Assembly (NCBI GenBank): GCA_963719075.1 | Contig: CAVRAN010000005.1 | Location: forward strand, 55,310-119,309 | Origin: an uncultured Verrucomicrobiae bacterium | Lineage (GTDB): Bacteria; Verrucomicrobiota; Verrucomicrobiia; Limisphaerales; UBA11358 | DNA length: 64,000 bases | Direction: 5' to 3' | Shown here: one piece after another, positions 1 through 64,000 of the stretch | Layout of the letters: every line of letters starts with the position of its first letter | Numbering within the stretch: position 1 is the first letter of the stretch | The notes under the pieces: model-generated | The model's database searches: none | What the model was told of the DNA's origin: nothing | Seen by the model: the letters and a program-made list of their open reading frames with translations, nothing else | Program-made: the position numbers and the translations under genes

Positions 1-15
1 AGCAATAATTAGGGG

Positions 16-417
16 TCAGGGTGAGGTGTGATACTGCTCGTCACTGACCTTTTCCATCCAGTCAACTGCTTTGCCATCGAGTTGTTCCTGAATGGCGATG
101 TGTGTCATCGCCGTGGTCGGTGACGCGCCGTGCCAGTGCTTTTCGCCCGGCGCGAACTGGATCACGTCACCCGGCCGGATTTGCTCAACTGGCCCGCCCA
201 AGCTTTGCGCAAGTCCGCAGCCGGAAATCACGATGAGCGTCTGCCCCAGCGGATGCGTGTGCCAGGCCGTCCGCGCGCCCGGCTCGAACGTCACACTCGC
301 GCCGACCGCGCGCGCCGGAGCGATGGGCTGAAACAGCGGGTCAATGCGGACCGTGCCGGTGAACCAATCCGCCGGCCCTTTGCCGGAAGGCCGCGAGCCG
401 CTTCGTTTGATTTCCAT
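16..417 (-). CDS. cupin domain protein
   Basis: 133-aa ORF with cupin metal-site motifs ([14 protein letters not shown] ... [10 protein letters not shown]). The N-terminal [10 protein letters not shown] is typical of small cupins. Confidence 0.8.
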
Positions 418-429
418 AGTTTGAATTTT

Positions 430-612
430 TTATTTGATGGCCGAAACTTTGTTGGTTGTGATGGCGACGGAGTTTGTGATGGTGGCGGCCGGGCTGGTGG
501 TTTTAGCGGCCTGATAAACCCCGTAATGCACCGGTTTTGGCCCGCTGCCACAAGCCCATAGCGTTGACAAAATCGTATTGAACAGCAAGAAGGCAATCAG
601 CGGATGTTTCAT
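430..612 (-). CDS. small putative lipoprotein (hypothetical)
   Basis: 60-aa ORF directly upstream of and co-oriented with the cupin gene. The hydrophobic N-terminus ends in a lipobox-like LWAC. No family recognised. Confidence 0.35.
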   Translation of the reverse strand: MKHPLIAFLLFNTILSTLWACGSGPKPVHYGVYQAAKTTSPAATITNSVAITTNKVSAIK

Positions 613-707
613 GGACGATTTTTTTGTTTATCAAATGCGATGCAACATCCACCAACGTTCCGATTTTTTCAAGTGGCCGTTCGGAAACAATCGGAGAAAA
701 ATAAATT

Positions 708-1484
708 TTAGGTTGCCGGTGAACCAATCCGCCGGACCTTTGCCGGTCGTTGCCGGAAAAGCAAAATGCTGGCAACGATGAAAATCACCAGCGCGAGGGA
801 TGCAGAATAGCGGCTCAAGGCCAGCCCGCCTTGATTCAGCGGCTTGTCAAAAAAATCTCCGAGCACCGCGCCCAATGGCCGGGTCAAAACGAATGCCGCC
901 CAGAACAAAGCCGTCCGGGAAATTTTTGTGAAAAAATAAAGCGCCGCGATGACCGCCAGCAACCCGCCGAAGAGCACCGTTGAATTCAAGTAGCCGAAGC
1001 CCTCGGTATCCGCCGTCCAGTCGCCGAGCGCGGTTCCCAGCGTTTGCGAAAACATGATGGTGACCCAGTAAAACATTTCCGCTTTGGGCGAACTGACCGT
1101 GTTGATCGAAACCGAACCCATCGTCCAATACCAAACCGATAAAGATGCCGCCAGCAAAACCAGCAGGAGTGACGAACCGCCGGCGTAACCGATGTGCAAT
1201 GAGCGGTCACAAAAATCCGCCAGGGTGGTTCCGACGGTGGTGGTGGCGATGATGGTCGCCCAATATAAAAATGGGCGAAACCGTTCCGCCTTGATCTGCG
1301 CGAAAACAAAAGCCAGAAACAGAACCGCAAAAATCCCCGTGCTCAACAGGTAGCCCAGATTCATGGACATCGAAACCGCATCACCACCGGTCTCGCCCAA
1401 AGTCGTCGCGGCAATTTTGATGAGCCAAAAAATGAAAGTGACTTCGGGGACTTTGCTTAAAAGTTTTTCGCCGTTTTGCTCCAT
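708..1484 (-). CDS. multi-pass membrane protein (COG4705-like)
   Basis: Start taken at MEQNGEKLLSKVPEV; the ORF is open to 1508. Four repeated LG(E/T/A)xxGD motifs sit in hydrophobic segments (TTLGETGGD, TTLADFCD, LGTALGD, LGAVLGD). Confidence 0.6.
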   Translation of the reverse strand: MEQNGEKLLSKVPEVTFIFWLIKIAATTLGETGGDAVSMSMNLGYLLSTGIFAVLFLAFVFAQIKAERFRPFLYWATIIATTTVGTTLADFCDRSLHIGYAGGSSLLLVLLAASLSVWYWTMGSVSINTVSSPKAEMFYWVTIMFSQTLGTALGDWTADTEGFGYLNSTVLFGGLLAVIAALYFFTKISRTALFWAAFVLTRPLGAVLGDFFDKPLNQGGLALSRYSASLALVIFIVASILLFRQRPAKVRRIGSPAT

Positions 1485-1523
1485 GCCGGTTATTTTCGCT
1501 TTAAACAATCCGGTTTTCCAATT

Positions 1524-2588
1524 TTATCTTCCCACGAACAGAACATCCAGCCATGCCGGGCCGGTGTAACGCCGATACCGCGGAGCAGCACCTGTTTGAT
1601 TGGTTGAAGTTGTCGAAGCAATTTGGGCGGGCGCGGTATTTGTTCCGGGCGGGTGTTCGGTGCAGATCAAAACAATGCAATTGTTTTTCGTGTCCAGCGT
1701 CGAAGTCCGGCAGCCGGATTTGGTTTGCACCGTCTGTTCCACCGCAAAATCGGTCGGGCTGTTTTCCTTGATGATGGTCAGCGTGCCGTCGCGTTGCGAA
1801 CTCCATGCTTCCATCGTGTTCGGATTAAAACCGCCGCCGTCCGTGCCGTTGCCGATGGGCAAGGTCGCGAGCATTTTGCCGGTGTCGGCACTGATCACGA
1901 CGCAGACATTGGGATTTCTGCACATTGCGAACAAAATATGATTCTTCGCGTCCAATCCCAATCCGCCCGGCTCGCCCGCGCTGTCGTCCAAATCAAATTT
2001 TGTGACGACCTTCATCGTTTTGACGTCAACCACCGCGATTTTTTTCTCGTCCTCGACATCCACAAATAATTTTCCCTGCCCGTCGCTTTGCGCCTGTTCC
2101 ATCGCGCCGCCCACGTCAATCGTGCCGACGACGGTTCCGTCTTTCGGCTCAATCACCGTGATGCTCGGCGATGCATGGCTGAAAATATAAATCTTGTCAA
2201 TAAACGGCTCCAAAAGAATTCCATCCGGCCGGCCTTGCACATCAATGCTTTTTAACTTCTGCATCGTCTCCGTGTCGAACATGCCGATTTGCGGGCTGCT
2301 GCTGAAACCGTGATGCGTTTTGGTATCTACTGCGACGCCGTGTCCGCTGATGTTCGTGATGGAGCCGATATATTTATGGCTGTCCAAATCGAAAACCAGA
2401 GTGCTCGCGCCGCGCGGCACATAAACCCGCCGCCCGTCATTGTCGGCATAAACATAATCCGTGCCGCCGCTGCCCATCAGCCGCGTCATATCAAGAACTT
2501 TATACGCAGCGTCAGTTTGGGCGGGAAGATTGCCGGCCAGCAGGCCGACGCCGAGTAAAATGCCAGCGAATGATTTCAATTTTTTCAT
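1524..2588 (-). CDS. secreted YncE/YVTN-type beta-propeller repeat protein
   Basis: 354-aa ORF with a signal peptide (MKKLKSFAGILLGVGLLAG). Repeated beta-propeller blades carry GxGxDGxxxD-type turns, typical of the YVTN/YncE family. Confidence 0.65.
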   Translation of the reverse strand: MKKLKSFAGILLGVGLLAGNLPAQTDAAYKVLDMTRLMGSGGTDYVYADNDGRRVYVPRGASTLVFDLDSHKYIGSITNISGHGVAVDTKTHHGFSSSPQIGMFDTETMQKLKSIDVQGRPDGILLEPFIDKIYIFSHASPSITVIEPKDGTVVGTIDVGGAMEQAQSDGQGKLFVDVEDEKKIAVVDVKTMKVVTKFDLDDSAGEPGGLGLDAKNHILFAMCRNPNVCVVISADTGKMLATLPIGNGTDGGGFNPNTMEAWSSQRDGTLTIIKENSPTDFAVEQTVQTKSGCRTSTLDTKNNCIVLICTEHPPGTNTAPAQIASTTSTNQTGAAPRYRRYTGPAWLDVLFVGR

Positions 2589-2743
2589 AATGAATGTGAG
2601 ACAACACTGGCAGACGTGAATGAATGAAGCATGGTTTCAAGGTTTCAAAATTTAAGCTACCCATGCCCAGTTAAGCCCGAAATACCACAACATATCTGAA
2701 AAATTTATCAAAGACCTAATCCCGATCTGTTTGCAAAATTCAA

Positions 2744-2770
2744 AATCCGTGTTCATCCGTGGTTAAAAAT
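2744..2770. repeat. CACGGAT-type doublet element
   Basis: On the minus strand it reads TTTTTAACCACGGATGAACACGGATTT. It belongs to the same family as the elements at 4427, 27180 and 29318. Confidence 0.5.
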
Positions 2771-2852
2771 GTTCGCGTGGTTCGCGGTTCACCTCATCCG
2801 CTGGAATAAAGCTTGAATTCCCCGTAAAAATTGTGATTGATGTCTGCCGTCT

Positions 2853-3446
2853 ATGCAAACCAAACCGAGACTCAAGTGGCAACATGCCCTGACCGTTGAA
2901 CGGCTCGCAATCATCCGCAATAACCTGGACAAAACCGACGCGGAGATCGCGCGGATGCTGGGAGTCAGCCGGACGGCGGTGCATTTTCAGCGGAAACGGT
3001 ATAAAATCGCCAAGGTCCACGGCACCATCCAACGCATCCAACGCAGGTTTGAACAAATACGGGGACTGAAACCGGGACTTACGGCCAAGGCAGCAGCCTC
3101 GCAGCTGGGGCTTGCGGTGGAAGTGGCTAAAAAATACGGAAAGCTGGCGGGTTATGAGTTCCATTTCATCAGCCGGCCCGCCGCGAGACATTTTTATTGG
3201 CGGAAGCGGATAAAAAATTTGCCGCCGCTGCTCACCATCTCCGCCGTGGCGCGGGAACTGGGAGTCAAGTATGGTCATGCCGCGCTGTTGTGTCACCGGC
3301 ACAAATACAAGGTCACGGTTCGCAACCGTAAGAAACCGGCGCGAGTGCCCATCCGGCGTTGGTTCAGCCGTCCGCACCATGAGCGCTGGCTCGCGTCACT
3401 GAAACCGGTTCCTGCGGCCGGCCACCGTCAAGCGGTCAGTCGTTGA
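2853..3446 (+). CDS. hypothetical basic protein with three HTH-like repeats
   Basis: 197-aa Arg/Lys-rich ORF with three internally similar segments (TDAEIARMLGVSRTAVHFQRKRY / TAKAAASQLGLAVEVAKKYG / TISAVARELGVKYGHAALLCHRHKY). Confidence 0.5.
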   Translation: MQTKPRLKWQHALTVERLAIIRNNLDKTDAEIARMLGVSRTAVHFQRKRYKIAKVHGTIQRIQRRFEQIRGLKPGLTAKAAASQLGLAVEVAKKYGKLAGYEFHFISRPAARHFYWRKRIKNLPPLLTISAVARELGVKYGHAALLCHRHKYKVTVRNRKKPARVPIRRWFSRPHHERWLASLKPVPAAGHRQAVSR

Positions 3447-3553
3447 ATCCTCCGCGTGTTTGGCATGGTTCGCGGTGGAACCTGTTTTTGTCCGTCTTTT
3501 TGACAGTGGTTCTTAAAAACAAAAATGCGTCTGAATTCGCACGCTAACACCCG

Positions 3554-4330
3554 ATGACCTCACGAATCCTGATTCTGCTCGCCATTGTCGCCGCCGTGGT
3601 CGGCAATCCAACACGCGCCGCGGCAGCGGATGCCGGAAAACCGCAGTATTACGAAGTGCGGATCTATACCACCCAATCAGCGGAACAACAGCAGCGCGTT
3701 AATGACTATTGGCAGAGTGCGGCGGTGCCTGCTTACAACCGCATGGGCATCCAGCCGGTCGGGGTCTTCACCGAGTCGCAGGATTCCACGACCAACCACA
3801 TTTATGTGCTTATCCCGTGCGACTCACCGGAAGACTTCGCCGCGATTCCGGCCAAACTTGCCGCCGACGCCGATTACCAGAAGGCCGCCGCTGAATTTTT
3901 GAACGCACCGAAATCAAATCCGGCCTATACCCGTTTTGAAAGCTCCCTGCTCGTCGCTTTCGACGGCATGAAGCGGATGGTCGTGCCGGCGGCAGACAGG
4001 AAACCAAATATCTTTGAGCTGCGCACTTATTTAAGTTCCAGCGAGGGCAGGGGCTTGAATAAAATCAAGATGTTTGAGAGCGGTGAAATCCCATTGATGA
4101 AGAAAGTCGGGCTGGCCCCAATCTTTTACGGACGGACGATTGCCGGGCTGAACATGCCCTGCCTGGTCTACATGACCTGCGGCGAAAACCCGGACGCACA
4201 CAAGCGACATTGGCAGGCATTCTTTGCGTCCCCCGTCTGGAAACAGTTGGCGGGCGATTCTCAATACAAGGACAACGTGTCCCGCGTCATCAGCATCATG
4301 CTCAAGCGAACCGCCGCCTCGCAAATCTGA
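3554..4330 (+). CDS. NIPSNAP family protein, secreted
   Basis: 258-aa ORF with a signal peptide. Two NIPSNAP-like halves start with YYEVRIYT and IFELRTYL. Confidence 0.75.
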   Translation: MTSRILILLAIVAAVVGNPTRAAAADAGKPQYYEVRIYTTQSAEQQQRVNDYWQSAAVPAYNRMGIQPVGVFTESQDSTTNHIYVLIPCDSPEDFAAIPAKLAADADYQKAAAEFLNAPKSNPAYTRFESSLLVAFDGMKRMVVPAADRKPNIFELRTYLSSSEGRGLNKIKMFESGEIPLMKKVGLAPIFYGRTIAGLNMPCLVYMTCGENPDAHKRHWQAFFASPVWKQLAGDSQYKDNVSRVISIMLKRTAASQI

Positions 4331-4426
4331 AAGTCGCCTGCGGAAGACGGACATTTTATCGGTGTCATCTGCGATCAAACTTCACGCCTTTGATTGCCCG
4401 TTTCCGAACCGGGTCGGGAAATTTTA

Positions 4427-4485
4427 GACACGAATTGCACTAATTAACACGAATTGAATTGGCTAAAATTTGTGAAATTCGTGTC
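4427..4485. repeat. CACGAAT-type repeat element (two direct copies plus one inverted)
   Basis: GACACGAATTGCACTAATTAACACGAATTGAATTGGCTAAAATTTGTGAAATTCGTGTC. The outer arms GACACGAATT and AATTCGTGTC are inverted repeats. Confidence 0.55.
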
Positions 4486-4613
4486 AAAGAATCGCGCCGG
4501 GAGGCAGTGGGCTGCTTTGAAAAAACTTGTAATTGCAGTCCCGGTTTCATCTCGTATAATTGAGGGTGACGTCTTGCCCCGCAAACGGCATAAACCGCTT
4601 TAAAAATAAAAAT

Positions 4614-5828
4614 ATGAAATTTTGGGAAGGCTTTGGCCGTAAATTATTCCTTGGACTGGCTGCCCTGGGACTGCTCGGCGCCCAAGCGCAGGGGCAATAT
4701 GTTTACACGACGATTGATGATCCCGTGGCCAAGGCAACCAGCGGGACCACCTACGTCACCGGCATCTCCGGGAATGTCGTCGCCGGGTATTACTTCGGCC
4801 CCCAATTGCACGGCTTTTATCACACCCTCGGCACGACCAACTATACCACGCTGGATGTGCCGGCCGGCACCACCGGCACGGACTCCAGCACCGCTGCCAA
4901 TGGCATCTCCGGCAATAACATTGTCGGTTATTATCAAGCCACCAATTACAGCGGCACCTACGGTTTTATCTACAACATTGCCACCAGCAACTATACGACG
5001 CTGGCCGATGCGGCGGTCAGCGATGGCAACACAAGCTACCTCGAAGCGTTGGGCATTGATGGTTCCAATATCGTTGGTAATGTCATCAGCTTAGTGCCCC
5101 TTGCCGGCACATACCAGGAGGTTTTTTTGGCCACGCCTTCCGCCGGGGGAGAGAATTTCAGCACGTTTTATTATCCTTCACCGTCACAGGTCATCAACGA
5201 AGAAAGCTACTACTTGTCCAATTATACGACGCGGGCCTTTGGCATCTCCGTCCCCAATGTGGTGGGATACTGGCTGGATGAAAACTATGTTTACCACGGG
5301 TATATTTACAACCTCAACACGGCCAGTTACACGCTGCTGGCAAGCCCATCCGGTGGCGGGTGTCCGCTCACTGGCATTGACGGTAACAATGTCGTCGGCT
5401 ATTACGCGGATCCCAACTACGGCTACAACTACAGTGGCTTTATCTACAACATGGTCAGCAGCAACTACACGGCGACGTCGTTGCACGATCCACTGGCCCC
5501 CGGGAATACTTTTGTGGAGGGAATTTCCGGCGGCACCATCGTTGGCTATTACCTTGACAACGACGGCGTAACCCATGGTTTCGTGGCGTCAACACCTGTC
5601 CCCGTTCTTAACTTGAAAGTGGTTGGGGCCAGTCAGATTTTTACCGCGACCAATGGTTTGCCGGGGTCATCCTGCTTTATTCTGGACACGACCAATCTCG
5701 CGTTGCCGGTGAACCAATGGTCCGAGTTGTCCTCCAATGTGTTCAACACGAATGGAATTTTTACCTTCACAAATCCGGTCGTTCCGGGGATGCCGCCCGC
5801 CTTTTACGGGTTGAGCAAGACGCCATAG
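4614..5828 (+). CDS. secreted repeat protein (HAF-like GIxGxxxVGYY repeats) with FYxL-type C-terminal domain
   Basis: Start at MKFWEG with a signal peptide. There are at least 7 repeats of GISGNN(I/V)VGYY-type motifs. The last ~74 aa end in AFYGLSKTP. Confidence 0.65.
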   Translation: MKFWEGFGRKLFLGLAALGLLGAQAQGQYVYTTIDDPVAKATSGTTYVTGISGNVVAGYYFGPQLHGFYHTLGTTNYTTLDVPAGTTGTDSSTAANGISGNNIVGYYQATNYSGTYGFIYNIATSNYTTLADAAVSDGNTSYLEALGIDGSNIVGNVISLVPLAGTYQEVFLATPSAGGENFSTFYYPSPSQVINEESYYLSNYTTRAFGISVPNVVGYWLDENYVYHGYIYNLNTASYTLLASPSGGGCPLTGIDGNNVVGYYADPNYGYNYSGFIYNMVSSNYTATSLHDPLAPGNTFVEGISGGTIVGYYLDNDGVTHGFVASTPVPVLNLKVVGASQIFTATNGLPGSSCFILDTTNLALPVNQWSELSSNVFNTNGIFTFTNPVVPGMPPAFYGLSKTP

Positions 5829-5853
5829 GTTCGGGCGGTCGTCCTTTTTGCCT

Positions 5854-6000
5854 GCACAAATTCCCTTTTCCTTCGCGAAAATGGTTTGGTTCGTCGCGGA
5901 ACTTGTTTGGTTCATTACCAAACTTGTTTGGTCGGTGAGGGAACTTCCAAGTTTCATGACCAAACTTCCCTTCTTCGTCAAGAAGGTGTTTGGCGTGACG
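5854..6000. repeat. 21-bp-period degenerate tandem array (7 units, core AACTTGTTTGGT)
   Basis: GTTTGGT or its degenerate equivalent recurs at 5883, 5904, 5925, (5946), (5967) and 5988, exactly 21 bp apart. It lies between convergent genes. Confidence 0.75.
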
Positions 6001-6071
6001 CTTACAATATTCCCTCATCCTGCACGATTGATTAACCTCTTTTATCCCGAACCTGCCTGCGAAGTTTTTGT

Positions 6072-6374
6072 TTAATGCCCGAACTTCTCCGACGGGAGCG
6101 GAATGATAATTGGCTGGGTGACTGGTTTTTGCTTCGGCGCAGGCGCGACGTAGCTACGTTGAATCAATCGCAATTCCTCCGCCTCTTCCTCGTCGAACTT
6201 CGCCACTTCTTTTTCCAGCATGAACGAGATTAAAAACAGCCCGTAAAAAACCGCGCCAAACGGCAGCACGACCGTCCACGCCGGATTGAGGTTGAAGCCG
6301 CCAAAGTTAATGTCGCTTCCCGCCACGAGTCCGGTCACGGAAACCGCCAAAAGACTTTTGGATAATGTTGTCAT
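6072..6374 (-). CDS. small membrane protein (hypothetical)
   Basis: Internal start MTTLSKSLLAVSVTG within ORF 6072..6605. It has two hydrophobic helices followed by an acidic tail (KFDEEEAEELR). Confidence 0.45.
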   Translation of the reverse strand: MTTLSKSLLAVSVTGLVAGSDINFGGFNLNPAWTVVLPFGAVFYGLFLISFMLEKEVAKFDEEEAEELRLIQRSYVAPAPKQKPVTQPIIIPLPSEKFGH

Positions 6375-6396
6375 ATTTAAAAAAGCCGACAGAAAA

Positions 6397-6669
6397 TCAA
6401 GACAGTTGATTAATGGTGGAAGGACTGTTCGTGTATGTCGGCGGCTGGTTGGGAATGGGTTGTCCGGGTTGTGGTGATGGGCCAGGTTGCGGTGATGGGG
6501 CAACTTGCGATGGCACGGGTTGTGAGGGGGCAGGTTGCGGTGACGGGCCGGGTTGTGGCGATGGAACAGGCGGTGACGGATGCATGGAAGTCTGTCCCGA
6601 AACATTCAAAACGACGAGCATACTCAGAATCGTCAGGGATAGCAGAGTCCTCATATTTTTACCTTTCAT
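6397..6669 (-). CDS. secreted proline-rich protein (hypothetical)
   Basis: 90-aa ORF with a signal peptide (RTLLSLTILSMLVVLNVSG) followed by PSPQPGPSPQP-type low-complexity repeats. Confidence 0.5.
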   Translation of the reverse strand: MKGKNMRTLLSLTILSMLVVLNVSGQTSMHPSPPVPSPQPGPSPQPAPSQPVPSQVAPSPQPGPSPQPGQPIPNQPPTYTNSPSTINQLS

Positions 6670-6722
6670 AAATTATTACTTTTGACTTTCAATCAAACCG
6701 ATCAAATCGTAGAGACGATCAA

Positions 6723-7211
6723 CTATTGATTGGTGCTCGCCGGGACATTCGTATTGATGTCCGGCATATTGGTGGCTGCAGGCATATTCGTATCCACATC
6801 CGACATGCCGTTGGTCGCAGGCATATTCGTATCCACATCCGACATGCCGTTGGTCGCAGGCATATTCGTATCCACATCCGACATGCCGTTGGTCGCAGGC
6901 ATATTCGTATCCACATCCGAGATGCCGTTGGTTGCAGGCATATTCGTATTCATGTCCGACATGCCGTTGGTTGCAGGCATATTCGTATTCATGTCCGACA
7001 TGCCGTTGGTTGCAGGCATATTCGTATTCATGTCCGACATGCCGTTGGTTGCAGGCATATTCGTATTCATATCCGACATGCTGTTGGTATCGCCCATACT
7101 TGAATTGGTGGATGGCATATCGGTTGAACTGCTCGGGCTATTTTGATTACAGCCCACCAACGCCAATGCGGCTACAACTAGAATTGCTAACAATGGAATG
7201 ATTGATTTCAT
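6723..7211 (-). CDS. Met/Asn/Asp-rich tandem-repeat lipoprotein
   Basis: 162-aa ORF with a lipobox (LALVGC). It has ~9 in-frame 13-aa repeats of the form MPATNGMSD(M/V)(N/D)TN. Confidence 0.7.
   Translation of the reverse strand: MKSIIPLLAILVVAALALVGCNQNSPSSSTDMPSTNSSMGDTNSMSDMNTNMPATNGMSDMNTNMPATNGMSDMNTNMPATNGMSDMNTNMPATNGISDVDTNMPATNGMSDVDTNMPATNGMSDVDTNMPATNGMSDVDTNMPAATNMPDINTNVPASTNQ
6742..7092. repeat. 39-bp tandem repeat (about 9 units), coding
   Basis: The unit GGCATATTCGTATCCACATCCGACATGCCGTTGGTCGCA recurs from 6781 in two near-identical subfamilies (…ATCCACATCC… and …ATTCATGTCC…). It is in frame within CDS 6723..7211. Confidence 0.9.
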
Positions 7212-7246
7212 AAGTTTATTTTTGTTTTATTGTTCATTTTTAAAAG

Positions 7247-7456
7247 TCAGTCCTTCACGGCGAAGCCAATTTTGAGGGTCACCTGCCAATGATGCACCTT
7301 TCCCTTGACGATGTTGCCGCGGGTTTCGAGCACCTGAAACCAGCACAGGTTCTTGATGGTTTTGTGCGCCCGTTTGATGGCCTTGTCCACGGCGTCCTCG
7401 ATGGAGGTAGTGGAAGTGCCGGTCAGTTCGATGAGTTTATAGACGGGGTCTTTCAT
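7247..7456 (-). CDS. dodecin family protein
   Basis: 69-aa ORF. MKDPVYKLIELTGTSTTSIEDAV...WQVTLKIGF matches the dodecin (DUF1458) pattern. Confidence 0.85.
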   Translation of the reverse strand: MKDPVYKLIELTGTSTTSIEDAVDKAIKRAHKTIKNLCWFQVLETRGNIVKGKVHHWQVTLKIGFAVKD

Positions 7457-7489
7457 GTTCGAATTTCCGGTATCCGTGCATCGGCTGCT

Positions 7490-7684
7490 TCAGGCGGCGA
7501 AAAGTTCCTTAATGGCTTTTTCGACGGCTTCGCGGTTTTCGCCGGTCCGTTTCTGAATGCGGCCCAACAGTTCTTCCTGTTTGCCTGCGGAGTATTGAAG
7601 ATCGTCATCCGTGAGCTTGGCCCATTTCTGTTTCAGCTTGCCCTTGGTGATGTTCCAGTCGCCTTTGATTTCGAGTGTGGTCAT
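7490..7684 (-). CDS. CsbD family general stress protein
   Basis: 64-aa ORF. GDWNITKGKLKQKWAKLTDDDL...GRIQKRTG is the CsbD signature. Confidence 0.9.
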   Translation of the reverse strand: MTTLEIKGDWNITKGKLKQKWAKLTDDDLQYSAGKQEELLGRIQKRTGENREAVEKAIKELFAA

Positions 7685-7757
7685 AGATTTCTTGATTTTG
7701 GTTTTTAAACGTTCAGTTACGTGGTTTGGTAAAGTCTTCGGTGGAACGGCTCAACGG

Positions 7758-7862
7758 TCAGCGGAGCAATAGAACCACGATGACGATGAGGAGAACGAGG
7801 CCGAGCGAGCCGCCGCCGATATAAAGCGCACTGGCAAAAACCGGCAATAATAAGAGGTGCAT
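7758..7862 (-). CDS. small hydrophobic peptide (DUF3309-like tail)
   Basis: 34-codon ORF (MHLLLLPVFASALYIGGGSLGLVLLIVIVVLLLR), too short for the ORF track. It is the first ORF downstream of the motif at 7941..7961. Confidence 0.35.
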   Translation of the reverse strand: MHLLLLPVFASALYIGGGSLGLVLLIVIVVLLLR

Positions 7863-7940
7863 AGTTTGTCTTTCATTTTTGATGGCAATTCATTTGCCGT
7901 CATTTATCTATGGCGACGTTACGCGCCGGGCCGGTCTTTA

Positions 7941-7961
7941 GCTATGGGGTGTAACCCTACT
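7941..7961 (-). promoter_or_regulatory. stress-promoter motif copy (aGTAGGGTTACACCCCATAGC)
   Basis: On the minus strand, 19 nt further on, lies TAACGT (7921..7916). It sits upstream of the small-peptide/CsbD/dodecin gene string. Confidence 0.65.
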
Positions 7962-8079
7962 GTTTGCGGTCAAATTGAAAATCACTTTGGACAGAATTTG
8001 GCAACGGCGTTTTAATTGTAGAATCCATCTTTGCGACTTTAAGCTTTGGCCTTCGGGCGCCGGGCTTTAACCTGAAGCC

Positions 8080-8511
8080 GTGAGTCACAAAAGCGCCCGC
8101 ATCACCGCCATGGTCGGACAATTCCGCGAGGGAAACCTCGACCCGCATTACGCCGGTTATTTTTACTGCTTCAACCGGCAGCTTTTTTACGAAGCGCACG
8201 ATGTTCTGGAAAATTTGTGGCTCAAAGACAAACACGGCGCGAATGGAAATTTTTACAAAGGATTGATCCAATTGGCCGGCGCGTTCGTGCATCTGCAAAA
8301 AAACCGCCTGCGTCCCGCTGCCGCGCTGTTCAAACTCGCGCACGCCAATCTGGAAAAATATCCTGTTGTTCACGAACAGTTAAATCTCATCGCTGTGCTG
8401 GCATTGATCGCCGGCTGGTTGCGGCAACTGGAGCGCGGCGGTTTTGCAACCAATCCACTGTCGGCGATGAACGTGCCGCAACTGGCATTGCAAAAAGTGA
8501 TTCCGTCATGA
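8080..8511 (+). CDS. DUF309 domain protein
   Basis: 143-aa ORF. FNRQLFYEAHDVLENLW...YKGLIQLAGAFVHLQKN matches the DUF309 pattern. Confidence 0.75.
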   Translation: MSHKSARITAMVGQFREGNLDPHYAGYFYCFNRQLFYEAHDVLENLWLKDKHGANGNFYKGLIQLAGAFVHLQKNRLRPAAALFKLAHANLEKYPVVHEQLNLIAVLALIAGWLRQLERGGFATNPLSAMNVPQLALQKVIPS

Positions 8512-9422
8512 GCCAGAAACGAATCATCATCGCCGGCGGCAGCGGCTTTATCGGCGGCGCGCTGGCGAAAGAATTGCTCGCGCGTGATTACGAGGTCGTT
8601 GTGTTGACGCGCTCACCGCGCGAACGAAATGATGGCGTCAGCGAAGCCGCATGGGACGGTGACCACATTGGCGAATGGATAAAATCGTTGGATGGCGCGG
8701 AAGCAATCGTCAATCTCACCGGAAAAAATATCAATTGTCCGCACACGCCGGAAAACGTCCGCGAGATCATGGATTCGCGCGTCAATGCAGTTCGCGCCCT
8801 GGCGGTCGCGCTGCATCACATTTCGACCCCGCCGCGCGTCTGGGTTCAAGCCAGCGCCGTCGGATTTTATGGCGACCAGAAAGATAAAATTTGCCATGAA
8901 AATTCGCCCGCCGGAAATGACACACTGGCGGAGATTTGCCGGCAATGGGAAAACACCTACAACCGTGAAGACATTTCGAAGACGCGCAAAGTTTTGCTGC
9001 GGATCGGTTTTGTGCTCGGACGTGATGGCGGCGCGCTGCCGGTTTTGGAAAAATTGACGAAATGGTTTATGGGCGGCACGGCCGGCAACGGCAAACAATT
9101 CATCAGTTGGATTCACATTACCGATTTGACAAGGATGTTTGTCGAAGCGGTGGAACGCGATAATTTAACCGGCGTGTTCAATGCTGTTGCACCAAATCCG
9201 GTGACGAATGCGGAATTCATGTGCGAATTGCGCCGCGCACTGCATCGTCCCTGGAGTCCGCCTGCGCCGGAATTCGCAGTAAAATTCGGCGCGCGCCTGA
9301 TGAGAAGCGAACCGTCGCTCGCGCTGGCCGGCTGCCGTGTCGCGCCAAAAAGATTACTGGAAAATCATTACCCGTTTCAATTTCCCGAACTACGCGGCGC
9401 GCTGCAAAATCTCTACGAATAA
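8508..9422 (+). CDS. TIGR01777/YfcH-type epimerase family protein (SDR39U1-like)
   Basis: Start MSQKRIIIAGGSGFIGGAL (Rossmann GxxGxxG) overlaps the upstream stop as ATGA. Length is 304 aa. Confidence 0.8.
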   Translation: MSQKRIIIAGGSGFIGGALAKELLARDYEVVVLTRSPRERNDGVSEAAWDGDHIGEWIKSLDGAEAIVNLTGKNINCPHTPENVREIMDSRVNAVRALAVALHHISTPPRVWVQASAVGFYGDQKDKICHENSPAGNDTLAEICRQWENTYNREDISKTRKVLLRIGFVLGRDGGALPVLEKLTKWFMGGTAGNGKQFISWIHITDLTRMFVEAVERDNLTGVFNAVAPNPVTNAEFMCELRRALHRPWSPPAPEFAVKFGARLMRSEPSLALAGCRVAPKRLLENHYPFQFPELRGALQNLYE

Positions 9423-9426
9423 ACCA

Positions 9427-11235
9427 GTGAGCGAAGCTTCCCAAAAAAGATCTGAAGAATTTCTGAAAATCGCCGACCAGTTCAAACTCGGCGCGCTCAT
9501 CACGGAATCATCGCATCCGGTCACGGCTAATTTAAGCGAAGTGGCGAAACAAGACATCGCCGCCGCGCTGAAACTGTTGTTCGACGTGGACGACGACGTG
9601 ATCCGCAAATTCCGCGAATTCATGGAATCGGGCAGAGCGGAGGAAATCAAAGAAGCGGTTTTGCGTTCGCTCAAATCCGGCGGACGGATTTTTTTCACCG
9701 GCTGCGGCTCGACGGGGCGTTTGAGTATCTTGCTGGATTCGGTCTGGCGCGATTTCTGGCGGGAGCGCCGCAACCCGGAATTAGAGAATTGCACGTTTAG
9801 CGTGATGGCGGGCGGCGATTACGCACTCATCAAATCGGTTGAAGGTTTCGAGGATTTCACCGCTTTTGGCAAAAAGCAGATGGCTGATTTCGGCATCTCC
9901 GCAAAAGACGTTGTTTTCGCAATTACCGAAGGTGGGGAGACTTCGTTTGTAATCGGAACGGCGTGGGAAGCCGTGGACGCGGGCGCAAAGGTTTATTTTG
10001 TTTATAATAATTCCGACGACGTGCTTTGCAAAACCGTCGAACGCAGCCGCGAAGTCATTCAAGATTCGCGAATCGAAAAAATAAATCTCACGACCGGGCC
10101 GATGGCCATCACCGGCTCGACGCGGATGCAGGCGACTTCCATTCAACTTTGCGTGATGTTAACCATTTTGGAAATGCTTGTGCGTGACTTGCTCGAAGTT
10201 GAATCGGCGAGTGCGCCCCAAAAGTTTCTGGAAAAGCTGGTCGAATTGCACGCGAGTTTGAAGTCGCCCGAACTGCTGGCCCAACTTGCCAAACTCGTGG
10301 CGCTGGAAGAATCGGTTTATCGCAACGGGCATAAGAACAATTATTTCGCGAACCGTTTCGGCATTGACGTTTTGACGGACACGACGGAGCGTTCGCCGAC
10401 GTATTGCACGCCGCCGTTTCGGAAATTTGACGACGCGATGGCGGCGGAATCGTGGGCATTCTTGTTTTTATCGCCAACGAAAACGCCGGACGCATGGCGG
10501 CATATATTGCAACGCGAACCTCGCTGCGTCGAATGGGGCGAAAACGAAGTGCGGAAATTGGTCAGCGAGGAAAAATTTGCAAGGACGACAGAAACAATTC
10601 GTAAAATAAGTGGGGCGGAATTGATGCGGTTCAAGATCGGTCTGGACGGATTAGTGCATCGCGTTTTGCAGAATGGCGATAGCGCGATTGGTGTTTTGTC
10701 GGAAGTGGAAAAGGATTCATTGCTTTCGCCAGGCGGATTTTATCATGTTCAACTTGAAGCAGCGCGGAAAGCCGGCGCAGAGATTGGGTTGGTTTTTTTC
10801 GGGCGGGAAAAGTCATTTGGAAAAATCAAGGCTCAACAGAGTGTTGCAACCACATACAAATTCACTTTCGTTTCCGTGCCGGAGACAGATCTTCTGCTGG
10901 ACGGCGTGACCCGCGTGGGCGTGAAGCTGGTCATGAACGCGCTCTCGACTTGCACGATGGTGAGGCTGGGGCGTGTGATGGGCAACACGATGATCTGGGT
11001 CGTGGCGAGCAACTTGAAGTTGATTGACCGTGCGACGCGCTACATCGAGCGGCTGACCGGCCTGACTTACGCGCAGGCGAACCATTTGCTGTTTGAGGTC
11101 ATTGAATATGTCGAGCCGCGAATGAAAGCGGACCAAGCCTATCCGCCGGTCGTAGGCATGGCTGCAATGCGCGCGCGGCATGATTTGACAAATGCTCAAG
11201 CCGAAGAACGATTAAACAAAGAAATTTCGTCTTAA
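9427..11235 (+). CDS. SIS-domain protein, glucokinase-regulator/MurQ etherase-like
   Basis: ORF open from 9337; the likely GTG start at 9427 lies just after the upstream stop. ITESSHPVTANLS and FFTGCGSTGRLS are SIS/GckR-like motifs. Confidence 0.6.
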   Translation: MSEASQKRSEEFLKIADQFKLGALITESSHPVTANLSEVAKQDIAAALKLLFDVDDDVIRKFREFMESGRAEEIKEAVLRSLKSGGRIFFTGCGSTGRLSILLDSVWRDFWRERRNPELENCTFSVMAGGDYALIKSVEGFEDFTAFGKKQMADFGISAKDVVFAITEGGETSFVIGTAWEAVDAGAKVYFVYNNSDDVLCKTVERSREVIQDSRIEKINLTTGPMAITGSTRMQATSIQLCVMLTILEMLVRDLLEVESASAPQKFLEKLVELHASLKSPELLAQLAKLVALEESVYRNGHKNNYFANRFGIDVLTDTTERSPTYCTPPFRKFDDAMAAESWAFLFLSPTKTPDAWRHILQREPRCVEWGENEVRKLVSEEKFARTTETIRKISGAELMRFKIGLDGLVHRVLQNGDSAIGVLSEVEKDSLLSPGGFYHVQLEAARKAGAEIGLVFFGREKSFGKIKAQQSVATTYKFTFVSVPETDLLLDGVTRVGVKLVMNALSTCTMVRLGRVMGNTMIWVVASNLKLIDRATRYIERLTGLTYAQANHLLFEVIEYVEPRMKADQAYPPVVGMAAMRARHDLTNAQAEERLNKEISS

Positions 11236-11363
11236 AAGAAATGTAAAAGGTCGGGATATTTTTACGCCATGGCCGTTAGGACATTTAGAATACATTCCGC
11301 TTTTGAAATTTGCGCACAGGCTTCTATCTTGCTGTTGATGATTTTGATTTCTATAATTCAGCG

Positions 11364-12668
11364 GTGCTCGATATCAAACTGATTCGCGAAAAGCCGGATT
11401 TTGTCCGTGAACGCCTCGCCACGCGCGGGGCAGGGGACGAAAAACTTATCGATTGGATTCTTCAGGCCGATGAACAGTGGCGGAAATTTCTGGCGGAGGT
11501 CGAATCGCTCAAATCGCAGCGCAATCGCGTGTCGAAAGAAATCGGCACGTTGATGGGACAGAAAAAAATAGCGGAGGCTGAGGCAAAGAAAAAAGAAGCG
11601 GGTGATTTTGGCAGCCGGATCGGGGAACTAGATAAGCTCGCCGCCAAAGCCGAGGCAGACCGCGATGAATTAATGCTGCGCGTGCCGAACCTGCCACACG
11701 AATCCGTCGCCATCGGAAAAACCGCCGATGAAAATCCGGTCGTGCGCGTCCACGGCGAGAAAATCAATTTCGCCTTCAAACCAAAATCGCACATCGAACT
11801 CTGTGAATCGCTCAAGCTGGTGGATTTCGCGCGCGGCGCAAAACTTTCTGGCAGCGGATTTTTGCTCTACACAAATTGGGGCGCGCGGCTGGAACGCGCG
11901 TTGATTCAATTTCTTCTCGATTTGCATATTTCGGAACACGGCTACACGGAAGTTTCGCCTCCGCTCATGGTTGGCGAGCAATGTCTTGTCGGCGTGGGAC
12001 AATTTCCAAAATTCAAAGACCAGTATTATGGCGTGGCCGAGGGCGATGATGCAAAAAATCTTGGCAAACTTTATTTGATTCCGACGGCGGAAACGCCCGT
12101 GGCTAACATTCATCGCGAAGAAATTTTGCCGGAGAAACAACTGCCGATTTTTTATTGCGCTTACAGCCCGTGTTTTCGCGCGGAAGCGGGTGCGGCGGGC
12201 GTCGGCACGCGCGGCATGATTCGCGTGCATCAATTCGACAAAGTTGAATTGATCAAAATCGTGAAGCCGGAAAATGCCTACGACGAATTGGAAAAACTCG
12301 TCGGTAACGCGGAAATAGTTTTGCAACTGCTCGGCCTGCATTATCGCGTCATCATGCTTTGCACCGGCGACATGGGTTTCACCAGCGCGAAGACTTACGA
12401 CATCGAAGTCTGGGCGCCAGGGCAGGGGAGTTATCTCGAAGTTTCAAGCTGCTCGAACTGCGAAGATTTTCAATCGCGCCGGATGCAACTTCGCTTCAAG
12501 CCGGAAGCGGGTGGCGAAAATAAATTTCCGCACATCCTCAACGGCAGCGGCACGGCGCTGGCGCGGTTGTTCGTCGCGTTGCTTGAAACGCACCAACAGC
12601 CAGATGGTGGCATTTTAATTCCAAAAGTATTGCAACCGTATTTGAAAACGGAACGTATCAGCACGTAA
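11364..12668 (+). CDS. serS: seryl-tRNA synthetase
   Basis: Start at VLDIKLIREKPDFVRERL (GTG 11364). It shows class II aaRS motifs and the typical SerRS coiled-coil arm. The ORF is open from 11310. Confidence 0.93.
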   Translation: MLDIKLIREKPDFVRERLATRGAGDEKLIDWILQADEQWRKFLAEVESLKSQRNRVSKEIGTLMGQKKIAEAEAKKKEAGDFGSRIGELDKLAAKAEADRDELMLRVPNLPHESVAIGKTADENPVVRVHGEKINFAFKPKSHIELCESLKLVDFARGAKLSGSGFLLYTNWGARLERALIQFLLDLHISEHGYTEVSPPLMVGEQCLVGVGQFPKFKDQYYGVAEGDDAKNLGKLYLIPTAETPVANIHREEILPEKQLPIFYCAYSPCFRAEAGAAGVGTRGMIRVHQFDKVELIKIVKPENAYDELEKLVGNAEIVLQLLGLHYRVIMLCTGDMGFTSAKTYDIEVWAPGQGSYLEVSSCSNCEDFQSRRMQLRFKPEAGGENKFPHILNGSGTALARLFVALLETHQQPDGGILIPKVLQPYLKTERIST

Positions 12669-12690
12669 TCTTTAAATTATTTTCCATGCG

Positions 12691-14139
12691 ATGAAAATTC
12701 TGCTCGCCAGCAGTGAAGTCCATCCATTCTCCAAAACCGGCGGGCTGGCGGACATGGTCGGCGCTCTTGGTAAAACATTGGCGCGCGCGGGTCACAAAGC
12801 GGTGATTGTCACGCCGCTGTATCGTGGAATCCGAGAACAATTTCCGAAAATGCAGCGCATGGATTGGCAATTCGATTTGCCACTAGGAACAAGCCGTGTG
12901 CAGGGGGAATTGTTTTTGCTCGAAATTGAAAAGGGACTCACGATTTATTTCATTCAACAGCCGGATTTCTACAATCGCGCGGGATATTATTTTGAAAACA
13001 ACGTCAGTTATCCGGACAATGCCGGGCGGTTTATTTTTTTCTCGAAGTGTGTGGCGCATCTTGCACGTTATTTGCCGTGGCAACCGGATATCATCCATGT
13101 TCATGATTGGCAGGTCGCGCTGGTGCCGGCATTGATATTGCAACAAAAGCGGGAAGGGTGGAGAAATCCACCGCCGACATGCCTGACGATTCACAATCTG
13201 GCGTATCAGGGAATTTTCCAAGCGGGCGCATTTAATTTGACAAATTTGCCGGGCCAGTTTTTCACGATTGAGGGCGCAGAATTTTACGGACAGTTAAATT
13301 GTCTGAAGGCTGGAATTGTTTTTGCCGACGCAATTACGACGGTCAGTCCGCGTTATGCGCGGGAAATCACGACCGAAGAATTTGGCTGCGGCTTGGACGG
13401 TTTGCTGCGCAAGCGTAGCGACCGACTTTTTGGAATTCTTAACGGGGTGGACTATGAGGAATGGAATCCAGCGAGCGATTCTTTTCTGGATCATTCATAT
13501 TCTGTCACGCGTCTTGCAGGGAAAAACGCCAACAAACTTGCCTTGCAGGAAGAATTTGGCTTGCCGCAAACGAAAAGAGTTCCTTTGTTCGGCACGATTT
13601 CGCGACTGGCCGACCAAAAAGGCGTGGACATCCAACTCGGCGCACTGGAAGAAATGTTGAGTGCAGACATTCAATTCGTCCTGCTCGGTAGCGGCTCGTC
13701 AGCTTATGAACACAGTTATCATGAACTTGCGCGGCGTTTTCCATCAAAGGTCGCCGTCCACATTGGATATGACGAAGGTCTGGCGCATCGCATCGAGGCC
13801 GCGTGCGATTTTTTTTTGATGCCATCGCGTTATGAACCGAGCGGTTTGAACCAGATGTATAGTTTGCGATACGGTTGCATTCCTATTGTCCGCGCAACCG
13901 GCGGCTTGGATGACAGTGTGATTGACTTTTCACAAGACGCGGCGCGCGTCAATGGAATCAAGTTTCGGGAATATTCATCGCGCGCATTGGCAAAAGCCAT
14001 TCGCAAGGCGCTGGCGCTATATCAACGGCTGGATCTGTTGCGACGCTATCGGCGAAATGCCATGAAAGCCGACTTTTCGTGGGAACGATCCGTAAACGAA
14101 TACCTAAAAGCCTACCAATCGGTTTTATTCAAAAGTTAG
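12691..14139 (+). CDS. glgA: glycogen synthase
   Basis: 482 aa. MKILLASSEVHPFSKTGGLADMVGAL is the canonical GlgA N-terminus. Confidence 0.93.
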   Translation: MKILLASSEVHPFSKTGGLADMVGALGKTLARAGHKAVIVTPLYRGIREQFPKMQRMDWQFDLPLGTSRVQGELFLLEIEKGLTIYFIQQPDFYNRAGYYFENNVSYPDNAGRFIFFSKCVAHLARYLPWQPDIIHVHDWQVALVPALILQQKREGWRNPPPTCLTIHNLAYQGIFQAGAFNLTNLPGQFFTIEGAEFYGQLNCLKAGIVFADAITTVSPRYAREITTEEFGCGLDGLLRKRSDRLFGILNGVDYEEWNPASDSFLDHSYSVTRLAGKNANKLALQEEFGLPQTKRVPLFGTISRLADQKGVDIQLGALEEMLSADIQFVLLGSGSSAYEHSYHELARRFPSKVAVHIGYDEGLAHRIEAACDFFLMPSRYEPSGLNQMYSLRYGCIPIVRATGGLDDSVIDFSQDAARVNGIKFREYSSRALAKAIRKALALYQRLDLLRRYRRNAMKADFSWERSVNEYLKAYQSVLFKS

Positions 14140-14551
14140 TGGCGGATGAATTAGTCGTCTGAGGGGCGTTCTCGTTAAGCTGAACAAGATTTGCAAACCG
14201 GCGCGCGCGGTCGGTAACGGCTGGGCGAGGATGATCTACTTCCGACGGCGCATTCCATAAAATGTAAAATTCAAAGTCCGTCGGTAAACGTTTGTGGCTG
14301 GCTTGAAAATTATCGATTCGCGGACGAATAATGTTTTGCGCTACTAACAGCGCGATTTTTGAATCATGCGGATCGCCGCCCGGCCAAAATTGTGGCTGAA
14401 TTTGAAAACGTGAAATCTCGCCGCCGGGACCAGTGGCGTTGTCATTATCGCCGCTTTCAAGCATCGAAAGAGCCGACCAACGATCCATCGCCGACGCAAT
14501 CCCCGCCAACCAAAGGCCGCAGACAACCAAAATGACCAATCGAATTCTCAT
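14129..14551 (-). CDS. small secreted lysozyme-like / lytic transglycosylase-like protein
   Basis: 140 aa with a signal peptide. ESGDNDNATGPGGEISRFQIQ resembles the SLT catalytic ES...G..G..Q motif. Its 3' end overlaps glgA by 11 nt (convergent genes). Confidence 0.5.
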   Translation of the reverse strand: MRIRLVILVVCGLWLAGIASAMDRWSALSMLESGDNDNATGPGGEISRFQIQPQFWPGGDPHDSKIALLVAQNIIRPRIDNFQASHKRLPTDFEFYILWNAPSEVDHPRPAVTDRARRFANLVQLNENAPQTTNSSATNF

Positions 14552-14673
14552 CTAATGCCAAAGAATAGCAGTTTATAGGTCATAAACAAGTTATCAAGTA
14601 TTAAATATAACAAACATTGTGCAACTTTTATTATATACTTATCCGATATTTGACAACTATCGTTTAGACATAC

Positions 14674-15906
14674 CTATTGAGAGATAAGCCGGAAGAAGCT
14701 GCTACTGTTGGAGGGTGAAAGGACGATTTCATCTTGTAGGTTACTGAAATTGAGCGCGGGTTTGTTCGTCAACGTTACCCAATTCGCCGTGCTCAAATCC
14801 GGTTTTTGCTGTAGCACAAAATTTGTGGAAGGCACAGTCCAAGAAAGGGCAACGTTGCTAAGTAAAGATTTGAGGTTTAACCGTGGTGCGGGTGTAGATT
14901 GCAAAGTATAAATGGGACTCAATGCAAAGTTGGCACTTACAGCTGCTACTAATTTGTTACCATCCGCCGAAGATCCAACACCAGCCCAAAATGAACTGGG
15001 GATACTATTCGATATCCATGTTACTCCCGCATCCATTGAGGTATAAATTGGACCATTTTTGACTGCCGCTATCAATTTGGTTCCGTCTGCGGAACACGCG
15101 ACCGCCTGCCAATTCGTACTCGGCGCGCTGCTTGGCATCCAAGCGGTTCCGCCGTTTGTCGAAATGTAGATCGGACCGCCGTTGACCACTGCCACCAGTT
15201 TGGTTTTATCCGCCGAACACGCGACGGCCTGCCAATTCGTATTCGGTGCACTGTTCTGCCCTTCCGGTAAATACAATGGGGATTTGTTAACGGTAGAGAA
15301 AGACGAAAACGAACCGTTTGTCATCCAAGTGGTTCCCGCATTCGTCGAGACGCAAATCGGGCCGTTGGTGGCGACGACTGCCAATAGGCTGCCGTCCGCC
15401 GAACATGCTATGGAAATCCAATCCTCATTAGGTGCGCTGCTGAGGATCCAAGTGTTTCCTGTATCTGTTGAGACATAAATTGCGCCGTTAGTAGCGGCAG
15501 CTACTATTTCGCTGCCTTCTGCAGAACACGAGATGGACGTCCAATATTCGTAAGGTGAGTTGTTCGTTGTCCAAACTGCTCCCGAATTGGTTGAAACGAA
15601 AATCGGTCCAGCAGAGTTGTAGCCAGTTGCTACCGCCAACACGGTTCCATCTGCTGAAGAGGTGACAGCAGTGCTGTAATAACCGTTGTTCAAGTTCACC
15701 GAAAACCATTGGTACCCTGAATTAGTCGAAAACCAAACCGGACCATTGGTAAGTACCGCCACCACTTTGGTTCCGTCTGCCGAGGTGGCAACACCAGTCC
15801 AAGGAAGATAGCCCTCATGGGCTTGTGTCCAAGTCTGAGCAAACGCGGAATTAACAGCAGTGAGCAAGCCACAAAAAATTATTACCGCTGGCAGCAGAAT
15901 TTTCAT
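14674..15906 (-). CDS. secreted BNR/Ycf48-like repeat protein with FYRL-type C-terminal domain
   Basis: 410 aa with a signal peptide. There are ~8 repeats of W..(V/I)A(C/S)SADG.KLVA....GPIY.S.. type. The C-terminus ends SFFRLISQ. Confidence 0.65.
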   Translation of the reverse strand: MKILLPAVIIFCGLLTAVNSAFAQTWTQAHEGYLPWTGVATSADGTKVVAVLTNGPVWFSTNSGYQWFSVNLNNGYYSTAVTSSADGTVLAVATGYNSAGPIFVSTNSGAVWTTNNSPYEYWTSISCSAEGSEIVAAATNGAIYVSTDTGNTWILSSAPNEDWISIACSADGSLLAVVATNGPICVSTNAGTTWMTNGSFSSFSTVNKSPLYLPEGQNSAPNTNWQAVACSADKTKLVAVVNGGPIYISTNGGTAWMPSSAPSTNWQAVACSADGTKLIAAVKNGPIYTSMDAGVTWISNSIPSSFWAGVGSSADGNKLVAAVSANFALSPIYTLQSTPAPRLNLKSLLSNVALSWTVPSTNFVLQQKPDLSTANWVTLTNKPALNFSNLQDEIVLSPSNSSSFFRLISQ

Positions 15907-16000
15907 TCGGTGTACTTATTCAATCATTTCGTAAATGTTTTGCCAAGTTGATTTTGCGCTTCACATTGACAAGTCCCCTGCCCTGCGACAATTTGCGCGC

Positions 16001-16939
16001 ATGGCAAAACCTGCATTGGGACGTGGTCTTGGCGCATTACTCGGCGGCAGCCCAGTTCTGACTAAACCTGCAACTGCGCCAGTCGTTCAATCCCCTGCTC
16101 CAATTCCAACAATTACGCCTGCCCTCGACTCGCGCGAGCGCGTGCAGCGCGTGCCGTTGAATCGCATTCGTCCATCAGCGTTACAGCCGCGCAAACAATT
16201 TTCCGAGGAATCTTTGCGCGAGCTAGCCGATTCCATCCGGGAACAGGGTATCGTGCAGCCGCTTATTGTGCGGGCGCGCGGGGATTTTTTTGAATTGATT
16301 GCTGGCGAACGCCGCTGGCGCGCGGCACAGCTTTTGAATTTGCCGGAAGTTCCTGTCATCACGCGCGAGGCTGATGACCGCGCGGTTTTGGAACTGGCGC
16401 TCATCGAAAATCTGCAGCGCGAAAACCTGAACGCGATTGAAGAGGCGCATGGTTACGCGCAATTGGCAGAGCAGTTTCAGCTCACGCAGGAACAAATCGC
16501 GGCAAAAGTCGGCAAGAGCCGCGCCGCCGTGGCGAACGCAATGCGGTTGATGAAACTTTCAGAAACGATCCAAAAATATATCCGCGATGGACGGCTTTCG
16601 GTGGGACACGCAAAAGTTATTCTCGGTCTTGCGGATGAAAAGAGTCAAAGACTCGCCGCTGAACGCGTCATCAAAGATGGTCTGAATGTCAGACAGACCG
16701 AGGGTTTGGTCGCCAAGCTACAAAAGCGCGGTTCGCGGAAAACGGAAGCTGATGTCAAAACCGGGGCCGTTCTAATTGGTGATCCGCATGTCGCGGATTT
16801 GGAGGCGAAGTTGCGCGAAATTTTTGCGACGAAAGTAAAATTGAATTATATTCAAGGGAAGGGCGCGCTGGAAATCTCCTTTTTCAGCGACGAGGAACTG
16901 GAACGCATTCTACAGATTATTGGTGTAAGGGCGGATTAG
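16001..16939 (+). CDS. parB: chromosome partitioning protein ParB
   Basis: Start MAKPALGRGLGALLG. It has the GERRWRAA box and an HTH. The ORF is open from 15935. Confidence 0.9.
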   Translation: MAKPALGRGLGALLGGSPVLTKPATAPVVQSPAPIPTITPALDSRERVQRVPLNRIRPSALQPRKQFSEESLRELADSIREQGIVQPLIVRARGDFFELIAGERRWRAAQLLNLPEVPVITREADDRAVLELALIENLQRENLNAIEEAHGYAQLAEQFQLTQEQIAAKVGKSRAAVANAMRLMKLSETIQKYIRDGRLSVGHAKVILGLADEKSQRLAAERVIKDGLNVRQTEGLVAKLQKRGSRKTEADVKTGAVLIGDPHVADLEAKLREIFATKVKLNYIQGKGALEISFFSDEELERILQIIGVRAD

Positions 16940-16980
16940 AAATTGCGCATCATTACCGATTCCGGCAGAATTTTCCATAA

Positions 16981-18105
16981 ATGAACACTCCTGAATTACG
17001 CGAACAGTGTGCGCAAAAACTGCTGGCCGGTGAAGCCGCAGCAAAAAAAATGTCGGCGTTCGTTGGCCTCGACGGTTTTGTGGATGAGATTTTACACGTC
17101 GTGGACAAGCGCGAAAGCGCGGATTCGTTTCAACGTCTGACAACCATTTCAAAACTCGCCGAGCGTCTGGCGGGTGCGGCGGGCAAAAGTGCGAACATTG
17201 AAATCGTCAATCGCGTTACCAAGCTGGGCGGCAACGGGCCGATCATGGCCAACGCGCTGGCAAGTCTCGGGCTAAAGGTCGCCTATCTCGGGAATCTCGG
17301 CTGGCCGCATTTGCATCCGATTTTTGCGGATTTTGCAAAGCGCGCGGAAGTTTATTCAATAGCCGAACCGGGCCACACGGACGCGCTCGAATTTGAAGAT
17401 GGCAAAATCATGATGGGCAAACATTCGTCGTTGAAGGATGTAAATTGGGCGAACATTCAATCCCGCTTCGGGCGAGACAAATTCGCCGCAAAATTAGCCG
17501 GCGCGGATTTGGTCGGTTTCGTGAACTGGACGATGCTGACCTACATGGGAGAAATCTGGGAAGCCCTGTTGAAGGAAATTTGCCCGACGCTGAAGGGTAA
17601 ACGGCGTTTAATGTTTTTCGATCTGGCCGATCCGGAAAAGCGCAAGCCAGAGGACATCCGGCGCGCACTGGAAACAATCGTTAAATTTGGAAATTTTTTT
17701 GACGTGATCCTGGGGTTGAACGAAAAGGAAGCCTATGAAATCAGTGATGTTCTGGGATTGAAAATCCGCGATAAATCTTCGGACGGACTTTCCGTGCTGG
17801 CATTGGAAATAAACAAGCAGGTGCCGGTTAGCACGCTGGTGATTCATCCTGTCACCTATGCGTTGGCGGCGAGTAAAGGCGCAGTTTCGCTGGTGCAAGG
17901 CCCGTTCACACCAAAACCGCTCATCACGACCGGTGCGGGCGATCATTTTAATTCCGGCTTTTGCCTCGGCAAACTGCTCGGCCTTGACAACGCGCTGAGC
18001 GTTTTAACCGGCGTCACGACTAGCGGTCATTACGTTCGCACAGCGCAAAGCCCAAGCATTTCTGATTTGGCAAAAACTCTTCGGTCGTGGCCGACGCAAG
18101 ATTAA
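16981..18105 (+). CDS. PfkB-family sugar kinase
   Basis: 374 aa with GGNGPIMANALA and the C-terminal TGAGDHFNSGF (PfkB signature 2). Confidence 0.7.
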   Translation: MNTPELREQCAQKLLAGEAAAKKMSAFVGLDGFVDEILHVVDKRESADSFQRLTTISKLAERLAGAAGKSANIEIVNRVTKLGGNGPIMANALASLGLKVAYLGNLGWPHLHPIFADFAKRAEVYSIAEPGHTDALEFEDGKIMMGKHSSLKDVNWANIQSRFGRDKFAAKLAGADLVGFVNWTMLTYMGEIWEALLKEICPTLKGKRRLMFFDLADPEKRKPEDIRRALETIVKFGNFFDVILGLNEKEAYEISDVLGLKIRDKSSDGLSVLALEINKQVPVSTLVIHPVTYALAASKGAVSLVQGPFTPKPLITTGAGDHFNSGFCLGKLLGLDNALSVLTGVTTSGHYVRTAQSPSISDLAKTLRSWPTQD

Positions 18106-18684
18106 ATGATCCTGCCCGTTGTCAAATACGGCCATCCGGTTCTTCGCCAAAAAGGTGCGCGCATTGAAAAAGTCACGCCGGAAATCAAAAAGCTCATCAC
18201 GGACATGTTTGAAACGATGCACGAAAAAAACGGCGTCGGTCTCGCGGCGCAGCAAATCGGACGCGCGTTGCAACTTACGGTTATTGACGTGCCGGAAATT
18301 GAAGACCGTCCGGCGTGGATGGAAATCAGCGGCAAGCGTGTCAAATTGGAAGAGCACATGCCGCTGGTTTTGATTAATCCGGAAATCAAACCGGTTGGTG
18401 AAATGATCGCGGGCGGCGAAGGCTGCCTGAGCTTTCCGGAAATTTTTGCCGAAATCAAACGCGCTGATTCAGTGGATGTGAAGGCGACGAATGAAAAAGG
18501 CAAGCAGGTCGAATTTCGCGGTGGTGGTCTGCTTGCGCGCGCGGTGCTGCATGAGATGGATCACTTGAACGGTATTTTGTTCATTGACCGGATGGACAAA
18601 AAAACCAAGGAATCATTTCGGGAGGAACTCGATGTTCTTCAAGCCGCGACGAAGGCAGAATTGGAATCGGCGCGGAAAAAGTGA
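18106..18684 (+). CDS. def: peptide deformylase
   Basis: GVGLAAQQIG, EGCLSFP and HEMDHLNG motifs are present. Confidence 0.93.
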   Translation: MILPVVKYGHPVLRQKGARIEKVTPEIKKLITDMFETMHEKNGVGLAAQQIGRALQLTVIDVPEIEDRPAWMEISGKRVKLEEHMPLVLINPEIKPVGEMIAGGEGCLSFPEIFAEIKRADSVDVKATNEKGKQVEFRGGGLLARAVLHEMDHLNGILFIDRMDKKTKESFREELDVLQAATKAELESARKK

Positions 18685-18685
18685 T

Positions 18686-20176
18686 TCAATAAACCTTCCG
18701 TAAATTAGACGGCAGGATGTTGAGTTCAGCGCGATATTTGGCGACGGTGCGGCGTGCAATGATGATGCCTTTAGCCGCGAGCAATTCTATGACTTCCTGA
18801 TCAGATAGCGGCTGCGTTGAATTTTCGTTTTTGAATATTTCGGCGATGATGTCTTTGACGCTGGTGTTCGACATGTTCTCGCCAGCACCGGTCTGTATGC
18901 CGGTGGTGAAGAAAAATTTCATCTCGAAAATGCCCTGCGGTGTTTGCATGTATTTGCCGGAAACCGCACGGCTGACGGTTGTTTCGTGAACACCGACGAC
19001 TTCAGCGATTTGCGCCATCGTCATCGGTTTCAAATGCGCGACGCCCTTTTCCATGAACTCGCGCTGACGCTTCACAATTTCCTTCGCAATGTTTGAAATC
19101 GTTTGCTGCCGCTGGTGCAGGCTTTTGATGAGAAATTTTCCTGCGCGGATTTTTTCGCGGATGTAATTTTTGACCTCGGCGGAATTTTCCTCCTGTGACA
19201 TTAAATCTTTGTAAAGGTTGCTGATGCGCAAATGCGGGATGTGCTCGTCGTTGGTCGTTACAACAAAATCGTCGCCGGATTTTTGAATGAAAACTTCGGG
19301 TAAAATATATTGGTTGGTGTCCGGCAAAAAAGCGCGGCCCGGGCGCGGCTCCATGCGGCCAATGCGCCCGATGGCATCCTGCACTTCGTCAATTGAACGT
19401 CCGAGGCTGCGGGCAATTTCCGGAATTCGCCGTTTGCCGAGTTCGTTCATGAAGTCACGCACGATGCAATATTCGAGCGTGCCTTCCCGACCAGCGCGTT
19501 CCAGTTGAAGCATAAGGCATTCGCGCAAGTCACACGCGCCGATGCCCGGCGGATCAAAGGTTTGAATTCCTTTTAAAATTTCCGAAATTTTTTCCACCGC
19601 CAGATTGGTTGAAACTGCCAATTCATCCACCGTCGTCTTGAGATAACCATGATCGTCAATGTTGCCGACAATCAATTCGGCGATGTCCCGCTGTTCTTCG
19701 TTCCATTCCATTTCCCCAACCTGCTCCATGAGCATTTGTGACAGAGATGTTCCCGAAACTAGCGAATCAAACATGAATTGTCGTTTTTCTTCCTCTTCGG
19801 ACGAATGGCGAATTGGAGTGTTAGTCTGGGCAAAATGATTGCGCCACTCTTGGTCAAGCTGCACGAGTCGGTCGAATTCCGCCTGAAATTCGTCCACGGG
19901 CGCGTCGGAATTTTTTTCAACCGTCGAATCAAACGTCACATCTGGCGGCAGCTCGGCGGGATCTGCAAGTGTTCGCACCTCCTCGGAATCTTCGGACTTT
20001 TCGCGCGATTCCACTTCCTCAACCTCTTCAAGTACTGGATTTTGTTGCAACTCCTGTTCGACAAGCGCCTTCAACTCCATTGACGGTGCCTGCAACAACG
20101 CGAGCGATTGCTGGAGCTGCGGTGCCAGCACCATTGACTGCGTCAGGCGCGCGGATAGTTGAAGGCCTTGAACCAT
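18686..20176 (-). CDS. rpoN: RNA polymerase sigma-54 factor
   Basis: 496 aa with the N-terminal Gln-rich region I (LAPQLQQSLALLQ) and the RpoN box (ARRTVAKYR). Confidence 0.95.
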   Translation of the reverse strand: MVQGLQLSARLTQSMVLAPQLQQSLALLQAPSMELKALVEQELQQNPVLEEVEEVESREKSEDSEEVRTLADPAELPPDVTFDSTVEKNSDAPVDEFQAEFDRLVQLDQEWRNHFAQTNTPIRHSSEEEEKRQFMFDSLVSGTSLSQMLMEQVGEMEWNEEQRDIAELIVGNIDDHGYLKTTVDELAVSTNLAVEKISEILKGIQTFDPPGIGACDLRECLMLQLERAGREGTLEYCIVRDFMNELGKRRIPEIARSLGRSIDEVQDAIGRIGRMEPRPGRAFLPDTNQYILPEVFIQKSGDDFVVTTNDEHIPHLRISNLYKDLMSQEENSAEVKNYIREKIRAGKFLIKSLHQRQQTISNIAKEIVKRQREFMEKGVAHLKPMTMAQIAEVVGVHETTVSRAVSGKYMQTPQGIFEMKFFFTTGIQTGAGENMSNTSVKDIIAEIFKNENSTQPLSDQEVIELLAAKGIIIARRTVAKYRAELNILPSNLRKVY

Positions 20177-20279
20177 TATGGATTCAGCTTAATTAATTCC
20201 CGGGCAGCCACAAGCAAAATGGCACGAAATTCGCTACATTCAACTGGATTTTGGAGCGCAATCATTGCATCTTGGATGC

Positions 20280-20633
20280 ATGAAATTGATTCTTTCGACG
20301 CATAACGTGACGTTAACCAAAGCCATTGAAGAACATATTCTCGACCGCCTCGAAAAATTAGAACATTTCGATAAACGCGCCATTGACGCGCGTGTAACCA
20401 TTGAGCACGACCACACACGCGCGCCAGAAAAACAGTTCAGTTGCTCAATTCGCCTGGGTGTGCGCGGCCCAGACCTGTTCGCTGAGGATGCCGAAAGCGA
20501 CCTTTATCCGGCAATTGACAAAGTCACCAAAAAAATTGAGCAGCAAATCCGCACGCGCCACAACAAGAACAAAGCCAAAAAACATAAAATTGCTGCGCGC
20601 ACCAAACTCCGTCGACAGGAAGCCAGCCTTTAA
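20280..20633 (+). CDS. hpf: ribosome hibernation promoting factor (short HPF/RaiA)
   Basis: The start MKLILSTHNVTLTKAIEEHI and DLYPAIDKVTKKIEQQIRTRH match the HPF pattern. It is divergent from rpoN. Confidence 0.85.
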   Translation: MKLILSTHNVTLTKAIEEHILDRLEKLEHFDKRAIDARVTIEHDHTRAPEKQFSCSIRLGVRGPDLFAEDAESDLYPAIDKVTKKIEQQIRTRHNKNKAKKHKIAARTKLRRQEASL

Positions 20634-21877
20634 TGATTCTTCGCGCCCGCGCCGTCCTACCAATTTCACGCCCGCCGATTGAAAACGGCGCGGTTCTTAT
20701 TTCTGAAAACCGCATAACACGTGTCGGTCGCTGGAACGATTTTTCTCCTGAAAAAACCGACGGCGAAATTTTCGACCTTGGCGATTCCGTTCTGCTGCCC
20801 GGACTTGTCAACGCGCATTGCCATCTTGATTACACGAACATGGCCGGGCTTTGGCCGCCGCCAAAAACATTCGTTGACTGGATCCCGCTCATGCTCGCCG
20901 CCAAAGCCGAATGGAGCTATACCGATTATGCAAAATCGTGGCTCAACGGCGCACAAATGCTTTTGCACAACGGCACGACAACCGTCGCCGATATCGAAGC
21001 CGTGCCGGAATTGTTGCCGGATGTTTGGAACGCAACGCCGCTCCGCGTTTTTTCATTCCTCGAAATGACCGGCATCCGTGCCCGCCGCGAACCACGCGAA
21101 ATTCTGCACGAAGCTGTTGAAAAAATTGATTCGCTCTCGCACAACCGCAATCGCATTTTACTTTCGCCCCACGCTCCCTACTCCACTTCGCCGGAATTAT
21201 TGCGGCTCTGCGCGGAAGCCGCGCGCGAAAAGAAAATTAGAGTCACCACACACGTTGCAGAATCCGAACAGGAATTTGAAATGTTCGCACATGCGCACGG
21301 CGAGATGTTTCACTGGCTCCAGCGAAATGGTCGGGACACAAATGACTGCGGGTTCGGCTCGCCAGTTCAACATTTGGAACGCGCGGGTTTGTTCGGTGAA
21401 AATTTAGTCGCCGTTCATGCCAATGTGCTCGCGCCCGGAGACGCTGGGTTGCTCGGCAAACACGGCGTCCACGTCGTTCATTGCCCGCGCAGCCACGATT
21501 ATTTTGGCCACCCGCGGTTCCCGCGAAAACAACTCACCGAAGCCGGTGTCAACATCTGCCTCGGTACGGACAGTCTTGCCACGACGCGAAGCGTTGGAAA
21601 AGAAAAACCCGAATTGAATTTATTTGAAGAAATGCGCATGCTCGCTGTCAACGACCGCGAACTTTTGCCGAAAGAAATTTTGCAAATGGCGACAATCAAC
21701 GGCGCTCGTGCGCTCGGCATGAGTGGTCAAATAGGCGAACTTTCTGAAGACGCCTTTGCTGATTTGATTGCTATTACGTTCGCTGGAAAAATCACGGATA
21801 TTTACGATACTGTGTTGCATCATTCAGGAAATATTGCTACCCGAATGATTGACGGCCAGTGGGCAATCGCACCGTGA
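20633..21877 (+). CDS. amidohydrolase family protein (chlorohydrolase/deaminase-like)
   Basis: 414 aa with LLPGLVNAHCHLDYT (HxH metal motif), TTHVAES and a GTDS tail. Its start overlaps the hpf stop. Confidence 0.75.
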   Translation: MILRARAVLPISRPPIENGAVLISENRITRVGRWNDFSPEKTDGEIFDLGDSVLLPGLVNAHCHLDYTNMAGLWPPPKTFVDWIPLMLAAKAEWSYTDYAKSWLNGAQMLLHNGTTTVADIEAVPELLPDVWNATPLRVFSFLEMTGIRARREPREILHEAVEKIDSLSHNRNRILLSPHAPYSTSPELLRLCAEAAREKKIRVTTHVAESEQEFEMFAHAHGEMFHWLQRNGRDTNDCGFGSPVQHLERAGLFGENLVAVHANVLAPGDAGLLGKHGVHVVHCPRSHDYFGHPRFPRKQLTEAGVNICLGTDSLATTRSVGKEKPELNLFEEMRMLAVNDRELLPKEILQMATINGARALGMSGQIGELSEDAFADLIAITFAGKITDIYDTVLHHSGNIATRMIDGQWAIAP

Positions 21878-23049
21878 CTGATTTTGATCATGGACTGAAT
21901 CAGCGGCTAGTCGCGTTACGCGAACAAAATTTGTATCGCGAATTGCGCCGCGTCGATTCACCTCAATCACCGCGCATCAGAATCGGCGACAAGACTTTTC
22001 TTAATTTTTCATCCAATGATTATCTCGGTCTTGCGAACGATCCGATTTTAAAAGACGCCGCCATCAAAGCCATTGAAAAATTTGGCGCGGGAACGGGCGC
22101 ATCGCGGTTGATATGCGGTTCGCTCTCACTGCTTCATGAACTTGAAGAAGCGCTTGCTCACTTCAAAAATACCGAGGCTGCACTCACCTTTTCTTCCGGC
22201 TACATGACGGCCATCGGCGCGATTTGCGCGTTGCTTGGCAAGGATGACATCGTAATTCTCGACAAACTCGTTCACGCTTGCATCGTGGATGCCGCGCGGC
22301 TGTGCGGCGCAAAAGTTCGTGTATTCGCGCATAATGATTTAAATGATTTGGAAGATATTCTTAAATGGGCGAACTCAAAAAATCTCAAATCACAAATTTT
22401 CATCGTCACCGAATCCATTTTTTCGATGGACGGTGACGCAGCGCCATTACGCGAAATCGTCGCCCTTAAGGAAAAATATGGCGCGTTGCTTATGGTGGAT
22501 GAAGCGCACGCGACCGGGCTTTATGGAAAAAACCGTCGCGGCCTCGCGGAAGAACTTGGCGCGAGCGAACAAATTGAAATTCAAATGGGCACGCTCGGCA
22601 AAGCACTCGGCGCAAGTGGCGGTTACATTTGCGGCTCGCGTGTGCTGGTTGATTTTCTGGTGAATCGAGCCCGCAGTTTTATTTTTTCGACCGCGCCCGT
22701 TCCCGCTGCCGCTGCCGCTGCGACTGCGGCAATCCAGTTTGTTCAATCATCAACGGGCGAAACACGAAGAATTTTACTTTGGCAACGTGCGGAACAACTC
22801 AACTCCAAACTTAAAACTCAAAATTTAAAATTCCCGAGCGCGATCATCCCTGTTTTAATCGGCAGCGAAATGAAAGCCGTTGAAACTGCCGTAAAATTAC
22901 GCAAAAAAAATATCTTCGTCCCCGCAATTCGTTATCCAACCGTCGCGCGCGGCAAAGCACGATTGCGTGTGACACTGACCGCTGCGCATTCGACTGAAGA
23001 TGTTTTTCAGCTGGTTGGCGCGCTCAAAACATTGGATATTGAACTTTAG
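21859..23049 (+). CDS. bioF: 8-amino-7-oxononanoate synthase
   Basis: FLNFSSNDYLGLAND, a PLP-lysine region (FSMDGD...) and TLGKALG are present. The start is GTG 21859 or GTG 21874. Confidence 0.85.
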   Translation: MGNRTVTDFDHGLNQRLVALREQNLYRELRRVDSPQSPRIRIGDKTFLNFSSNDYLGLANDPILKDAAIKAIEKFGAGTGASRLICGSLSLLHELEEALAHFKNTEAALTFSSGYMTAIGAICALLGKDDIVILDKLVHACIVDAARLCGAKVRVFAHNDLNDLEDILKWANSKNLKSQIFIVTESIFSMDGDAAPLREIVALKEKYGALLMVDEAHATGLYGKNRRGLAEELGASEQIEIQMGTLGKALGASGGYICGSRVLVDFLVNRARSFIFSTAPVPAAAAAATAAIQFVQSSTGETRRILLWQRAEQLNSKLKTQNLKFPSAIIPVLIGSEMKAVETAVKLRKKNIFVPAIRYPTVARGKARLRVTLTAAHSTEDVFQLVGALKTLDIEL

Positions 23050-23051
23050 CT

Positions 23052-24443
23052 TTGGACTTGATGCACAAGCTCGCCCAACTCGATCACAAATTCGTCTGGC
23101 ATCCGTTTACGCAGATGCGTGATTGGCTGCGGCGCGAGCCGATTATCATTGAGTCTGGCAAAGGCTCAGTATTGCGCGACGTTCGCGGGCGAAAATATCT
23201 CGATGCCAATTCTTCTATTTGGACAAATCTTCACGGCCACAATCATCAAAAAATCAATGCGGCAATCCAACGACAGTTAAAAAAGATCGCGCACAGTTCC
23301 GCGCTTGGTTTGGCGAATGAACCGGCGAGCTTGCTGGCGAAAAAACTGGTTCGACTTGCAAAGGGGAGATTAAAAAAAGTTTTTTTTTCTGATGACGGCT
23401 CAACCGCACTGGAAGTCGCACTTAAACTTGCTTACGAATTTTCACGGCGAACAAAGAGGATTAAAAACCCAAAATTTCTTTCGCTCGAAGGCGCGTATCA
23501 TGGTGACACCGTCGGTGCGGTTTCGCTTGGCCACGTTGACTTGTTTCACAAAAATTATTCAGGGTTGCTTTTTAAAACGGACAAAGCAATGTCGCCGCAT
23601 TGCTATCGCTGTCCATTCAATCGCGCGAAGCCGGAACGTGCCGACGCGCGTGAATATCGAAAATGCAACTGGGAATGCGTCGGTAAAGTGGAACAAAAAT
23701 TTTCCGCGCAAAAGAAAAAAGGCAATCCTTACGCGGCATTTGTTTTTGAGCCGTTGATGCAAGGCGCGGCCGGAATGATTCCGCAGCCGAACGGTTGGTT
23801 GAAACGCGTGACGGAAATTGCGCGCGTTCACGGTGCATTGCTCATTGCCGATGAAGTGATGACTGGGTTTGGACGGACCGGTATTCAATTTGCCTGTCAA
23901 AAAGAAAACGTGCAGCCCGATTTTCTCTGTTTGGCGAAAGGCCTGACTGGTGGTTATCTGCCGATGGCGGCGACATTGACGGCGCAAAAAGTTTTCGACG
24001 TGTTTCTTGGCGAATATCACCAGTTTAAAACTTTTTTTCACGGCCATAGTTACACTGGAAATCAGCTTGGAGCGGCGGCTTCTCTGGCGAGTCTGGAAAT
24101 TTTGGAGAGCGGCAAATCAACTCAAGCGCGGGAAAAATTGGAAGAGATTCTGCGCGAAGAATTGAAAACGCTTTGGTCGCTGCCAAACGTCGGTGACATC
24201 CGGCAAGTCGGTTTGATTGCCGGAATCGAACTGGTAAAAAACTGGCGGACGCGTGAACCCTGTGATTTGCGCGAGTGCCTGGGCATTAAAGTTTGCGAAT
24301 CAATGGCAAAACGCGGCGTGCTGACGCGGCCAATTGGAAACGTCATTGTTTTAATGCCGCCCTATTGCACGACAACGGCGCAAGCGGTGAAAATGGTTTC
24401 CGTTTTGCGCGATTCGATCCGGGAAGTTTTTAATCGTTTGTGA
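23052..24443 (+). CDS. bioA: adenosylmethionine-8-amino-7-oxononanoate aminotransferase
   Basis: FVWHPFTQM, a class-III aminotransferase core (ADEVMTGFGRTG) and CLAKGLTGGYLP are present. The start is TTG 23052 or ATG 23061. Confidence 0.9.
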   Translation: MDLMHKLAQLDHKFVWHPFTQMRDWLRREPIIIESGKGSVLRDVRGRKYLDANSSIWTNLHGHNHQKINAAIQRQLKKIAHSSALGLANEPASLLAKKLVRLAKGRLKKVFFSDDGSTALEVALKLAYEFSRRTKRIKNPKFLSLEGAYHGDTVGAVSLGHVDLFHKNYSGLLFKTDKAMSPHCYRCPFNRAKPERADAREYRKCNWECVGKVEQKFSAQKKKGNPYAAFVFEPLMQGAAGMIPQPNGWLKRVTEIARVHGALLIADEVMTGFGRTGIQFACQKENVQPDFLCLAKGLTGGYLPMAATLTAQKVFDVFLGEYHQFKTFFHGHSYTGNQLGAAASLASLEILESGKSTQAREKLEEILREELKTLWSLPNVGDIRQVGLIAGIELVKNWRTREPCDLRECLGIKVCESMAKRGVLTRPIGNVIVLMPPYCTTTAQAVKMVSVLRDSIREVFNRL

Positions 24444-24451
24444 AGTACACT

Positions 24452-24859
24452 TTAACCACCCGCCAGTTTTAATAATCGTTCAAACTGTGCTTTCGTCAGC
24501 GGCGACACGGACAGGCGCGATTGTTTCACGAGCGGCATTTCATTAAAAATATTGTCGGCTTTGATTTGCGCGAGCGAGACGGGTTTGACGAGAGTTTTTT
24601 CGGGGATCAAGTCCACACAGGACCAGTCGCCTTCATCCGCCGTTGGATCGGGATAAAATTCTCTGGCCACGCGTGCGATGCCGATGATGGATTTTGATTC
24701 ACCACTGTGATAAAAGAAAACGGCGTCGCCCTTTTTCATCGCGCGCAAATTGTTCCGGGCCGCAAAATTGCGCACACCCGTCCACGCGGTTTTACCGTCT
24801 TTCAACAATTGTGACCATGAGTAAGCTTCGGGTTCGGATTTTACGAGCCAGTAATTCAT
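24452..24859 (-). CDS. EVE (PUA-like) domain protein
   Basis: MNYWLVKSEPEAYSWSQL...GVRNFAARNNLRAMKKGD is the EVE domain signature. Confidence 0.85.
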   Translation of the reverse strand: MNYWLVKSEPEAYSWSQLLKDGKTAWTGVRNFAARNNLRAMKKGDAVFFYHSGESKSIIGIARVAREFYPDPTADEGDWSCVDLIPEKTLVKPVSLAQIKADNIFNEMPLVKQSRLSVSPLTKAQFERLLKLAGG

Positions 24860-24885
24860 GGCGAAAGTTTAACGATGGATGGCGG

Positions 24886-25122
24886 CTATTTCTTGATTAA
24901 ATTTATAGCCACAATGTTCGATACGACGACAAATGCGATGGCACCTATGACAATGCTGATAAGCCAGATTGCTCCTTTTCGCTGCCCAAGATTAAGAGTC
25001 CAACCTAAACTTTTTATCCGCTTGGGAACCCAGACGCGATTGTCTTTTTTGCTGAAATAAAGTCCACACGACCAGTTGCCCGGCTTGTTCCATTCGGCTT
25101 GATTGATGTCGTCCTGGGTCAT
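24886..25122 (-). CDS. DUF5808-like small membrane protein
   Basis: Internal start MTQDDINQAEW. YFSKKDNRVWVPKRIKSLGWTLNLG is followed by one TM helix. The ORF is open to 25212. Confidence 0.5.
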   Translation of the reverse strand: MTQDDINQAEWNKPGNWSCGLYFSKKDNRVWVPKRIKSLGWTLNLGQRKGAIWLISIVIGAIAFVVVSNIVAINLIKK

Positions 25123-25241
25123 AAGCGTCACGCCATGCAAAGATAGGTAAGCTGTAAATTCTATCTGTCCAGTAAAATTCGATAATGTTACAGATAAAAT
25201 TCTATGTTTCATCCATGTTTCATCTGTGCCTAAATTGGTTT

Positions 25242-25940
25242 ATGGACATCGCCGCAAATTTGGCAACAATTCAACAACGGATTAGCGCTGCATGCGAACG
25301 TGCCGGGCGTGATGTGAATTCCGTGACTTTATTGGCAGTGACGAAAAGTCAGCCGCCGGAAGTTGTCAACGCTGCCGCTGATATAGGGTTAAATCTTTTT
25401 GGCGAAAACAAAGTGCAGGAGGCAAAGGCAAAAATTCCACTGTGTTCCGGTAAATTGCGCTGGCATTTTATCGGTCATTTGCAATCGAACAAATGCCGCG
25501 ATTCAATCGAGCTTTTTGAAATGATTCAGAGCGTGGACAGTCTGCCGCTCGCGCAGGAAATCAACAAGCGTTGTGACCAGGCGGCAAAGCAAATGCCCAT
25601 TCTGTTGGAGGTCAACGTCGCCGGTGAAGCGAATAAATTCGGCTACCAGCCGGAGCAGTTGTTCACCGATTTGAAAACCATCCATAGATTGCCGCGAGTT
25701 GAAATTCATGGTCTGATGGCCGTGCCGCCATGGTCGCCGGAGTCGGAAAAGACACGTCCGCATTTTCGCCGGTTGCGCGAATTGAAAAATCAGTGCGAAA
25801 AGATTCTCGGCGTTCCCCTGCCCCATTTAAGCATGGGCATGAGCGGCGATTTTGAAACGGCGATTGAAGAAGGCGCGACAATGGTTCGCATCGGCACCGC
25901 ATTGTTCGGTGCGAGAATGAAACCATTGGGCGCAAGGTAA
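25242..25940 (+). CDS. YggS-family pyridoxal phosphate homeostasis protein
   Basis: Start MDIAANLATIQQRI. It carries VTLLAVTKSQ (PLP lysine), FGENKVQE and HFIGHLQSNK. Confidence 0.9.
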   Translation: MDIAANLATIQQRISAACERAGRDVNSVTLLAVTKSQPPEVVNAAADIGLNLFGENKVQEAKAKIPLCSGKLRWHFIGHLQSNKCRDSIELFEMIQSVDSLPLAQEINKRCDQAAKQMPILLEVNVAGEANKFGYQPEQLFTDLKTIHRLPRVEIHGLMAVPPWSPESEKTRPHFRRLRELKNQCEKILGVPLPHLSMGMSGDFETAIEEGATMVRIGTALFGARMKPLGAR

Positions 25941-26029
25941 CCGGATCGGAACAAAATTCGCGTTCACTCATCCTAATGTCTTACGAAGATAACACTTCAC
26001 TTTTGGCGCTGATTTTTTAAGCTATAGTT

Positions 26030-26353
26030 GTGACCGTCGAAACATTCAAACGACAGATCGCCGAAGCAATCAAGGCATACGATAAATACGTTGTGTGCAT
26101 TGAAAAAACGCCGGAGGATTTCAAAACGTCGCTGAATTCACTGATGCAAAAGGCGATCAAAGCCTACGAAAATCGCGGCGCGGGGATGCGTCATGGCATC
26201 GCATTGGATAAACAGGCCACAATTATTTTGAGCGAGAGCGGCGAGGAACGCCCGCTGTGCGGGATTTATTTCAACCTCCATTCGCCCTACCAAAAAAACG
26301 CGTTGCCGAAAACAGTAAAGGCGTTCACCAAAATATCCCCGAAAGAGGAATAA
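26030..26353 (+). CDS. hypothetical protein
   Basis: 107-aa ORF with no recognisable family and no competing ORF. Confidence 0.4.
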   Translation: MTVETFKRQIAEAIKAYDKYVVCIEKTPEDFKTSLNSLMQKAIKAYENRGAGMRHGIALDKQATIILSESGEERPLCGIYFNLHSPYQKNALPKTVKAFTKISPKEE

Positions 26354-26368
26354 AACGGTGCGCAAAAA

Positions 26369-26758
26369 TCACTGGTCGCGCACTTCGTCGCCAACCTGGG
26401 CTTCGCCGGCAACAAGATCAGCGACGATATTATCGTCGCGCTGAGGGCCGGTGATTTTAACATCGGCAACTTTCAGACCAGCCCGGTAAAGAGACAAATT
26501 CTGATCCATTACTGGCATCTGGCCGACGGGAAAGTTCAGCACGACAAAGCGTCCGACGGCATTGTATGAAACTACTTTGCCGGTGAGCGCATTGGCGGGC
26601 ACGACAATCATTGGCGGCATGTTGGTGGCAACTGCGAGGGATCCAGCGGACGCGGGCTGCGCGGGCGTAAATGTCATTTTGGTTTTTGTTTGGGCGCAAC
26701 CCGCAAGAATTATTCCGACGGTCAACAGCAAAAATGGCATTAAAAATTTCATGGCCAA
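26369..26758 (-). CDS. hypothetical lipoprotein
   Basis: 129 aa with a lipobox (ILAGC). No family recognised. Confidence 0.55.
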   Translation of the reverse strand: MAMKFLMPFLLLTVGIILAGCAQTKTKMTFTPAQPASAGSLAVATNMPPMIVVPANALTGKVVSYNAVGRFVVLNFPVGQMPVMDQNLSLYRAGLKVADVKITGPQRDDNIVADLVAGEAQVGDEVRDQ

Positions 26759-26788
26759 AGTTAAACGCGCCTCAATACAAAGGTCAAT

Positions 26789-27154
26789 TCACGATTCGGT
26801 GATAATCGTGTCATTATGCTCATAAGCCGGGGCACAGCAACAAAGCAAACGAAGGGTTTCGTTGCCGGTGTTCCACAATTGATGCTTCTGGCCGGGCGGA
26901 ATCGCAATCGCGTCCCCTGCCCTGATTTCGCACGTCTCATCTTCAATGCGGATTCTTCCCGTGCCATGGGTGATATAATAAATTTCCTCGGCTTTTGGAT
27001 GATAATGTTCCTGCGTGCTTGCGCCGGCGGCCAAACGCGCTTCGGCCAGACTTTGATTGCGAATGACCGAATTGCGATGCGCAAGCAGTTCGCGGATTTC
27101 TGAGCCGTCCTTCGTGATGAAAGCGGAAACTTCCTGTAAATTTTTAATATCCAT
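26789..27154 (-). CDS. cupin domain protein
   Basis: Start MDIKNLQEV (alternative at 27172). Cupin motifs are HYHPKAEEIYYI and IPPGQKHQLWN. Confidence 0.75.
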   Translation of the reverse strand: MDIKNLQEVSAFITKDGSEIRELLAHRNSVIRNQSLAEARLAAGASTQEHYHPKAEEIYYITHGTGRIRIEDETCEIRAGDAIAIPPGQKHQLWNTGNETLRLLCCCAPAYEHNDTIITES

Positions 27155-27179
27155 GACGATTTCATTTAGCATAAAAGGA

Positions 27180-27203
27180 ACACAGATTAAACACGGATTT
27201 TTA
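27180..27203. repeat. CACGGAT-type doublet element
   Basis: ACACAGATTAAACACGGATTTTTA lies immediately upstream of the cupin gene start. Confidence 0.45.
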
Positions 27204-27265
27204 CAGCGAAACAATTTGGCCACCCTTCCGTGAAAGCAGAAAACTGGAATTGAAGGCAGGCAGAA

Positions 27266-28060
27266 TTAAACCGTTTTTGTTCGGTTATAGAATTTGATGA
27301 TTTTACGAGGAAACCAACGGGGAGTAATCCGGTTCATAAAAATCAGCAAACGGTTGCTCAAACCGGGCACAGCCAGCCGCTTTCCCTTTCGAAATGCCCG
27401 ATGTCCGTAAATCGCGACAGTCTCGGCAGACATTTTTTTGGTCTTAATTTTTCTTGTTTTTTGTCCGCGCGCGACATTGCCGAAATTCGTTGTGGTCGGG
27501 CCGGGGCAAAGCGCCGTCACGGTAAAACCAGCATCGGAAAGTTCTTCGGCCAGCGCTTCGGTGAACGACAGCACGTAAGCTTTGGTTGCATAATATACAG
27601 TCATGCCGGGACCGGGTTGAAATCCGGCAACCGAACCGACGTTGAGAATTCCACCGCGTCGGCGTTCGATCATGCCGGGCAAAAACAATCCTGTTAATTC
27701 CGTCAATGCCATGACGTTGACCTGGATGACTTCAAGCTGCCGCTGCAATGGCAGTTTTACGAAAGCGTCGTGCAGCCCGAAGCCGGCATTGTTGACGAGA
27801 ATATCCACGGAAAATTTTTGCGCCGACAATTCTTCAAAAATTTGTTTTGCCGTTTCCGGCAATGATAAATCCGCAGCCAAAACAATTGCTTCAACTTTGT
27901 TTTTCCGACGCAATTCACCCGCAAGTTTTTCCAAAGCTTCTTTGTTTCGGGCGATAAGAATCAAGCGGCAGCCGTCCGCTGCAAAACATTTCGCCAACTC
28001 AAGACCAATTCCCGACGACGCGCCGGTGACTAGAACCGTTTCACGGTCGGCAGCGTTCAT
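27266..28060 (-). CDS. SDR family oxidoreductase
   Basis: TVLVTGASSGIGLE (TGxxxGxG), NNAG and a YxxxK region (YYATKAY) are present. Confidence 0.9.
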   Translation of the reverse strand: MNAADRETVLVTGASSGIGLELAKCFAADGCRLILIARNKEALEKLAGELRRKNKVEAIVLAADLSLPETAKQIFEELSAQKFSVDILVNNAGFGLHDAFVKLPLQRQLEVIQVNVMALTELTGLFLPGMIERRRGGILNVGSVAGFQPGPGMTVYYATKAYVLSFTEALAEELSDAGFTVTALCPGPTTTNFGNVARGQKTRKIKTKKMSAETVAIYGHRAFRKGKRLAVPGLSNRLLIFMNRITPRWFPRKIIKFYNRTKTV

Positions 28061-28067
28061 GACGATC

Positions 28068-29303
28068 TCATTGTCCTGTCAAGCCGAACCGCTTGGTGAT
28101 GGGCCAATAGACGAAGAAGGATTTGCCGATGACTGCTGTCTCTGGAATTGGTCCCCAAAAACGTGAGTCAAGGCTGTTACAAGTATTATCACCCATTGGC
28201 AAACAGGAGTTTTCCGGCACATCAACGACCGTTTGTTCGTCAGGAAAAAGAAAGACGCCACCGGGAGGCTCATTCAATAATCCTGTTATGTCATATTCTT
28301 GGGCGACGGTGCCGTTAACATGGCCTGACCATTGGCTGTCACGCGGCGGTTGTTTTGGGTCAAAGCCGTAGACATTTTCAAAATGCGAGGTCGAGGCGTC
28401 AATACGCTGTCCGTTGATGATCAAATGTCGGTCGTCGCCAATCTGAACTTTTTCGCCTGGCAATCCAACAAGGCGCTTGATGTAAAATTCATCACTAGGA
28501 ATACCATAGATTTCGCGTTTGTATTCAGGGATTCCTTTGGTTTCGAACACTATGATTTCTCCGCGTTGCGGTTTGCGAAAATTGTAAGTCAACCGGTCCA
28601 CGAACAAATGATCGCCGGCGCGCATTTGCAATTTAATCACATCGTCGCCTTGGTGATAAAAATGCTCCTGCTTCAAACGGGCGCGATAAGCCAGCGGGTC
28701 TTCTCCGGGCGGCGCTTCGCCAAAATCCGGCGGAAACCAAATCGTGTGCGAGACGCCCCCGATCGAAATGGTCTGCTTGATGTTGAAAATCAAAAATCGC
28801 CGCATCGGACTCAGCGCGTCAATTTTGCCGTCTGCGGGCGCGACGACGTGAACGTAGGAAATTCCTTCAAACCATTGCTTGATTCGTTCCAGTCCGGTGG
28901 GAATTTGAAAATTCTTGTCGCCGAGCAGATTTTTTGAAGTGACGCCGTAAAGCGTCGGCTGCATCGAGCCGGTCGGAATTTTGAACGGTTGCACAAAAAA
29001 TGTGCGGATGCCCATCGCCACCGCCAGCGCGACCAAAAGCACTTCGACATTCTCGCGCCACACGGCATTTGGATACGGCTTAAGCCATTTCTCGGCGGCA
29101 AACTGAAGCTCTTCCGCTTTGATCCGAATTTTCCCGTTGTTCGCTCCTTCGGCGATAGTCGCATTCAATTCGTAAATTTTTATTTGCACCGCCGCGATGG
29201 CCTGTGGCGAAAGAATGTCGCGCTGTGCGTTCAACAAGCGCAACACGTGCTTGCGCATCGCACACGCTTCGCGAACGGTTTTAGAAAAGAGCCAGCGGAT
29301 CAT
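28068..29303 (-). CDS. lepB: signal peptidase I
   Basis: IPTGSMQPTL (catalytic Ser), YIKRLVGLPGE (Lys box) and GDNTCNSLDSRFWG are present. It has a long N-terminal cytoplasmic extension. Confidence 0.9.
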   Translation of the reverse strand: MIRWLFSKTVREACAMRKHVLRLLNAQRDILSPQAIAAVQIKIYELNATIAEGANNGKIRIKAEELQFAAEKWLKPYPNAVWRENVEVLLVALAVAMGIRTFFVQPFKIPTGSMQPTLYGVTSKNLLGDKNFQIPTGLERIKQWFEGISYVHVVAPADGKIDALSPMRRFLIFNIKQTISIGGVSHTIWFPPDFGEAPPGEDPLAYRARLKQEHFYHQGDDVIKLQMRAGDHLFVDRLTYNFRKPQRGEIIVFETKGIPEYKREIYGIPSDEFYIKRLVGLPGEKVQIGDDRHLIINGQRIDASTSHFENVYGFDPKQPPRDSQWSGHVNGTVAQEYDITGLLNEPPGGVFLFPDEQTVVDVPENSCLPMGDNTCNSLDSRFWGPIPETAVIGKSFFVYWPITKRFGLTGQ

Positions 29304-29317
29304 AAATGTTTTGCTTT

Positions 29318-29356
29318 GACACGAATTGCGCGAATTTTCACAAATTTAATTCGAGC
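29318..29356. repeat. CACGAAT-type repeat element
   Basis: GACACGAATTGCGCGAATTTTCACAAATTTAATTCGAG lies 15 nt upstream of the lepB start. Confidence 0.5.
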
Positions 29357-29580
29357 CAAAATACTCGTAACGCGGGCGAATGAAAGACAATTTCCCCTGC
29401 CCTGCCCCTGAAAATTTTTCTATAAAATATTGACAACCCGCTCTGCTTTTGGTGAAGTAGGCGGCGCAACAGATGAAGGGATTTAGGACATCTGATGCCG
29501 GGTCAGGGCATTTATGGAAGGGCGCAGATTCGCTCACGCAATCCTTTTCTTCCGACACTCCCGCAAGTTTGCCGCTATAC

Positions 29581-29805
29581 CGCAACCTCCGGCTGTCATC
29601 CCCTACCCTCCGTTGTTGCGCGGCGGACTTCCGGCGTCTTTCGCCGGAGTTCCGGCGTGCCGCCATTACCTTCCGTCCCGCCGTCCCGAAGCTCCGGCGT
29701 CGCTCCACTAACCTCCGGCGTTCGACGCCGGAGGTTAGTCGTGGCACGGCGGAGCTTCCGCCATCAGCGCCGGAACATCCAATTTTGCCGCCGAAACTTA
29801 ACCAA
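29581..29805. repeat. 21-bp-period degenerate tandem array (about 11 units, core CGCCGGAnnTCCGGCG)
   Basis: TCCGG or TCCGT recurs at 29588, 29609, 29630, 29651, 29672, 29693, 29714, 29757 and 29778, all separated by multiples of 21 bp. It lies upstream of CDS 29871. Confidence 0.8.
29707..29739. other. perfect 14-bp-stem inverted repeat inside array
   Basis: ACTAACCTCCGGCG-TTCGA-CGCCGGAGGTTAGT. It is not followed by a T-run. Confidence 0.7.
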
Positions 29806-29870
29806 CACGCGGCAAATCAAGCAGTTATGAAATAAAATGTAAAAATAAACACTGAAAATGGAGAAAAATT

Positions 29871-30530
29871 ATGGGAAACGATTATATACCGCCAGCCGAT
29901 GCCGAATTTCACAACTGGCTCGGCAACTTCCACGATTACGTCAATACAAATGCCGCCACTCTGGGCCTGACGCCCGGCGACGTGACGCCTTTGACAAATT
30001 CCACGACCAATTGGAACACCGCCTATCCCGCGCATCAAAGCGCGCAAAACGCCGCCGTTGGCGCAAAGGCGACGAAGGACAATGCGCGCTCCGATGCCGA
30101 AAGCGTCGTGCGCCCGCTCGCGCAGCGATTGCAGGTCAGCCCCGGCGTGACCGATGCGCAGCGCAGCGCGATGCAAATCTCCGTCCGCGCCACCACGCGA
30201 ACGGCGGCGAGCATCCCCACCACCGCTCCGGCGGCCACTGTTGATACCAGCCAGCGCCTGCGCCATATCATCAACTACAAGGATTCAGCCGGCTCCAGAG
30301 CCAAGCCTGCGGGCGTGGCCTATTGCGAAATCTGGAACAAAGTGGGCGCGCCCGCGCCGACCGACGTGAGCCAGTTGACCTATCTGGGCAACGCCAGCAA
30401 AACGCCGCAACTGGAAGAATACACCGGCGCACAGGCGGGGCAGATGGTTTGGTATTGGCTGCGCTGGGTCAACACCCGAGGCGAAAAAGGCCCGTGGAGC
30501 GACCCGGTAAGCGCAACCATTCCGGGCTAG
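29871..30530 (+). CDS. hypothetical protein (family shared with 59469..60140), C-terminal FN3-like domain
   Basis: 219 aa with GGAG 8 nt upstream of the ATG. N-terminal FHNWLGNF ... LGLTPGDV and C-terminal WYWLRWVNTRGEKGPWSDPVSATIPG parallel the 59469 protein. Confidence 0.6.
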   Translation: MGNDYIPPADAEFHNWLGNFHDYVNTNAATLGLTPGDVTPLTNSTTNWNTAYPAHQSAQNAAVGAKATKDNARSDAESVVRPLAQRLQVSPGVTDAQRSAMQISVRATTRTAASIPTTAPAATVDTSQRLRHIINYKDSAGSRAKPAGVAYCEIWNKVGAPAPTDVSQLTYLGNASKTPQLEEYTGAQAGQMVWYWLRWVNTRGEKGPWSDPVSATIPG

Positions 30531-30607
30531 ACAAATAAAAAGTAACTGCTTGACGCGATGGCGGGTTTAATTACTAAATCCGCCATTGTCTTTTAGAAGG
30601 GAGCTTT

Positions 30608-31526
30608 ATGAAAACGCGCATTAAAAATCTGTTGCCCTTGCTGTTGCTGTTGGGATTACCCGCCGTGGTGCAAGCCCAAGACGCTTACAGCACCAATGCC
30701 GACGGCAGCATCTACACTTACAGCACCAACGCCGACGGCAGTGCCAACATCGTCGCTTACGCCGGGCCTCCCTGGGTGGTGACCATTCCAACCAATATCA
30801 ACGGCCTGACGGTCACCACCATCGGGGAGTATGCGTTCGATGGTCACGACCTGACCAGCGTGACGATTCCCGACAGCGTCACCAGCATCGGAGAATCTGC
30901 GTTCGGGGCTTGTTTCAGCCTGACGAGCGTGACGATTGGCAATGGCGTCACCAGCATCGGGGAAGCTGCGTTTGGAGAATGACAGCAGCCTGACGAACGC
31001 GACCATTCCCAATGGCGTCACCAGCATCGGGGGTGGTGCGTTCGTGTATTGTTCGAGCCTGACGAGTGTGACCATCGGCAACGGCGTCACCAGTATCGGT
31101 GAGGTTGCGTTCGGGGCTTGTTCCAGACTGACGAGCGTCTATTTCACGGGCAACGCTCCGTCACCAACCAATGATTCAACTGTTTTCGGCGGCAACCCCA
31201 ACGCCGACCCCGCGACTGTCTATTACTTGCCGGGCACCACGGGCTGGGGCGCGATGTTTGACGGTCTGCCGACCGCGCCATGGTTCCTTCCGAACCCGCT
31301 AATCCTTAACCACAGCGCCAGCTTCGGCGTGCAACCCGGCGGGTTTGGTTTCACCATCTCCTGGGCAACGAACGCTTCCGTCGTGGTGGAAGCCGCCACG
31401 AATCTGGCCAATCCGGTCTGGATTCCGGTGAGCACCAACACCACCCTGACCGGCGGCACGAACTATTTCAGCGATCCGCAATGGACGAATTATCCCGGCC
31501 GTTTCTACCGATTAAGCATGCCGTAA
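30608..31526 (+). pseudogene. BspA-type leucine-rich-repeat secreted protein, frameshifted; FYRL-type C-terminal domain
   Basis: Two ORFs (30608..30982 and 30936..31526) carry the same (I/V)[19 protein letters not shown] repeat. The frame breaks at GGAGAATGACAGC (~30976-30988), where one extra base creates a TGA. Confidence 0.7.
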
Positions 31527-31547
31527 AGGTAACAGGCAATAAACCCC

Positions 31548-33338
31548 TTATGCCTTCAACACTTCAATGAACGCCTCCTGCGGGATGTTCACGTTGCCGA
31601 TGGATTTCATGCGCTTTTTGCCTTCCTTCTGCTTCTCAAGCAACTTGCGTTTGCGCGAGACGTCGCCGCCGTAACATTTCGCCGTCACGTCTTTGCGGAA
31701 TGCGCTGATGGTTTCGGATGCGACGATTTTTCCGCCGATGGCCGCCTGGATTTTCACTTGAAACTGCTGGCGCGGGATGACTTCTTTCAATTTTTCCGCC
31801 AGCGTGCGTCCCCTGCCCTCCGCCTTCGTGCGGTGGACGATGCACGAAAACGCATCCATCGGCTCGGTGTTGACGAGCATGTCGAGCTTCACCATGTCGC
31901 TCGCCATGTAATCCGCCGGTTCGTAATCCATCGAGCCGAAACCGCGCGTGATGCTTTTGATGCGGTCGTGAAAATCAATCAGGATTTCGTTCAGCGGAAT
32001 CAGGCTCGTCAGCATCACGCGCTTCGCGTCGAGCGTTTCCGTGTGGTCAACCGCGCCGCGTTTTTCGGAGATCAACGCCATCATGTCGCCGATGTTTTCG
32101 TTCGGGCAAATCACGAACGCCTTCACCATCGGCTCCTCGATTTTTTCGATGTAAGTCACGTCGGGCATGAACGCCGGATTGTCCACCTGCTTGCGCGTGC
32201 CGTCCGAGAGCGTGACGTGATAGACCACGCTCGGATACGTCGCGATGATGTCCATGTCGTATTCGCGGCGCAAACGTTCCTGCACAATTTCCAGATGCAA
32301 CAATCCGAGAAAGCCGCAGCGAAAACCGAAGCCGAGCGCGACAGATGTTTCCGAGGAATAAACGAACGCCGAATCGTTCAACTTCAATTTTCCCATCGAA
32401 GATTTCAACGCCTCGTAATCCGCCGTGTTGATCGGATAAATGCCGCTGAACACCATCGGATGAATTTCCTTGAAGCCCGGCAGCACCGGCGACGGATTCC
32501 GCGCGTCGGTGATCGTGTCGCCCATCTTCACTTCCGCCGCGCTCTTGATGTTCGCCGTGAAATAACCCGTCTCGCCGACTTCAAGTTTCTCGCGCGTGTA
32601 AGGTTTCGGATTGAAGCTGCCGACTTCCTTCACCTCGACGGTTTTGCCGGAGTGCAACAGCTTCACCATTTGTCCGGCCTTCAATTCGCCGTTGAAAACG
32701 CGGACGTGCGTGACGACGCCTTTGTAAGTGTCGAAATAAGAATCAAAACCCAGCGCCTGCAAACTCGGTTCGCCCGTCGGCTTCGGCGGCGGGATGCGCG
32801 CGACGATCGCCTCAAGAATGTCCTCGATGCCGATGCCTTCCTTCGCGCTGCACGGGATCGCGAGTTCCGCCGGAATCGCCAGCACGTCTTCCAACTGCCG
32901 TTTCGCCTGCGGCACGTCCGCGTGGCCGAGGTCAATCTTGTTGATGACGGGAATGATTTCGAGATTCAGCTTCGCCGCCAGATGATAATTCGCCACCGTC
33001 TGCGCCTCGACGCCTTGCGCCGCGTCAATCACCAGCAACGCGCCTTCGCACGCACTCAAGCTGCGGGAAACTTCGTAGGCAAAATCCACATGGCCGGGCG
33101 TGTCAATCAGGTTCAGCTCGTAAGTCTCGCCGTTCTTGGCCGTGTAAAGCATCGTGACCGGATGCGCCTTGATGGTGATGCCGCGCTCGCGCTCCAAATC
33201 CATCGCGTCGAGCAACTGCTCCGACATATCGCGCGTGGCAATCGTGCCGGTGCGATGCAGGAGGCGGTCGGAAAGCGTCGTCTTGCCGTGGTCAATGTGG
33301 GCAATGATGCTGAAATTTCTGATGTGTGCGGCATCCAT
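31548..33338 (-). CDS. lepA: translation elongation factor 4
   Basis: 596 aa. IRNFSIIAHIDHGKTTLSDRLL is the G1 motif, and the sequence is LepA-like throughout. Confidence 0.97.
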   Translation of the reverse strand: MDAAHIRNFSIIAHIDHGKTTLSDRLLHRTGTIATRDMSEQLLDAMDLERERGITIKAHPVTMLYTAKNGETYELNLIDTPGHVDFAYEVSRSLSACEGALLVIDAAQGVEAQTVANYHLAAKLNLEIIPVINKIDLGHADVPQAKRQLEDVLAIPAELAIPCSAKEGIGIEDILEAIVARIPPPKPTGEPSLQALGFDSYFDTYKGVVTHVRVFNGELKAGQMVKLLHSGKTVEVKEVGSFNPKPYTREKLEVGETGYFTANIKSAAEVKMGDTITDARNPSPVLPGFKEIHPMVFSGIYPINTADYEALKSSMGKLKLNDSAFVYSSETSVALGFGFRCGFLGLLHLEIVQERLRREYDMDIIATYPSVVYHVTLSDGTRKQVDNPAFMPDVTYIEKIEEPMVKAFVICPNENIGDMMALISEKRGAVDHTETLDAKRVMLTSLIPLNEILIDFHDRIKSITRGFGSMDYEPADYMASDMVKLDMLVNTEPMDAFSCIVHRTKAEGRGRTLAEKLKEVIPRQQFQVKIQAAIGGKIVASETISAFRKDVTAKCYGGDVSRKRKLLEKQKEGKKRMKSIGNVNIPQEAFIEVLKA

Positions 33339-33419
33339 TTACAAATCTCGAATGTCGAGCGCAACAGGATAATCGGAAAACGATTGAAGAAAAGGAAATT
33401 TGGCCGACTTGAGCAAACA

Positions 33420-33659
33420 TCAAGCCGCAACAGCAGCTTCATGTTTCAGAACCAGCAACTCCGCACGTTTCAATTCGGTTAAAGCCAGCGTTTTGCCGTT
33501 GGAATCAAGAAATTCCACCTCGAACACGCCCGGAGCGAGAACATCAACGATCGTGCCGACTTGCCCGACGCCCAATCCTTCCGCAGGCTTGTCGTCAAGC
33601 AATGCCACAATATCCAATAATTTTACAGGCGCATTAAGCACACTGTTTTTATGGCACAA
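33420..33659 (-). CDS. DUF4926 domain protein (putative antitoxin-like partner)
   Basis: 79 aa. VGQVGTIVDVLAPGVFEVEFLDSNGKT matches the DUF4926 pattern. It overlaps the upstream gene by 11 nt. Confidence 0.7.
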   Translation of the reverse strand: MCHKNSVLNAPVKLLDIVALLDDKPAEGLGVGQVGTIVDVLAPGVFEVEFLDSNGKTLALTELKRAELLVLKHEAAVAA

Positions 33660-33912
33660 AACAAGTGACTAATCTAGGAAAATCTTCTTCCGGGCGGACA
33701 TTCCAAACGCTTCTTACGAGTGCAGATTTATCGCCACGATTCAGAATAAAATCTAAAATATACCGCTGGCCATGATCTGTCTTTCGACCGAAACGGCAAT
33801 CATGTGAGCGGGCGACTGCCAGCAATTGTTCGCGCAACCAATCCGCATCATTGCGAGTCAGGCCAAGCGCCGATGCAAAAACGCGTGCCTTGTGTTTGCC
33901 CTCTTTATGCAC
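33649..33912 (-). CDS. DUF6883 domain protein (putative toxin-like partner)
   Basis: 87 aa. GKHKARVFASALGLTRNDADWL...YILDF...VWNVRPEEDFPRLVTCFV matches the DUF6883 pattern. Confidence 0.7.
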   Translation of the reverse strand: MHKEGKHKARVFASALGLTRNDADWLREQLLAVARSHDCRFGRKTDHGQRYILDFILNRGDKSALVRSVWNVRPEEDFPRLVTCFVP

Positions 33913-33995
33913 GACATCAAGCGATTAATCGCGCAATTTTGTGATGTCCACAAAAGCGCCATTGGAATTCGGCAATTTCATTTTATGAATTCCTA

Positions 33996-35273
33996 TTACA
34001 GCAATGTTTCCGCTGATTTCTTTTCAAGAAGCGATTCAAGATACCAACGACGAACTTCTGAAGTTAATTGCTGATAGACTTGCGGGTCACGACCGACACT
34101 GTGCGGGTCATCATTATTTGCATCACTTGCGTTCATCAAACTTCGGATGAGTTTTGGACCATATTTATTAAAAAATACGAATGGGTCTGTAAGCCATTCA
34201 AATTTTCCTTCTTTCTCAACTAAAAGAACACGGAAGCCAGAAATGAGAGGAATACTTAAACCTTTATCAATTGGAACATCACCTTCGACCGGCTCGGATG
34301 CCTTAAGAAAATAATAAGTGGCTTTAGCTCTTGAATTACGCTTGTCCTTTGCATCTTGAGCTTCTTTTGTTAATCCAAACTTTCCACCCTTTCCCGCTTC
34401 ATCAGGAGCATTGTATTTTGATTTGAAGTTCAAGCGAACATGGTCATGTAGACGCATGATGTCCTTGCATATTGGAGCTAATTTCCTAAATCCATGCCGG
34501 TCGTCATCAGCGACAAAGGCTTGAAGCATCTTGCCTGCATTCTTATATGCGTCTTGAGCAGGTTTTTCATCTGCAAAAAGCCATGGATTGACAGCGCTGA
34601 TAACTTGAACCACGTCAAGAATGCCCACTGGCTCTGGATCGTTTTCACTAACCCTAATGCTTTTTGCGAAATCCTTGCCTAAAGCCTCAAGCAGCCAATC
34701 AAACTTATCGCGATAACTTGCCAGCGTCCAAGCCTTGAGTGCCACGCTAAAATTTCTCGCTTCAGCAATGTCGGCAAGATCGGCTTCAATATTCTCAAGA
34801 ATTTCGAGGTGAACAAATTGGTCTGGAAAAACACGCAATTCTTTATCAATCGGGTTGGTTTTTCCGCTTTTACCTGCTGCAATAATTTTTCCAACTCGAT
34901 GGCGCTCTTCACTAACTGCGCTTTTAATACATTCGTAAGTATGTGCGCCATCAAGAATGCCAAATTGTTCTTCATCACGAGGAATGACCAGTGTCAGTTC
35001 ATTTTTTTTGTTGTCAAACTCACAATGTTTTGCCGAAATTGTGATTCCACGATTCTTGAGATGAAACTTGCCATCGTTTGATTGTAAAGAAGCGACAATC
35101 CTTTTCGGCACTGCGCCACCGGTGATTTTTGGAGTTCGAGGATCGGGGTCTAACGGAATGTCGAATGGGAGGTCATTCACATTTACAAAAGCGTGAACAA
35201 TTCGAATCTTTTCGTTATTGGGATCTTTCAGGGAACGAGTTCGTTCCGCCAAGGCAGGTATTCTGTATTTCAT
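33996..35273 (-). CDS. AIPR/DGQHR-like (ParB-fold) hypothetical protein, possible abortive-infection factor
   Basis: AT-rich ORF. FGILDGAHTYECI resembles DGQHR/DGQQR-type motifs of ParB-fold nucleases. The start is uncertain: ATG 35273, TTG 35405 or ATG 35492, with the ORF open to 35540. Confidence 0.5.
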   Translation of the reverse strand: MKYRIPALAERTRSLKDPNNEKIRIVHAFVNVNDLPFDIPLDPDPRTPKITGGAVPKRIVASLQSNDGKFHLKNRGITISAKHCEFDNKKNELTLVIPRDEEQFGILDGAHTYECIKSAVSEERHRVGKIIAAGKSGKTNPIDKELRVFPDQFVHLEILENIEADLADIAEARNFSVALKAWTLASYRDKFDWLLEALGKDFAKSIRVSENDPEPVGILDVVQVISAVNPWLFADEKPAQDAYKNAGKMLQAFVADDDRHGFRKLAPICKDIMRLHDHVRLNFKSKYNAPDEAGKGGKFGLTKEAQDAKDKRNSRAKATYYFLKASEPVEGDVPIDKGLSIPLISGFRVLLVEKEGKFEWLTDPFVFFNKYGPKLIRSLMNASDANNDDPHSVGRDPQVYQQLTSEVRRWYLESLLEKKSAETLL

Positions 35274-35504
35274 ATGTTTGTTGCGAGAGGCATTAAAGCC
35301 TGCTGCATTTATTTCTGCATTATCAGCTAGAGCACTCCATGTGCTGCCAGTGACAAGTTGAAGAATAGGGGTTTTTGATTTCGGCGCAACTTTTTTCTTA
35401 AACAAAAAAGCAAAGCCGCTTTCGCAGCCCGGCTTGTGAACCTGCCTCGTTTCTATTTCTTCACTGCGTCCGGCCGCTCCTTCGAGGAACATCCCCAAAA
35501 TGCA

Positions 35505-35525
35505 GGTAGGGTTACACCCCATAGC
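35505..35525 (+). promoter_or_regulatory. stress-promoter motif copy (GGTAGGGTTACACCCCATAGC)
   Basis: TAGCGT lies 19 nt downstream (35545..35550). It is upstream of the BON gene. Confidence 0.65.
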
Positions 35526-35597
35526 GGAGAACGGACGCATCGCTTAGCGTGTTTCAAGTATTAAAAACAAACAACTCAACAATCGAATTAAAACATA

Positions 35598-36374
35598 ATG
35601 AAAACAACCCATACGCTCGCCTTCATGGCGACGGTAAGCACAATGTTAATCACCAGCGCGCCCCTGCGCGCCGCCGACATGGACAGCCGCATCGAATCGT
35701 CCGCTGCGAACTCCTATACTTTCAAAAACTACCTCAAGGACGATTCAATCAAGACTGATTCCAAGGACGGTGTCGTCACCCTGACCGGCACAGTTGCCAA
35801 TGCGTCGCACAAATCCATGGCCGAAGATACCGTGGCAAGTTTGCCAGGCGTCAAGAGCGTGGACAATGAACTGCTGATCAATGGTGAACAACCGGCTGAA
35901 CATTCCGACGCCTGGATCACCATGAAAGTAAAAACCGCGCTGCTATTCCATCGCAACGTGAGCGGCACCGGAACCACCGTGTATACGGATGGTGGCGTCG
36001 TCACCTTGCAAGGTGTGGCCAGTAGCATGGCCGAAAAAGAACTCACTACCGAATACGCCAAGGACATTGACAATGTTAAATCGGTCAATAACGAGATGAC
36101 GATTGCTTCGACGCCGGCAGCGCCAGACGCAACCGTAGGCGATAAAATTGATGACGCCTCAATCACGGCTGAAGTCAAGTCGTCATTGATGTCGCATAGC
36201 GCGACCAGCGCCATACATACCGGAGTTACGACTACGGACGGTATTGTCACCTTGACCGGCATTGCGAAAAACGATGCTGAAAAGAGCCTCGTCACCAAGC
36301 TCACCGCCGACATCAACGGCGTGACCAGCGTGGTCAACAACATGACCATCGCCGTGCCCGTGGCCTTGAACTAA
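35598..36374 (+). CDS. BON domain protein (OsmY-like), secreted
   Basis: 258 aa with a signal peptide and three BON repeats (DGVVTLTGTVANASHKSMAEDTVASLPGVKSVDNEL and similar). Confidence 0.85.
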   Translation: MKTTHTLAFMATVSTMLITSAPLRAADMDSRIESSAANSYTFKNYLKDDSIKTDSKDGVVTLTGTVANASHKSMAEDTVASLPGVKSVDNELLINGEQPAEHSDAWITMKVKTALLFHRNVSGTGTTVYTDGGVVTLQGVASSMAEKELTTEYAKDIDNVKSVNNEMTIASTPAAPDATVGDKIDDASITAEVKSSLMSHSATSAIHTGVTTTDGIVTLTGIAKNDAEKSLVTKLTADINGVTSVVNNMTIAVPVALN

Positions 36375-36389
36375 ATAATTGACCTACAT

Positions 36390-36415
36390 TGGCTGGCGCG
36401 AAAGCGCGCCAGCCA
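36390..36415. terminator. GC-rich hairpin after BON gene (terminator-like, no clear U-tract)
   Basis: TGGCTGGCGCG-AAAG-CGCGCCAGCCA forms an 11-bp perfect stem. Confidence 0.4.
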
Positions 36416-36437
36416 GCAAACAATAAAAAGAAATTTT

Positions 36438-36590
36438 ATGTTATATACGATTGCGGTGATACTGCTCATTTTGTGGCTATTAGGGTTGGTGACCGGCACT
36501 ACGATGGGTGGTTTCATTCATGTCCTCCTCGTGATTGCCATTGTGGTGGTTTTGCTCAGAATCATATCCGGTAGAAAACCGGTGCTTTGA
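36438..36590 (+). CDS. lmo0937-family small membrane protein
   Basis: 50-aa ORF, MLYTIAVILLILWLLGLVTGTTMGGFIHVLLVIAIVVVLLRIISGRKPVL. It is too short for the ORF track. Confidence 0.7.
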   Translation: MLYTIAVILLILWLLGLVTGTTMGGFIHVLLVIAIVVVLLRIISGRKPVL

Positions 36591-36627
36591 GAAACTGTCG
36601 TCCAAAAAATCAAATTATAAATTCAAT

Positions 36628-36843
36628 ATGAACACAAAAAACATTGTTGCTCTCATTCTGGTTACTCTGGGCATTGTGGTGCTTGCCTATTCAGGCGTCA
36701 GCTTCACGACCCCGGGAAAACCCATCGTGTTCCTCGGGATGCACATTGCGACCACCGACAATCATTTTATCCCGCCAGTCGTTGGAGCGCTTGCGCTCGT
36801 TGGCGGAATCGTGTTGCTGCTCGTGAAACCCAAGAGTGTCTGA
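36628..36843 (+). CDS. small two-TM membrane protein (DUF3185-like)
   Basis: Internal start MNTKNIVALILVTLGIVVLAYSG with a second helix VVGALALVGGIVLLLV. Confidence 0.5.
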   Translation: MNTKNIVALILVTLGIVVLAYSGVSFTTPGKPIVFLGMHIATTDNHFIPPVVGALALVGGIVLLLVKPKSV

Positions 36844-36973
36844 CGAGTGGAGTCAAAGTGGACTTGAATCATTTGCACAGCCCGGACGAAATAAAATTTT
36901 GTTTGGGCCGTCATCGCCCGGCGAATACTTTTCCTCCGGTGTTCACCGGGCTTTCAATTTCTTTTCGAATCAG

Positions 36974-36994
36974 GGTAGGGTTTCACCCCATATA
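36974..36994 (+). promoter_or_regulatory. stress-promoter motif copy (GGTAGGGTTTCACCCCATATA)
   Basis: GATGCT lies 19 nt downstream (37014..37019). It is upstream of the kinase cluster. Confidence 0.6.
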
Positions 36995-37061
36995 CGAATC
37001 AATGAAATCGGTGGATGCTCGAGGATATTTCGGAAAGTTGCGCTGAATTCGGCATACCGAC

Positions 37062-37760
37062 ATGAAACAAAAACTAATCGGGTTGTCACAACAATATGTG
37101 ACGGCGTTGCGAAAACACCTGAAGCAGGGACCAAGTGCGAGCTTGCAGCCGGCGTTGGGACTGGGACGCCGGGCGGTCGTCCTCGGACTGGAGACACTGG
37201 AACTGGCCCGGATTCACGAGCGGGCACTCATCACACTGAAACTGTCCCGCAGCAAAAATGGAAAGCTCAAGCGCGCGAAGATTTTTTTTACCGAGGCCAT
37301 CACCCCGATTGTGGAGACGCACCGCGCCGCGCGGCAGACCAAAGTTCACTTGAGCCGGCTGCAGGAAACGCTGGGCCAGCGCACGGAGGAACTGGCCGCC
37401 ACCAACCGCCAGTTGCAACGCGGCGTCATCCGGCGCAAGGTCATGGAAGATGCCGCCGAGAAAAACGGGCAGCACCACGACAAATGCCTGGAGGAATCGC
37501 TCCAGTTGCAGAAGCGTTTGCGGCAACTGACGCACCGGGTGCTGGCGGCGCAGGAGGATGACCGCAAGCACATCAGCCGCGAACTTCAGGATGAAATCGG
37601 CCAGACTCTGCTGGGGATCAATGTCCGGCTGCTCTCGTTGAAACAGCAGTCCCGGAGCAACACCAAGGGTCTTAAGAATGAAATCGCCAGCACGCAACGA
37701 TTGGTGCTAAAGTCGGCCAGGTCCGTGCGGCGGGTCGCGCGTGAATTCGGCAGCTCATGA
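37062..37760 (+). CDS. truncated histidine-kinase paralog (RsbU_N-like domain plus degenerate HisKA_3, no ATPase domain)
   Basis: 232 aa. The N-terminal ~110 aa align with the next gene. The H-box reads ISRELQDEIGQ, with Gln in place of the phospho-acceptor His. The protein ends before any HATPase_c domain. Confidence 0.7.
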   Translation: MKQKLIGLSQQYVTALRKHLKQGPSASLQPALGLGRRAVVLGLETLELARIHERALITLKLSRSKNGKLKRAKIFFTEAITPIVETHRAARQTKVHLSRLQETLGQRTEELAATNRQLQRGVIRRKVMEDAAEKNGQHHDKCLEESLQLQKRLRQLTHRVLAAQEDDRKHISRELQDEIGQTLLGINVRLLSLKQQSRSNTKGLKNEIASTQRLVLKSARSVRRVAREFGSS

Positions 37761-38968
37761 AACAACGCAAATTTTCCAGACGCTATCAGGCGGCGTTGCT
37801 GGCGTATCTCAAGCAACGTTCGAGCGCGCGCCTGCAACCGGCGCGCGGCATGGGCCAGCAGGCGCTCACCGCTGGCCTGCAGACGCTGGACATTGCCAAG
37901 CTCCATGAGCAAATCCTGGTCACGCTGGTGTTGCCGGGCCGTCCGCCCGGTAAACGCACCGCGCTCATCAAACAGGCGGGGATTTTCTTTACCGAGGCGA
38001 TCACGCCGATCGAGAAAATTCATCGCGGTGCGCGGGAGGCCGCCATCCACCTGAACCAAATCGTCGAGATGTTGAGCCAGCGGACTGTGGAGCTGGCCGC
38101 CTCGAACCTGGACTTGGGAAATGAAATCGCCCAGCGCAAGGCGATGGAGGCCGCGCTCAAAAAAAGCGAGTTGCATTACAGCAGATTGCTGGCGCAGTCG
38201 GAACGCCTGCAGGAACAGTTGCGGCAATTGTCCCGCCAGATTCTTTTGACGCAGGAGGAGGAACGCCGCGAGATCAGCCGCGAGCTGCACGATGTCATCG
38301 CCCAGACTTTAGCCGGCATCAACGTCCGGCTGGCTACGTTGAAAAAGGACGCCGCAGTCAACACCAATGGTCTTGACCGCAACATCGCTCGCACGCAAAA
38401 GCTGGTGGAAAAGTCGGTCAACATTGTGCACCAGTTCGCGCGCGAATTGCGCCCGGCGGTGCTGGACGATCTTGGATTGATTCCAGCCTTGCATTCGTTT
38501 GTGAAAACCTTTTCCAAGCGGACGCGCATCCACGTTCACATGAAAATTTTTGCGGGTGTCGAACAGTTGGACACCAACAAAGACACCAACAAAGACACCA
38601 ACAAAGACACCAACAATAAAAAGCGCACGGTGCTTTATCGCGTCGCCCAGGAATCGCTGAACAATGTCGGCCGCCACGCGAAAGCCAGCCGCGTGGAATT
38701 GAACATCCAGAAAATTCATCAAGTCGCCCGCATGGAAATCAAGGACGACGGCAAATCTTTTCAAGTCGAGCGCGTATTGCGCGCACGCGGAAACAAACAA
38801 TTAGGACTGCTCGGCATGAGGGAACGAGTCGAAATGGTCGGCGGCACTTTTTGCGTCGAATCCGCACCCGGCCATGGCACCACCGTCCGCGTGGAGATTC
38901 CATTCGCCCACGTCCGGAAAGACGCGCTGAAAAAATCTAGTAAAAAAACCACACTGGAATGCCCATGA
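37757..38968 (+). CDS. sensor histidine kinase (RsbU_N-like N-terminal domain, HisKA_3, HATPase_c)
   Basis: 403 aa, ATGA-coupled to the upstream paralog. It has the H-box ISRELHDVIAQTL, an N-box (QESLNNVGRHA) and a G-box (APGHGTTVRVEIP). Confidence 0.85.
   Translation: MKQRKFSRRYQAALLAYLKQRSSARLQPARGMGQQALTAGLQTLDIAKLHEQILVTLVLPGRPPGKRTALIKQAGIFFTEAITPIEKIHRGAREAAIHLNQIVEMLSQRTVELAASNLDLGNEIAQRKAMEAALKKSELHYSRLLAQSERLQEQLRQLSRQILLTQEEERREISRELHDVIAQTLAGINVRLATLKKDAAVNTNGLDRNIARTQKLVEKSVNIVHQFARELRPAVLDDLGLIPALHSFVKTFSKRTRIHVHMKIFAGVEQLDTNKDTNKDTNKDTNNKKRTVLYRVAQESLNNVGRHAKASRVELNIQKIHQVARMEIKDDGKSFQVERVLRARGNKQLGLLGMRERVEMVGGTFCVESAPGHGTTVRVEIPFAHVRKDALKKSSKKTTLECP
38570..38617. repeat. 12-bp in-frame microsatellite (GACACCAACAAA x4) inside kinase gene
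   Basis: It encodes DTNKDTNKDTNKDTNN just upstream of the N-box. Confidence 0.9.
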
Positions 38969-39642
38969 AACGAATCACTGTCCTATTGGCGGAAGATCAC
39001 ACGATTGTGCGAGAAGGATTTCGCAAGATGCTCGAACTCGAAGACGACATCGAAATCATCGCAGAAGCACAAGATGGTCGCCAGGCGATTGCGATGGCAA
39101 AAAAACTTCGTCCCGACGTGGTGCTGATGGACATTGCGATGCCTCTGCTCAATGGCTTGGAGGCCACCCGCCAGGTGCTCAAAGCAATCCCGGCCACCAA
39201 GGTACTCATTCTCTCGGCGCACAGCGACGACGCGTATGTCAAAAACGCAACCGAGTCCGGCGCGGTGGGATTTCTGCTCAAACAAACCTCCGCCCATGCA
39301 GTGTGCCGGGCGATTCGGGAAGTTTACAAGGGAAAAACATTTTTTAGCCCTTCGATTGCCAAACGTCTTCATGAACGCGATCGCAAATCGCCGAATCGGA
39401 GCGGATTACTGAAGCCGCGCAATGCCCATCTGAGTTCGCGGGAGGCGGAGGTGCTTCAATTGATTGCCGAAGGCAAAGCCAACAAGGAAACTGCCGCCGA
39501 ACTGGGCATCGCCATCAAGACCGTCGAGAAGCATCGCGAGCATCTCATGGAGAAGCTCAACATCCATGACACGGCCGGACTCACCCGTTACGCCATCAGC
39601 GAGGGCATCATCGAGAGCAGTGTCCAGTTGACGATTGTTTAG
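38959..39642 (+). CDS. NarL/FixJ-family response regulator (REC plus LuxR-type HTH)
   Basis: 227 aa with VLLAEDH...DVVLMDIAMP (receiver) and LSSREAEVLQLIAEGKANKETAAELGIAIKTVEKHR (HTH). It overlaps the kinase stop. Confidence 0.9.
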   Translation: MPMKRITVLLAEDHTIVREGFRKMLELEDDIEIIAEAQDGRQAIAMAKKLRPDVVLMDIAMPLLNGLEATRQVLKAIPATKVLILSAHSDDAYVKNATESGAVGFLLKQTSAHAVCRAIREVYKGKTFFSPSIAKRLHERDRKSPNRSGLLKPRNAHLSSREAEVLQLIAEGKANKETAAELGIAIKTVEKHREHLMEKLNIHDTAGLTRYAISEGIIESSVQLTIV

Positions 39643-39694
39643 CAACTCTCTGCGATTTTTGTTTCGCGCCAACATTTCTTGATCGGCGGCATTA

Positions 39695-40027
39695 TTGGTT
39701 ATGGAGGAAAACAGCCTCGCTTTCTGGATGACATTGGCCGGCACCGTTTGCTGGGGTATTTGCTTTTGGTGGATGCACCGGCTTTCAACAAAACAAAATG
39801 CCCTTTTGGATCAACTTCGTGATCAGGGCAAACGCATCGAAAAGTTATCCAAGGTTGAACATGATCTCATCAAGGAAGTCCATCCACAGGTTGGCGAGAT
39901 CAAGGAAGGGATGGAAGAAATAATTGCGGTGGTGAAGGAAAATTCAGAAAGCCACCCTCCGGCACCCAAAAAAAGTGCATTAGTCCGCCATCCCGACCTG
40001 CTGAGACAAATTTGGATTCATAAGTGA
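39695..40027 (+). CDS. hypothetical small membrane protein
   Basis: 110 aa with one TM helix (FWMTLAGTVCWGICFWW) and a charged helical tail. The start is TTG 39695 or ATG 39701. Confidence 0.45.
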   Translation: MVMEENSLAFWMTLAGTVCWGICFWWMHRLSTKQNALLDQLRDQGKRIEKLSKVEHDLIKEVHPQVGEIKEGMEEIIAVVKENSESHPPAPKKSALVRHPDLLRQIWIHK

Positions 40028-40029
40028 CT

Positions 40030-40050
40030 GGTAGGGTAACACCCCATAGC
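40030..40050 (+). promoter_or_regulatory. stress-promoter motif copy (GGTAGGGTAACACCCCATAGC)
   Basis: TATACT at 40069..40074 and the ATG at 40083 give a leaderless geometry. Confidence 0.7.
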
Positions 40051-40082
40051 CTGCAAAATGTTCCAGCTTATACTTTAGTTTA

Positions 40083-40577
40083 ATGATAGATAAAAAAACG
40101 TCGCAGGCCAGGGAACCGGTCGGCGCAGCGCCCCAACACAAACCGAATCCACGCCAACGCATTCTCGTGGTCGAGGACGATGATGAAATCCGCCGTCTCA
40201 ACGCCGAAGTGTTAATGCACTCTGGCTACAAGGTGGATACCGCCGTAGATGGCGCTGTCGCCTGGGACGCTCTTCAACTTAACACTTATGACCTCCTGGT
40301 TACCGACCACAATATGCCGAAGCTGTCAGGCGTTGAATTGCTCAAGAAGCTACATGCCGACCGCATGGCACTGCCAGTCATCTTGGTGTCGGGAACGATA
40401 CCGACGGAGAAATTGAAACGCCATCCGTGGCTGCAAATTCAGGCTACCCTGCTCAAGCCCTTTACCGCCGACGAGTTGTTAGGAACTGTGAGAAAGGTTC
40501 TGCGTGCGACCAACGGTGATCACGAGCAACTTGAGCCGCCGTCAAACTGGCAAGGCCAGCCGTTACCCAATGGTTAG
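40083..40577 (+). CDS. single-domain response regulator (receiver only)
   Basis: 164 aa with RILVVEDDDEIRR...LLVTDHNMPKLSG...LLKPF. It is a paralog of 49889..50329. Confidence 0.85.
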   Translation: MIDKKTSQAREPVGAAPQHKPNPRQRILVVEDDDEIRRLNAEVLMHSGYKVDTAVDGAVAWDALQLNTYDLLVTDHNMPKLSGVELLKKLHADRMALPVILVSGTIPTEKLKRHPWLQIQATLLKPFTADELLGTVRKVLRATNGDHEQLEPPSNWQGQPLPNG

Positions 40578-40682
40578 CCGTAATAATGATTTCACTCTGC
40601 AGTTCAGTGTTTATTCAAAGAGAAAGGACGTTAGCCTGCCGTTCTTATCTCTTGTGGCAGGGCTGAATTCATCAACTCCGAC

Positions 40683-40703
40683 ATGGGGAGAACACCCCAT
40701 AGT
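40683..40703 (+). promoter_or_regulatory. stress-promoter motif copy (ATGGGGAGAACACCCCATAGT)
   Basis: TATACT lies at 40724..40729 and the ATG at 40737. Confidence 0.6.
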
Positions 40704-40736
40704 GTCCACGTAATTTTCATGTTTATACTTCAGACT

Positions 40737-40895
40737 ATGAAAAGTAATTGCAGGAAGAAGTCGCTGACGTTCGGTGAATTCATCGCACGTGTCTATGATA
40801 TCTGGGGCGAACACAAAGCCGGAGGAATTGTCCGTCTTGCCATCAAGACGCACTTGATTGAGTTTCGCGGACAACAACGCTTCGTGATTTTTTGA
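40737..40895 (+). CDS. hypothetical small protein
   Basis: 52-aa ORF (MKSNCRKKSLTFGEFIARVYDIWGEH...) that begins 7 nt after the -10-like box. Confidence 0.4.
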   Translation: MKSNCRKKSLTFGEFIARVYDIWGEHKAGGIVRLAIKTHLIEFRGQQRFVIF

Positions 40896-40941
40896 AGACC
40901 TCAAAAAAGATTTTCGTTTCAACTTCAGGAAGGCGGCCGGC

Positions 40942-41790
40942 TTGAATATCCAACCGGGCCGGAGAATTGGAAGTTCAGCGCTGGTGGTTCTGTCGTTTTA
41001 TCTTTCGCTGTTCGCATACGCGCAAGGATCAGCCGTTGACTCCACAAATTCGCTGGGAGCGGAGAATGTTGTTCTCCCCAAATCCGTTCCCGACCCCATC
41101 GAACCGTTCAACCGGGTGATGTGGGACTTTAATGTGGGGCTGATGACCGACGTCATCAAGCCGACAAGCCGCGTTTATCGGTTCATTGTTGTGAAACCGG
41201 TTCGAACCGGAATCGGAAATTTTGGCAGGAACCTCACTTACCCGGGACGATTGATCAACAATCTGCTTCAGGGAAAGTGGAGCGGCGCGCGCGATGAAAC
41301 CTACCGGTTTCTCTGCAATACCACCGTCGGCGTGGCCGGATTCTGGGACGTGGGAACCAAATGGAAGATTCCAAAATCGGACGCGGATTTTGGCCAGACT
41401 TTCGGCAAATGGGGCTGGAAGCCGCATTGTTTTTTCATGCTGCCGGTTTTTGGGCCGAGCAACGAACGCGACACCCTCGGCTTGGCCGCCGACACCGCCG
41501 CCAATCCGTTGCTCTATATCGCTCCCTACAAATTCGACGCGAACAATCCGCTGACCTATCTCGGCCCCTACACTTATTTCACCTACGCGGTCATGTATAA
41601 CGATTTGTCCGACACCGTGGGTGAATATGTGCGCTTCAGCCAGGCTGAAATGGATCCGTATTCCGAGATTCAATATGCCTGGACATTCGCGCGGGCGAAC
41701 CGCGTGGCGGATTTTCAGGTGAAGGGAAAACAGGACGAGGCTTCGCTGGAAACCCTCGAATCCGTTTTCTTCACCTATCAAAGACCCTGA
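40942..41790 (+). CDS. mlaA: MlaA/VacJ family lipoprotein
   Basis: DPIEPFNRVMWDFN ... NFGRNLTYPGRLINNLLQGK ... NTTVGVAGFWDV are MlaA signatures. Confidence 0.8.
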   Translation: MNIQPGRRIGSSALVVLSFYLSLFAYAQGSAVDSTNSLGAENVVLPKSVPDPIEPFNRVMWDFNVGLMTDVIKPTSRVYRFIVVKPVRTGIGNFGRNLTYPGRLINNLLQGKWSGARDETYRFLCNTTVGVAGFWDVGTKWKIPKSDADFGQTFGKWGWKPHCFFMLPVFGPSNERDTLGLAADTAANPLLYIAPYKFDANNPLTYLGPYTYFTYAVMYNDLSDTVGEYVRFSQAEMDPYSEIQYAWTFARANRVADFQVKGKQDEASLETLESVFFTYQRP

Positions 41791-41822
41791 ATTTCCCGGG
41801 CCACGGCAAGACCCGGTCGGTT

Positions 41823-42870
41823 TTGATTCCGGCGACAGGCCGGAAATTAAAATTCACGTTTTGGTTGCAACCGGGAAAAGCGCCCGTGGTTTACATCGTT
41901 CCCGGTCTGGGCTCACATCGGCTGGCCGAAACTTCTCTGGCGCTGGCCGAGTTGGTTTATCAAAAACGGCTTCTCCGCCGTGAGTCGTCAGCAGCCCGTT
42001 CAACTCCGAGTTCATGGAAAACGCCTCGACCGCGGCCCTGCCGGCTTATCTGCCGGTGGACGGCCACGACTTGCACGTCGCGTTGACGGAAATTGACCGC
42101 CACTTGCACGAATTGTATCCGGACCGGTTGGGCGACAGGGCGTTGATGGGTTATTCCATGGGCGCATTCGATTCTTTGTACGTCGCGTCCACCGAACCGA
42201 CGAATCAGTTGCCGTTGATTAAATTTGACCGTTATGTGGCCATCAACACCCCCGGTCCGATTGCTCCACGGGATTTCCAAGCTGGACGAATTTTACCACG
42301 CGCCCCTGAGCTGGCCGGCTGCGGACCGAACCGACAACATCGAAAACACTTTTCTCAAGGTGGCCGCCTTGAGCAAGCTCACCCTCACGCCGCAAACCTC
42401 CCTGCCCTTCAACGCCATCGAATCCAAATTTCTCATCGGCCTGACGTTTCGATTCATGCTGCGCGACATCATTTACAGCAGCCAGCGGCGGAACAATCAG
42501 GGAGTCCTGCAACATCCGATCCGGAATTTCCGGCGCGAGCCGGTGTATCAGGAAATTCTTCAATTATTCCTACCAGGATTATTTTGAGAAATTTGCGATC
42601 CCATATTATCAGGCCCACGGACTTGGACTGGACGCGGCGGAAACATTGAAAAAGGCCGGTGACTTGCGGACGTATGACGCCGGCCTGCGCGCCAACCCGG
42701 ACATCCGCGTCATCTGCAATGAAAACGATTTTCTTCTGGCGGACGAAGATTTGGCCTGGCTCCGCGCCACGTTCTCGCCGGAACAATTGACCGTCTTCAA
42801 TCGCGGCGGACACTTGGGAAATCTCTTCAATCCGACCGTGCAAAAAACAATTTTAGAAGCGCTGGCGAAT
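41823..42870 (+). pseudogene. alpha/beta hydrolase, multiply frameshifted
   Basis: Homologous sense continues across three reading frames, with switches near 41962-41966 (A-run), ~41986, 42248-42252 (C-run) and ~42555. The GYSMGA nucleophile elbow (GxSxG) is present. Confidence 0.6.
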
Positions 42871-42985
42871 CTGAATCCACCCCGGCAAAGTCCCGTCGTC
42901 CTCCCGCGAAATCCCGCAGCCTCCCCGCAAAGTCCCGGCTCGCTCCCATGAAATCCCGGATGTTTCCCGCGAAATCTTGCGCGTG
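42870..42985. repeat. 21-bp-period degenerate tandem array (5-6 units, core CCCGCGAAATCCCG)
   Basis: TCCCG recurs at 42891, 42912, 42933 and 42954, and as TCTTG at 42975, exactly 21 bp apart. Confidence 0.75.
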
Positions 42986-43018
42986 GGTCATGCGGGAAAA
43001 TTTCAGGCGTCAACGCGT

Positions 43019-43039
43019 ATGGGGGAAACACCCCATAGC
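43019..43039 (+). promoter_or_regulatory. stress-promoter motif copy (ATGGGGGAAACACCCCATAGC)
   Basis: TATGCT lies at 43060..43065. A 6-codon mini-ORF starts at 43076. Confidence 0.6.
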
Positions 43040-43092
43040 ATCGTCAAGGTTTCCCTGTCTATGCTTGTAGCGTTTATGAAAAATTTCCGCCC

Positions 43093-43827
43093 ATGAAATC
43101 TGAAGCTCGAGCATTCACCATCCGGGCAATTCCAATTGCCGTCGAGTGGCAGCGCGCCGTTCGAACCGGCAAAATTCCACTGACGGCCAAAGTCATCTGT
43201 ACCGTTTTCCTCGCCGTCCTCGTTCCGGTCTATTTGCACACCTACGGGCCGACCAATTTTTTATGGTTTTGCGATGCCGCGCTCATTCTCACGGTGGCGG
43301 GGATATGGCTGGAAAGTTCCCTGCTCATCAGCATGTGCGCCGTGGGCATACTGCTTCCGCAATGCCTCTGGCTCGCGGATTTTGGCAGCAATCTTCTGGG
43401 TTTTCCCTTTCTGAACCTGACGGGTTATATGTTCGATCCGCATCTTCCCCTTTTCACGCGCGGGCTTTCACTGTTTCATGGCTGGCTGCCTTTCCTGCTC
43501 GTCTGGCTGCTATTCCGTCTTGACTACGATAAACGCGCATTGACTGCGTGGACGGTCGTGGCGGCAGGGTTGGTACTGGTCAGTTACGTTTTTACTCTGC
43601 CCGCCGGAGCGCATCCGGCCAACCCCAACGTCCCCGTCAATATTAATTATGTTTACGGATTTAACGACCAGCAGCCGCAACACTGGGTCAACCAAAACCT
43701 TTATGTTGCCCTGTTGTTTGGCATGTTGTGGCTTGTCGCATTTCTCCCCACCCACTTGGTTTTGCGGAAAATTTTTGCCGTGAGAAAGCCGGAGTCGGCA
43801 CTGAAACTTCCCATTCGATTTATGTAA
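43093..43827 (+). CDS. multi-pass membrane protein (hypothetical)
   Basis: 244 aa with ~6 hydrophobic helices. No family recognised. Confidence 0.6.
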   Translation: MKSEARAFTIRAIPIAVEWQRAVRTGKIPLTAKVICTVFLAVLVPVYLHTYGPTNFLWFCDAALILTVAGIWLESSLLISMCAVGILLPQCLWLADFGSNLLGFPFLNLTGYMFDPHLPLFTRGLSLFHGWLPFLLVWLLFRLDYDKRALTAWTVVAAGLVLVSYVFTLPAGAHPANPNVPVNINYVYGFNDQQPQHWVNQNLYVALLFGMLWLVAFLPTHLVLRKIFAVRKPESALKLPIRFM

Positions 43828-43868
43828 TCATCCCAGTCTGCCAGTCAGGACTGGATTCAAAAATGTTT

Positions 43869-43889
43869 GGTAGGGTAACACCCCATGGC
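43869..43889 (+). promoter_or_regulatory. stress-promoter motif copy (GGTAGGGTAACACCCCATGGC)
   Basis: CATTAT/TATCGT lies 20-23 nt downstream. It is upstream of the CBM48-DUF883 operon. Confidence 0.65.
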
Positions 43890-43965
43890 GTCCGCACGCC
43901 TTCCCTGCGCATTATCGTGATGTAAAATAAAAACATTCTCCAAAAATTAAAAGTCAACCATTCCG

Positions 43966-44364
43966 ATGGATCAAAATATGAAACACAATCACAATCATGA
44001 CAACGCCCGCAGCGCCGCCCAGCAACTGGTGCCTATTCGCTTTGAATTCACGCATCCGACGGCCACGACCGTTTGCGTCGCGGGAAGTTTTAATCATTGG
44101 CAGCCCGAAGCCAAGACGCTGCATTCCTCCGGTGTCGGCCACTGGTGGAAGGAAACGGCTCTCGCACCCGGCACCTATGAGTATTGCCTTGTGGTGGACG
44201 GCAAATGGATGCCCGATCCGCGCGCCAAAGAATCCGTGCCCAACCCGTTTGGCGGAAGAAACTCGATATTGAAAGTGGCCAGCTCGCCAGCAGCCGCGCA
44301 TCTCGCCGACGCAGAAAATTTACCGTTGAAAAAACAAACAAATGGAAACGACAGAAAAATATGA
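43966..44364 (+). CDS. glycogen-binding (CBM48/AMPK-beta-like) domain protein
   Basis: VCVAGSFNHWQPE...GHWWKETALAPGTYEYCLVVDGKWMPDP...FGGRNSIL is the CBM48 pattern. Confidence 0.75.
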   Translation: MDQNMKHNHNHDNARSAAQQLVPIRFEFTHPTATTVCVAGSFNHWQPEAKTLHSSGVGHWWKETALAPGTYEYCLVVDGKWMPDPRAKESVPNPFGGRNSILKVASSPAAAHLADAENLPLKKQTNGNDRKI

Positions 44365-44660
44365 ACAAACATACACAAGCTCACAGTAATGATATTGGCT
44401 CACTTGCCGAAGACGCGCGTGCGTTGATGGCTGCCACCGTTGACGTGGCCGGAGAAAAAGTCGGGGACGCCCGCAAGCGTCTCGCCGCTGCGTTGGAACG
44501 CGGCAAGGAAATCGCCAGCAATGTCCGTGACAAAGCAGTCGCCGGTGCTAAAGCGGCGGACGAAGCCGTGCATGAACATCCGTATAAAGCCATCGCCATC
44601 GGCGTCGGCCTGGGGGCGATTTTTGGCTATCTCCTCGCGCGCCGTTGCTCCCGCGACTGA
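44361..44660 (+). CDS. DUF883 (ElaB/YqjD/YgaM-type) membrane-anchored stress protein
   Basis: 99 aa, ATGA-coupled. It has helical repeats and the C-terminal HPYKAIAIGVGLGAIFGYLLARR anchor. Confidence 0.85.
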   Translation: MNKHTQAHSNDIGSLAEDARALMAATVDVAGEKVGDARKRLAAALERGKEIASNVRDKAVAGAKAADEAVHEHPYKAIAIGVGLGAIFGYLLARRCSRD

Positions 44661-44667
44661 TTTTGTT

Positions 44668-45057
44668 ATGGAAGAACCCACCGTCAGCGTCGGGCAACTG
44701 GGCGTAAGCTCGAAACATTTTGCGCGGCGGCTGGTGACCATAGGAGAAAACCGACTCGAACTGCTGGCGGTGGAAGTGCAGGAGGAACGCGAACGCCATC
44801 TGCACGCCATCCTGCTGGCGTTCAGTGTGGCGGTGCTCGCTCTGCTCGCCGGCCTGACGCTTACGGCGGCCATCGTGATTTGGCTGTGGGCTTGGTCACA
44901 CGTAGCTGTCCTCCTGATATTAACGGCTCTTTACGGAGCCGCCGGGATTTGTCTTTATCGGCGACTCACCGGACTGCTGCGTAATTGGCAGATGCTTTCT
45001 GCCACGTTTGATCAACTTCGAAAGGATCGCGCCTGTCTGGAAAAATTTCTCGCATGA
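44668..45057 (+). CDS. YqjE-like / phage-holin-family membrane protein
   Basis: 129 aa with RLELLAVEVQEERERHL followed by two TM helices. Confidence 0.65.
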   Translation: MEEPTVSVGQLGVSSKHFARRLVTIGENRLELLAVEVQEERERHLHAILLAFSVAVLALLAGLTLTAAIVIWLWAWSHVAVLLILTALYGAAGICLYRRLTGLLRNWQMLSATFDQLRKDRACLEKFLA

Positions 45058-45386
45058 ACCCGCTCGACTCGCGAAAAAAACTTTTGATCGCAGAAAGCGA
45101 ACTCAACCGTGCGCAGTTGGTTCAGGAATTACAAACTATGGCTGACGAAGTTCACTCACTAGCAAACCGGGCCAGAACCATAAGTTCGCTCGCATCAGCT
45201 GCTGCATCGCTGGTTACCGGCCTTGCGTCCTTCCGGCGCAAAAAGTCTGTGCCCGCCACAGAAAAACCTTCATGGCTGCAAACCATTGTCAAAGGCGCGG
45301 GACTCGTTTCCACAATCTGGCAGGCGTTCCGTCCGCAGAATTGCGAGCAAAAAGAAAAAATGGAAGGCCGCGAAACTGACAGGTGA
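45054..45386 (+). CDS. YqjK-like hypothetical protein
   Basis: 110 aa, ATGA-coupled. RKKLLIAESELNRAQL is followed by a hydrophobic segment. Confidence 0.5.
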   Translation: MNPLDSRKKLLIAESELNRAQLVQELQTMADEVHSLANRARTISSLASAAASLVTGLASFRRKKSVPATEKPSWLQTIVKGAGLVSTIWQAFRPQNCEQKEKMEGRETDR

Positions 45387-45682
45387 ATCCGCCCGCGCTG
45401 CCCGAAAACATTTAATGCAGCAACCATTTGAACGATCCGACGCGCGTTTTCCGCCGCCTGCGCGAACCGTTGCTGTGCCCCAATGAAGCGGCAAAGGTTA
45501 AGTGCCGAATGTGGTTTATTCCTGCGGCAGCCTACTGCACGGAAGCGAACTCATCCTCCCTACGGGATGAGCGACTCGGTCACGAATTTCGCCACCGTTT
45601 CTCTGGATGAACTGCTGGCCGCGATGGCTTGAATAGCATTGATTCAAGCCCCAGATTAAATGCAGAATATCAGTCAAAAATT

Positions 45683-47326
<1,644 letters not shown>

Positions 47327-47416
47327 AAACTCCGGTCGGCAGCGGGAATTAAAATCCATCTACAGACGGCCTTGAAGGCAAAGAACCATGACTAACAATT
47401 AATTGATAGGCAGAAC

Positions 47417-47992
47417 ATGTTACCGCGCATTTACCTTATTCGACACGGCGAAACCGAGTGGTCGCTCTCTGGCCAGCATACCAGTTGCACGGACATTCAG
47501 TTGACAGAACGAGGCGAGCAGGATGCACGCAGACTGGGAGAGCGGTTGCGCGGCCTCAATTTCAGCCGGGTGTTCACCAGCCCACGTCAACGTGCACGCC
47601 GAACGTGTGAACTGGCCGGGCTGGGTTCGGTGGCCGAAATCGAACCAGCCCTGGCCGAGTGGGAGTATGGCGATTACGAAGGTCAACGCTCCGCAGAAAT
47701 TCGCAAGGTGCGACCAGACTGGAATCTCTTTCGGGACGGCTGTCCGAATGGCGAAATGCCCGCGCAAATTTCCGGTCGCGTTGACCACTTGATTGCCCGT
47801 CTCCGCGTGCTGGAAGGAAATGTCGCGCTTTTTTCGCATGGCCACCTTGGGCGCGTGCTGGCAGCGCGTTGGATTGGATTGCCGGTGAACGAGGCGCAAC
47901 ATTTCCTGCTGGACACCGCGTCGCTAAGCATTCTCGGTTACGAACACAACCGCGTCGAGTCGCCGGTCATCGCGCTGTGGAACGCGAGTTGA
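47417..47992 (+). CDS. histidine phosphatase family protein
   Basis: IYLIRHGETEWS (RHG catalytic motif) and a SHGH motif are present. Confidence 0.85.
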   Translation: MLPRIYLIRHGETEWSLSGQHTSCTDIQLTERGEQDARRLGERLRGLNFSRVFTSPRQRARRTCELAGLGSVAEIEPALAEWEYGDYEGQRSAEIRKVRPDWNLFRDGCPNGEMPAQISGRVDHLIARLRVLEGNVALFSHGHLGRVLAARWIGLPVNEAQHFLLDTASLSILGYEHNRVESPVIALWNAS

Positions 47993-48012
47993 AATTTTTG
48001 CAAAAGTTTCCG

Positions 48013-48033
48013 GGTAGGGTAATACCCCATACC
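48013..48033 (+). promoter_or_regulatory. stress-promoter motif copy (GGTAGGGTAATACCCCATACC)
   Basis: ATTATG/TATGGC lies 20-22 nt downstream. It is upstream of the transglutaminase-like gene. Confidence 0.6.
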
Positions 48034-48113
48034 GCCGCAAGGTATTCTACGGCATTATGGCGGTGATAAACGGACTCTGTTTCAGGATCAAGAGCCAGCC
48101 GTTACGATCAATT

Positions 48114-49013
48114 ATGAATTGGATTCCGTTAAATCTCACCGTCCGCGTCGGTTGCAAACTCGCCTACGAAACAACCGTGCAGACGCCAGTGCTGTTCGTG
48201 CTCAAACCACGTCTTGAAGGCCGGGTGTTGGTGATGCAGGAAAAACTTTCGTTCGGTATCGGTCTGCCGTCGTATGAGTTTCAGGATTCACACGGCAACA
48301 TCACCTATCGCTCGATGTTCATGCCGGGTCGCAACGAAATCCGTCACGACGCGCTCGTTGCGGTTTCTTCGTTGCCCGATAGCCGGGAAGTATTGGGTCA
48401 AATTCTGCCGGTGGGACAACTGCCTTTTGAATTGTTGCGCTACACGTTGCCGAGCCGTTATTGCGATTCGGACAAGCTGATGAATTTTGCGTGGAACCAA
48501 TTCGGCCAGATCACCCACGGTCTGCCGCGGGTGCAAGCCATCTGTGACTGGGTTCACAACAACATCGAATACCGCTTCGGTTCCGGCAGGCCTGACCTTT
48601 CCGCCTCGGAAGTCATCGCCCGCCGTCACGGCGTCTGCCGCGATTTCGCGCACGCCGCCATTGCGCTGTGTCGCGCCTTCAATTTGCCCGCCCGCTACGT
48701 CACCGGACATTTGCCGGACATCGGCTACGTTGATCCGGGCACGCCGATGGATTTTCACGCTTATTTTGAAGTCTATCTCGGTCAGGAATGGCTCACCTTT
48801 GATCCCCGCTACAATGTTCCGCGTATCGGTCGCGTTAAAGTCGCGCACGGTGCGGACGCGGTGGATGGAGCGTTTGCAACAATTTACGGCGAGGCCAATC
48901 TGACCTATTTTGAAGTCTGGGCTTATCAAGTGAATCCCCAGCAAGTCTCGGTGGGTGATCCCATTGATTTATCTAAACGGCTGGACGGCAATCAGACCGT
49001 GCGGTTTAATTAG
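48114..49013 (+). CDS. transglutaminase-like family protein
   Basis: Start MNWIPLNLTVRV. GVCRDFAHAAIALCRAFNLPARYVTGH carries the catalytic Cys. The ORF is open from 48057. Confidence 0.8.
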   Translation: MNWIPLNLTVRVGCKLAYETTVQTPVLFVLKPRLEGRVLVMQEKLSFGIGLPSYEFQDSHGNITYRSMFMPGRNEIRHDALVAVSSLPDSREVLGQILPVGQLPFELLRYTLPSRYCDSDKLMNFAWNQFGQITHGLPRVQAICDWVHNNIEYRFGSGRPDLSASEVIARRHGVCRDFAHAAIALCRAFNLPARYVTGHLPDIGYVDPGTPMDFHAYFEVYLGQEWLTFDPRYNVPRIGRVKVAHGADAVDGAFATIYGEANLTYFEVWAYQVNPQQVSVGDPIDLSKRLDGNQTVRFN

Positions 49014-49095
49014 TAACTGGAAGCATGATTTACAAGTGGGCGAATTTAAGAGATTGCATTCACGTCTCTATTTTCGGAAACAAATCCAACGGCGT

Positions 49096-49314
49096 TTAAA
49101 CCAAGACAGCCTTGTTCGCTTTTAGATATTTCTCAATGGTTTTTATGCCATTGCATGAATTGGCGATGCGCAGGGCATTGGGCTTGCCCAATTTGTAATG
49201 CACCAGAAATTTGCCGACCATTCCCACCTGAAGATTTGCTTCCGCCATGCGCCAGACTTGACCGGCTTCCAGTGGTTGCAAGCGGGTGCGGCGGGCTGCT
49301 TTAATTTTTATCAT
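49096..49314 (-). CDS. hypothetical small protein (tandem paralog A)
   Basis: 72 aa with GQVWRMAE...LVHYKLGKPNA...IEKYLKANKAVLV. It is similar to 49481..49705. Confidence 0.5.
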   Translation of the reverse strand: MIKIKAARRTRLQPLEAGQVWRMAEANLQVGMVGKFLVHYKLGKPNALRIANSCNGIKTIEKYLKANKAVLV

Positions 49315-49480
49315 GGCTGATCCTGCCCTTTAACTTTCGATTAAACCAGTTAAATCGCCATATGATTTGGGAGAAAAATTCACCCGGCCGGCGGATTTTT
49401 TTCTAGACGAAGGCAAAGAAACAAAGGACACAAAGGTGTGAATCATATTCTCTTTAAGGATTTGCGCCCTTTGCACGAAA

Positions 49481-49705
49481 TCATCCCTGAACCAGCACGG
49501 CTTTGTTTTTTTTCAGATACTTTTCAATGGTCGCCTTGCCGCTGACCAAATTGGGCACTCTGACGGCGTTGGGCTTGGCCAGTTTGTAATGCACCAGCAA
49601 TTTGCCAACGAGTTCCACCCGGAGATTCATTTCCGCCATGCGCCAGACCTGGCCGGTTTCAAGTGATTGCATACGTGTTTGGCGCGCCAGCTTGTTCTTC
49701 TTCAT
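49481..49705 (-). CDS. hypothetical small protein (tandem paralog B)
   Basis: Start MKKNKLARQTRMQSLETGQVWRMAE. The ORF is open to 49744. Confidence 0.5.
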   Translation of the reverse strand: MKKNKLARQTRMQSLETGQVWRMAEMNLRVELVGKLLVHYKLAKPNAVRVPNLVSGKATIEKYLKKNKAVLVQG

Positions 49706-49835
49706 AACGCAGTCTGCGCCAAAACGCTCAATTAAACCAGTCAAATCGCCATGTGAATGCGGAAAACAAAATTTATCAAATAACCGACGATGATTTTTGG
49801 CAGTGCCGTAATTTGAAATGGCAATCTTCTAATTA

Positions 49836-49856
49836 GTAAGGGAAACACCCCATCGC
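49836..49856 (+). promoter_or_regulatory. stress-promoter motif copy (GTAAGGGAAACACCCCATCGC)
   Basis: TATGGT at 49877..49882 and the ATG at 49889 give a leaderless geometry. Confidence 0.6.
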
Positions 49857-49888
49857 GTCTGCCAGTCATTTCGGCTTATGGTAGTGCC

Positions 49889-50329
49889 ATGAAAGAAAAT
49901 AACATTTCGCCAGTGGCAAAGCCAACGACCAGTCCCCATCGTATTCTCGTGGCGGAAGATGATCACGACGTTCGCCGTCTTAATACCGAAGTATTGATTG
50001 ACTCAGGCTATCATGTGGACGCCGCCCAAGATGGTGCCATCGCTTGGGATATTCTTCAGATTAAAAGCTACGATCTTCTCATCACCGACTATGATATGCC
50101 GAAACTGTCAGGCCTTGAATTGGTCAAGAAGGCGCGGGCCGCGCGTATGGCGTTGCCGGTCATCTTGGTGTCAGGCAAGATGCCAATGGAGGTGTTGAGA
50201 GAGCACTCGTGGCTGCAAATCAACGCAACGCTGCCCAAGCCCTATGGCATCATGGAATTGTTGGACACCGTGAAAGAAGTTCTGGGAGCAACTGGCGGCA
50301 AACCTGATTTCAAATTAAGCATTCTCTGA
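49889..50329 (+). CDS. single-domain response regulator (receiver only)
   Basis: 146 aa with RILVAEDDHDVRR...LLITDYDMPKLSG...LPKPY. It is a paralog of 40083..40577. Confidence 0.85.
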   Translation: MKENNISPVAKPTTSPHRILVAEDDHDVRRLNTEVLIDSGYHVDAAQDGAIAWDILQIKSYDLLITDYDMPKLSGLELVKKARAARMALPVILVSGKMPMEVLREHSWLQINATLPKPYGIMELLDTVKEVLGATGGKPDFKLSIL

Positions 50330-50376
50330 TTTTCTTGTCCTTTGCCTTCACTGTATTGGTGTGATAAACATAAGGC

Positions 50377-51423
50377 ATGTATAACGCCAAAGCTTATTCC
50401 GCCCAGACCCAAACCGCGCCACTGGCGCCGTTCACCTTTCAGCGCCGTGATCCCGGTGTACACGATGTGCAACTCCAGATTCTTTACTGCGGTGTTTGCC
50501 ACACGGATGTTCATATCGCCCGCAATGAATGGAACGGCACAACTTATCCGTGCGTGCCCGGTCATGAAATCATCGGACGTGTCGTGAAAACCGGCAAGCA
50601 AGTCAAGAAGTTCAAAGAAGGCGAGATCGCCGCTGTCGGGTGCATGGTGGATTCCTGCCGCACCTGCCAAAATTGCAAAGACAATCTTGAACAATTCTGC
50701 GAGAAAGGCGCGACATTCACCTATAATGCGCCGGATAAACACACTGGTGGCACGACCTACGGTGGTTATTCCGACAGCGTTGTCGTGGATGAAGCGTTCG
50801 TGCTGCATGTGCCGAAAAATTTGGATTTGGCCGCCGCTGCACCGCTTCTTTGCGCCGGTATCACCACCTATTCACCCTTGCGCCATTGGAAGGTGGGCAA
50901 AGGCCAGAAAGTCGGCGTCGTCGGACTCGGCGGACTTGGTCACATGGGCGTAAAACTGGCGAAAGCCTTCGGTGCGCACGTCGTGGTCTTCACCACTTCA
51001 CCGGGCAAAGTGCAGGACGCCCTCCGGCTTGGCGCGCATGAAGTGGTTAATTCCAAAAACGAAGACGAGATGAAGAAACATCTCAACAGCTTTCATTTCA
51101 TTCTCGACACCGTGGCCGCGCAACATGACATCAATGCCTATCTTGTTTTGTTAAAACGCGACGGCACGCTCACGCAGGTAGGCGTTCCCGCCGAGCCGCT
51201 TTCCGTTCAAGTTGGCAGCCTTATCTTTGGCCGGCGAAATTTCAGCGGCTCATTGATTGGCGGAATCAAAGAAACGCAGGAGATGCTGGACTTCTGTGGC
51301 GAGTACAATATTACCTGCGACATCGAACTCATTCCCATCCAGAAAATCAATGAAGCCTACGAACGCCTTGTCAAGAACGACGTGAAATACCGCTTCGTCA
51401 TTGACATGGCAACCTTGAAGTGA
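50377..51423 (+). CDS. zinc-type NAD(P)-dependent alcohol dehydrogenase (YahK/CAD-like)
   Basis: CGVCHTDVH, a structural-zinc Cys cluster (CRTCQNCKDNLEQFC) and GLGGLGH are present. Confidence 0.9.
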   Translation: MYNAKAYSAQTQTAPLAPFTFQRRDPGVHDVQLQILYCGVCHTDVHIARNEWNGTTYPCVPGHEIIGRVVKTGKQVKKFKEGEIAAVGCMVDSCRTCQNCKDNLEQFCEKGATFTYNAPDKHTGGTTYGGYSDSVVVDEAFVLHVPKNLDLAAAAPLLCAGITTYSPLRHWKVGKGQKVGVVGLGGLGHMGVKLAKAFGAHVVVFTTSPGKVQDALRLGAHEVVNSKNEDEMKKHLNSFHFILDTVAAQHDINAYLVLLKRDGTLTQVGVPAEPLSVQVGSLIFGRRNFSGSLIGGIKETQEMLDFCGEYNITCDIELIPIQKINEAYERLVKNDVKYRFVIDMATLK

Positions 51424-51435
51424 AATGCACCGTGC

Positions 51436-51693
51436 TTAGATTCCGATCAACGCCGCGCCGATGACACCTGCGGAATCGCCGAGTTGATGTTTGACAATTG
51501 GCGTCTCAAGCTGGTCGTTGAAAACAGATTTGGCAACTTCAGCCACCCCTGCGGTGTACAGCGCTTCGAACTTCGACACGCCGCCGCCCAGCACAACAAT
51601 GTCGGGATCAAGCACATCAATGACATTGGCCAGCGCGCGCCCGAATGATGATAGAAAAATCCCCGGTGTCGGTGCGGGCTGGGCGGTTTCATT
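51436..51693 (-). pseudogene. ROK-family (glucokinase-like) C-terminal gene fragment
   Basis: The minus frame reads ...GIFLSSFGRALANVIDVLDPDIVVLGGGVSKFEALY...HQLGDSAGVIGAALIGI*. Only the last ~75 aa are present, with no start codon and an in-frame stop at 51694-51696. Confidence 0.55.
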
Positions 51694-51764
51694 TCATTCA
51701 TGCAAAGCAATTTGCCGATGAGTTTTGTTTTGGCAAGCGCGCCATTCGCGGCTTAACTAACGCC

Positions 51765-53135
51765 ATGCAAAATGTGCTCGATTATCTGAAACGCAACCAA
51801 ACCCGCTTCGTCGCCGAGTTGTGCGAATTTCTTCGTTTCCCCAGCGTTTCCGCGCAGCCGCAACACAAACGCGATTTGCAAGCCTGCGCCGGGTGGCTCG
51901 TGAGCCATTGCAAAAAAATCGGACTCGAAGCGCAGGTTTACCCGACCGACGGACATCCCATCGTCGTTGCCAAAACGCCGCGCGTAAAAAATTCCCGGAA
52001 GCCGCACTTCATGGTTTACGGGCATTACGATGTGCAGCCGCCGGAACCGCTTGATTTGTGGAAGACGCCGCCATTCGAGCCGCGCCTCGAAGGTCGTTCA
52101 CTCTTCGCGCGCGGCAGCACCGACAACAAGGGGCAGCACTTTGTACACTTGAAAGCAGTGGAAGCCTATCTCAAAACCGGAACTCCCCTGCCCTGCGATT
52201 TGACTTTTGTCATTGAAGGCGAAGAAGAAGTCGGCAGCGCGAACCTCGCCAAATTTCTCAAGTCGCATCGCACGGAGTTGAAATGCGACACCGTCGTCGT
52301 TTCCGATACCGGAATGCCCGACGCGGATCATCCCGCGCTCACTTATTCGTTGCGCGGTGTCATTGCCTTTGAAATCACGCTGCGCGGACCCTCGCGCGAT
52401 TTGCATTCCGGCACTTTTGGCGGCGCGGTGGACAATCCCGCGATGGCTTTGAGCCAGTTGCTCGCCGGACTCCGCGATAAAAACGGCCGCATCGCCATTC
52501 CCGGTTTTTACGACGAGGTCAAACCGCTGACCGCCTACGAGCGGAAGGAATTTGCCCGCCTGCCGACCAACGACGCCGAACTCCAAAAACTGATCGGCGT
52601 GAAAAAACTTTTCGGTGAACGCGGCTTTACGCCCATCGAACAGCGCAGCGCGCGACCAACTTTTGAAATCAACGGCCTCACCAGCGGCTATCAGGGCGAA
52701 GGCGGCAAAACCATCGTGCCCGCGTGGGCGCGCGCAAAAATCACCTGCCGCCTCGTGCCGAATCAAAATCCGGCGCACATCCGCAAACAGGTTTTGCGAC
52801 ACCTTCGAAAGATTTGTCCGCCGACGGTGCGGATGGAAATCGAAGCTGGCCACGGCGCGGAGGCGTATCTGGTTTCGCCCGTGAGCGCGCAGGCGCAGGC
52901 GGCGTTGCGCGCGCTGCGAGGCGCGTTCAAGCGCGAACCGGTTTTGTTGCGCGAAGGCGGCTCGATCCCGATTGTGAACGACTTCAAAAAAGTTCTCGGC
53001 GCGGATTCATTGTTGCTCGGACTCGGCCTGCCCGATGGCAACGCCCATTCGCCCAATGAAAAATTCAATCTTGATTGTTTCGCGAAGGGACAGGCGATGA
53101 GCGTGTTGCTGTGGCAGGAATTGAGCCGGGCTTGA
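51765..53135 (+). CDS. M20-family dipeptidase
   Basis: Start MQNVLDYLKRNQ. VYGHYDVQP, GSTDNKG and IEGEEEVGS are present. The ORF is open from 51645. Confidence 0.85.
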   Translation: MQNVLDYLKRNQTRFVAELCEFLRFPSVSAQPQHKRDLQACAGWLVSHCKKIGLEAQVYPTDGHPIVVAKTPRVKNSRKPHFMVYGHYDVQPPEPLDLWKTPPFEPRLEGRSLFARGSTDNKGQHFVHLKAVEAYLKTGTPLPCDLTFVIEGEEEVGSANLAKFLKSHRTELKCDTVVVSDTGMPDADHPALTYSLRGVIAFEITLRGPSRDLHSGTFGGAVDNPAMALSQLLAGLRDKNGRIAIPGFYDEVKPLTAYERKEFARLPTNDAELQKLIGVKKLFGERGFTPIEQRSARPTFEINGLTSGYQGEGGKTIVPAWARAKITCRLVPNQNPAHIRKQVLRHLRKICPPTVRMEIEAGHGAEAYLVSPVSAQAQAALRALRGAFKREPVLLREGGSIPIVNDFKKVLGADSLLLGLGLPDGNAHSPNEKFNLDCFAKGQAMSVLLWQELSRA

Positions 53136-53216
53136 CCGCCAAAAAATGCCGGACAGCAGGGATGTCAGGATTTGGGTTAAAACATCACCTGCCGCCGGTT
53201 GCCGCGGCAAATTCTC

Positions 53217-53275
53217 CCTCACCCGTCCTTGCGGACACCCTTTCCCAATCGGATTGGGAGAGCGATGGGGTGAGG
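53217..53275. repeat. nested palindromic REP-like element
   Basis: Outer arms are CCTCACCC and GGGTGAGG. The inner perfect palindrome is TCCCAATC-G-GATTGGGA. Confidence 0.6.
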
Positions 53276-53347
53276 TGATAAACTAAGTCGCCATGATCGG
53301 GCGCGGTGCGCTCCATTCGCTGTAACCGGTGCTGCCGCCGATGGCCC

Positions 53348-54100
53348 GTAAGCGTCACGCCAAGCACCTTTATTCCGTGAAGTCATAAGTGTCATAGCAT
53401 AATGCTATGACGAATACGACACAGGCCGATGAAGTGGTGATAAAAGCCGATGTGCTGGGACGTATGCGAACGTCCCGTAAACGGCGGGAGCAACTGCTCG
53501 ACGAGTTTGAACGCCGTGGGTTGACCGGCCAGAAGTTTGCGGTGGTGGGAGAGGCGCAAGGCAGTGGTGATAAAAATCCGTTGCCGCTGGTGTTGGAGCT
53601 GCCCGGCGGGGCGAAGGTGCAAATCACCGATGCCAAGCAAGCGGCTTTGGCGGCGGTGTTGCTGCGGGCATTGGAAAAACCATGTATGTTTTTCCGGCAG
53701 CCTGAAAGTGTTCGTGGCGGTGGAGGCGTGCGACATGCGCAAAGGGTTCAACGGTCTGCACGCCTTGGTGACCGAACGGCTGGGTGAGGAGCCACGAACC
53801 GGCGCGCTGTTTGTGTTCAGCAACGGCGGCACACGCGGATCAAGATTTTGTGCTGGGACGGCACGGGATTATGGGTGCTGACCAAGCGGCTGGAGCAAGG
53901 CACTTTTTCCTGGCCAAGGAATGTCGAGCCAGGAACGACCAAGTTGAAGCTGACACCCCAAGCGCTGGCGATGCTGACCGACGGCGTGGATTTGCGCGGA
54001 GGCAAATTGCGTCCGTGGTATGAGCGCGAGGCCTGAAAAAAAGTTTCAAAAAGTTTGAACCTTCGTCGGCTGGGACACGTCAGAGTTGGCGACGATGAAC
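53348..54100 (+). mobile_element. IS66-family remnant (IR end, tnpA-like ORF, frameshifted tnpB, no transposase)
   Basis: GTAAGCG at 53348 is the typical IS66 terminal sequence. The tnpA-like ORF starts at 53407. The TnpB sense (FSGSLKVFVAVEACDMRKGFNGL...RIKILCWDGTGLWVLTKRLEQGTFSWP) is broken at the T5 run 53689-53693 and near 53823. No tnpC follows. Confidence 0.7.
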
Positions 54101-54111
54101 CTCGCGCCGCT

Positions 54112-54903
54112 TCACGCTGAACTTTCCGCCGCGCGTGAACTCGCCGCCTCATTGCAAAGCGCTTTGGCAAATGGATTTAACTGCGGTGGAGCTTCAACGC
54201 GCTCTTTGCCGCTCAACAATCCTTCAACCGTGAGAATTTGGATTTTGGGATAATCCTTGTCATGCCAGAGTTTTGATTCGTAACGTCCCGCGTCCGCCGC
54301 TTCTTCACGCATCGGCTTCGTGGGTTTTTCCAGCGTGATTAAAATTCCGGCGGCAAATTTCTGATTGTTCACGTCGCCGAGCAAGGTGGAAATGTCATTC
54401 CGCTGCACGCCACCGCCTTTGACTTGCACGAGGATTTTCTCGCGCTTCTCTTTGCTCTCGTAAAAATACAGCATCCCGTCCACGCCGCGATCGGCGCCTT
54501 TGCCGTCGGTGCGCGGCATTGCATCGATCTGTGAAAGCGCCCAATGCTCAAAATCATTCCTGTGCGTTTCTCTATCCAATTTGGCCAATCGTTTTGCGCC
54601 CTCGAAATCTGTCGGCTGGCCTTTTTCGTCAATTTGAATGTCCTTGCCAAAAGCATCTTTAAGTCGGCGCTTGATGAGATTGATGGCGATATAAGTGACA
54701 TCAATGCCAATCCATTGACGGCCTAGTTTTTGCGCTGCATGAACAGTCGTGCCGCAACCGCAAAACGGATCAAGCACGATGTCGCCCTTGTTGGAGCTGG
54801 CCGAAAGAATGCGTTCTAACAAAGCTTGCGGCTTTTGCGTTGCATATCGGCGCGGGTGTGGTGCAGAGCGGGGTCGATGCAGGCGCGCATTGCAGCGAGC
54901 TTG
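54112..54903 (-). pseudogene. 5'-truncated DNA methyltransferase fused to Mrr-like endonuclease domain
   Basis: [14 protein letters not shown]...[11 protein letters not shown] is the C-terminal motif I of N4/N6 methyltransferases. The N-terminal DPPY half is absent. The C-terminal part (GADRGVDG...ILVQVKGG) is Mrr-cat-like. The frame is open only to 54903 and overlaps the 3' end of the next gene. Confidence 0.6.
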
Positions 54904-57746
54904 TCAGCAGCATTGAGGAATGCGGCAAGCTGAGGCAAAATCTTATCCGGGCTATGCACGAGGGTGTGATAGTTGATGCTCAAAGCGTGTGCGCCTAGTG
55001 TGGCGCACCAGCTTTTGGCATGGCGCTCTTGTTGCTGATAAGCTTTGCCGATGTCGGGCGTTGTTTCGCCGCTGGCCGTAGCTTTCCCGAGCAGCTGCAA
55101 CATAGTGCCCTGGCTCTGGAGGATTTCCTCCATATCGCGTTCCATGAAAATAATCCGGTAATGAAGTGGCTCGGGTTCAGTGTCCTTTTTACGGAGCTTG
55201 GGTGGCAGGGCGGCGAGGAGGGGGGCCACAATTTTGATGGCGGTGCCACGGGCTTCTTTTAGCCAAGACCGATCCGGGTTGGAGAGCAGGGAGGCGACTC
55301 GTTCGTGCTCATAATAACCTTTGCGGTTCGACTCGTCAGCCTTGCGTTTGTGGTCGGTAAAGGGCGGGATGCCAGCCGCTTCAAGGATCTGCATCATGAG
55401 TGAGGTGCCGGAGCGGGGTAGACCGGAGACGACGGTAATGATGCGGTTTACTGGAACGTTGGCCAGAATTTCGGGATGGGGTTGAAGTTCCGGCATCGGG
55501 CGGACCTCCCGGCCATGAGCTGGAGTGGTGGCAGCGGCGCGGGCTTCGGCAGTTTTTTGCTGGCGGAGTTGTATGAGCCTGCGGCGGGTGTCATGCACTT
55601 TGAATTGGTAGAGGGCAGACTCGGCCACGTCTTTTTTGTGCCAACGCGCAATCTCTCCCAGCAGACGGAAGGCGGCGGAGGACAGCGGTGCTTGCCAGAC
55701 ACAAATCAGGCACGCGTGCTCAGCCTCCTCCCAGTGGCCGAGGCGATACTGCGCGAGTCCGTGGATGTAGTGGGCTCGGGGCTGAAAGAAGAGCAGGCCA
55801 ATAGATTCCCTTGAATACCGGATGGCGGCTTCAAAATCTTTTGTCGCCAAAGCGGTGCGAGCCAGACCGAGCAATGGGCCTGGACTTTCCGGGTCAATCT
55901 TCAACGCTTCCTCGAAAGCTGTTTTCGAATCCGCCCAGCGTTTGAGACGCTGGCAGATTTCACCGCGCAACACCAGCGCGTTGCGGCGGGCGCCGAAGTC
56001 GCTGTCGAGTTGTTCGAGCTTGGCCAGGGCGTCCGCATATTGTTTCTCAGCAAAGTCGGCGCAGGCTTCGAGATAGCGGAGGGAGAAGAGGTTAGGCCGG
56101 GCCTTGCCAATCAGCTCCCGCCGTTCCCGGCCAAATTTCTGTTTCTCCGGCTCGGTCATTTTCTCCACCCGTTCCTGCTCCGCATTCTGCACTTCCTGGT
56201 CGTCGAGCTTGAGGGCTTTCAATGTCTCGCCAGCCGTGTTCGCTTCTTCGATTCTGCGCCCGATCAAGGTCGTGACGAGCAGGCGCAGGTCCGAGGCGCG
56301 GCCAAGGGCCTGGTAACAGATGGCCAGCTTAAAGCCGAACCGGTGTTCCATCGGCCAGGTCGCGTAAAGGCGCTCCAGAATGTCAACGGCTTGGTTGTAA
56401 ACGCCGCCATCCATGCAAGCCTGGGCGAGGTTGTAGTCCAGCTCGCGCACCGTTTCCTCCAATGCCTTCGCCTTGTCAGTATTGGGTTCGGCGATGTAAC
56501 CCAGGGCCACGAGCTGCTGAAGGGCGGCTTTCGAGTCGGCGGGTGAGATTTGCTTGTCGGGCGGGTGCATGCCGTGGACGCCCTCCACCGCATCCCAGCT
56601 CGGGATGCGCTGGATGTCTGCCGGGTTGCCCTCATAGATGTCGAGCAACACTTTGCCGTCCATGTCCTCGCCCACCGGCAGCCCGAAGAGATGGAGCAGC
56701 GTCGGGCAAACATCCAGCAGGTTGGCTCCGTAAATGCGCTCGTCTTTCCGGAGGCCCTGTCCTTTCGCCACAAAGATGCCGAACTGGCGGTGTTCGACAG
56801 CCGGACCGGTCGGCTCTCTTGGAATGTTGGAAGGACGCAGGTAGTCGGGATGAAAGCCGTGGTCGGACATGAGGATGACAGTAGTTTCCTCTCCCGCTAG
56901 CCTGAGCAGCGCTCCGAGCATCATGTCGTGATAGCGGTAGCCGCCTTCGAGACAGTAGTTGAAGACCCGAAAATCCCAGTCATCAATTTGTTTCTGCTGG
57001 GGCGGATGATAGCGCATGAAGGCGTGGCCGAAGTGGTCAATGGCATCGTAGTAAACCGCCATAAAATCCCACGGCTCTTTCTGAATCAGATCGGTGGCGG
57101 CGGAGTGGATTGAGGTGCAGTCCGCAATGATCTTGAGCAGCGACTGCATGCGGGGGTCTTTCTGTGCTTTATCGAGGTCCTCCCGGCTCAGACCTTTGAG
57201 ACCGGGCAGGAAAGGGCGCAACTCCACCTCAGTCAGTTCTGCGGGATGGAAACGGAGTTCGGCGAGGGATTTCTCCAACCTGGCTGGATGGATGGTGCCG
57301 GGCTTGAGCGGCCACTGTTGCGGGTTGATGTCATGAGCGGTCTGGTAATCATTGGAGACCATCACGCCTTTGGAAAGTTCTTCAACAGGATTGGAAGGCC
57401 ACCAACCAATGGTGATCGTGTTCAGGCCGCTTTGATTGAGGATGTTCCAGATCGCCTTGGTTTTGCGGGAAAGGTTGGTCACGGGCCTGATACCGCCGCT
57501 GACCGGGTCCGGCTCGGAAAATCCGTGGATGCCATGTTTGTAAGGACGCTTCCCAGTGGCGATGGAAGTCCAGAGCATGGGGCTGAGGGCGGGCTGGAGC
57601 GTGGCCAGGTTGCCGCAGATGCCTTGTTTAATGAGCCTAGCCAGATTCGGCATTTTGCCCGCATCCACCAGCGGCATGATGACCTTCCAATCCGCGGCGT
57701 CCCAGCCAATCAACAAGACTCTGCGGGGTGTAGGTTTGGGCGGCAT
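54816..57746 (-). CDS. three-module protein: AlkP-superfamily phosphodiesterase/nucleotide pyrophosphatase, TPR repeats, sulfotransferase
   Basis: Start [20 protein letters not shown] (ORF open to 57794). The N-terminus has type-I phosphodiesterase motifs. The middle has TPR-like helices. The C-terminus has [18 protein letters not shown] (sulfotransferase PAPS-binding loop). Confidence 0.7.
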
Positions 57747-58028
57747 GTCTGAATCGTTAGAACCCAGTATGCCACAATATCCAGAAACGGGCAATCTGGA
57801 CTGGCGGTAATAACTTTGCCACCGATCCTGGGGTTGATTTTAGGGCTCCATTTACCCGGCCATCGCTTTGTGTTCCGCACGGATGTCCGCGGTTAACCCA
57901 GCTTTATGAGCAAGATGCGGAAAGTGCCCGCATTGGTGATTACGTGCAACGGTGGCTGGCGTGGACCTCCGCGGGATTATCCCAATACCAACTGACTACA
58001 CTGGTCAGAACGGCGAGGTGCGGCCATC

Positions 58029-58664
58029 CTACGCGGCCAACCGACGCCGACGAAGGGCCAGGACTCCACCAGCGCCGAGGGCTAACAGGGCCAGTGTGGA
58101 TGGTTCCGGGACTGGGTCGTAGGTGTAACTATCAAGTTGAATATAACTTCCGTAATCTCTGAATTCCCCGAATAATGCGTATTCATAGATTCCCACAGAT
58201 ACTTCGAGCTGTCCGGGAGTTGTGGTGCCGTTGTTGATCGCTGGGTCGGAGAAAGTTATTGGGATGGATGAAGTGTTTTCTACAGGACCCCGGGCCGATA
58301 TATCGATGCCAGGTCCAATTTGTGCTAGATAGACATTGGAGTTGCCAAAACGAGTGTGTTGAGCACGCAGTATATATCCATTTATTAAACAATGGACACC
58401 CTCATCTGTGAAATTATTATTTATGACTTGATCATCGGATCCTACGTTTGAGATGGTGATATCAGGGGTGTTATCGCCTGTCAGGTCGGCATTCAAATGA
58501 TTTCCCGATCCTAAAATGAAGTAATTATTCGATAGTGGCACGATGATGCCCTGGGCGTGAGCGGCCGGGACGGATGCCAAGGATACGGCGGCCGCGCCCG
58601 CCCACCACTGCCAGCGAGGATCTGCGGATGATTTTTTTGTTGACCGTGGCAATGGATTTGCCAT
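58029..58664 (-). CDS. PEP-CTERM sorting domain protein
   Basis: 211 aa with a signal peptide. The C-terminus is VPEPSTLALLALGAGGVLALRRRRLAA. Confidence 0.85.
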   Translation of the reverse strand: MANPLPRSTKKSSADPRWQWWAGAAAVSLASVPAAHAQGIIVPLSNNYFILGSGNHLNADLTGDNTPDITISNVGSDDQVINNNFTDEGVHCLINGYILRAQHTRFGNSNVYLAQIGPGIDISARGPVENTSSIPITFSDPAINNGTTTPGQLEVSVGIYEYALFGEFRDYGSYIQLDSYTYDPVPEPSTLALLALGAGGVLALRRRRLAA

Positions 58665-58774
58665 GTTCTTTTTGTTACCTTAGTGTTCGGGCGTGACGCC
58701 TGTGTTAATAAGCTCGATAACGTACTCAAGGCCTGTTCATACTTTACTTGCTCCACCGGCCTAGCCTGACGAGC

Positions 58775-59272
58775 CTACCGAGTGTCCCGACTTATGTCAA
58801 CGACATTTTTGCTAATCTGAGCGTAGGCTGGCTGGCCAGCTAATGCTGTTTTGATCGTTACGCCAGTCAATCGTTCAAAGAGGTTCAACCGTTCGTGAAC
58901 CTTCTCGTAACCTTCGAGCAAGAGTTTCATCACAGGCCACTGGATGTTCACTCGAAGACATCTGCTTTTCAAAAGATTAAGGAGGTGTTGTTCGAGGAGC
59001 GCACAGAAAAGCAGAACGCACAATTCGTTGGAGCGATCGCTTTGGTAACATTCAAAAATCATTTCAAGAAGCCGATGCTCGCTTGAGAAAAGAATTCTCC
59101 GGCACTCAACTATTTGTCCACACTTCTGGCATGGATGGTTTGCCTTGGTTTCCATTTTGGAATCAACGTGCCCGCATTCCGGGTACATCGTGCGTGACAT
59201 GCAGGCTATGGCCAGCGAATGCACAGTCCCATCAGCTTCTCGTTCATCTAGGATTTCAACTGCAGTGCTCAT
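58775..59272 (-). CDS. hypothetical protein with zinc-ribbon-like CxxC pairs
   Basis: 165 aa with PECGH...CQKCGQIVEC. No family recognised. The GC content looks lower than the surroundings. Confidence 0.4.
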   Translation of the reverse strand: MSTAVEILDEREADGTVHSLAIACMSRTMYPECGHVDSKMETKANHPCQKCGQIVECRRILFSSEHRLLEMIFECYQSDRSNELCVLLFCALLEQHLLNLLKSRCLRVNIQWPVMKLLLEGYEKVHERLNLFERLTGVTIKTALAGQPAYAQISKNVVDISRDTR

Positions 59273-59348
59273 AACTCATAAAGATTGCCACTTTTAGGAT
59301 AGATTCGCAGAATCCGCCTATTTCCGAAGCGAGTCGAGATTTTTTGGT

Positions 59349-59380
59349 AAAAAAAGCGGCCTCCGTTTCCGAAGGCCGCT
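59349..59380 (-). terminator. rho-independent terminator
   Basis: The minus strand reads AGCGGCCT-loop-AGGCCGCT followed by TTTTTTT. It is downstream of CDS 59469..60140. Confidence 0.7.
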
Positions 59381-59393
59381 GTGTCTTAATTTT

Positions 59394-59462
59394 GGTGGGG
59401 CGAGCGTCCCCGCGAGCCGGTTTATGGATGACAGTCCGGCTCGTCAGTAGCCTCGCCCCACC
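59394..59462. repeat. nested palindromic REP-like element
   Basis: Outer 11-bp arms are GGTGGGGCGAG and CTCGCCCCACC. Inner arms are CGAGCCGG and CCGGCTCG. Confidence 0.65.
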
Positions 59463-59468
59463 TTGTTT

Positions 59469-60140
59469 TCAGCCCATCACGCTGATGCTGGCGATGTCAC
59501 TCCACTGGCCGACTTGTTCATCGGCGACGCGGTAGATGGCCTTGTATCTCCAGACGGCGCTCGCGCCGGGCGCGGGCAGCGGCGCGGTGTCCAGATAATC
59601 CGGCACGGTGGCGAAAGCCAGAAACGCGAACGTGCCCGTGCCGCGATCCACCAGCAGTTCCACCCCGTCCGTCCCCTGCTTGGTCCAGCCGACGTTCGGA
59701 TGCCCGGCTTGCAGGGTGATTTCCAGCACCGGCTTGAGGCTGTTGTAATCAATCACCTGTTCCGCCCCGATGATGCCCAAATCCTGACCGATGGCCTCGG
59801 TGTAGGCGGGATGTTTCTTGATGCGCGCGGCCAGCGCCGAGGCGCGGGTAAAAATACCCGGCGGCACGGCGGGCGGCGGCGGGCCAAGCGCGGGCGTGGT
59901 GGGCATATCGCCCAGAGCGGTACCCTTGCTCAGGGCGGCTTTGTAGGCTGTCCAATCGCGGGTGGTTTTGGTGTGTTGATTGTGCGCATCGCACACGTAG
60001 CCGAAATAGAGGTCGTCTGCCTCCGTTTGCGCGATTTCGCCCGCCGTGACGCCGACGGTCGGGCCGTCGGTCGGCAATTTGGCGGAGAAATTTGTGAGCC
60101 AAGTGCGTCTGCCCGGCTCATCTTTGGGCATGAATGATAT
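59469..60140 (-). CDS. hypothetical protein (family shared with 29871..30530), C-terminal FN3-like domain
   Basis: Start MAKISFMPKDEPGRRTWLTNFSAKL. The C-terminus is WRYKAIYRVADEQVGQWSDIASISVMG. The in-frame upstream extension to 60566 is the repeat array and is judged non-coding. Confidence 0.6.
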   Translation of the reverse strand: MSFMPKDEPGRRTWLTNFSAKLPTDGPTVGVTAGEIAQTEADDLYFGYVCDAHNQHTKTTRDWTAYKAALSKGTALGDMPTTPALGPPPPAVPPGIFTRASALAARIKKHPAYTEAIGQDLGIIGAEQVIDYNSLKPVLEITLQAGHPNVGWTKQGTDGVELLVDRGTGTFAFLAFATVPDYLDTAPLPAPGASAVWRYKAIYRVADEQVGQWSDIASISVMG

Positions 60141-60183
60141 TTTTGCCATAGGTTTTATGTGTTTTTGCTGGGTTTTTACTGTT

Positions 60184-60478
60184 TTGGTGGTTTCCCGGAC
60201 GGTTCGGAGCTTTCCCGGAACGTCGAGGAAGTTTCCCCGACCATCGGGGAAAGGTGCCCGAAGGCCGGGGAAAGCTCCCCGACCTTTGCGGAAAGGTGAA
60301 AAATGGTTGAGGAAAGGTGCCGGACGGTTCCGCACTGCTCCCGAAGCGTTGGGGAAAGGTGACGGATGGTTCGGGACTGTTCCCGGAAGTTTGCGGAGTA
60401 CTGCCGGAAGCCTGAGGAAAGGTGAAAAAAGATTGGGAAAAACTGCCGCGCCAGCGGGGAGTTTGCCTGAGAGAAAAT
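60184..60478. repeat. 21-bp-period degenerate tandem array (about 14 units, cores TTTCCCGGA / GGAAAGGTG)
   Basis: The exact 9-mer GGAAAGGTG occurs at 60248, 60290, 60311, 60353 and 60416, all separated by multiples of 21. CCCGGA-type cores recur every 20-22 bp from 60191 to 60466. Confidence 0.85.
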
Positions 60479-60621
60479 GCCGTCGTCCGCAGTCATCCCT
60501 CAAACGACCGCGACCCGAACCCAAATTGTTTGCAATCCACGCCATATCCGTCCCCTGACCCGGCAAACTACGGAATTAAATTCCCGAACTGTCAAAACCC
60601 GGTGAAACCGAACTGTGAATT

Positions 60622-60650
60622 TTTTTACCGAAAAACCAAAAATCTGTCAA
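60622..60650 (-). promoter_or_regulatory. candidate sigma70-type promoter
   Basis: The minus strand reads TTGACA (60650..60645), a 17-nt spacer, then TAAAAA (60627..60622). It would give a ~470-nt leader containing the whole 21-bp array. Confidence 0.4.
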
Positions 60651-60744
60651 CAGGAAATTTATTTCAAAAGATGCAACCCAATGGCAGGGATGGCTCGCCG
60701 GGAAAAAAAGATTTGGTTTCCCGCAGCCGTTCAATGGCACGGTT

Positions 60745-62184
60745 TCAGGGATAAACAAGCTGATAGAACTGGTTGCTGCCACCCGAGATTATGAAAGTCT
60801 GGTTCGTTCCGTTTACCACATTGACAGTGTTGGTAGTGTCCGTCCAGTTGGCTGGATTCAAGGTGGGAGTTTGTTGCAGCCTAAAGACGTTCGAGGAAAC
60901 CGGCCAATAAAGCAGCACGGTGTTGACACCGGCCAATTGAATGCCCAGCACGGGCGCAAGCGGCGGTGGCGACGTTGCCGACGCAAGCGTTACCTGATCC
61001 ACCCAGGCGGCATCGGAATAGGGAATCCCATCAGGAATGTTCACCGGCCCTTTTGAATAAGTCCAATTGAGCGTGTAAACCCCGGCGGGCAGGTTGGTCT
61101 GCATATACTGCCACGACAACAACTCGCCCGAGAGAGACGCCACGACAACGCCGTTTATGGAAAAAGTGACGCCGTCGGGCGGTTGGGATGAAACACCCCA
61201 CCAAAATCCGAGCTGTTCCGGTTGTTCGATATAAAACGTGGTTTGCAATGACGTTTGGTCCCCGACAAAGGTAAGGGTATTGTAGTTATAATAGCTCACG
61301 ATCGGGCCGCTCTGCGCCGCACTCACCCCATCCTCGGACACTTCAGCCTGGCCGAACCACAGTTCATCGCCGCTGGTTGTCCAAACAAGGTTTGTATTGT
61401 CCAGCGCCACGCTGAGTGGAAAGCCGAAATTGGCCGTGACGGATTCGTTGGTGTTCATAAAAAGCGAGACTGTGGATTTGGTTCCTGAGACGTTCCCGCT
61501 CCAATTGACAAATTCCTGACCCGGATCGGGAACGGCGGTCAAGTTGACCAGTTGCCCCATGGTGTAATATGGCTGGTCAGGAGAAACAGTCACGGAGCCA
61601 TGCGAGGCTTGAACACTCAACCGGGGGTTGAAAGAGTTGCGGTTGGTGGGATTGGTGCCTTCCAAATACTCATCCAAGTTGTCCACCCCGTCGCCGTCAT
61701 AATCACCAAGTGCCGTCTGGTTCAGATTGCCGAAGTATTTCATCTCCCACCAATCGGGAATGCCGTTGCCATTGGCATCGGGCCAGAGGGCGGCCGGAGA
61801 ACTGGTGACCGAACCGCTCGCATTGCTGACGATGACGGAAAAGTTGCCCAGATTGGTTCCTGTCAGCGGCAGGCTGGCCACGAGGAGCGAGTCTCCGGTG
61901 GCACCGATGATCGGGATGCCATTGGAGAGCCATTGGTAGGAAAGACCGGAACCGGTCGCCACGACGGAATAGGTGGCGAAGGAGTTAGACTGGAGCAAGC
62001 TCGATTGGGGTTGGGCAAGAATCACCGGAACTGTATTTGTTAATGCAATCGCGACAAGATTGCCGCCCAAACTGTAAGAATAAGTGGCCCCGATTTGTCC
62101 GAAGCAGGACAGGTTTAAAAGCATTCCCAAGGCCAGAAGCCTGACGGAGAGCAATCCGGTTAAACGCTTATTCGTGGTATGCAT
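60745..62184 (-). CDS. secreted multi-domain protein (Ig-like, TSP3-type Ca-binding, InlB-B-repeat-like, FYRL-type C-terminal domain)
   Basis: 479 aa with a signal peptide. Motifs are YQWLSNGIPIIGATGDSL (Ig-like), DANGNGIPDWWE...DYDGDGVDNLDEY and EFVNWSGNVSG. It ends QFYQLVYP. Confidence 0.7.
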   Translation of the reverse strand: MHTTNKRLTGLLSVRLLALGMLLNLSCFGQIGATYSYSLGGNLVAIALTNTVPVILAQPQSSLLQSNSFATYSVVATGSGLSYQWLSNGIPIIGATGDSLLVASLPLTGTNLGNFSVIVSNASGSVTSSPAALWPDANGNGIPDWWEMKYFGNLNQTALGDYDGDGVDNLDEYLEGTNPTNRNSFNPRLSVQASHGSVTVSPDQPYYTMGQLVNLTAVPDPGQEFVNWSGNVSGTKSTVSLFMNTNESVTANFGFPLSVALDNTNLVWTTSGDELWFGQAEVSEDGVSAAQSGPIVSYYNYNTLTFVGDQTSLQTTFYIEQPEQLGFWWGVSSQPPDGVTFSINGVVVASLSGELLSWQYMQTNLPAGVYTLNWTYSKGPVNIPDGIPYSDAAWVDQVTLASATSPPPLAPVLGIQLAGVNTVLLYWPVSSNVFRLQQTPTLNPANWTDTTNTVNVVNGTNQTFIISGGSNQFYQLVYP

Positions 62185-62196
62185 GGGTGGTTCATT

Positions 62197-64000
62197 TCAA
62201 TGCTGTTGTTTACAATCGCAGGGTGGAACGACAAGCTCTCTAACATTATCCGCCCCGGATCCGCCAAGGGCACTTGCGAGACCGGATTGGACCAGGCCTG
62301 AGTCAAAGGCGGTCCCTAACGCCATTTGCCCAGCTGCTAATGGCGTCTGGTTGGCCGCCAAGAACTCGGCAATTTTGAGGTTCGGTGCCGGATTTTGCCG
62401 TCCAATATAGGATGTGATTTTGGCATTCTCGGCACCATTGGCCAAAAAGGTTGCTGCTTTGTCAAGTGCGCTGCCAGAACGCGATCCACTCAGCAGGCTT
62501 TTCACTGCGCCACCGTTAAAAAGAACCGGCGCAACACCGCCAATAACCGTGTCTTGCGCAAAGCTTCCCAGACTCCATTCACATTTTTGTTTGAATACAT
62601 AAATACTTGAAGCTTGTTTGGCAACGTTGCCAACAGCTCCAGCAATTGCGCCCGCCTTGAATACCGCCGCCGCTCCGGGTCCTAAATAAAGCCCCAGCTC
62701 TGCTGCCGCTGCTCCTCCGACCGCCGCTCCCACATAGTCACCCCAGTTTATCTCCTCCCATGACTTGCCTTGTACGATATCGCTGACCGCCTGAAAGGCA
62801 ACTCCCGTCAGCGCACCAAGAGCGATGGCTGCGGCATCGTCCCAGCCAAACCAAAGGCCGAGCGGATCCGATATGTTCACCGGGTCGTCGCCCATGAATT
62901 CATAAAGATTAAGGCTGACATCCTCTCCCATAGGATCCCGGCTTAACCATCGTCCATTCGCGTTGTCCATCGCCCGGAATAGCGCCAGATTGTAACCTGA
63001 AGGCGCGTGGATGTAATGGCCGCCGAAACCAAGGGTGGCTGGCACACCCTGCTCCACCACGGTTCGCAGGCCGAACGGATCATAGTCGTATCGAGTGACA
63101 AGGTTGCCGCCCGCATCGGACAACTCACGGATGCTGCCCAAATGATCCGAAGTATAATAGTAGTTGGAGATCGAGCCACCGTTGTTCACGGATTCTCCCT
63201 GTACGAAGAGCCGCCGCAACGCAGTGGCACCCGTCGCATCCCGAACTTCGCATAGCGTCGAATCGGCCCAGACAAAGTAATTATCGCTGGAAACTATGCC
63301 ATTATCCTTTTCCACAATACGGTCTCGATGACCCTGGGCGTCGTATGTAAATTCACTACGATGAGTACCTTGGTTGATGGCTGTCAGGCGTTTTTCCGCA
63401 TCCCACTCGAAGGTTTGCGCGCTGGCAGATTGGGATTGGCCAGATCCGAGTTGATTCAGGGAATTAAAAGTGGAGGCGGTTTGGACTCCATTACTGGAGA
63501 CCAGAATGCGATTGCCAGCAGCGTCATAAGCATAATCAAGTGTGGTGATGGGGGAAACGCCATCCGAGAGAATGGCATTCGTCAACTGGTTGGCGGCATC
63601 ATAGCTGTATTGCCAGACACGGGTAGGAAGGGAATCCCACTGATTGGTTTGGGCGGTGATGAGCAAGGCATTGTGGGCGTAACTGAAGGCAGACAGCAAG
63701 CCACCGCCTGGCTTCAAGTTAGTAATGCTTTTGAGAAGATTGTCGCCAAGCGTATCGTAGTACGAGTAAAGGGTGGTCTGGCCATTGGGATAAGACACGG
63801 ACGCTAATCTTGCCGAAGCATCGCTGTAGCTGTAGTGAAATACCCCCAGCGGATTGGAAGCGGACACAGGCCGATCTAGGGCGTCAAAGGTTATTTCATA
63901 GTTGACGCCGGCAATGGAACGGTTGGTGATCCTGTTTACATCGTCATACTGGTAGGCAACTAGACTGTTGGGCAACGGGCCGGAAATGGAAGCCACTTCG
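62197..64000 (-). CDS. RHS/YD-repeat protein, partial (N-terminus beyond window), with Gly/Ala-rich C-terminal toxin-like domain
   Basis: YD repeats (YSYD, YAYDAAGNR, YDYDPFG) are present. The core ends RWLSRDPMGE...NLYEFMGDDPVNISDPLGL and is followed by a 218-aa variable C-terminal domain. Confidence 0.85.
   Translation of the reverse strand, partial: EVASISGPLPNSLVAYQYDDVNRITNRSIAGVNYEITFDALDRPVSASNPLGVFHYSYSDASARLASVSYPNGQTTLYSYYDTLGDNLLKSITNLKPGGGLLSAFSYAHNALLITAQTNQWDSLPTRVWQYSYDAANQLTNAILSDGVSPITTLDYAYDAAGNRILVSSNGVQTASTFNSLNQLGSGQSQSASAQTFEWDAEKRLTAINQGTHRSEFTYDAQGHRDRIVEKDNGIVSSDNYFVWADSTLCEVRDATGATALRRLFVQGESVNNGGSISNYYYTSDHLGSIRELSDAGGNLVTRYDYDPFGLRTVVEQGVPATLGFGGHYIHAPSGYNLALFRAMDNANGRWLSRDPMGEDVSLNLYEFMGDDPVNISDPLGLWFGWDDAAAIALGALTGVAFQAVSDIVQGKSWEEINWGDYVGAAVGGAAAAELGLYLGPGAAAVFKAGAIAGAVGNVAKQASSIYVFKQKCEWSLGSFAQDTVIGGVAPVLFNGGAVKSLLSGSRSGSALDKAATFLANGAENAKITSYIGRQNPAPNLKIAEFLAANQTPLAAGQMALGTAFDSGLVQSGLASALGGSGADNVRELVVPPCDCKQQH

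Follow-up and report, generated by a model that had tools for sequence, protein, structure and literature searches.

Does a run of imperfect 21-bp repeats in front of a gene of no known function represent a control element or an accident of slippage, and if it is a control element, at what level does it act? The array that raises this question (array 1) occupies positions 29581..29811 on the plus strand of the window, as the whole 64-kb stretch of DNA analysed here is called, in a chromosomal setting between lepB and lepA. Printed in a 21-base register, it resolves into 11 degenerate tandem units of exactly 21 bp and of the form CCGnAnnnTCCGGCGnnnnnn, which bears out the preliminary description of an array of about 11 units at 29581-29805. 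The lepB-side neighbour that had been named there is indeed a signal peptidase gene (28068..29303, minus strand; its orthologue has PF10502), divergent from the gene that follows the array (29871..30530, plus strand). The array is out of frame with this downstream gene, and an A-rich leader (29812..29870, plus strand) connects it to the start codon, comparable A/C- or A/T-rich leaders being found in related loci.

The 21-bp periodicity of array 1 exceeds chance. Measured over 210 bp at a time, self-match at lag 21 rises to a maximum of 0.52, compared with 0.274 (sd 0.044) as the mean over the whole window. When 84 bp are taken at a time, five regions across the window reach at least 0.52 at lag 21, while the same cut-off gives no region in the whole window at lag 24 and a single one at lag 18, which is a coding proline-rich repeat; at lags 15, 24, 27 and 30 no 84-bp segment anywhere in the 64-kb stretch reaches 0.55. 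Array 1 is not reported by Tandem Repeats Finder at a score of 30, because its units are only about 50% alike, and its detection needed the scan of lag self-match.

Less can be retained of the internal symmetry that had been proposed for the array. TCCGGC is exact at 29588, 29630, 29651, 29693 and 29714, but the other four sites listed with these are degenerate (TCCGTT at 29609, TCCGTC at 29672, TCCGCC at 29757 and TCCAAT at 29778), and the palindromic unit CGCCGGA-GT-TCCGGCG is present but was found by repeat search to be complete in only two or three units. A perfect 14-bp inverted repeat with a 5-nt centre, ACTAACCTCCGGCG-TTCGA-CGCCGGAGGTTAGT, does lie at 29707..29739 as described. Arrays orthologous to array 1 were found in three loci (L165, L167 and L161), and in the first two, which are 98% identical, one arm of this hairpin has 1 change and the other 3, none of them compensatory. 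The hairpin is lineage-specific, and neither it nor the palindromic unit can be regarded as a conserved feature; in many arrays outside the window dyad symmetry is slight.

The gene downstream of array 1 encodes a protein of 219 aa whose N-terminal half is helical and whose C-terminal part is an FN3-like beta sandwich (AlphaFold2 pLDDT 88); Foldseek returns FN3 matches only. A second gene of the window (59469..60149, minus strand) encodes a protein of 226 aa, and the distant relationship that had been suggested between the two products holds along their entire length (hhalign probability 96%, E 3e-9, 198 aligned columns), BLASTP aligning just 34 N-terminal residues. They represent families 1 and 2, respectively, of a superfamily of 7,654 clusters at 50% identity, and neither window protein has a match in Pfam, NCBIfam or PADLOC. 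A phage origin is unlikely, with six family-1 and no family-2 matches in 2.9 million viral contigs and with PHROG and Foldseek matches confined to the FN3 domain. Gene callers often extend these genes through the array, and such array-spanning start calls have the practical consequence of false N-terminal extensions of 60-125 residues in their annotation. The paralogous gene has its own array (array 2; 60186..60438, minus strand) composed of 21-bp units, about 11-12 in number, that read CCnCnAnnnTCCGGGnACCTTT on the minus strand; it precedes ORF 60149..59469. Arrays 1 and 2 agree in the number of their 21-bp units, about 11, and in how they are oriented towards the gene. Array 2 and L081, a 90%-identical relative, are set apart by array-internal indels of 21 and 62 nt.

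That such an element accompanies the same gene family twice had been taken in the preliminary description as an argument for function, one that would fail if orthologues elsewhere never had periodic upstream repeats. For family 1, an array of at least six units was found within 1.4 kb upstream of the gene in 50 of 78 usable genome loci, and 47 of the 50 end no more than 500 bp from the start codon. For family 2, periodicity of 21, 42 or 63 bp occurs within 500 bp upstream in 61 of 65 metagenome loci, where it is nearly always the strongest of the locus. Family-1 arrays are distributed over the Verrucomicrobiota, Acidobacteriota, Planctomycetota, Bacteroidota, Ignavibacteriota, Cyanobacteriota and Armatimonadota, members from the Phycisphaerae being mostly without them. 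Altogether 110 loci have arrays of at least six units (median 11.8, maximum 21.5). No neighbouring gene is conserved among the loci compared, so that array and gene form a stand-alone module. The proposed inference is thus supported: because similar arrays precede relatives of the gene in at least seven phyla, the 21-bp array upstream of this uncharacterised gene looks like a real control element and not an accident of slippage. A literature search on 21-bp repeats and phased intergenic repeats found nothing relevant, and the element is apparently undescribed so far.

The 21-bp element is not exclusive to the FN3 gene family, since the window has two further short arrays without an adjoining family gene. 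An orphan array of six 21-bp units of CCAAACAAGTTTGG and ACAAGTTCCGCG types (5868..5994, minus strand) has convergent genes on either side and no family gene nearby, and an array of five 21-bp units, TCCCGCGAAATCCCGGnnnnn (42881..42985, plus strand), lies about 108 nt ahead of the ORF for an unrelated membrane protein (43093..43827).

Across arrays, mean self-match is 0.58 at lag 21 compared with 0.22-0.34 at other lags, and the period is constant at 21 bp while the sequence of the unit varies between lineages. As the period equals two turns of B-DNA, the units all show the same helix face, and helical phasing is also observed within the units: A-rich and T-rich blocks, often AAC..GTT or TTCC..GGAA, alternate at 10.5 bp, with the T blocks coming 4.6 nt behind those of A (resultant length 0.67 over 110 arrays). 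The second harmonic (10.5 bp) accounts for 23-25% of spectral power in the A, T and purine profiles, compared with 10% in column-shuffled controls. Divergence between units is near-uniform over the 21 columns (variance ratio 1.09 against a uniform-mutation null), and position-specific conservation within arrays does not rise above that null. The arrays are non-coding. Readings as a heptad repeat, an upstream ORF or an N-terminal extension were rejected, as 41 of the 110 arrays have stops in every sense frame; the frame in phase with the gene is open in 27, and open frames number 96 in sense and 74 in antisense. A CRISPR array was also rejected, the units being contiguous and the whole period only 21 bp.

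Several of these properties are those of a non-functional satellite, a product of neutral slippage or unequal recombination that persists in intergenic regions: the unit sequence turns over fast and diverges almost uniformly over its columns, copy number differs between close relatives, and the orphan array sits in a convergent intergenic region. We nevertheless find this explanation barely credible, as it leaves unaccounted for the same exact period, similar copy number and same placement with respect to the start codon in over 100 loci of seven phyla, the recurrence in two anciently diverged gene families, the absence from the window of a comparable signal at any other lag and the 10.5-bp A/T phasing common to the arrays.

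Upstream of both array 1 and array 2 lies a conserved head block. The first (29395..29580, plus strand) has TTGACA (29430-29435), a 17-nt spacer and TGAAGT (29453-29458), followed by a CAGATG/CATCTG stem inside an inverted repeat (29466-29475 / 29489-29498) and by GCCGGGTCAGGG at 29497-29508. The second (60439..60625, minus strand; about 88% conserved relative to L081) has TTGACA (60595-60590), a 17-nt spacer and CGTAGT, with GCCGGGTCAGGG at 60564-60553. In an alignment of orthologous loci the first head block is nearly invariant where array 1 diverges, and nhmmer finds it upstream of a homologous gene in another genomic context (L161/L162, E 4e-8). Sigma-54 and ECF promoters were dropped as readings of leader and head block on inspection, the GG doublet or the spacings being wrong. 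Head blocks have been demonstrated for Verrucomicrobia lineages only, and in the Paludibacter group the array begins directly after the stop codon of the upstream gene. Downstream of the array, eight family-1 loci have a sigma-70-like TTGnnn-N17/18-TAnnnT motif at -102 to -146 from the ATG, three of them with TTGCCT..TAGGATGCC in common. This cluster comes from a relaxed TTG..TAnnnT scan, which gave no overall enrichment; a strict sigma-70 scan had yielded next to nothing. Promoter-like motifs lie at distances of about 40 to nearly 1000 bp from the array.

An architectural role would suit much of this evidence. The array would then be a sequence-tolerant, helically phased spacer or bend. In any tandem repeat of 21 bp the small bends add coherently, and the outcome would be some 250 bp of curved or readily wrapped DNA, joining head block and promoter or recruiting a nucleoid-associated protein; only whole-unit indels would be tolerated, because these keep the flanks in helical phase. 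Conservation of the period without that of the unit sequence, the 10.5-bp A/T phasing, the near-uniform divergence over columns, the whole-unit indels and the head block that is better conserved than the array all fit, and arrays of one genome without a common motif are accounted for. In a wedge model the ratio of end-to-end to contour length is 0.904, compared with 0.942 for fully shuffled sequence, arrays being the more curved in 74% of cases. This predicted curvature is modest, however, and no greater than that of column-permuted tandems (0.905; 52%), and a spacer between head block and promoter is difficult to reconcile with head blocks known from Verrucomicrobia lineages alone, with Paludibacter arrays that abut an upstream stop codon and with so variable a distance to the promoter-like motif. 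We consider the architectural explanation unlikely, though not to be dismissed.

The position of the promoter-like elements raises a further alternative, namely a promoter within the head block, from which the array would be transcribed as a repeated RNA element of a 5' untranslated region of about 400 nt, serving as a platform for an RNA-binding protein or forming small stem-loops that set mRNA stability or translation. W1 and L161 share a conserved TTGACA-N17-nnAAGT element, with a variable spacer, ahead of the array, and a similar element precedes array 2; in the window's Verrucomicrobia lineage, the only promoter-like element conserved between contexts is the one upstream of the array. In the Bacteroidota, a perfect TAnnTTTG (-7) box occurs solely upstream of the arrays, at 15-181 nt in seven loci, and is absent from the gap between array and ATG, where relaxed -7 boxes are not enriched either (9 observed, 11.5 expected). 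Given these upstream elements in both groups, the array may be transcribed in some lineages. The leaders between array and gene are G-poor and A/C-rich, resembling unstructured translation-initiation regions, and most arrays fold better than their mononucleotide shuffles.

No RNA-pairing signal was observed, however. Compensatory double changes between dyad arms number 161, compared with 166.8 +/- 10.2 in permutations, so that covariation is absent, and G-T and A-C mismatches show no asymmetry (233 and 217, p = 0.48). Folding is about equal for the two strands (median z -3.7 sense, -3.1 antisense), and the window hairpin, as seen above, is lost without compensation in a close relative. Rfam has nothing at gathering scores in the whole window, and searches of both arrays at E up to 1 gave only chance miRNA-like matches far below those scores. 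The head block gives -2.6 kcal/mol in RNAalifold, few pairs being supported by two or three sequence groups. A structured RNA repeat, whether hairpin array, CsrB-like sponge or REP/BIME, was rejected for want of pair-maintaining change and of strand-specific tolerance of G-U. A CsrA sponge was dropped on inspection, GGA motifs being frequent in the two window arrays and missing from many arrays elsewhere. With promoter-like motifs also downstream of the array in eight loci, a transcribed leader is given only a small chance here.

The FN3 protein itself might bind the array, and the resulting filament would autoregulate the gene or mark the locus, in the manner of ParR on parC, iteron-Rep or omega-heptad systems. 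Array and gene travel as a module without any other conserved partner, and paralogous arrays of one genome can differ, as expected if each protein reads its own. The N terminus consists of a short conserved segment, a helix, G-(L/V)-T and a second helix, a layout that loosely resembles a ribbon-helix-helix. Yet this motif is highly conserved across phyla and unit sequences are not, no DNA-binding family or domain is matched by the window FN3 proteins, and the protein is near-neutral to acidic (median net charge of the N-terminal 100 residues -2 in family 1 and +1 in family 2; -3 and -1 in the window copies). The two window arrays without an adjoining family gene and the mostly arrayless Phycisphaerae also speak against autogenous binding, which we judge quite improbable.

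We favour, without being able to call it probable, a platform at the level of DNA: the array would be a helically phased surface on which many copies of a protein, aligned on one face of the helix, control the gene. Array 1 belongs to one copy of a conserved, non-coding module, in which a head block of about 180 bp is followed by 10-20 units of 21 bp, a short A/C-rich leader and the gene, about 220 codons long. On the platform reading, a DNA-binding protein would dock in many copies, cooperatively, along the exposed face and so switch downstream transcription, with regulators of the LytTR or AraC/XylS type, which recognise direct repeats spaced by 21 bp, as concrete candidates. Arrays evolve as entire units are added or lost and as the unit sequence turns over rapidly, period and approximate copy number being kept. 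Protein binding, the identity of the binder and the regulatory outcome are inferences only. They rest on an association that spans phyla, a period that is exact despite differing sequence, helical phasing, the lack of coding potential and of an RNA signal, and a weak motif that the units appear, from sequence alignment, to have in common. Expectation-maximization alignment of units gives 4.46 bits compared with 2.1-2.2 in the null, and 3.83 compared with 2.3 for family 1 alone across phyla. Arrays of some genomes share a motif (L047/L069, score 0.79; L008/L024, score 0.76), and the W1/W2 pair stands at the 93rd percentile of cross-family pairs. Further support comes from the promoter-like motif downstream of the array in eight loci and from candidate regulators nearby in nine, namely AraC-type HTH_18 genes in six (L047, L060, L067, L069, L091 and L163, the last with only about two units, by eye in the alignment, beside the AraC-like gene) and LytTR response regulators in three (L038, L043 and L076).

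A number of observations count against the DNA platform. The binding protein has not been identified; nine loci with a regulator nearby are few among about 165, and the 64-kb window has no regulator gene of LytTR or AraC/XylS type. Near-uniform divergence over columns is not what would be expected of sequence-specific sites under purifying selection, and paralogous arrays of the same genome can be unrelated in sequence (L016/L026 and L031/L060, at about the 20th percentile). The conserved promoter-like element of the window's Verrucomicrobia lineage is upstream of the array, as is the TAnnTTTG box of the Bacteroidota, and the orphan array between convergent genes has nothing obvious to regulate. 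A bolder formulation, possible in our view but doubtful, is that the arrays constitute a new class of cis-element whose information is the 21-bp period rather than the sequence of the unit, a self-renewing tandem array supporting a one-faced nucleoprotein filament or a DNA loop before genes of the superfamily in at least seven phyla, with selection on phase and copy number and drift of the unit by concerted evolution.

Should the arrays prove regulatory, they would be a widespread and easily recognised promoter architecture of 10-20 helically phased sites, serving a superfamily of thousands of genes whose function is not known, in poorly studied soil and freshwater phyla, among them the Verrucomicrobiota, Acidobacteriota, Planctomycetota and Bacteroidota. 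They also provide an experimental handle, as DNA bait for the binding factor and as elements that reporters can carry with differing numbers and phases of units, and a natural test of how far transcription in bacteria can be controlled by helical phasing and multiplicity of sites rather than by their sequence.

Three kinds of known system invite comparison. Curved or phased upstream DNA includes static bends that replace IHF at enhancer-dependent promoters, and the arrays likewise phase A/T blocks at 10.5 bp over many turns and tolerate sequence change. Known cases of curved DNA extend over 3-6 turns and are not exact tandem repeats, whereas the arrays have 20-40 turns of a strict 21-bp unit and a predicted curvature that does not exceed what permuted-unit tandems give. 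Plasmid iterons and type II centromeres (ParR-parC, such as the 20-bp repeats of pSK41) build a cooperative nucleoprotein filament on tandem units, are occupied by the protein that the neighbouring gene encodes, a Rep or a ribbon-helix-helix adaptor, and are located on plasmids beside an NTPase or an origin. The arrays share with them helix-phased tandem short units (4-10 or more) directly upstream of a gene, but are chromosomal and precede an acidic helical and FN3 product without a DNA-binding signature; neither NTPase nor Rep is present at array loci. A plasmid iteron was rejected on the absence of a neighbouring Rep initiator, the fold of a helical hairpin plus FN3 and the chromosomal context, and a ParR-parC centromere or ribbon-helix-helix array because no DNA-binding adaptor was detected and no partner gene is conserved.

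The third comparison is with the operators of LytTR and AraC/XylS regulators. Known operators of these types have two, rarely three, repeats with a defined consensus, which for LytTR is [TA][AC][CA]GTTN[AG][TG], and a 6-bp gap separates the 15-bp repeats of XylS. Arrays differ from them in having 10-20 units, which we count against the DNA platform, in a consensus that shifts between lineages, in the lack of such a regulator near most loci and, where operators stand just upstream of the -35, in their variable distance from the promoter-like motif. An AGTT core occurs in array 1 and several Bacteroidales arrays, but is not general. For LytTR regulators, which bind two repeats, the arrangement is 9 bp + 12 bp or 10 bp + 11 bp, making 21 bp (PMC2766830), and the two HTH motifs of XylS contact two 15-bp direct repeats (PMC5481539). 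Like these operators, the arrays are imperfect direct repeats with a centre spacing of 21 bp that present one face of the helix, and as the operators lie upstream of the promoter that they regulate, so the array lies, in the same-face placement, upstream of its gene.

Across 29581-29811 (+), upstream of the gene at 29871..30530, a 21-base register resolves eleven units of the form CCGnAnnnTCCGGCGnnnnnn, bearing out the array of about eleven 21-bp units claimed in the preliminary description. The palindromic unit reported there exists, although only two or three units of this array (array 1) have its full form, CGCCGGA-GT-TCCGGCG; of the nine positions listed for TCCGG(C/T), five have TCCGGC exactly and four a degenerate version, and the perfect inverted repeat at 29707-29739 matches its description. 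The periodicity is beyond chance: self-match at lag 21 rises as high as 0.52 when taken over 210 bp, the mean for the whole window being 0.274 (sd 0.044). With 84-bp windows, five regions of the whole window reach at least 0.52 at lag 21; no such window reaches 0.55 at lags 15, 24, 27 or 30, lag 24 is without a region at 0.52, and the one region at lag 18 is a coding proline-rich repeat. Tandem Repeats Finder does not report array 1 because its units are only about half identical. Array 2, read on the minus strand of 60186-60438, has about eleven 21-bp units, CCnCnAnnnTCCGGGnACCTTT, which face the ORF downstream of them (60149..59469) the same way round as the units of array 1 face theirs. A 365-codon ORF running from 60566 across array 2 into the gene (59469..60566, -) was rejected as an artefact of the stop-free repeat; stop-free repeats also account for database entries of relatives, six proteins among them, with 60-125 extra N-terminal residues.

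BLASTP joins the two gene products over only 34 N-terminal residues; comparison of their sequence profiles (hhalign probability 96%, E 3e-9, 198 aligned columns) shows homology over the full length, upholding the distant relation proposed between the genes behind both arrays. Neither protein has a match in Pfam, NCBIfam or PADLOC. In an AlphaFold2 model (pLDDT 88), helices 10-26 and 35-89 make a hairpin at the N terminus and the C-terminal part is a beta sandwich; Foldseek returned only FN3 domains, from cell-surface receptors and phage tail proteins. A two-family profile gathers 7,654 clusters at 50% identity (E up to 1e-3), or 4,243 (E up to 1e-10), and a search of 2.9 million viral contigs found only six relatives.

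Relatives of 29871..30530 (family 1) were sampled in eighty genome loci of 6.6 kb each, and in most of these 21, 42 or 63 bp is the strongest periodicity of the locus, within 500 bp upstream of the gene; for relatives of 60149..59469 (family 2), 21/42/63-bp periodicity, almost always the locus's strongest, lies within 500 bp upstream in 61 of the 65 metagenome loci with enough upstream sequence. Under a uniform boundary rule for both families, counting arrays from six units up, 110 arrays have a median of 11.8 units (10th-90th percentile 7.9-16.8, maximum 21.5), and the median distance from array end to start codon is 91 nt. Family-1 arrays of at least six units are present in 22 of 24 loci from Bacteroidota, 10 of 13 from Acidobacteriota, three of four from Verrucomicrobiota, five of eight from Planctomycetota other than Phycisphaerae, two of four from Cyanobacteriota, one of two from Ignavibacteriota (in the second the array is broken by masked N), the single locus from Armatimonadota, and 5 of 19 from Phycisphaerae. 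The 21-bp array is a real feature, conserved alongside a large superfamily of uncharacterised genes in at least seven phyla. This cross-phylum survey supports the earlier inference that association with the same gene family points to function; the test proposed for it, whether orthologues elsewhere are preceded by arrays, brought no refutation, arrays being common upstream in both families. No conserved neighbouring gene was found around the family-1 loci, and since the array recurs upstream of the gene without one, array and gene form a self-contained module. That the gene's own product is the array's binder nevertheless seems improbable to us; the proteins are near-neutral to acidic. The unit sequence varies freely: a Paludibacter, for instance, has 17 copies of TATTCTGAGAGTTAGAGAATA, a genome of the Prolixibacteraceae has CCTTGGGCAGATTGATTCTCT, and a planctomycete has AAGTCCGGCGATCATCCCCGG. 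The period across the compared arrays is invariably 21 exactly; a neutral satellite is, in our judgement, scarcely credible.

Individual loci show further arrangements. Six Phycisphaerales loci, among them L063 (766..2549, -), have two same-strand family-1 genes, 2-3 kb apart, without 21-bp arrays; at L063 the two lie on either side of a divergent gene pair encoding an AAA-type ATPase and a 227-aa protein, which looks like a defence-system insertion. Six Paludibacter-like loci have an array beginning right after a gene for a DUF3244/T9SS-sorted small secreted protein (121 aa, same strand, listed at 0.35-0.55 kb upstream of the array). Six family-2 loci, with an array-gene distance of roughly 230 nt, carry between array and full gene a fragment with the family's N-terminal motif (W-L-T-H-F-A-K-R-L-P...), followed by a 10-codon mini-ORF, MKTTNATSTP, whose TGA lies six nucleotides before the main ATG.

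The window itself holds further 21-bp repeats: six units of the ACAAGTTCCGCG and CAAGTTTGG types at 5868-5994 (-), between two convergent genes, and five units of TCCCGCGAAATCCCGG at 42881-42985, 108 nt upstream of an unrelated membrane-protein ORF. By eye their motifs look like the ones in arrays 1 and 2, but the profiles correlate no more than moderately. As these arrays lack an adjoining FN3 gene, the element is not strictly tied to that gene family in this genome. A weak 21-bp periodicity at 404-517 (-), three units of GCCGCnAnnAnCACnAnC, is located in the C/A-rich leader immediately before a cupin-like ORF (417..16). Among repeats of other kinds, the predicted lipoprotein gene 6723..7211 (-) contains eight near-perfect 39-bp repeats (6773-7088, 96% matches) encoding the 13-residue repeat NMPATNGMSDMNT, and the neighbouring ORF 6397..6669 has an 18-bp proline-rich repeat. 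Downstream of 29871..30530, a BspA-type leucine-rich-repeat gene (30608..31526, +) is split into two overlapping ORFs (30608..30982 and 30936..31526), through either a frameshift or a collapsed 69-bp repeat (TRF 30850-31138); its orthologue in another locus, L166, is a single 587-aa ORF. There are also two defence-like genes: 33996..35540 (-) codes for an AIPR (abortive-infection phage-resistance) protein, and 54112..54822 (-) for an Mrr-type restriction endonuclease domain joined to part of a DNA methylase.

Close relatives reveal how the arrays change. In loci L165 and L167 the orthologous intergenic region, 98% identical to the window's, has an equal number of units; 24 of 38 substitutions fall in 132 columns of the array's promoter-proximal half, whereas the 180 bp that precede the array hardly vary. 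Both loci have lost the perfect pairing of the 14-bp hairpin, with a single change in one arm, three in the opposite arm and no compensation between them, which marks the hairpin as an accident, specific to a lineage, of a repeat that is palindromic in part. Between array 2 and a 90%-identical relative there are two indels, an insertion of exactly 21 nt and a deletion of 62 nt, both inside the array. The head block of about 180 bp before array 1 is recognisable (E 4e-8) before a 72%-identical homologue in another genomic context, with aconitase upstream in place of lepB. Within it, TTGACA and nnAAGT stand on either side of a 17-nt spacer whose sequence varies; array 2 is preceded by a similar TTGACA-N17-CGTAGT, and both head blocks contain the identical 12-mer GCCGGGTCAGGG (29497-29508, +; 60553-60564, -). 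In 28 family-2 loci from peat metagenomes the arrays follow a conserved head block of another kind; a sequence related to the 12-mer, TTGCCGGGCATG, occurs in head blocks of peat-metagenome family-2 loci.

Evidence on promoter position is mixed. In the window's Verrucomicrobia lineage the sole conserved promoter-like element sits upstream of the array, and seven Bacteroidota loci have perfect TAnnTTTG boxes 15-181 nt upstream of their arrays, with none in the array-ATG gap, where relaxed boxes are not enriched either. Eight family-1 loci from Acidobacteriota, Planctomycetota and Cyanobacteriota carry TTGnnn-N17/18-TAnnnT downstream of the array, at -102 to -146 from the ATG, three of them sharing TTGCCT..TAGGATGCC. 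The array may thus lie upstream of the start site in some lineages and be transcribed in others, which agrees better with a DNA-level element than with an RNA element whose position matters, without being proof. A repeated 5' leader RNA element remains possible, if unlikely. Most arrays exceed shuffled sequences in self-complementarity, to an equal degree for either strand (median z -3.7 and -3.1); within single units, double changes that would keep the two dyad arms paired show no excess (161 against 166.8 +/- 10.2 in permutations), and G-T and A-C mismatches are not skewed (233 against 217, p = 0.48). As an RNA stem on whichever strand should skew that ratio, there is no sign of selected base pairing. 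The array is not a known RNA family, its Rfam matches all scoring well under the gathering thresholds and none being credible, and a CRISPR array is ruled out by the absence of spacers. A coding reading was also rejected: 41 of the 110 arrays have stops in all three sense frames, open frames total 96 in sense and 74 in antisense, and only 27 arrays can be read through in phase with the gene.

What the arrays share is helical phasing. Self-match averaged over the 110 arrays dips at lags 5-7 and 14-16 and forms plateaus across lags 8-13, and in Fourier analysis of unit profiles harmonic 2 (10.5 bp) holds 23-25% of A, T and purine power against 10% in column-shuffled controls, with no such peak for A+T content as such. 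T-rich blocks trail A-rich blocks by 4.6 nt (resultant length 0.67); the 10.5-bp phasing of A and T thus amounts to two A-then-T alternations per unit, one per helical turn, typical forms being AAC..GTT, AACTT, GGAGTTCC and TTCC..GGAA. EM alignment over rotations yields a weak shared consensus of 4.46 bits, against 2.1-2.2 for permuted units (family 1 alone, 3.83 against 2.3). We infer that an exact tandem repeat staying in phase with a 10.5-bp helix needs a 21-bp unit, and consider this the simplest explanation of a conserved period with unconserved sequence. A sequence-tolerant architectural or curved spacer is an alternative we doubt but keep in view: a wedge model predicts curvature above that of shuffled sequence in 74% of arrays, but not above that of tandems of permuted units.

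Candidate binding proteins come from nine loci in which a regulator gene of a family binding direct repeats two turns apart lies 0.3-2.2 kb upstream on the same strand, six encoding AraC-type HTH_18 proteins and three LytTR response regulators. The site bound by a LytTR regulator is made of two repeats, with 9 bp + 12 bp or 10 bp + 11 bp (PMC2766830), and XylS places two HTH motifs on two 15-bp direct repeats (PMC5481539). In locus L163 only some two units of 21 bp, judged by eye in the alignment, come after a small AraC-like gene; this stretch looks like an ordinary operator and may represent the unexpanded state. Against a specific regulator, most loci, the window included, lack an HTH_18 or LytTR neighbour, the differences between units are distributed across the 21 columns nearly as a null of uniform mutation would have them (ratio 1.09), and paralogous arrays of the same genome are unrelated in two pairs of loci (L016/L026 and L031/L060). 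Elsewhere such arrays are similar (L047/L069, 0.79; L008/L024, 0.76), and the similarity of arrays 1 and 2 lies at the 93rd percentile of cross-family pairs.

We favour, tentatively and short of conviction, a helically phased, DNA-level platform on which protein would dock at many sites and so would control the downstream gene. A literature search found no description of the 21-bp array feature. Its closest known relatives are the direct-repeat operators of LytTR and AraC/XylS regulators, as well as iteron or centromere arrays, but it lacks features that define each of them, in copy number, in cognate protein and in context. It has a substantial chance of being a new class, one whose signal would be the period itself.

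Follow-up and report, generated by a model that had tools for sequence, protein, structure and literature searches.

A low-GC AIPR, DUF6883 and DUF4926 islet upstream of lepA in an uncultured Verrucomicrobiae bacterium is most likely a mobile operon whose toxin gene carries a premature stop codon

The AT-rich islet upstream of lepA in an uncultured Verrucomicrobiae bacterium is most likely a horizontally mobile operon of approximately 2.05 kb, which occupies about 33407..35465 on the minus strand of the window (the whole stretch of DNA that was analyzed, 64,000 nucleotides in length) and comprises an AIPR-family, a DUF6883 and a DUF4926 gene. The best joint explanation, which we consider moderately probable, is that this operon combines two separable modules, AIPR and an RNase toxin/antitoxin pair, and that the toxin has been inactivated in the copy studied here.

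Features of the locus, with the basis of each assignment:
31548..33338, minus strand: lepA, native conserved gene beside the cassette (99% protein identity to the nearest relative, L001, and to the sibling strain L152)
33356..33419, minus strand: 3' edge of the cassette, including a lepA-upstream element (homology with L001, junction alignment)
33420..33641, minus strand: DUF4926 gene, presumed immunity protein or antitoxin, intact, 73 aa from a GTG (Pfam, conserved start)
33649..33981, minus strand: DUF6883/BECR-Tox3 RNase toxin gene, 110 codons, cut at codon 19 (translation, Pfam, homologues)
33649..33912, minus strand: residual GTG ORF of DUF6883, 87 aa (translation)
33996..35273, minus strand: AIPR-family gene, 425 aa (Pfam AIPR, homologue alignment)
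35274..35412, minus strand: conserved 5' leader, presumed promoter region (cross-context identity)
35413..35465, minus strand: 5' edge of the transferred DNA (terminator scan, homology limits)

Composition and gene content

As stated in the initial annotation, three ORFs of the same direction lie on the minus strand, and the segment is indeed more AT-rich than its flanks; the ORFs are located between lepA and the BON gene (35598..36374). In 2-kb windows across the 64 kb, the GC content of the islet was 0.438 compared to 0.528 +/- 0.028 outside of it (z = -3.3), and the 12 windows with the lowest GC content all fell within the islet segment. Likewise, GC3 was 0.34 in AIPR and 0.43 and 0.50 in the other two cassette genes, compared to 0.65-0.77 in the neighboring genes. 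The three family assignments that had been guessed from the letters, AIPR, DUF6883 and DUF4926, all exceeded the Pfam thresholds. A check against a defense-system database, which had been proposed for this candidate defense module, yielded no PADLOC match to the three proteins (E up to 1); NCBIfam and PHROGs likewise contained no match to them, and an Rfam search of 33200..35700 gave a chance-level match only.

The AIPR-family gene

AIPR matched PF10592 with an E value of 4.6e-17 (63.1 bits vs a cut-off of 25) over residues 133-443 of a 514-aa ORF, corresponding to residues 44-354 of the 425-aa protein. Since the homologues, all 35 of which match PF10592 in the smaller of two alignments (35 and 111 homologues), begin at Met90 (MKYRIPAL) of this ORF, the gene was delimited to 425 codons. 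Models of 514 or 498 aa were dropped, as the part ahead of Met90, which amounts to 89 codons in the 514-aa ORF, lacks homologue support; the over-long N-terminus also extends beyond the edge of the cassette and over the promoter motif of BON. Of the 425- to 500-aa protein with a DGxH-type motif that had been described previously, the motif, FGILDGAHTYECI at 34926..34964, and the shorter length were thus retained, while the longer model proved to carry a spurious N-terminus. Residues D108, G109 and H111 are invariant among 111 homologues, and in an AF2 model (pLDDT 91.5) the stretch G-I-L-D-G-A-H-T is positioned between a strand (105-108) and a helix (110-134). Compared to the DGxHR-type motif, Arg is replaced by Thr in the window AIPR, and a distant group of members reads DGGTT, in which the His is not kept.

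In the literature, the AIPR family is assigned to the ParB/DndB superfamily and linked to abortive infection. When the complete AIPR model was compared to the PDB with Foldseek, no match fell below E 0.25, and a PDB sequence-profile search returned chance-level matches only. In BFVD, significant fold matches were limited to an uncharacterized phage protein and a phage (podovirus) 'AIPR protein', and the sub-threshold matches (E 0.4-0.8) included DndB-like, GmrSD-N and ParB/Srx folds. DndB (PF14072) was the only recurrent secondary Pfam match (4 of the 35 members, best E 0.0083, a weak value), and neither ParBc nor DUF262 was matched in these 35 members. The literature together with these weak signals hints at a ParB-type fold; of the earlier view of AIPR as a ParB-fold nuclease, the superfamily placement and the association with abortive infection were kept, while its ParB or nuclease fold is putative. 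No further Pfam domain was detected in the window AIPR at E values up to 10; only 43 residues precede the AIPR match, and there is no HEPN domain, which is likewise missing from the distant members (376-455 aa). Restriction-modification genes were not found near AIPR in any context read, where lepA, BON, metH, PPDK, response regulators and similar genes were the neighbors. With dN/dS values of 0.04-0.12 relative to other cassette copies, the AIPR gene in the window is intact and under selection.

A toxin gene with a premature stop codon

The DUF6883 gene begins with an in-frame ATG at 33981 and is interrupted by a TAA at 33927..33925, its codon 19, so that the 87-aa ORF previously taken as the gene corresponds to the 3' part of a gene of 110 codons. 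Pfam DUF6883 matched the 87-aa remnant with an E value of 6e-20 (72 bits), and the match improved to 9.4e-27 (94 bits, profile positions 1-108 of 110) when the stop was read as Tyr. All 90 homologues compared, which are 110 aa long, have Tyr at position 19; codon 19 reads TAT or TAC in L082, L087, L088, L089 and L090, and L152 carries an intact 110-aa toxin (P0125). The TAA allele is common to the window and the 99.3%-identical L081. Reading TAA as a sense codon was rejected, since TAA terminates lepA, AIPR and BON, and an assembly error was dismissed because the same allele occurs in an independent assembly. Sequence comparison thus indicates that a single-base change turned codon Tyr19 into TAA, leaving what reads as a fresh pseudogene of the toxin.

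An AF2 model of the intact homologue P0121 (92% identity, pLDDT 97) consists of three helices and a four-stranded sheet, and its best PDB matches were the CdiA-CT toxins Kp342 and EC3006 (probability 1.0, full-length TM 0.65-0.67), followed by RelE toxins; a PDB sequence-profile search with DUF6883 gave chance-level matches only. The modeled structure supports a BECR (Barnase-EndoU-Colicin-RelE) fold of the intact homologue, with the CdiA-CT tRNases as nearest relatives. These relatives are known from the literature to cleave tRNA-Ile, with active sites of the pattern K/Y/H...R/T. Residues K15, Y19, H25 and R103 of DUF6883 are invariant and T106 is near-invariant, and Tyr19 is, by analogy, probably catalytic. 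Intact toxins showed dN/dS values of 0.06-0.14. In a recent preprint, DUF6883 was designated BECR-Tox3 and predicted to have a conserved downstream immunity gene, DUF4926; the toxicity tests reported there concern BECR-Tox2, and the Tox3 pair represents a prediction (bioRxiv 10.64898/2026.08.28.747851).

DUF4926 matched its Pfam family with an E value of 6.3e-21, while a PDB sequence-profile search yielded chance-level matches only. A GTG located 7 nt past the toxin stop is kept in every cassette copy, and the product is, judging from this conserved start, most likely 73 aa long; the 79-aa protein with an 11-nt overlap proposed in the initial annotation would begin at an alternative TTG at 33659, which is possible but not favored. 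The gene has a dN/dS of 0.07-0.38, and in the window it is an orphan predicted antitoxin.

Distribution, edges and route of entry

Copies of the cassette were found in at least four genomic contexts in several soil bacteria, with 81-94% nucleotide identity and a GC content of approximately 44% in hosts of 53-56% GC. Order and spacing of the trio are identical in the window and L081, in L152-L156, in L087/L088/L082, in L089 and in L090, every copy having spacings of 14-16 nt and 7 nt. Comparison of the lepA neighborhood, as had been recommended, demonstrated that neither the nearest relative, L001, nor any of 80 species-representative lepA loci has the cassette upstream of lepA. Foreign composition, absence from these loci and recurrence in at least four contexts together bear out the horizontal acquisition assumed earlier, and by these comparisons a foreign origin of the islet is supported. 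Neither a recombinase in or beside any cassette copy read, nor phage genes or an integrase beside the trio in the contexts read, could be detected.

No toxin pair adjoins the AIPR homologues of 73% identity or less, no AIPR adjoins toxins at 78% identity, and stand-alone AIPR genes of about 400 aa are present on plasmids of lactic acid bacteria; in L150, AIPR was lost and the DUF6883/DUF4926 pair was kept. As far as gene neighborhoods tell, the cassette is composed of two modules that also exist separately elsewhere. The trio was kept together over a dS of about 0.8-0.9 and several relocations, despite recombination inside the cassette, a persistence that could mean functional coupling instead of two independent modules.

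On the 5' side, positions 35274..35366 of the leader are 84-94% identical across contexts, whereas the AIPR coding sequence reaches 81-83%; a candidate small ORF within this leader was dropped for lack of conservation. A terminator scan identified a terminator-like hairpin with a T-run at 35413..35430. Homology to L152, L155 and L156 reaches 35442 and, weakly, about 35465, and that to L087 extends to about 35414-35440. The transferred DNA consequently ends at about 35442-35465, 40-60 nt short of the stress motif at 35505..35525, and does not stop exactly at this motif (or at 35540), as had been claimed; the motif is a promoter-proximal element of plus-strand genes, here BON. On the 3' side, homology with the cassette-free L001 begins at 33406, and the lepA-upstream element CAAATTTCCTTTTCTTCAATCG is located at 33381..33402. 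This element, which is also retained at the 3' end of cassette copies located at non-lepA sites, occurs twice in L001 and only once in the 64-kb window, and it was therefore not considered a common genomic repeat. As for terminal inverted or direct repeats, only a 12/16 similarity between the two hairpin-forming edge sequences was noticed, which may be due to chance.

An exact look-up of the window LepA gave no match. In the sibling strain L152, a native 5' fragment of lepA (lepA') lies upstream of the cassette, ending at lepA nt ~114-117, and lepA itself is a mosaic, with nt 1-264 being foreign and the native sequence starting from nt 285; no such lepA' scar is present in the window itself. 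From this arrangement, entry in L152 is best read as one homologous crossover in lepA combined with one illegitimate joint, and we infer the same route for the window, in which lepA probably served as the homologous anchor. That illegitimate recombination can be facilitated by homology is established in the literature. An integrase-type insertion into lepA was rejected, because foreign sequence gives way to native sequence at nt 264-285, whereas the duplicated fragment already ends at nt ~117, and no recombinase was found.

Proposed mode of action and alternative explanations

In intact copies of the two-module operon, a single promoter in the conserved leader would drive all three genes, and DUF4926 would bind and neutralize the DUF6883 RNase. 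Once the cassette is lost or a phage shuts off its expression, the RNase would be freed and could cleave tRNA or other RNA, and the resulting growth arrest would stabilize the cassette and may abort infection. AIPR would most likely act alone, as the single gene presumably does on small plasmids of lactic acid bacteria. Since the toxin is a pseudogene due to the TAA at codon 19, the copy in the window is not able to function as an ordinary module for addiction or abortive infection. The interpretation of the small pair as toxin and antitoxin thus agrees with the BECR fold of the homologue and with the prediction in the preprint, but does not extend to a working addiction module at this locus.

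A rather unlikely alternative is an integrated abortive-infection system, in which the ParB-superfamily protein AIPR senses infection, for example via phage DNA or nucleotides, and then frees the BECR RNase from DUF4926 or activates it. This RNase, encoded in trans, would take the place of the HEPN domain of a canonical AIPR, and the system in the window would be disabled by the loss of its effector. Such a coupling would be consistent with the operon-like spacing in every copy and with the above persistence of the trio in at least four contexts in spite of internal recombination. In addition, AIPR proteins have been described to carry an N-terminal HEPN RNase (Makarova et al. 2012), and AIPR/ParB domains are often fused to other nucleases according to the literature, while the AIPR match in the window begins at residue 44 of 425 and is accompanied by no other domain. 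A precedent is provided by Menshen, in which a ParB-family protein is combined with BECR effectors that are interchangeable. However, both modules stand alone in most relatives and decay separately, the toxin having been lost in the window and AIPR in L150, and neither a fusion protein nor evidence of an interaction was found. AIPR is moreover still intact in the window and in L081, although perhaps too little time has elapsed. It is doubtful, and on balance we would not expect, that the trio constitutes an undescribed three-component abortive-infection system in which a HEPN-less AIPR sensor frees a BECR-Tox3 tRNase, and whose cassette spreads among soil Verrucomicrobia via housekeeping-gene anchors such as lepA.

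It is quite improbable that DUF6883 is still alive through reinitiation at the GTG (33912), which would produce an active or modified 87-aa toxin and a functional pair. The GTG lies only 12 nt past the TAA, the 87-aa ORF is open and retains every invariant residue downstream of residue 24, and the allele recurs in L081, with a 99%-identical 87-aa cluster (P0141) known from another data set. However, the truncation deletes helix alpha1 (residues 13-20) together with the conserved K2, A9, K15, L16, R17 and Y19, two of which, K15 and Y19, agree by position and pattern with the Lys and Tyr that are catalytic in the toxins nearest in structure. Moreover, only one other 87-aa protein occurs among 120 listed homologues, nearly all of which have 110 aa.

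Resident genes without a role in conflict, with AIPR as a DndB-like DNA-binding regulator, the small proteins unrelated to it and the low GC content incidental, are very improbable. DndB, a relative of AIPR, is described as a transcriptional regulator in the literature, and the trio is not recognized by PADLOC, but this explanation is largely refuted by distribution and composition: neither the nearest relative nor the 80 other lepA loci contain the cassette, the same DNA of about 44% GC recurs in unrelated contexts in every host, the toxin resembles CDI and RelE toxins in fold, and the lepA' scar in L152 marks a recent insertion. Equally remote is a prophage or phage-satellite remnant, for which a 65%-identical AIPR homologue among phage-like genes (L086), the similarly folded podovirus protein in BFVD and DUF6883 domains fused to phage MuF proteins (bioRxiv 10.64898/2026.08.28.747851) might speak, but which conflicts with the lack of PHROG matches for all three proteins, of relatives in 2.9 million viral contigs scanned with an AIPR profile, a single weak phage record having emerged elsewhere, and of any phage gene or integrase beside the same three genes in every context.

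Irrespective of its function, the locus documents that a small, recombinase-free defense or addiction cassette can move by using a conserved essential gene as homologous anchor, as evidenced by the lepA' scar and the mosaic lepA of L152, and that such cassettes decay piecemeal, with the toxin going first in the window and AIPR first in L150. It also illustrates how automated annotation can mislead at such a locus, as with the 498- to 514-aa AIPR and the 87-aa DUF6883. For about two decades, AIPR has carried the label "Abi" with no mechanism attached to it. If the trio were a functional unit, the AIPR domain would gain a testable partner, namely an RNase effector with its own inhibitor, and the cassette would be a compact and easily synthesized three-gene anti-phage candidate.

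Comparison with known systems

Within the AIPR/AbiU1 family (PF10592), the window AIPR aligns over nearly its full length, with 25-30% identity, to the approximately 400-aa AIPR genes on plasmids of Enterococcus and Lactobacillaceae, and shares the motifs FHLLNRG and G-I/L-I/L-D-G-G/A-H/T-T with distant members. It differs from the AIPR proteins described in the literature by the lack of HEPN and of a linkage to restriction-modification. Whereas the plasmid copies are accompanied by a divergent HTH regulator, the window AIPR has none and instead shares its operon with the toxin-antitoxin pair. [quoted passage not shown]

The small pair resembles BECR-Tox3/DUF4926 (bioRxiv 10.64898/2026.08.28.747851) in both Pfam families, the toxin-first order, the tight spacing and the BECR fold of the intact homologue; it differs in the premature toxin stop and in the AIPR neighbor, which is not mentioned in the preprint. 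Likewise, the CdiA-CT tRNases of K. pneumoniae 342 and E. coli 3006 (PDB 6CP9, 6CP8; colicin-D-like BECR) show a similar K, Y, H ... R, T spacing in addition to the TM scores given above, but only 12-17% sequence identity, and they are C-terminal domains of large secreted proteins that are delivered from cell to cell, whereas DUF6883 is a free cytoplasmic protein of 110 aa. As in type II toxin-antitoxin systems of the RelE/ParE class, two small adjacent genes of the same direction encode a BECR-fold RNase toxin, with RelE among the weaker fold matches, and its partner, and the typical decay is seen as well, with the antitoxin outlasting the toxin. However, the toxin gene comes first in the cassette, DUF4926 has neither a recognized DNA-binding domain nor a solved relative, and by sequence the pair is not a member of this class.

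Menshen consists, according to the literature, of a ParB-family protein, an ABC ATPase and an interchangeable nuclease effector, BECR included, and in the cassette, too, a protein of the ParB superfamily is accompanied by a BECR RNase effector. In contrast to Menshen, the cassette contains no ABC ATPase in or beside it, no PIN domain and no PADLOC match. Moreover, the BECR effector of Menshen is Tox2, while the cassette encodes Tox3 together with a dedicated immunity gene. Should the three proteins act as one system, it would, by analogy, correspond to a HEPN-AIPR fusion split into separate proteins and to Menshen in minimal form.

Gene content and corrected gene models

The interval between lepA and a BON-domain gene contains three ORFs, all co-oriented on the minus strand, each of which passed the curated Pfam threshold of its family (DUF4926, 6.3e-21; DUF6883, 6e-20; AIPR, 4.6e-17), so that the family names given in the initial annotation stand. 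The peptide FGILDGAHTYECI, which had been reported in the large protein, is encoded at 34926..34964. The islet had also been described as more AT-rich than its flanks, and this was borne out both by 2-kb windows across the 64 kb, in which its GC content was 0.438 compared to 0.528 +/- 0.028 elsewhere (z = -3.3) and the twelve lowest-GC windows all fell within it, and by the GC3 of the trio (0.34, 0.43 and 0.50) relative to that of lepA, BON and the neighbouring kinases (0.65-0.77).

31548..33338, minus strand, lepA, flanking the trio on one side
33420..33641, minus strand, DUF4926 gene, 73 aa, GTG start 7 nt past the toxin stop
33996..35273, minus strand, AIPR gene, 425 aa, start at Met90 of a 514-aa ORF (MKYRIPAL)
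35413..35430, terminator-like hairpin with T-run at the cassette 5' edge (terminator scan)
35598..36374, plus strand, BON-domain gene, flanking the trio on the other side

The AIPR start was set from an alignment of 35, then 111, homologues; the 514-aa ORF was rejected, as its first 89 codons have no homologue support and cross the edge of the transferred DNA. For the small pair, ORFs of 87 aa and 79 aa with an 11-nt overlap had been proposed, of which the families held, while the conserved models are instead 110 codons and 73 aa. The GTG start of DUF4926 is present in every cassette copy, and the 79-aa reading from a TTG, which creates the overlap with the toxin gene, is less likely and is not the conserved model.

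A nonsense codon in a predicted BECR-fold toxin

The 87-aa ORF matches the DUF6883 profile only from position 24. An in-frame ATG lies upstream at 33981 and opens a frame that is broken after 18 codons by a TAA at 33927..33925. Translating this TAA as Tyr gives a full-length match (positions 1-108 of 110), and the score increases from 72 to 94 bits. Of the 120 DUF6883 homologues listed, nearly all are exactly 110 aa long, and all 90 sequences aligned have Tyr at position 19. The other cassette lineages examined encode it as TAT or TAC; TAA occurs at this codon only in the window and in L081, a contig from a different metagenome with 99.3% identity. Normal termination in TAA was found for lepA, AIPR and BON. 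Outside codon 19 the remnant retains every invariant residue, and its dN/dS is 0.04-0.17 against intact toxins, no different from the 0.06-0.14 that intact copies show among themselves. The homologue length, the invariant Tyr19, the sense codons elsewhere and the conservation of the remnant together indicate that the window DUF6883 gene is a recent nonsense pseudogene, a single base change from an intact toxin. Very probably, the window toxin is null and the locus now codes for AIPR and an orphan antitoxin.

The toxin fold is shown on an intact homologue, P0121 (92% identical to the window toxin), whose very confident AlphaFold2 model (pLDDT 97) places three helices ahead of a four-stranded sheet. 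The best PDB matches to the model, with a probability of 1.0 and a full-length TM of 0.65-0.67, were two contact-dependent-inhibition (CDI) toxins, CdiA-CT from K. pneumoniae 342 and from E. coli 3006; RelE toxins ranked after them. A review classes both CDI toxins as colicin-D-like tRNases of BECR fold and gives tRNA-Ile as their target and K/Y/H...R/T as their active sites, and the order and spacing of these residues are matched by the conserved residues of DUF6883, in which K15, Y19, H25 and R103 are invariant and T106 is near-invariant. This correspondence, drawn from residue order and spacing, suggests that the mutated Tyr19 would be catalytic. Independently, a 2026 preprint defined DUF6883 as a new family, BECR-Tox3, and the conserved DUF4926 gene downstream of it as a presumed immunity protein (bioRxiv 10.64898/2026.08.28.747851). 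A PDB sequence-profile search found no solved relative of DUF4926.

The AIPR protein

A confident AF2 model of AIPR (pLDDT 91.5) had no significant neighbour in a PDB structure search; in a viral structure library it matched an uncharacterised phage protein and a podovirus "AIPR protein", and DndB-like, GmrSD-N and ParB/Srx proteins gave sub-threshold matches only. DndB was the sole recurrent secondary Pfam match (4 of 35 members, best E 0.008). The comparative-genomics literature places AbiU1/AIPR/COG1479 in the ParB superfamily and reports frequent nuclease fusions, R-M linkage and an N-terminal HEPN domain; all three are absent from the cassette AIPR. Genes annotated "AIPR family protein", of ~400 aa and stand-alone on small enterococcal and lactobacillar plasmids, share 25-30% identity with the cassette protein and are each adjoined by a divergent HTH regulator. 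The cassette AIPR is under strong purifying selection (dN/dS 0.04-0.12).

Cassette boundaries and the 21-nt motif

The DNA common to cassette copies extends from ~33407 to 35442, and weakly to ~35465. The leader following the 5'-edge hairpin is 84-94% conserved, compared to 81-83% in coding sequence, and had no Rfam match. Hairpin-forming 16-nt sequences lie at both edges (33422..33437 and 35413..35428), 1991 nt apart and identical at 12 of 16 positions; both were flagged as terminator-like, and their likeness may be chance. A 21-nt motif, GCTATGGGGTGTAACCCTACC, occurs in six copies in the window with none expected by chance:

7941..7961, plus strand
35505..35525, minus strand
36974..36994, minus strand
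40030..40050, minus strand
43869..43889, minus strand
48013..48033, minus strand

Each copy precedes a plus-strand gene by 24-120 nt (BON, HisKA_3 kinases and response regulators), and the motif probably serves a stress or two-component regulon as operator or promoter element. The islet had been proposed to end exactly at copy 35505..35525, which proved incorrect: the shared DNA stops 40-60 nt short of this copy, and the apparent coincidence arose because the AIPR ORF had been over-extended. Since it stands 73 nt before BON, and all copies precede plus-strand genes, the copy is assigned to the native BON promoter region. One HisKA_3-type sensor kinase ORF (37757..38968) carries an inserted short tandem peptide repeat, DTNKDTNKDTNKDTNN, at ~38540..38590.

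Horizontal origin and route of entry

The proposed horizontal acquisition was upheld by the low GC content in all hosts, the lack of the cassette at related lepA loci and its several contexts. Cassette GC is 43.5-44.8% in every host compared to 53-56% in the flanks. L001, the nearest relative in the species-representative genome set (lepA 95.7% identical in nucleotides and 99% in protein), lacks the cassette, its homology to the window upstream of lepA ending at 33406, 14 nt from the DUF4926 stop, and none of the three genes was found at any of the 80 lepA loci retrieved.

L152, a sibling strain (LepA 99%, AIPR 97% identical to the window), keeps the insertion scar. Just upstream of its cassette the 5' end of lepA is present a second time, as a native-type stretch from -9 to nt ~114-117 that shares 94% identity with window lepA, and the full-length lepA of L152 shows 60 differences from the window and L001 within nt 7-264 and is 96-99% identical from nt 285 on. 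This pattern fits a donor fragment, made up of the cassette with the donor lepA upstream region and lepA 5' end, that would have entered by one homologous crossover within lepA and one illegitimate joint; homology-facilitated illegitimate recombination is a known process of that type. Integrase-type insertion at lepA was rejected, as the switch from foreign to native sequence lies off the duplication end and there is no recombinase. Copies away from lepA still end in part of the lepA-upstream element CAAATTTCCTTTTCTTCAAT, which suggests descent from a lepA-linked ancestor. The window has a native lepA and no lepA' fragment.

On the other side of lepA, the window carries ~2.2 kb (29395..31551) that encodes an LRR_5 protein and a 219-aa protein and is missing from L001, where the distance from lepA to the next block in common is ~310 nt; in L152 this flank has yet other genes (GH9, ThuA), and lepA looks like a conserved island between two hypervariable flanks. 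In L001, two copies of the lepA-upstream element (6242..6288 and 7865..7915) bracket ~1.6 kb of apparently frameshifted glycosidase-like ORFs, possibly the result of a separate insertion at this hotspot. In L152, a second toxin-antitoxin pair, a UPF0175 antitoxin and a DUF3368 PIN-like toxin (2605..3506), adjoins the lepA' fragment on its upstream side, so that the region upstream of lepA in this strain has two neighbouring addiction or defence modules.

Recurrence and modularity of the cassette

In other genomes the order of the trio is unchanged, with spacers of 14-16 nt and 7 nt.

Contexts of the trio in related loci
L081: arrangement as in the window
L152-L156: also upstream of lepA; left flanks differ
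L087, L088, L082: between metH and PPDK
L089: beside response regulators and a glycosyltransferase
L090: short contig

Across the 68 loci surveyed, the pair followed every AIPR at least 81% identical to that of the window and none at 73% identity or below, and toxin pairs at 78% identity stand without AIPR, in two cases after a ParA-like gene (L159, 3211..4562) and a truncated recA (L161, 3447..4562). It follows that two independent modules became linked in a single young clade and have moved as a unit since then. The RecA fragment in L161 (174 aa), which directly precedes the pair, may be a further scar of recombination. Such pairs repeatedly have conserved housekeeping genes next to them; contig L149 (201..2588) starts inside the AIPR 3' end and has a GAPDH gene ~0.8 kb downstream of the pair. 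Single parts also decay, the window having lost the toxin and L150 AIPR. The L150 decay (2034..3085) is the reverse of that in the window: a ~1-kb internal deletion leaves the AIPR leader and roughly the C-terminal 110 codons, with the pair intact. The window AIPR and antitoxin are nearest to L152 (94% in nucleotides; window 33420..35273), whereas its toxin shares 90% with L087 and 86% with L152; this mosaic implies recombination between cassette variants.

Working model and comparison with known systems

In the model we propose, the three genes would form one operon in which DUF4926 would neutralise the RNase; if cassette expression stopped, the RNase would arrest growth, which would stabilise the cassette and possibly abort phage infection, and AIPR would act alone as a ParB-superfamily Abi-type protein. 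We lean towards two self-sufficient modules, co-selected and co-transferred, because AIPR and the pair are usually found separately and each decays without the other. The same observations count against an integrated sensor-effector system, which we consider the less likely reading; in its favour are the long co-inheritance of the trio and the ParB-BECR precedent of Menshen.

The recombinase-free spread anchored in lepA is a useful natural example. The host is uncultured and the window copy is in decay; intact versions small enough for synthesis and testing were identified. The three-gene architecture is absent from PADLOC, and the BECR-Tox3 preprint (bioRxiv 10.64898/2026.08.28.747851) makes no mention of it. 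The parts of the cassette are already known, AIPR as an Abi-associated family and the DUF6883/DUF4926 pair as a prediction of that preprint. [quoted passage not shown]

Follow-up and report, generated by a model that had tools for sequence, protein, structure and literature searches.

Our findings support the idea that a 21-bp box found in the promoters of an uncultured Verrucomicrobiae bacterium would be the operator of an activator that turns on a general-stress-type regulon kept throughout the Verrucomicrobiota. From the sequence, we put at roughly 0.6 the probability that the NarL-type response regulator encoded at 38959-39642, once phosphorylated, activates the box promoters from a class-II position. 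No earlier description of the box or its regulon was found in the literature searched. The preliminary description of the window (the whole 64-kb stretch of DNA that was analyzed) had reported nine copies of the motif, always intergenic and co-oriented with the next gene. Each copy was confirmed at its coordinates and strand, and a position weight matrix built from the nine sites recovered exactly those nine in a scan of the window (21.3-32.8 bits each), the next-best match scoring 10.9 bits. Five sites lie within three mismatches of the 21-mer, with 0 expected from 100 shuffles. All nine boxes are co-oriented with the following gene, and no box was found upstream of a housekeeping gene in the window. 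They are likewise all intergenic, with caveats at two sites. Taken at its longest (33996-35540), a divergent AIPR open reading frame covers the site at 35505 with its first 12 codons; the site is intergenic if the AIPR gene begins at the next methionine (35492) or later. At the site at 48013, the open reading frame start 48057 falls within the -10 hexamer, which means that the transglutaminase gene must begin later; an in-frame ATG is present at 48114.

The -10 hexamers listed previously were seen 19-20 nt past each box, and the gene names agreed with Pfam (CsbD, dodecin, BON, DUF5670 of the lmo0937 family, RsbU_N plus HisKA_3 with or without HATPase_c, REC plus GerE, two REC-only proteins, CBM48, DUF883, Phage_holin_3_6 for the YqjE-like protein, and transglutaminase). 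Box 1 (AGTAGGGTTACACCCCATAGC, 7941-7961, minus strand; -10 TAACGT, 7916-7921) serves an operon at 7247-7862, also on the minus strand, encoding a 34-aa hydrophobic peptide (7758-7862), CsbD (7490-7684, 1e-13), and dodecin (7247-7456, 1.8e-28). The remaining boxes and their genes lie on the plus strand. Box 2 (GGTAGGGTTACACCCCATAGC, 35505-35525; -10 TAGCGT, 35545-35550) precedes an operon at 35598-36826 for a triple-BON OsmY-like protein (35598-36374), a DUF5670/lmo0937-type peptide (36438-36590), and a small membrane protein (36644-36826). Two boxes stand before receiver-only response regulators: box 4 (GGTAGGGTAACACCCCATAGC, 40030-40050; -10 TATACT, 40069-40074) before the first (40083-40577), and box 9 (GTAAGGGAAACACCCCATCGC, 49836-49856; -10 TATGGT, 49877-49882) before the second (49889-50329). 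Their start codons lie only 8 nt (ATG 40083) and 7 nt (ATG 49889) past the -10, so both mRNAs are probably leaderless. Box 5, of palindromic form (ATGGGGAGAACACCCCATAGT, 40683-40703; -10 TATACT, 40724-40729), is followed by an operon at 40737-41790 with a leaderless 52-aa open reading frame (40737-40895; ATG 40737, 7 nt past the -10) and an MlaA lipoprotein (40942-41790), an arrangement that recurs at 10 sites across loci. Behind box 6 (ATGGGGGAAACACCCCATAGC, 43019-43039; -10 TATGCT, 43060-43065) lies a multi-pass membrane protein (43093-43827) with no Pfam or NCBIfam match, whose type is box-driven in seven loci. Box 7 (GGTAGGGTAACACCCCATGGC, 43869-43889; -10 CATTAT, 43910-43915) serves an operon at 43966-45386 encoding a CBM48/AMPK-CBM protein (43966-44364), a DUF883 protein of the ElaB/YqjD type (44361-44660), a YqjE-like protein (44668-45057), and a YqjK-like protein without a family match (45054-45386). 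Box 8 (GGTAGGGTAATACCCCATACC, 48013-48033; -10 CATTAT, 48053-48058) precedes the transglutaminase-like gene, which we place at 48114-49013, ATG 48057 being within the -10.

Box 3 (GGTAGGGTTTCACCCCATATA, 36974-36994, plus strand), the proposed autoregulatory site, is followed by a weak -10 (GATGCT, 37014-37019), and the leader spans some 35-40 nt; in orthologous loci the form of this box and a GAnnnT -10 are kept, with a leader of mostly 66-67 nt. It stands before a plus-strand operon encoding a pseudokinase (37062-37760), a histidine kinase (37757-38968), and the NarL/FixJ-type regulator (38959-39642). The pseudokinase comprises an RsbU_N-like domain, a coiled coil, and HisKA_3, lacks an ATPase domain, and has its phospho-acceptor histidine replaced by glutamine (SRELQD), as is the case in 44 out of 55 orthologues. 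The kinase has an intact H-box (SRELHD) and combines RsbU_N with HisKA_3 and HATPase_c; Pfam detected no transmembrane domain in it. The regulator, the proposed binder of the box, consists of a REC domain and a GerE helix-turn-helix; its closest solved relatives are VraR/LiaR, DesR, NarL, and DevR, with RcsB also among the solved relatives, and its recognition helix KTVEKHR is near-invariant among 44 orthologues with identities as low as about 52%. Neither kinase nor regulator reached an NCBIfam equivalog cut-off.

We found that the box extends across the phylum. A matrix scan at a cut-off of 18 bits, covering 1.2 Mb around adjacent-kinase orthologues (90% down to 47% identity) from 80 verrucomicrobial species, gave 235 sites, and none in the same sequence reversed; these species range over Limisphaerales, Verrucomicrobiaceae, Chthoniobacterales, Opitutaceae, and Akkermansia. 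The exact box was met at no fewer than 120 metagenome loci (at least 120 in the scan). In 57 out of 67 assessable species (85%), the pseudokinase-kinase-regulator operon has an upstream box no more than 350 nt away, compared to 8% for random windows from the same loci, and eight of the nine boxes in the window lie within 13 kb of this operon.

REC-only genes are the commonest box-driven family across loci (50 sites), followed by BON genes (39), the kinase operon (31), CBM48 (16), YflT and MlaA (10 each), and CsbD and DUF2934 (7 each); PRC-barrel and OsmC proteins are also among these families, and DUF883 proteins and small membrane peptides are served as well. The genes served belong to general-stress-type and envelope families, the label 'stress' being taken from the families only. 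All comparative tests that were run, on these hallmark families, the link to the operon, the perfect palindromes, and the fixed distance to the -10 across the phylum, support the earlier reading of the box as the promoter cis-element of a stress-type regulon, probably read by the co-located NarL-type regulator as a class-II activator.

The core of the box is an 18-bp inverted repeat, ATGGGGTG-AA-CACCCCAT; this form is more accurate than the imperfect dyad GGGTA-A-cACCC given earlier. A logo built from 229 unique sites shows a nearly invariant promoter-proximal half (A12-CCCC-A17-T18) and a degenerate distal half, which takes either the true mirror-image form or the form GGTAGGGT(T/A)A. About one-third of the sites are perfect or near-perfect palindromes of the 8-2-8 type and score on both strands. 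The same logo places a TAnnnT -10 hexamer 19 nt past the box, marked by A42 (0.74) and T46 (0.76), and holds no second conserved element around the box. In a set of 475 sites, TAnnnT occurs within 1 nt of the expected position in 55-65%, versus 1-3% on the mirrored side. Positions 18-23 read T(A/G)GCnn, exactly 17 nt from the -10, and share only T and G with TTGACA. Of two sets of sites, the first has the chosen start codon at the predicted +1/+2 in 46 of 228 cases and the second in 37 of 212, and the clustering of many start codons 7-8 nt past the -10 indicates leaderless mRNAs. In the verrucomicrobium Akkermansia muciniphila, leaderless mRNAs account for about 10% of mapped starts (PMC4782308). 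Given the -10 spacing and the start-codon position, the box's first base would lie about 53 nt from the transcription start, so that the box would cover about -53 to -33 with its dyad centered near -43.5, overlapping a crippled -35. Such promoters should need a bound activator, as those of LuxR/TraR do in class-II activation, and the palindromy points to a dimeric activator rather than a sigma factor.

We propose that the soluble RsbU_N-HisKA_3 kinase phosphorylates the regulator, a dimer of which would then sit on the dyad near -43.5. Co-transcription of kinase and regulator from a box-bearing promoter would provide positive autoregulation, and the likely role of the pseudokinase and of the receiver-only proteins made from box promoters is to modulate or damp the signal. 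The output comprises BON/OsmY, CsbD, YflT, OsmC, DUF883/ElaB, MlaA, PRC-barrel, DUF2934, and CBM48 proteins and small membrane peptides.

Alternatively, the box could be the site of a different, unlinked dimeric factor (e.g. of the CRP/FNR type or another helix-turn-helix protein), with the two-component operon merely one of its targets. We consider this unlikely, although autoregulation and clustering would also be expected if the operon only belonged to another factor's regulon, and a dyad near -42 is the classic class-II position of CRP/FNR too. The regulon is dispersed, the operon being absent from 79% of box-anchored metagenome fragments among the matches listed, and no box was detectable upstream of 10 out of 67 kinase operons, mostly those of Opitutaceae and other distant lineages. 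However, 7 of 33 fragments of at least 8 kb that were picked solely for the box also hold the operon, a share of about 21%, again among the matches listed, where a single-copy gene should turn up in well below 1%. Moreover, no DNA-binding protein besides the GerE-type regulator was found in the conserved cluster, either in the window or in a relative whose genes were called independently, and the G/C-rich half-site with its TACCCC/CACCCC core resembles NarL-family heptamers, a likeness that we take as a lead only. A monomeric or non-helix-turn-helix protein may also read the box, given that it is strongly asymmetric and that two-thirds of the sites are poor palindromes.

The preliminary description had also raised an alternative sigma factor, for which the box would be the -35 region, as in SigB, RpoS, and EcfG responses. 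The gene content fits the general stress regulons that sigma factors drive in other phyla, and the promoter-proximal half with its AGC extension is far better conserved than the distal half. Yet the invariant core stops 22 nt short of the -10, too distant for a -35/-10 pair, the -10 is a housekeeping (sigma-70-like) TAnnnT and not the CGT type of ECF factors, and the EcfG consensus GGAAC-N16-17-CGTT is not present. Together with the dyad symmetry and the lack of a sigma or anti-sigma gene in the cluster (window and relative), this makes a dedicated sigma factor improbable; in the window, rpoN is the one sigma gene, and its GG-N10-GC promoter does not match the box. We give still less credence to the regulator binding as a repressor that stress releases. 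Operators overlapping the -35 commonly repress, and geometry alone does not distinguish activation from repression, but the -35 is degenerate at almost all sites, which would leave the promoters weak without help, and the box-to--10 spacing is constant within 1 nt over hundreds of promoters, which is typical of activators that need to contact RNA polymerase and is not needed for steric repression. Finally, although the box is short, multi-copy, intergenic, and partly palindromic, a repetitive extragenic or mobile element without regulatory role is refuted to a reasonable standard by the fixed orientation and distance to the -10 and start codons, the same gene families carrying the box across the phylum, the lack of conserved flanks past the 21 bp (fixed -10 aside) in the 229-site logo, and the absence of an Rfam match.

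The preferred reading, activation by the NarL-type regulator, has parallels in several known systems. NarL/NarP and other NarL/FixJ-family regulators with HisKA_3 kinases have the same architecture (a REC plus GerE regulator and its kinase), and the '7-2-7' sites of E. coli NarXL, like the box, consist of C-rich, inverted heptamer-like half-sites 2 bp apart (TACCCC/CACCCC here, TACYYMT in NarL). In contrast, the half-sites of the box are oriented oppositely (AKRRGTA-like, then TACYYMT-like), an RsbU_N-type N-terminus on a soluble kinase takes the place of a periplasmic nitrate sensor, and the regulon holds stress and envelope proteins instead of anaerobic respiration. DosR/DevR of Mycobacterium tuberculosis, likewise NarL-type, recognizes a palindrome of some 20 bp, rich in G/C, over the -35, is positively autoregulated, and governs a regulon of small stress and dormancy proteins whose genes are dispersed, with some of them near its own gene; the geometry and feedback proposed here would be alike, as is the regulon. 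Its box (GGGACT-N-AGTCCC type), its GAF-haem kinases DosS/DosT, its lack of a pseudokinase, its gene families, and its phylum differ. In LuxR/TraR class-II activation, a GerE/LuxR helix-turn-helix dimer on an 18-20 bp dyad near -42 to -45 replaces a poor -35 (lux box at -42.5; tra box of 18 bp), which is the geometry proposed for the box, but these regulators are ligand-activated and control small quorum-sensing regulons, whereas the regulator here is of the phosphorylated response-regulator type. RcsB of Enterobacteria, also of the NarL/FixJ family, turns on osmC and other envelope and osmotic stress genes from a dyad over the -35; the box system shares the family, the overlapping dyad, and the output, and differs from the multi-step Rcs phosphorelay with its membrane sensors, AT-rich box (TAAGAAT-ATTCCTA type), and other phylum. 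In output, the box system shares CsbD and YflT (and the RsbU_N domain) with SigB of Firmicutes, OsmY/BON, OsmC, and ElaB/YqjD with RpoS of Gammaproteobacteria, and PRC-barrel, DUF2934, and CsbD (and single-domain receivers) with PhyR-NepR-EcfG of Alphaproteobacteria. These systems have an autoregulated master regulator, as proposed here, but the cluster has neither a dedicated sigma promoter nor sigma/anti-sigma genes, control apparently being exerted by a DNA-binding response regulator and a housekeeping-type -10. RsbU_N, the RsbT docking and dimerization domain of RsbU, also occurs in stressosome-linked histidine kinases, e.g. in Vibrio vulnificus (PMC12143880, PMC9237108). No rsbR, rsbS, or rsbT genes (STAS or HATPase_c_2) were found in the window cluster or in the related loci L201 and L202, and the RsbU_N kinase may instead have the pseudokinase as its partner, or a product encoded elsewhere. 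If our reading is true, the box and its two-component operon would provide a candidate, testable general stress switch for the Verrucomicrobiota, a poorly studied phylum.

Nine sites of a 21-bp promoter-proximal motif (the box) lie in the window, one at 7941-7961(-) and eight on the forward strand between 35505 and 49856, and all were found where a preliminary description had placed them. A matrix built from these sites and scanned over the 64 kb returned exactly the same nine (21.3-32.8 bits), with the next best match at 10.9 bits, and the 21-mer GGTAGGGTAACACCCCATAGC had five matches with three or fewer mismatches in the window and none in 100 dinucleotide-preserving shuffles. The -10-like hexamer claimed downstream of each copy is seen 19-20 nt after all nine (TAACGT, TAGCGT, GATGCT, TATACT twice, TATGCT, CATTAT twice, and TATGGT). 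All nine sites also lie between genes and face the next gene, as had been proposed, with caveats at two of them. At site 35505, the longest form of a divergent AIPR ORF covers the box unless its start is Met 35492 or later; at site 48013, ATG 48057, which opens the longest transglutaminase ORF, falls within the predicted -10 (both lie in 48053-48059), so translation probably begins at the in-frame ATG 48114. Pfam agrees with the earlier gene names: the box-linked proteins comprise a triple-BON protein, a DUF5670 (lmo0937-type) peptide, MlaA, a CBM48/AMPK-CBM protein, a transglutaminase, CsbD, dodecin, a DUF883 (ElaB/YqjD type) protein, a Phage_holin_3_6 (YqjE-like) protein, two receiver-only response regulators (REC-only; receiver 1 at 40083-40577 and receiver 2 at 49889-50329), and a REC+GerE protein, together with an RsbU_N+HisKA_3+HATPase_c kinase and its RsbU_N+HisKA_3 paralogue without an ATPase domain. 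No Rfam family matched anywhere in the window, and a reading of the box as an RNA element was rejected.

Several other features of the window were recorded. The AIPR (abortive-infection phage-resistance) family gene at 33996-35540(-) is directly divergent from the BON promoter and lies in a stretch with a GC content of 45% versus about 53%; a relative with independent gene calls (L201/L202) has a GrpE gene in this place, and the AIPR gene may be a defence gene that entered next to the stress cluster by horizontal transfer. Downstream of the CsbD-dodecin operon, a lipoprotein gene (6723-7211(-)) contains 8.1 copies of a 39-bp repeat (6773-7088) whose units encode MPATNGMSD(M/V)(N/D)TN, and in three metagenome loci (cluster 27, among the matches listed) the first gene past the box encodes a similar repeat lipoprotein. 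Unrelated to the box are a 69/139-bp tandem repeat at 30850-31138 within the coding region 30608-31526, whose units look leucine-rich-repeat-like, and the rpoN (sigma-54) gene, which is divergent from the ribosome hibernation factor gene hpf (18686-20633).

Eight of the nine sites lie within 13 kb of an operon that encodes a pseudokinase (37062-37760(+)), a kinase (37757-38968(+)), and a NarL-type regulator (38959-39642(+)). We searched for relatives of the kinase at one genome per species and kept the best 80 of 183, most of which are Verrucomicrobiota by title (90-47% identity; a few carry generic bacterial titles only), with Limisphaerales/'subdivision 3', Verrucomicrobiaceae/Prosthecobacter, Chthoniobacterales, Opitutaceae, and Akkermansia represented; the 120 closest relatives listed by the protein homologue search are all at least 71% identical. 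A matrix scan of relatives, suggested by the preliminary description and run here on the kinase loci (up to 10 kb of flank per side, 1.2 Mb in total), found 235 sites of at least 18 bits and none in reversed sequences. These sites were enriched outside ORFs: 72% fall outside crude long-ORF calls, whereas such ORFs cover 79% of the DNA, and the relative whose genes were called independently has four sites, each of them between genes and facing the gene that follows. Exact matches to the box were found at a minimum of 120 loci on metagenome contigs from peat, bog, soil, and lake samples. Given the 235 kinase-locus sites and these metagenome loci, the box extends across the phylum and is no special feature of the source genome. 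Five of the public MAGs (loci L001, L009, L028, L036, and L040) are titled 'uncultured Bifidobacteriaceae bacterium (binchicken...)'; their kinase loci are 65-80% identical to that of the window and carry the same boxes, and the Bifidobacteriaceae label looks wrong.

A logo of 229 unique sites, numbered from the first base of the box, resolves the element and its promoter. Positions G5, G6, A12, C13-C16, A17, and T18 are essentially invariant, and the left half takes two forms, GGTAGGGT(T/A)A or a true mirror image, ATGGGGTG-AA. The mirror image, present in about a third of sites, yields an 18-bp 8-2-8 palindrome (ATGGGGTG-AA-CACCCCAT), and the remaining sites are half-degenerate; the box thus has the dyad symmetry over 16-20 bp of a NarL/FixJ regulon site. 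A TAnnnT -10 lies at positions 41-46, a fixed 19 nt after the box (A42 0.74, T46 0.76), an A-rich stretch begins at position 55, and no conserved element precedes the box in the logo. A strict TAnnnT no more than 1 nt away from position 41 accompanies 65% of the GGTA-type boxes and 55% of the palindromic ones, and one on the mirrored side only 1-3%; palindromic boxes are therefore unidirectional too, and bidirectional promoters at these sites are ruled out. Positions 18-23 read T(A/G)GCnn, exactly 17 nt from the -10, and keep only T1 and G3 of TTGACA. By its position and sequence this element is a putative crippled -35, which would explain why the AGC extension is conserved on the promoter side only.

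Box-driven transcription is predicted to start (+1) near position 53, which would put the dyad centre (position 9.5) near -43.5. A site centred at about -41 to -45 over a poor -35, at a fixed spacing from the -10, characterises a class-II activator-dependent sigma-70-type promoter, and with the predicted +1 the box promoters match this layout. When the best downstream ORF was picked for each site, the start codon coincided with the predicted +1/+2 (positions 53-54) for 46 of the 228 kinase-locus sites and for 37 of the 212 from metagenomes (among the matches listed), with a second, broad peak at 36-45 nt. In the window, ATG 40083 (receiver 1), ATG 40737 (a 52-aa ORF upstream of mlaA), and ATG 49889 (receiver 2) begin 7-8 nt past the -10, which implies leaderless mRNAs for both REC-only genes and the 52-aa ORF. 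Judged from these start-codon positions, about 20% of the genes behind a box appear to be leaderless, and the promoter can be summarized as box, 19 nt, -10, 7-8 nt, and often a leaderless AUG. In Akkermansia muciniphila, where sigma-70-like -35/-10 elements are seen, about 10% of the mapped starts belong to leaderless mRNAs (PMC4782308).

Each gene family has its own form of the box, which is kept across species: GGTAGGGTTA precedes BON, CsbD, CBM48, YflT, and lipoprotein genes, the palindromic form mostly precedes REC-only genes and the small ORF-MlaA unit, and GGTAGGGTTT(C/T) precedes the kinase operon. We grouped 440 sites from kinase loci and metagenomes (the latter among the matches listed) by clustering the genes that come first after the box. 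The largest families were REC-only proteins (50 sites), BON/OsmY-like proteins (39), the pseudokinase-kinase operon (31), a coiled-coil lipoprotein (28), another lipoprotein (21), CBM48 (16), and a 65-aa THIVI_2564 membrane peptide (16), followed by YflT (10), small ORF-MlaA (10), an OMP beta-barrel (9), CsbD (7), DUF2934 (7), PRC-barrel (6 and 5), and OsmC (5). Such families are typical members of the sigma-B, RpoS, and EcfG regulons in other phyla, and the general stress proteins among the box-linked genes include CsbD, YflT, BON, OsmC, DUF883, PRC-barrel, and DUF2934.

The pseudokinase-kinase-regulator operon itself belongs to this regulon, with a box within 350 nt upstream in 57 of 67 assessable species (51 sense-oriented), compared with only 8% for windows drawn at random from these loci. 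Its promoter has a conserved non-canonical -10, GAnnnT (GATGCT, GATATT, or GATGTT, with G and not T as the first base), located at 37014-37019 in the window, and a leader of 66-67 nt in most species, which suggests that regulator expression is deliberately weak or differently tuned. Among 33 metagenome fragments that were 8 kb or longer and picked solely for their box content (among the matches listed), 7 also carried the operon. The regulator combines a receiver (Pfam Response_reg, 2.3e-27) with a GerE/LuxR helix-turn-helix (GerE, 8.2e-19); in 44 orthologues the Asp of its VVLMDIAMP motif is conserved and its recognition helix KTVEKHR is nearly invariant, and its closest solved relatives are VraR/LiaR, DesR, ChrA, NarL, and DevR. 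No DNA-binding protein other than this regulator was detected in the conserved cluster (window and L201/L202), and the palindromic copies of the box argue for a dimeric DNA-binding reader. These observations point to the regulator at 38959-39642 as the candidate reader of the box, and we give the full model, including this predicted role, a probability of about 0.6. Alternatively, an unlinked dimeric factor could read the box, with the two-component operon merely part of that factor's regulon. Such a factor would equally suit the palindromic sites and the box before the operon, and we consider it unlikely, given the detection of a single DNA-binding protein in the conserved cluster.

The kinase that would feed the NarL-type regulator contains HisKA_3 and HATPase_c domains, as is characteristic of a cognate kinase, and its gene overlaps the regulator gene by 10 nt. 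Of 80 orthologues, 78 retain the H-box His, and the kinase is probably soluble because Pfam detected no transmembrane or periplasmic sensor domain. An N-terminal RsbU_N domain (PF08673) scores 29.5 bits against a cut-off of 25.5 in the kinase and 25.2 bits, slightly below that cut-off, in the pseudokinase, and is present in the precomputed Pfam annotation of many orthologues. In RsbU, the N-terminal domain is a dimerisation and RsbT-docking module, and kinases with this domain adjoin stressosome genes in some Proteobacteria (PMC12143880). No stressosome genes (rsbR/rsbS/rsbT; STAS and RsbT-type) were found in the cluster in the window or in L201/L202. The pseudokinase, with orthologues in L001-L064 of the loci around kinase orthologues, is 49% identical to the N-terminal 230 residues of the kinase and has RsbU_N-like and DHp domains without an ATPase domain; its SRELQD motif, compared with SRELHD in the kinase, replaces the phospho-acceptor His with Gln (Gln in 44 of 55 orthologues). 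It may pair with the kinase or compete for the kinase's partner, and the box-driven REC-only proteins may act as phosphate sinks or connectors. The window's kinase gene also contains a perfect 12-bp tandem repeat (GACACCAACAAA in 3.9 copies, 38570-38616(+)) that adds a (DTNK)n stretch between the DHp domain and the ATPase domain and brings the protein to 403 aa versus 387-388 aa in most relatives; this may be a hypervariable in-frame microsatellite.

The preliminary description had also offered an alternative sigma factor as the reader of the box, and we now regard a dedicated sigma factor as quite improbable, even though the output of the box regulon is similar to that of sigma-driven general stress regulons elsewhere. 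Sigma-B, RpoS, and EcfG-type promoters consist of a -35/-10 pair 14-18 nt apart (e.g. GTTTAA-N12-15-GGGTAT or GGAAC-N16-17-CGTT). In the logo, however, the invariant core is separated by 22 nt from a housekeeping-type TAnnnT -10, and the sites can be palindromic. The window's nine sites had suggested a SigB-like reading, with GGGT(T/A)A as -10 and AAATTT/GGATTC as -35; this was ruled out because the AAATTT/GGATTC element is lost in the 229-site logo, and the EcfG consensus is a misfit to the same promoters. A sigma-54 promoter is GG-N10-GC (-24/-12); in the box the invariant GG (5-6) and GC (20-21) are 13 nt apart and are followed by the TAnnnT -10. Neither the 35-52 kb region of the window nor L201/L202 contains sigma, anti-sigma, or partner-switching genes; rpoN, 17 kb away, is the only sigma factor gene seen in the parts of the window examined. 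Repression in place of activation is less probable still, as the -35 is degenerate and the spacing from box to -10 is rigid. A repeat or mobile element is excluded by the geometry of the sites and their conservation per gene family, as they lack the variable orientation and distance and the conserved ends of a repetitive extragenic palindrome or MITE.

Judged by its domains, the box system falls within the NarL/FixJ two-component family, but in no named subfamily; neither the kinase nor the regulator reached an NCBIfam equivalog, the best being MctS/MctR, far under cut-off. It resembles DosR, RcsB, and LuxR/TraR, in which a GerE-HTH dimer binds an 18-20 bp dyad over a poor -35, usually with autoregulation. 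A full-text literature search returned no description of the box motif or of a general stress regulator in Verrucomicrobiota. It is conceivable, though we hold this only tentatively, that the box system is the general stress master switch of Verrucomicrobiota, a fourth architecture beside RpoS, sigma-B, and EcfG. In such a switch, the phosphorylated NarL-type regulator would replace an alternative sigma factor by binding a class-II site and working with the housekeeping polymerase. The regulator would be fed by a soluble kinase that carries an RsbU_N partner-docking module, and the pseudokinase, which lacks both the His and the ATPase domain, would be a gate, either a NepR-/anti-kinase-like brake or a sensor subunit; the REC-only proteins encoded by the regulon would likewise act on the signal.

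Soil, peat, freshwater, and the gut (Akkermansia) all harbour abundant Verrucomicrobiota, and to our knowledge almost nothing is known about transcription regulation in this phylum. The present findings supply a sharply defined phylum-wide operator, a precise promoter model, and a named candidate regulator, so that stress sensing and response in Verrucomicrobiota become open to direct experiments. The box makes the stress regulon predictable in any verrucomicrobial MAG and offers a natural set of inducible promoters for the few tractable strains. More broadly, the CsbD, OsmY, ElaB, YflT, and OsmC families would provide an example of recruitment under a two-component activator and not a sigma factor.
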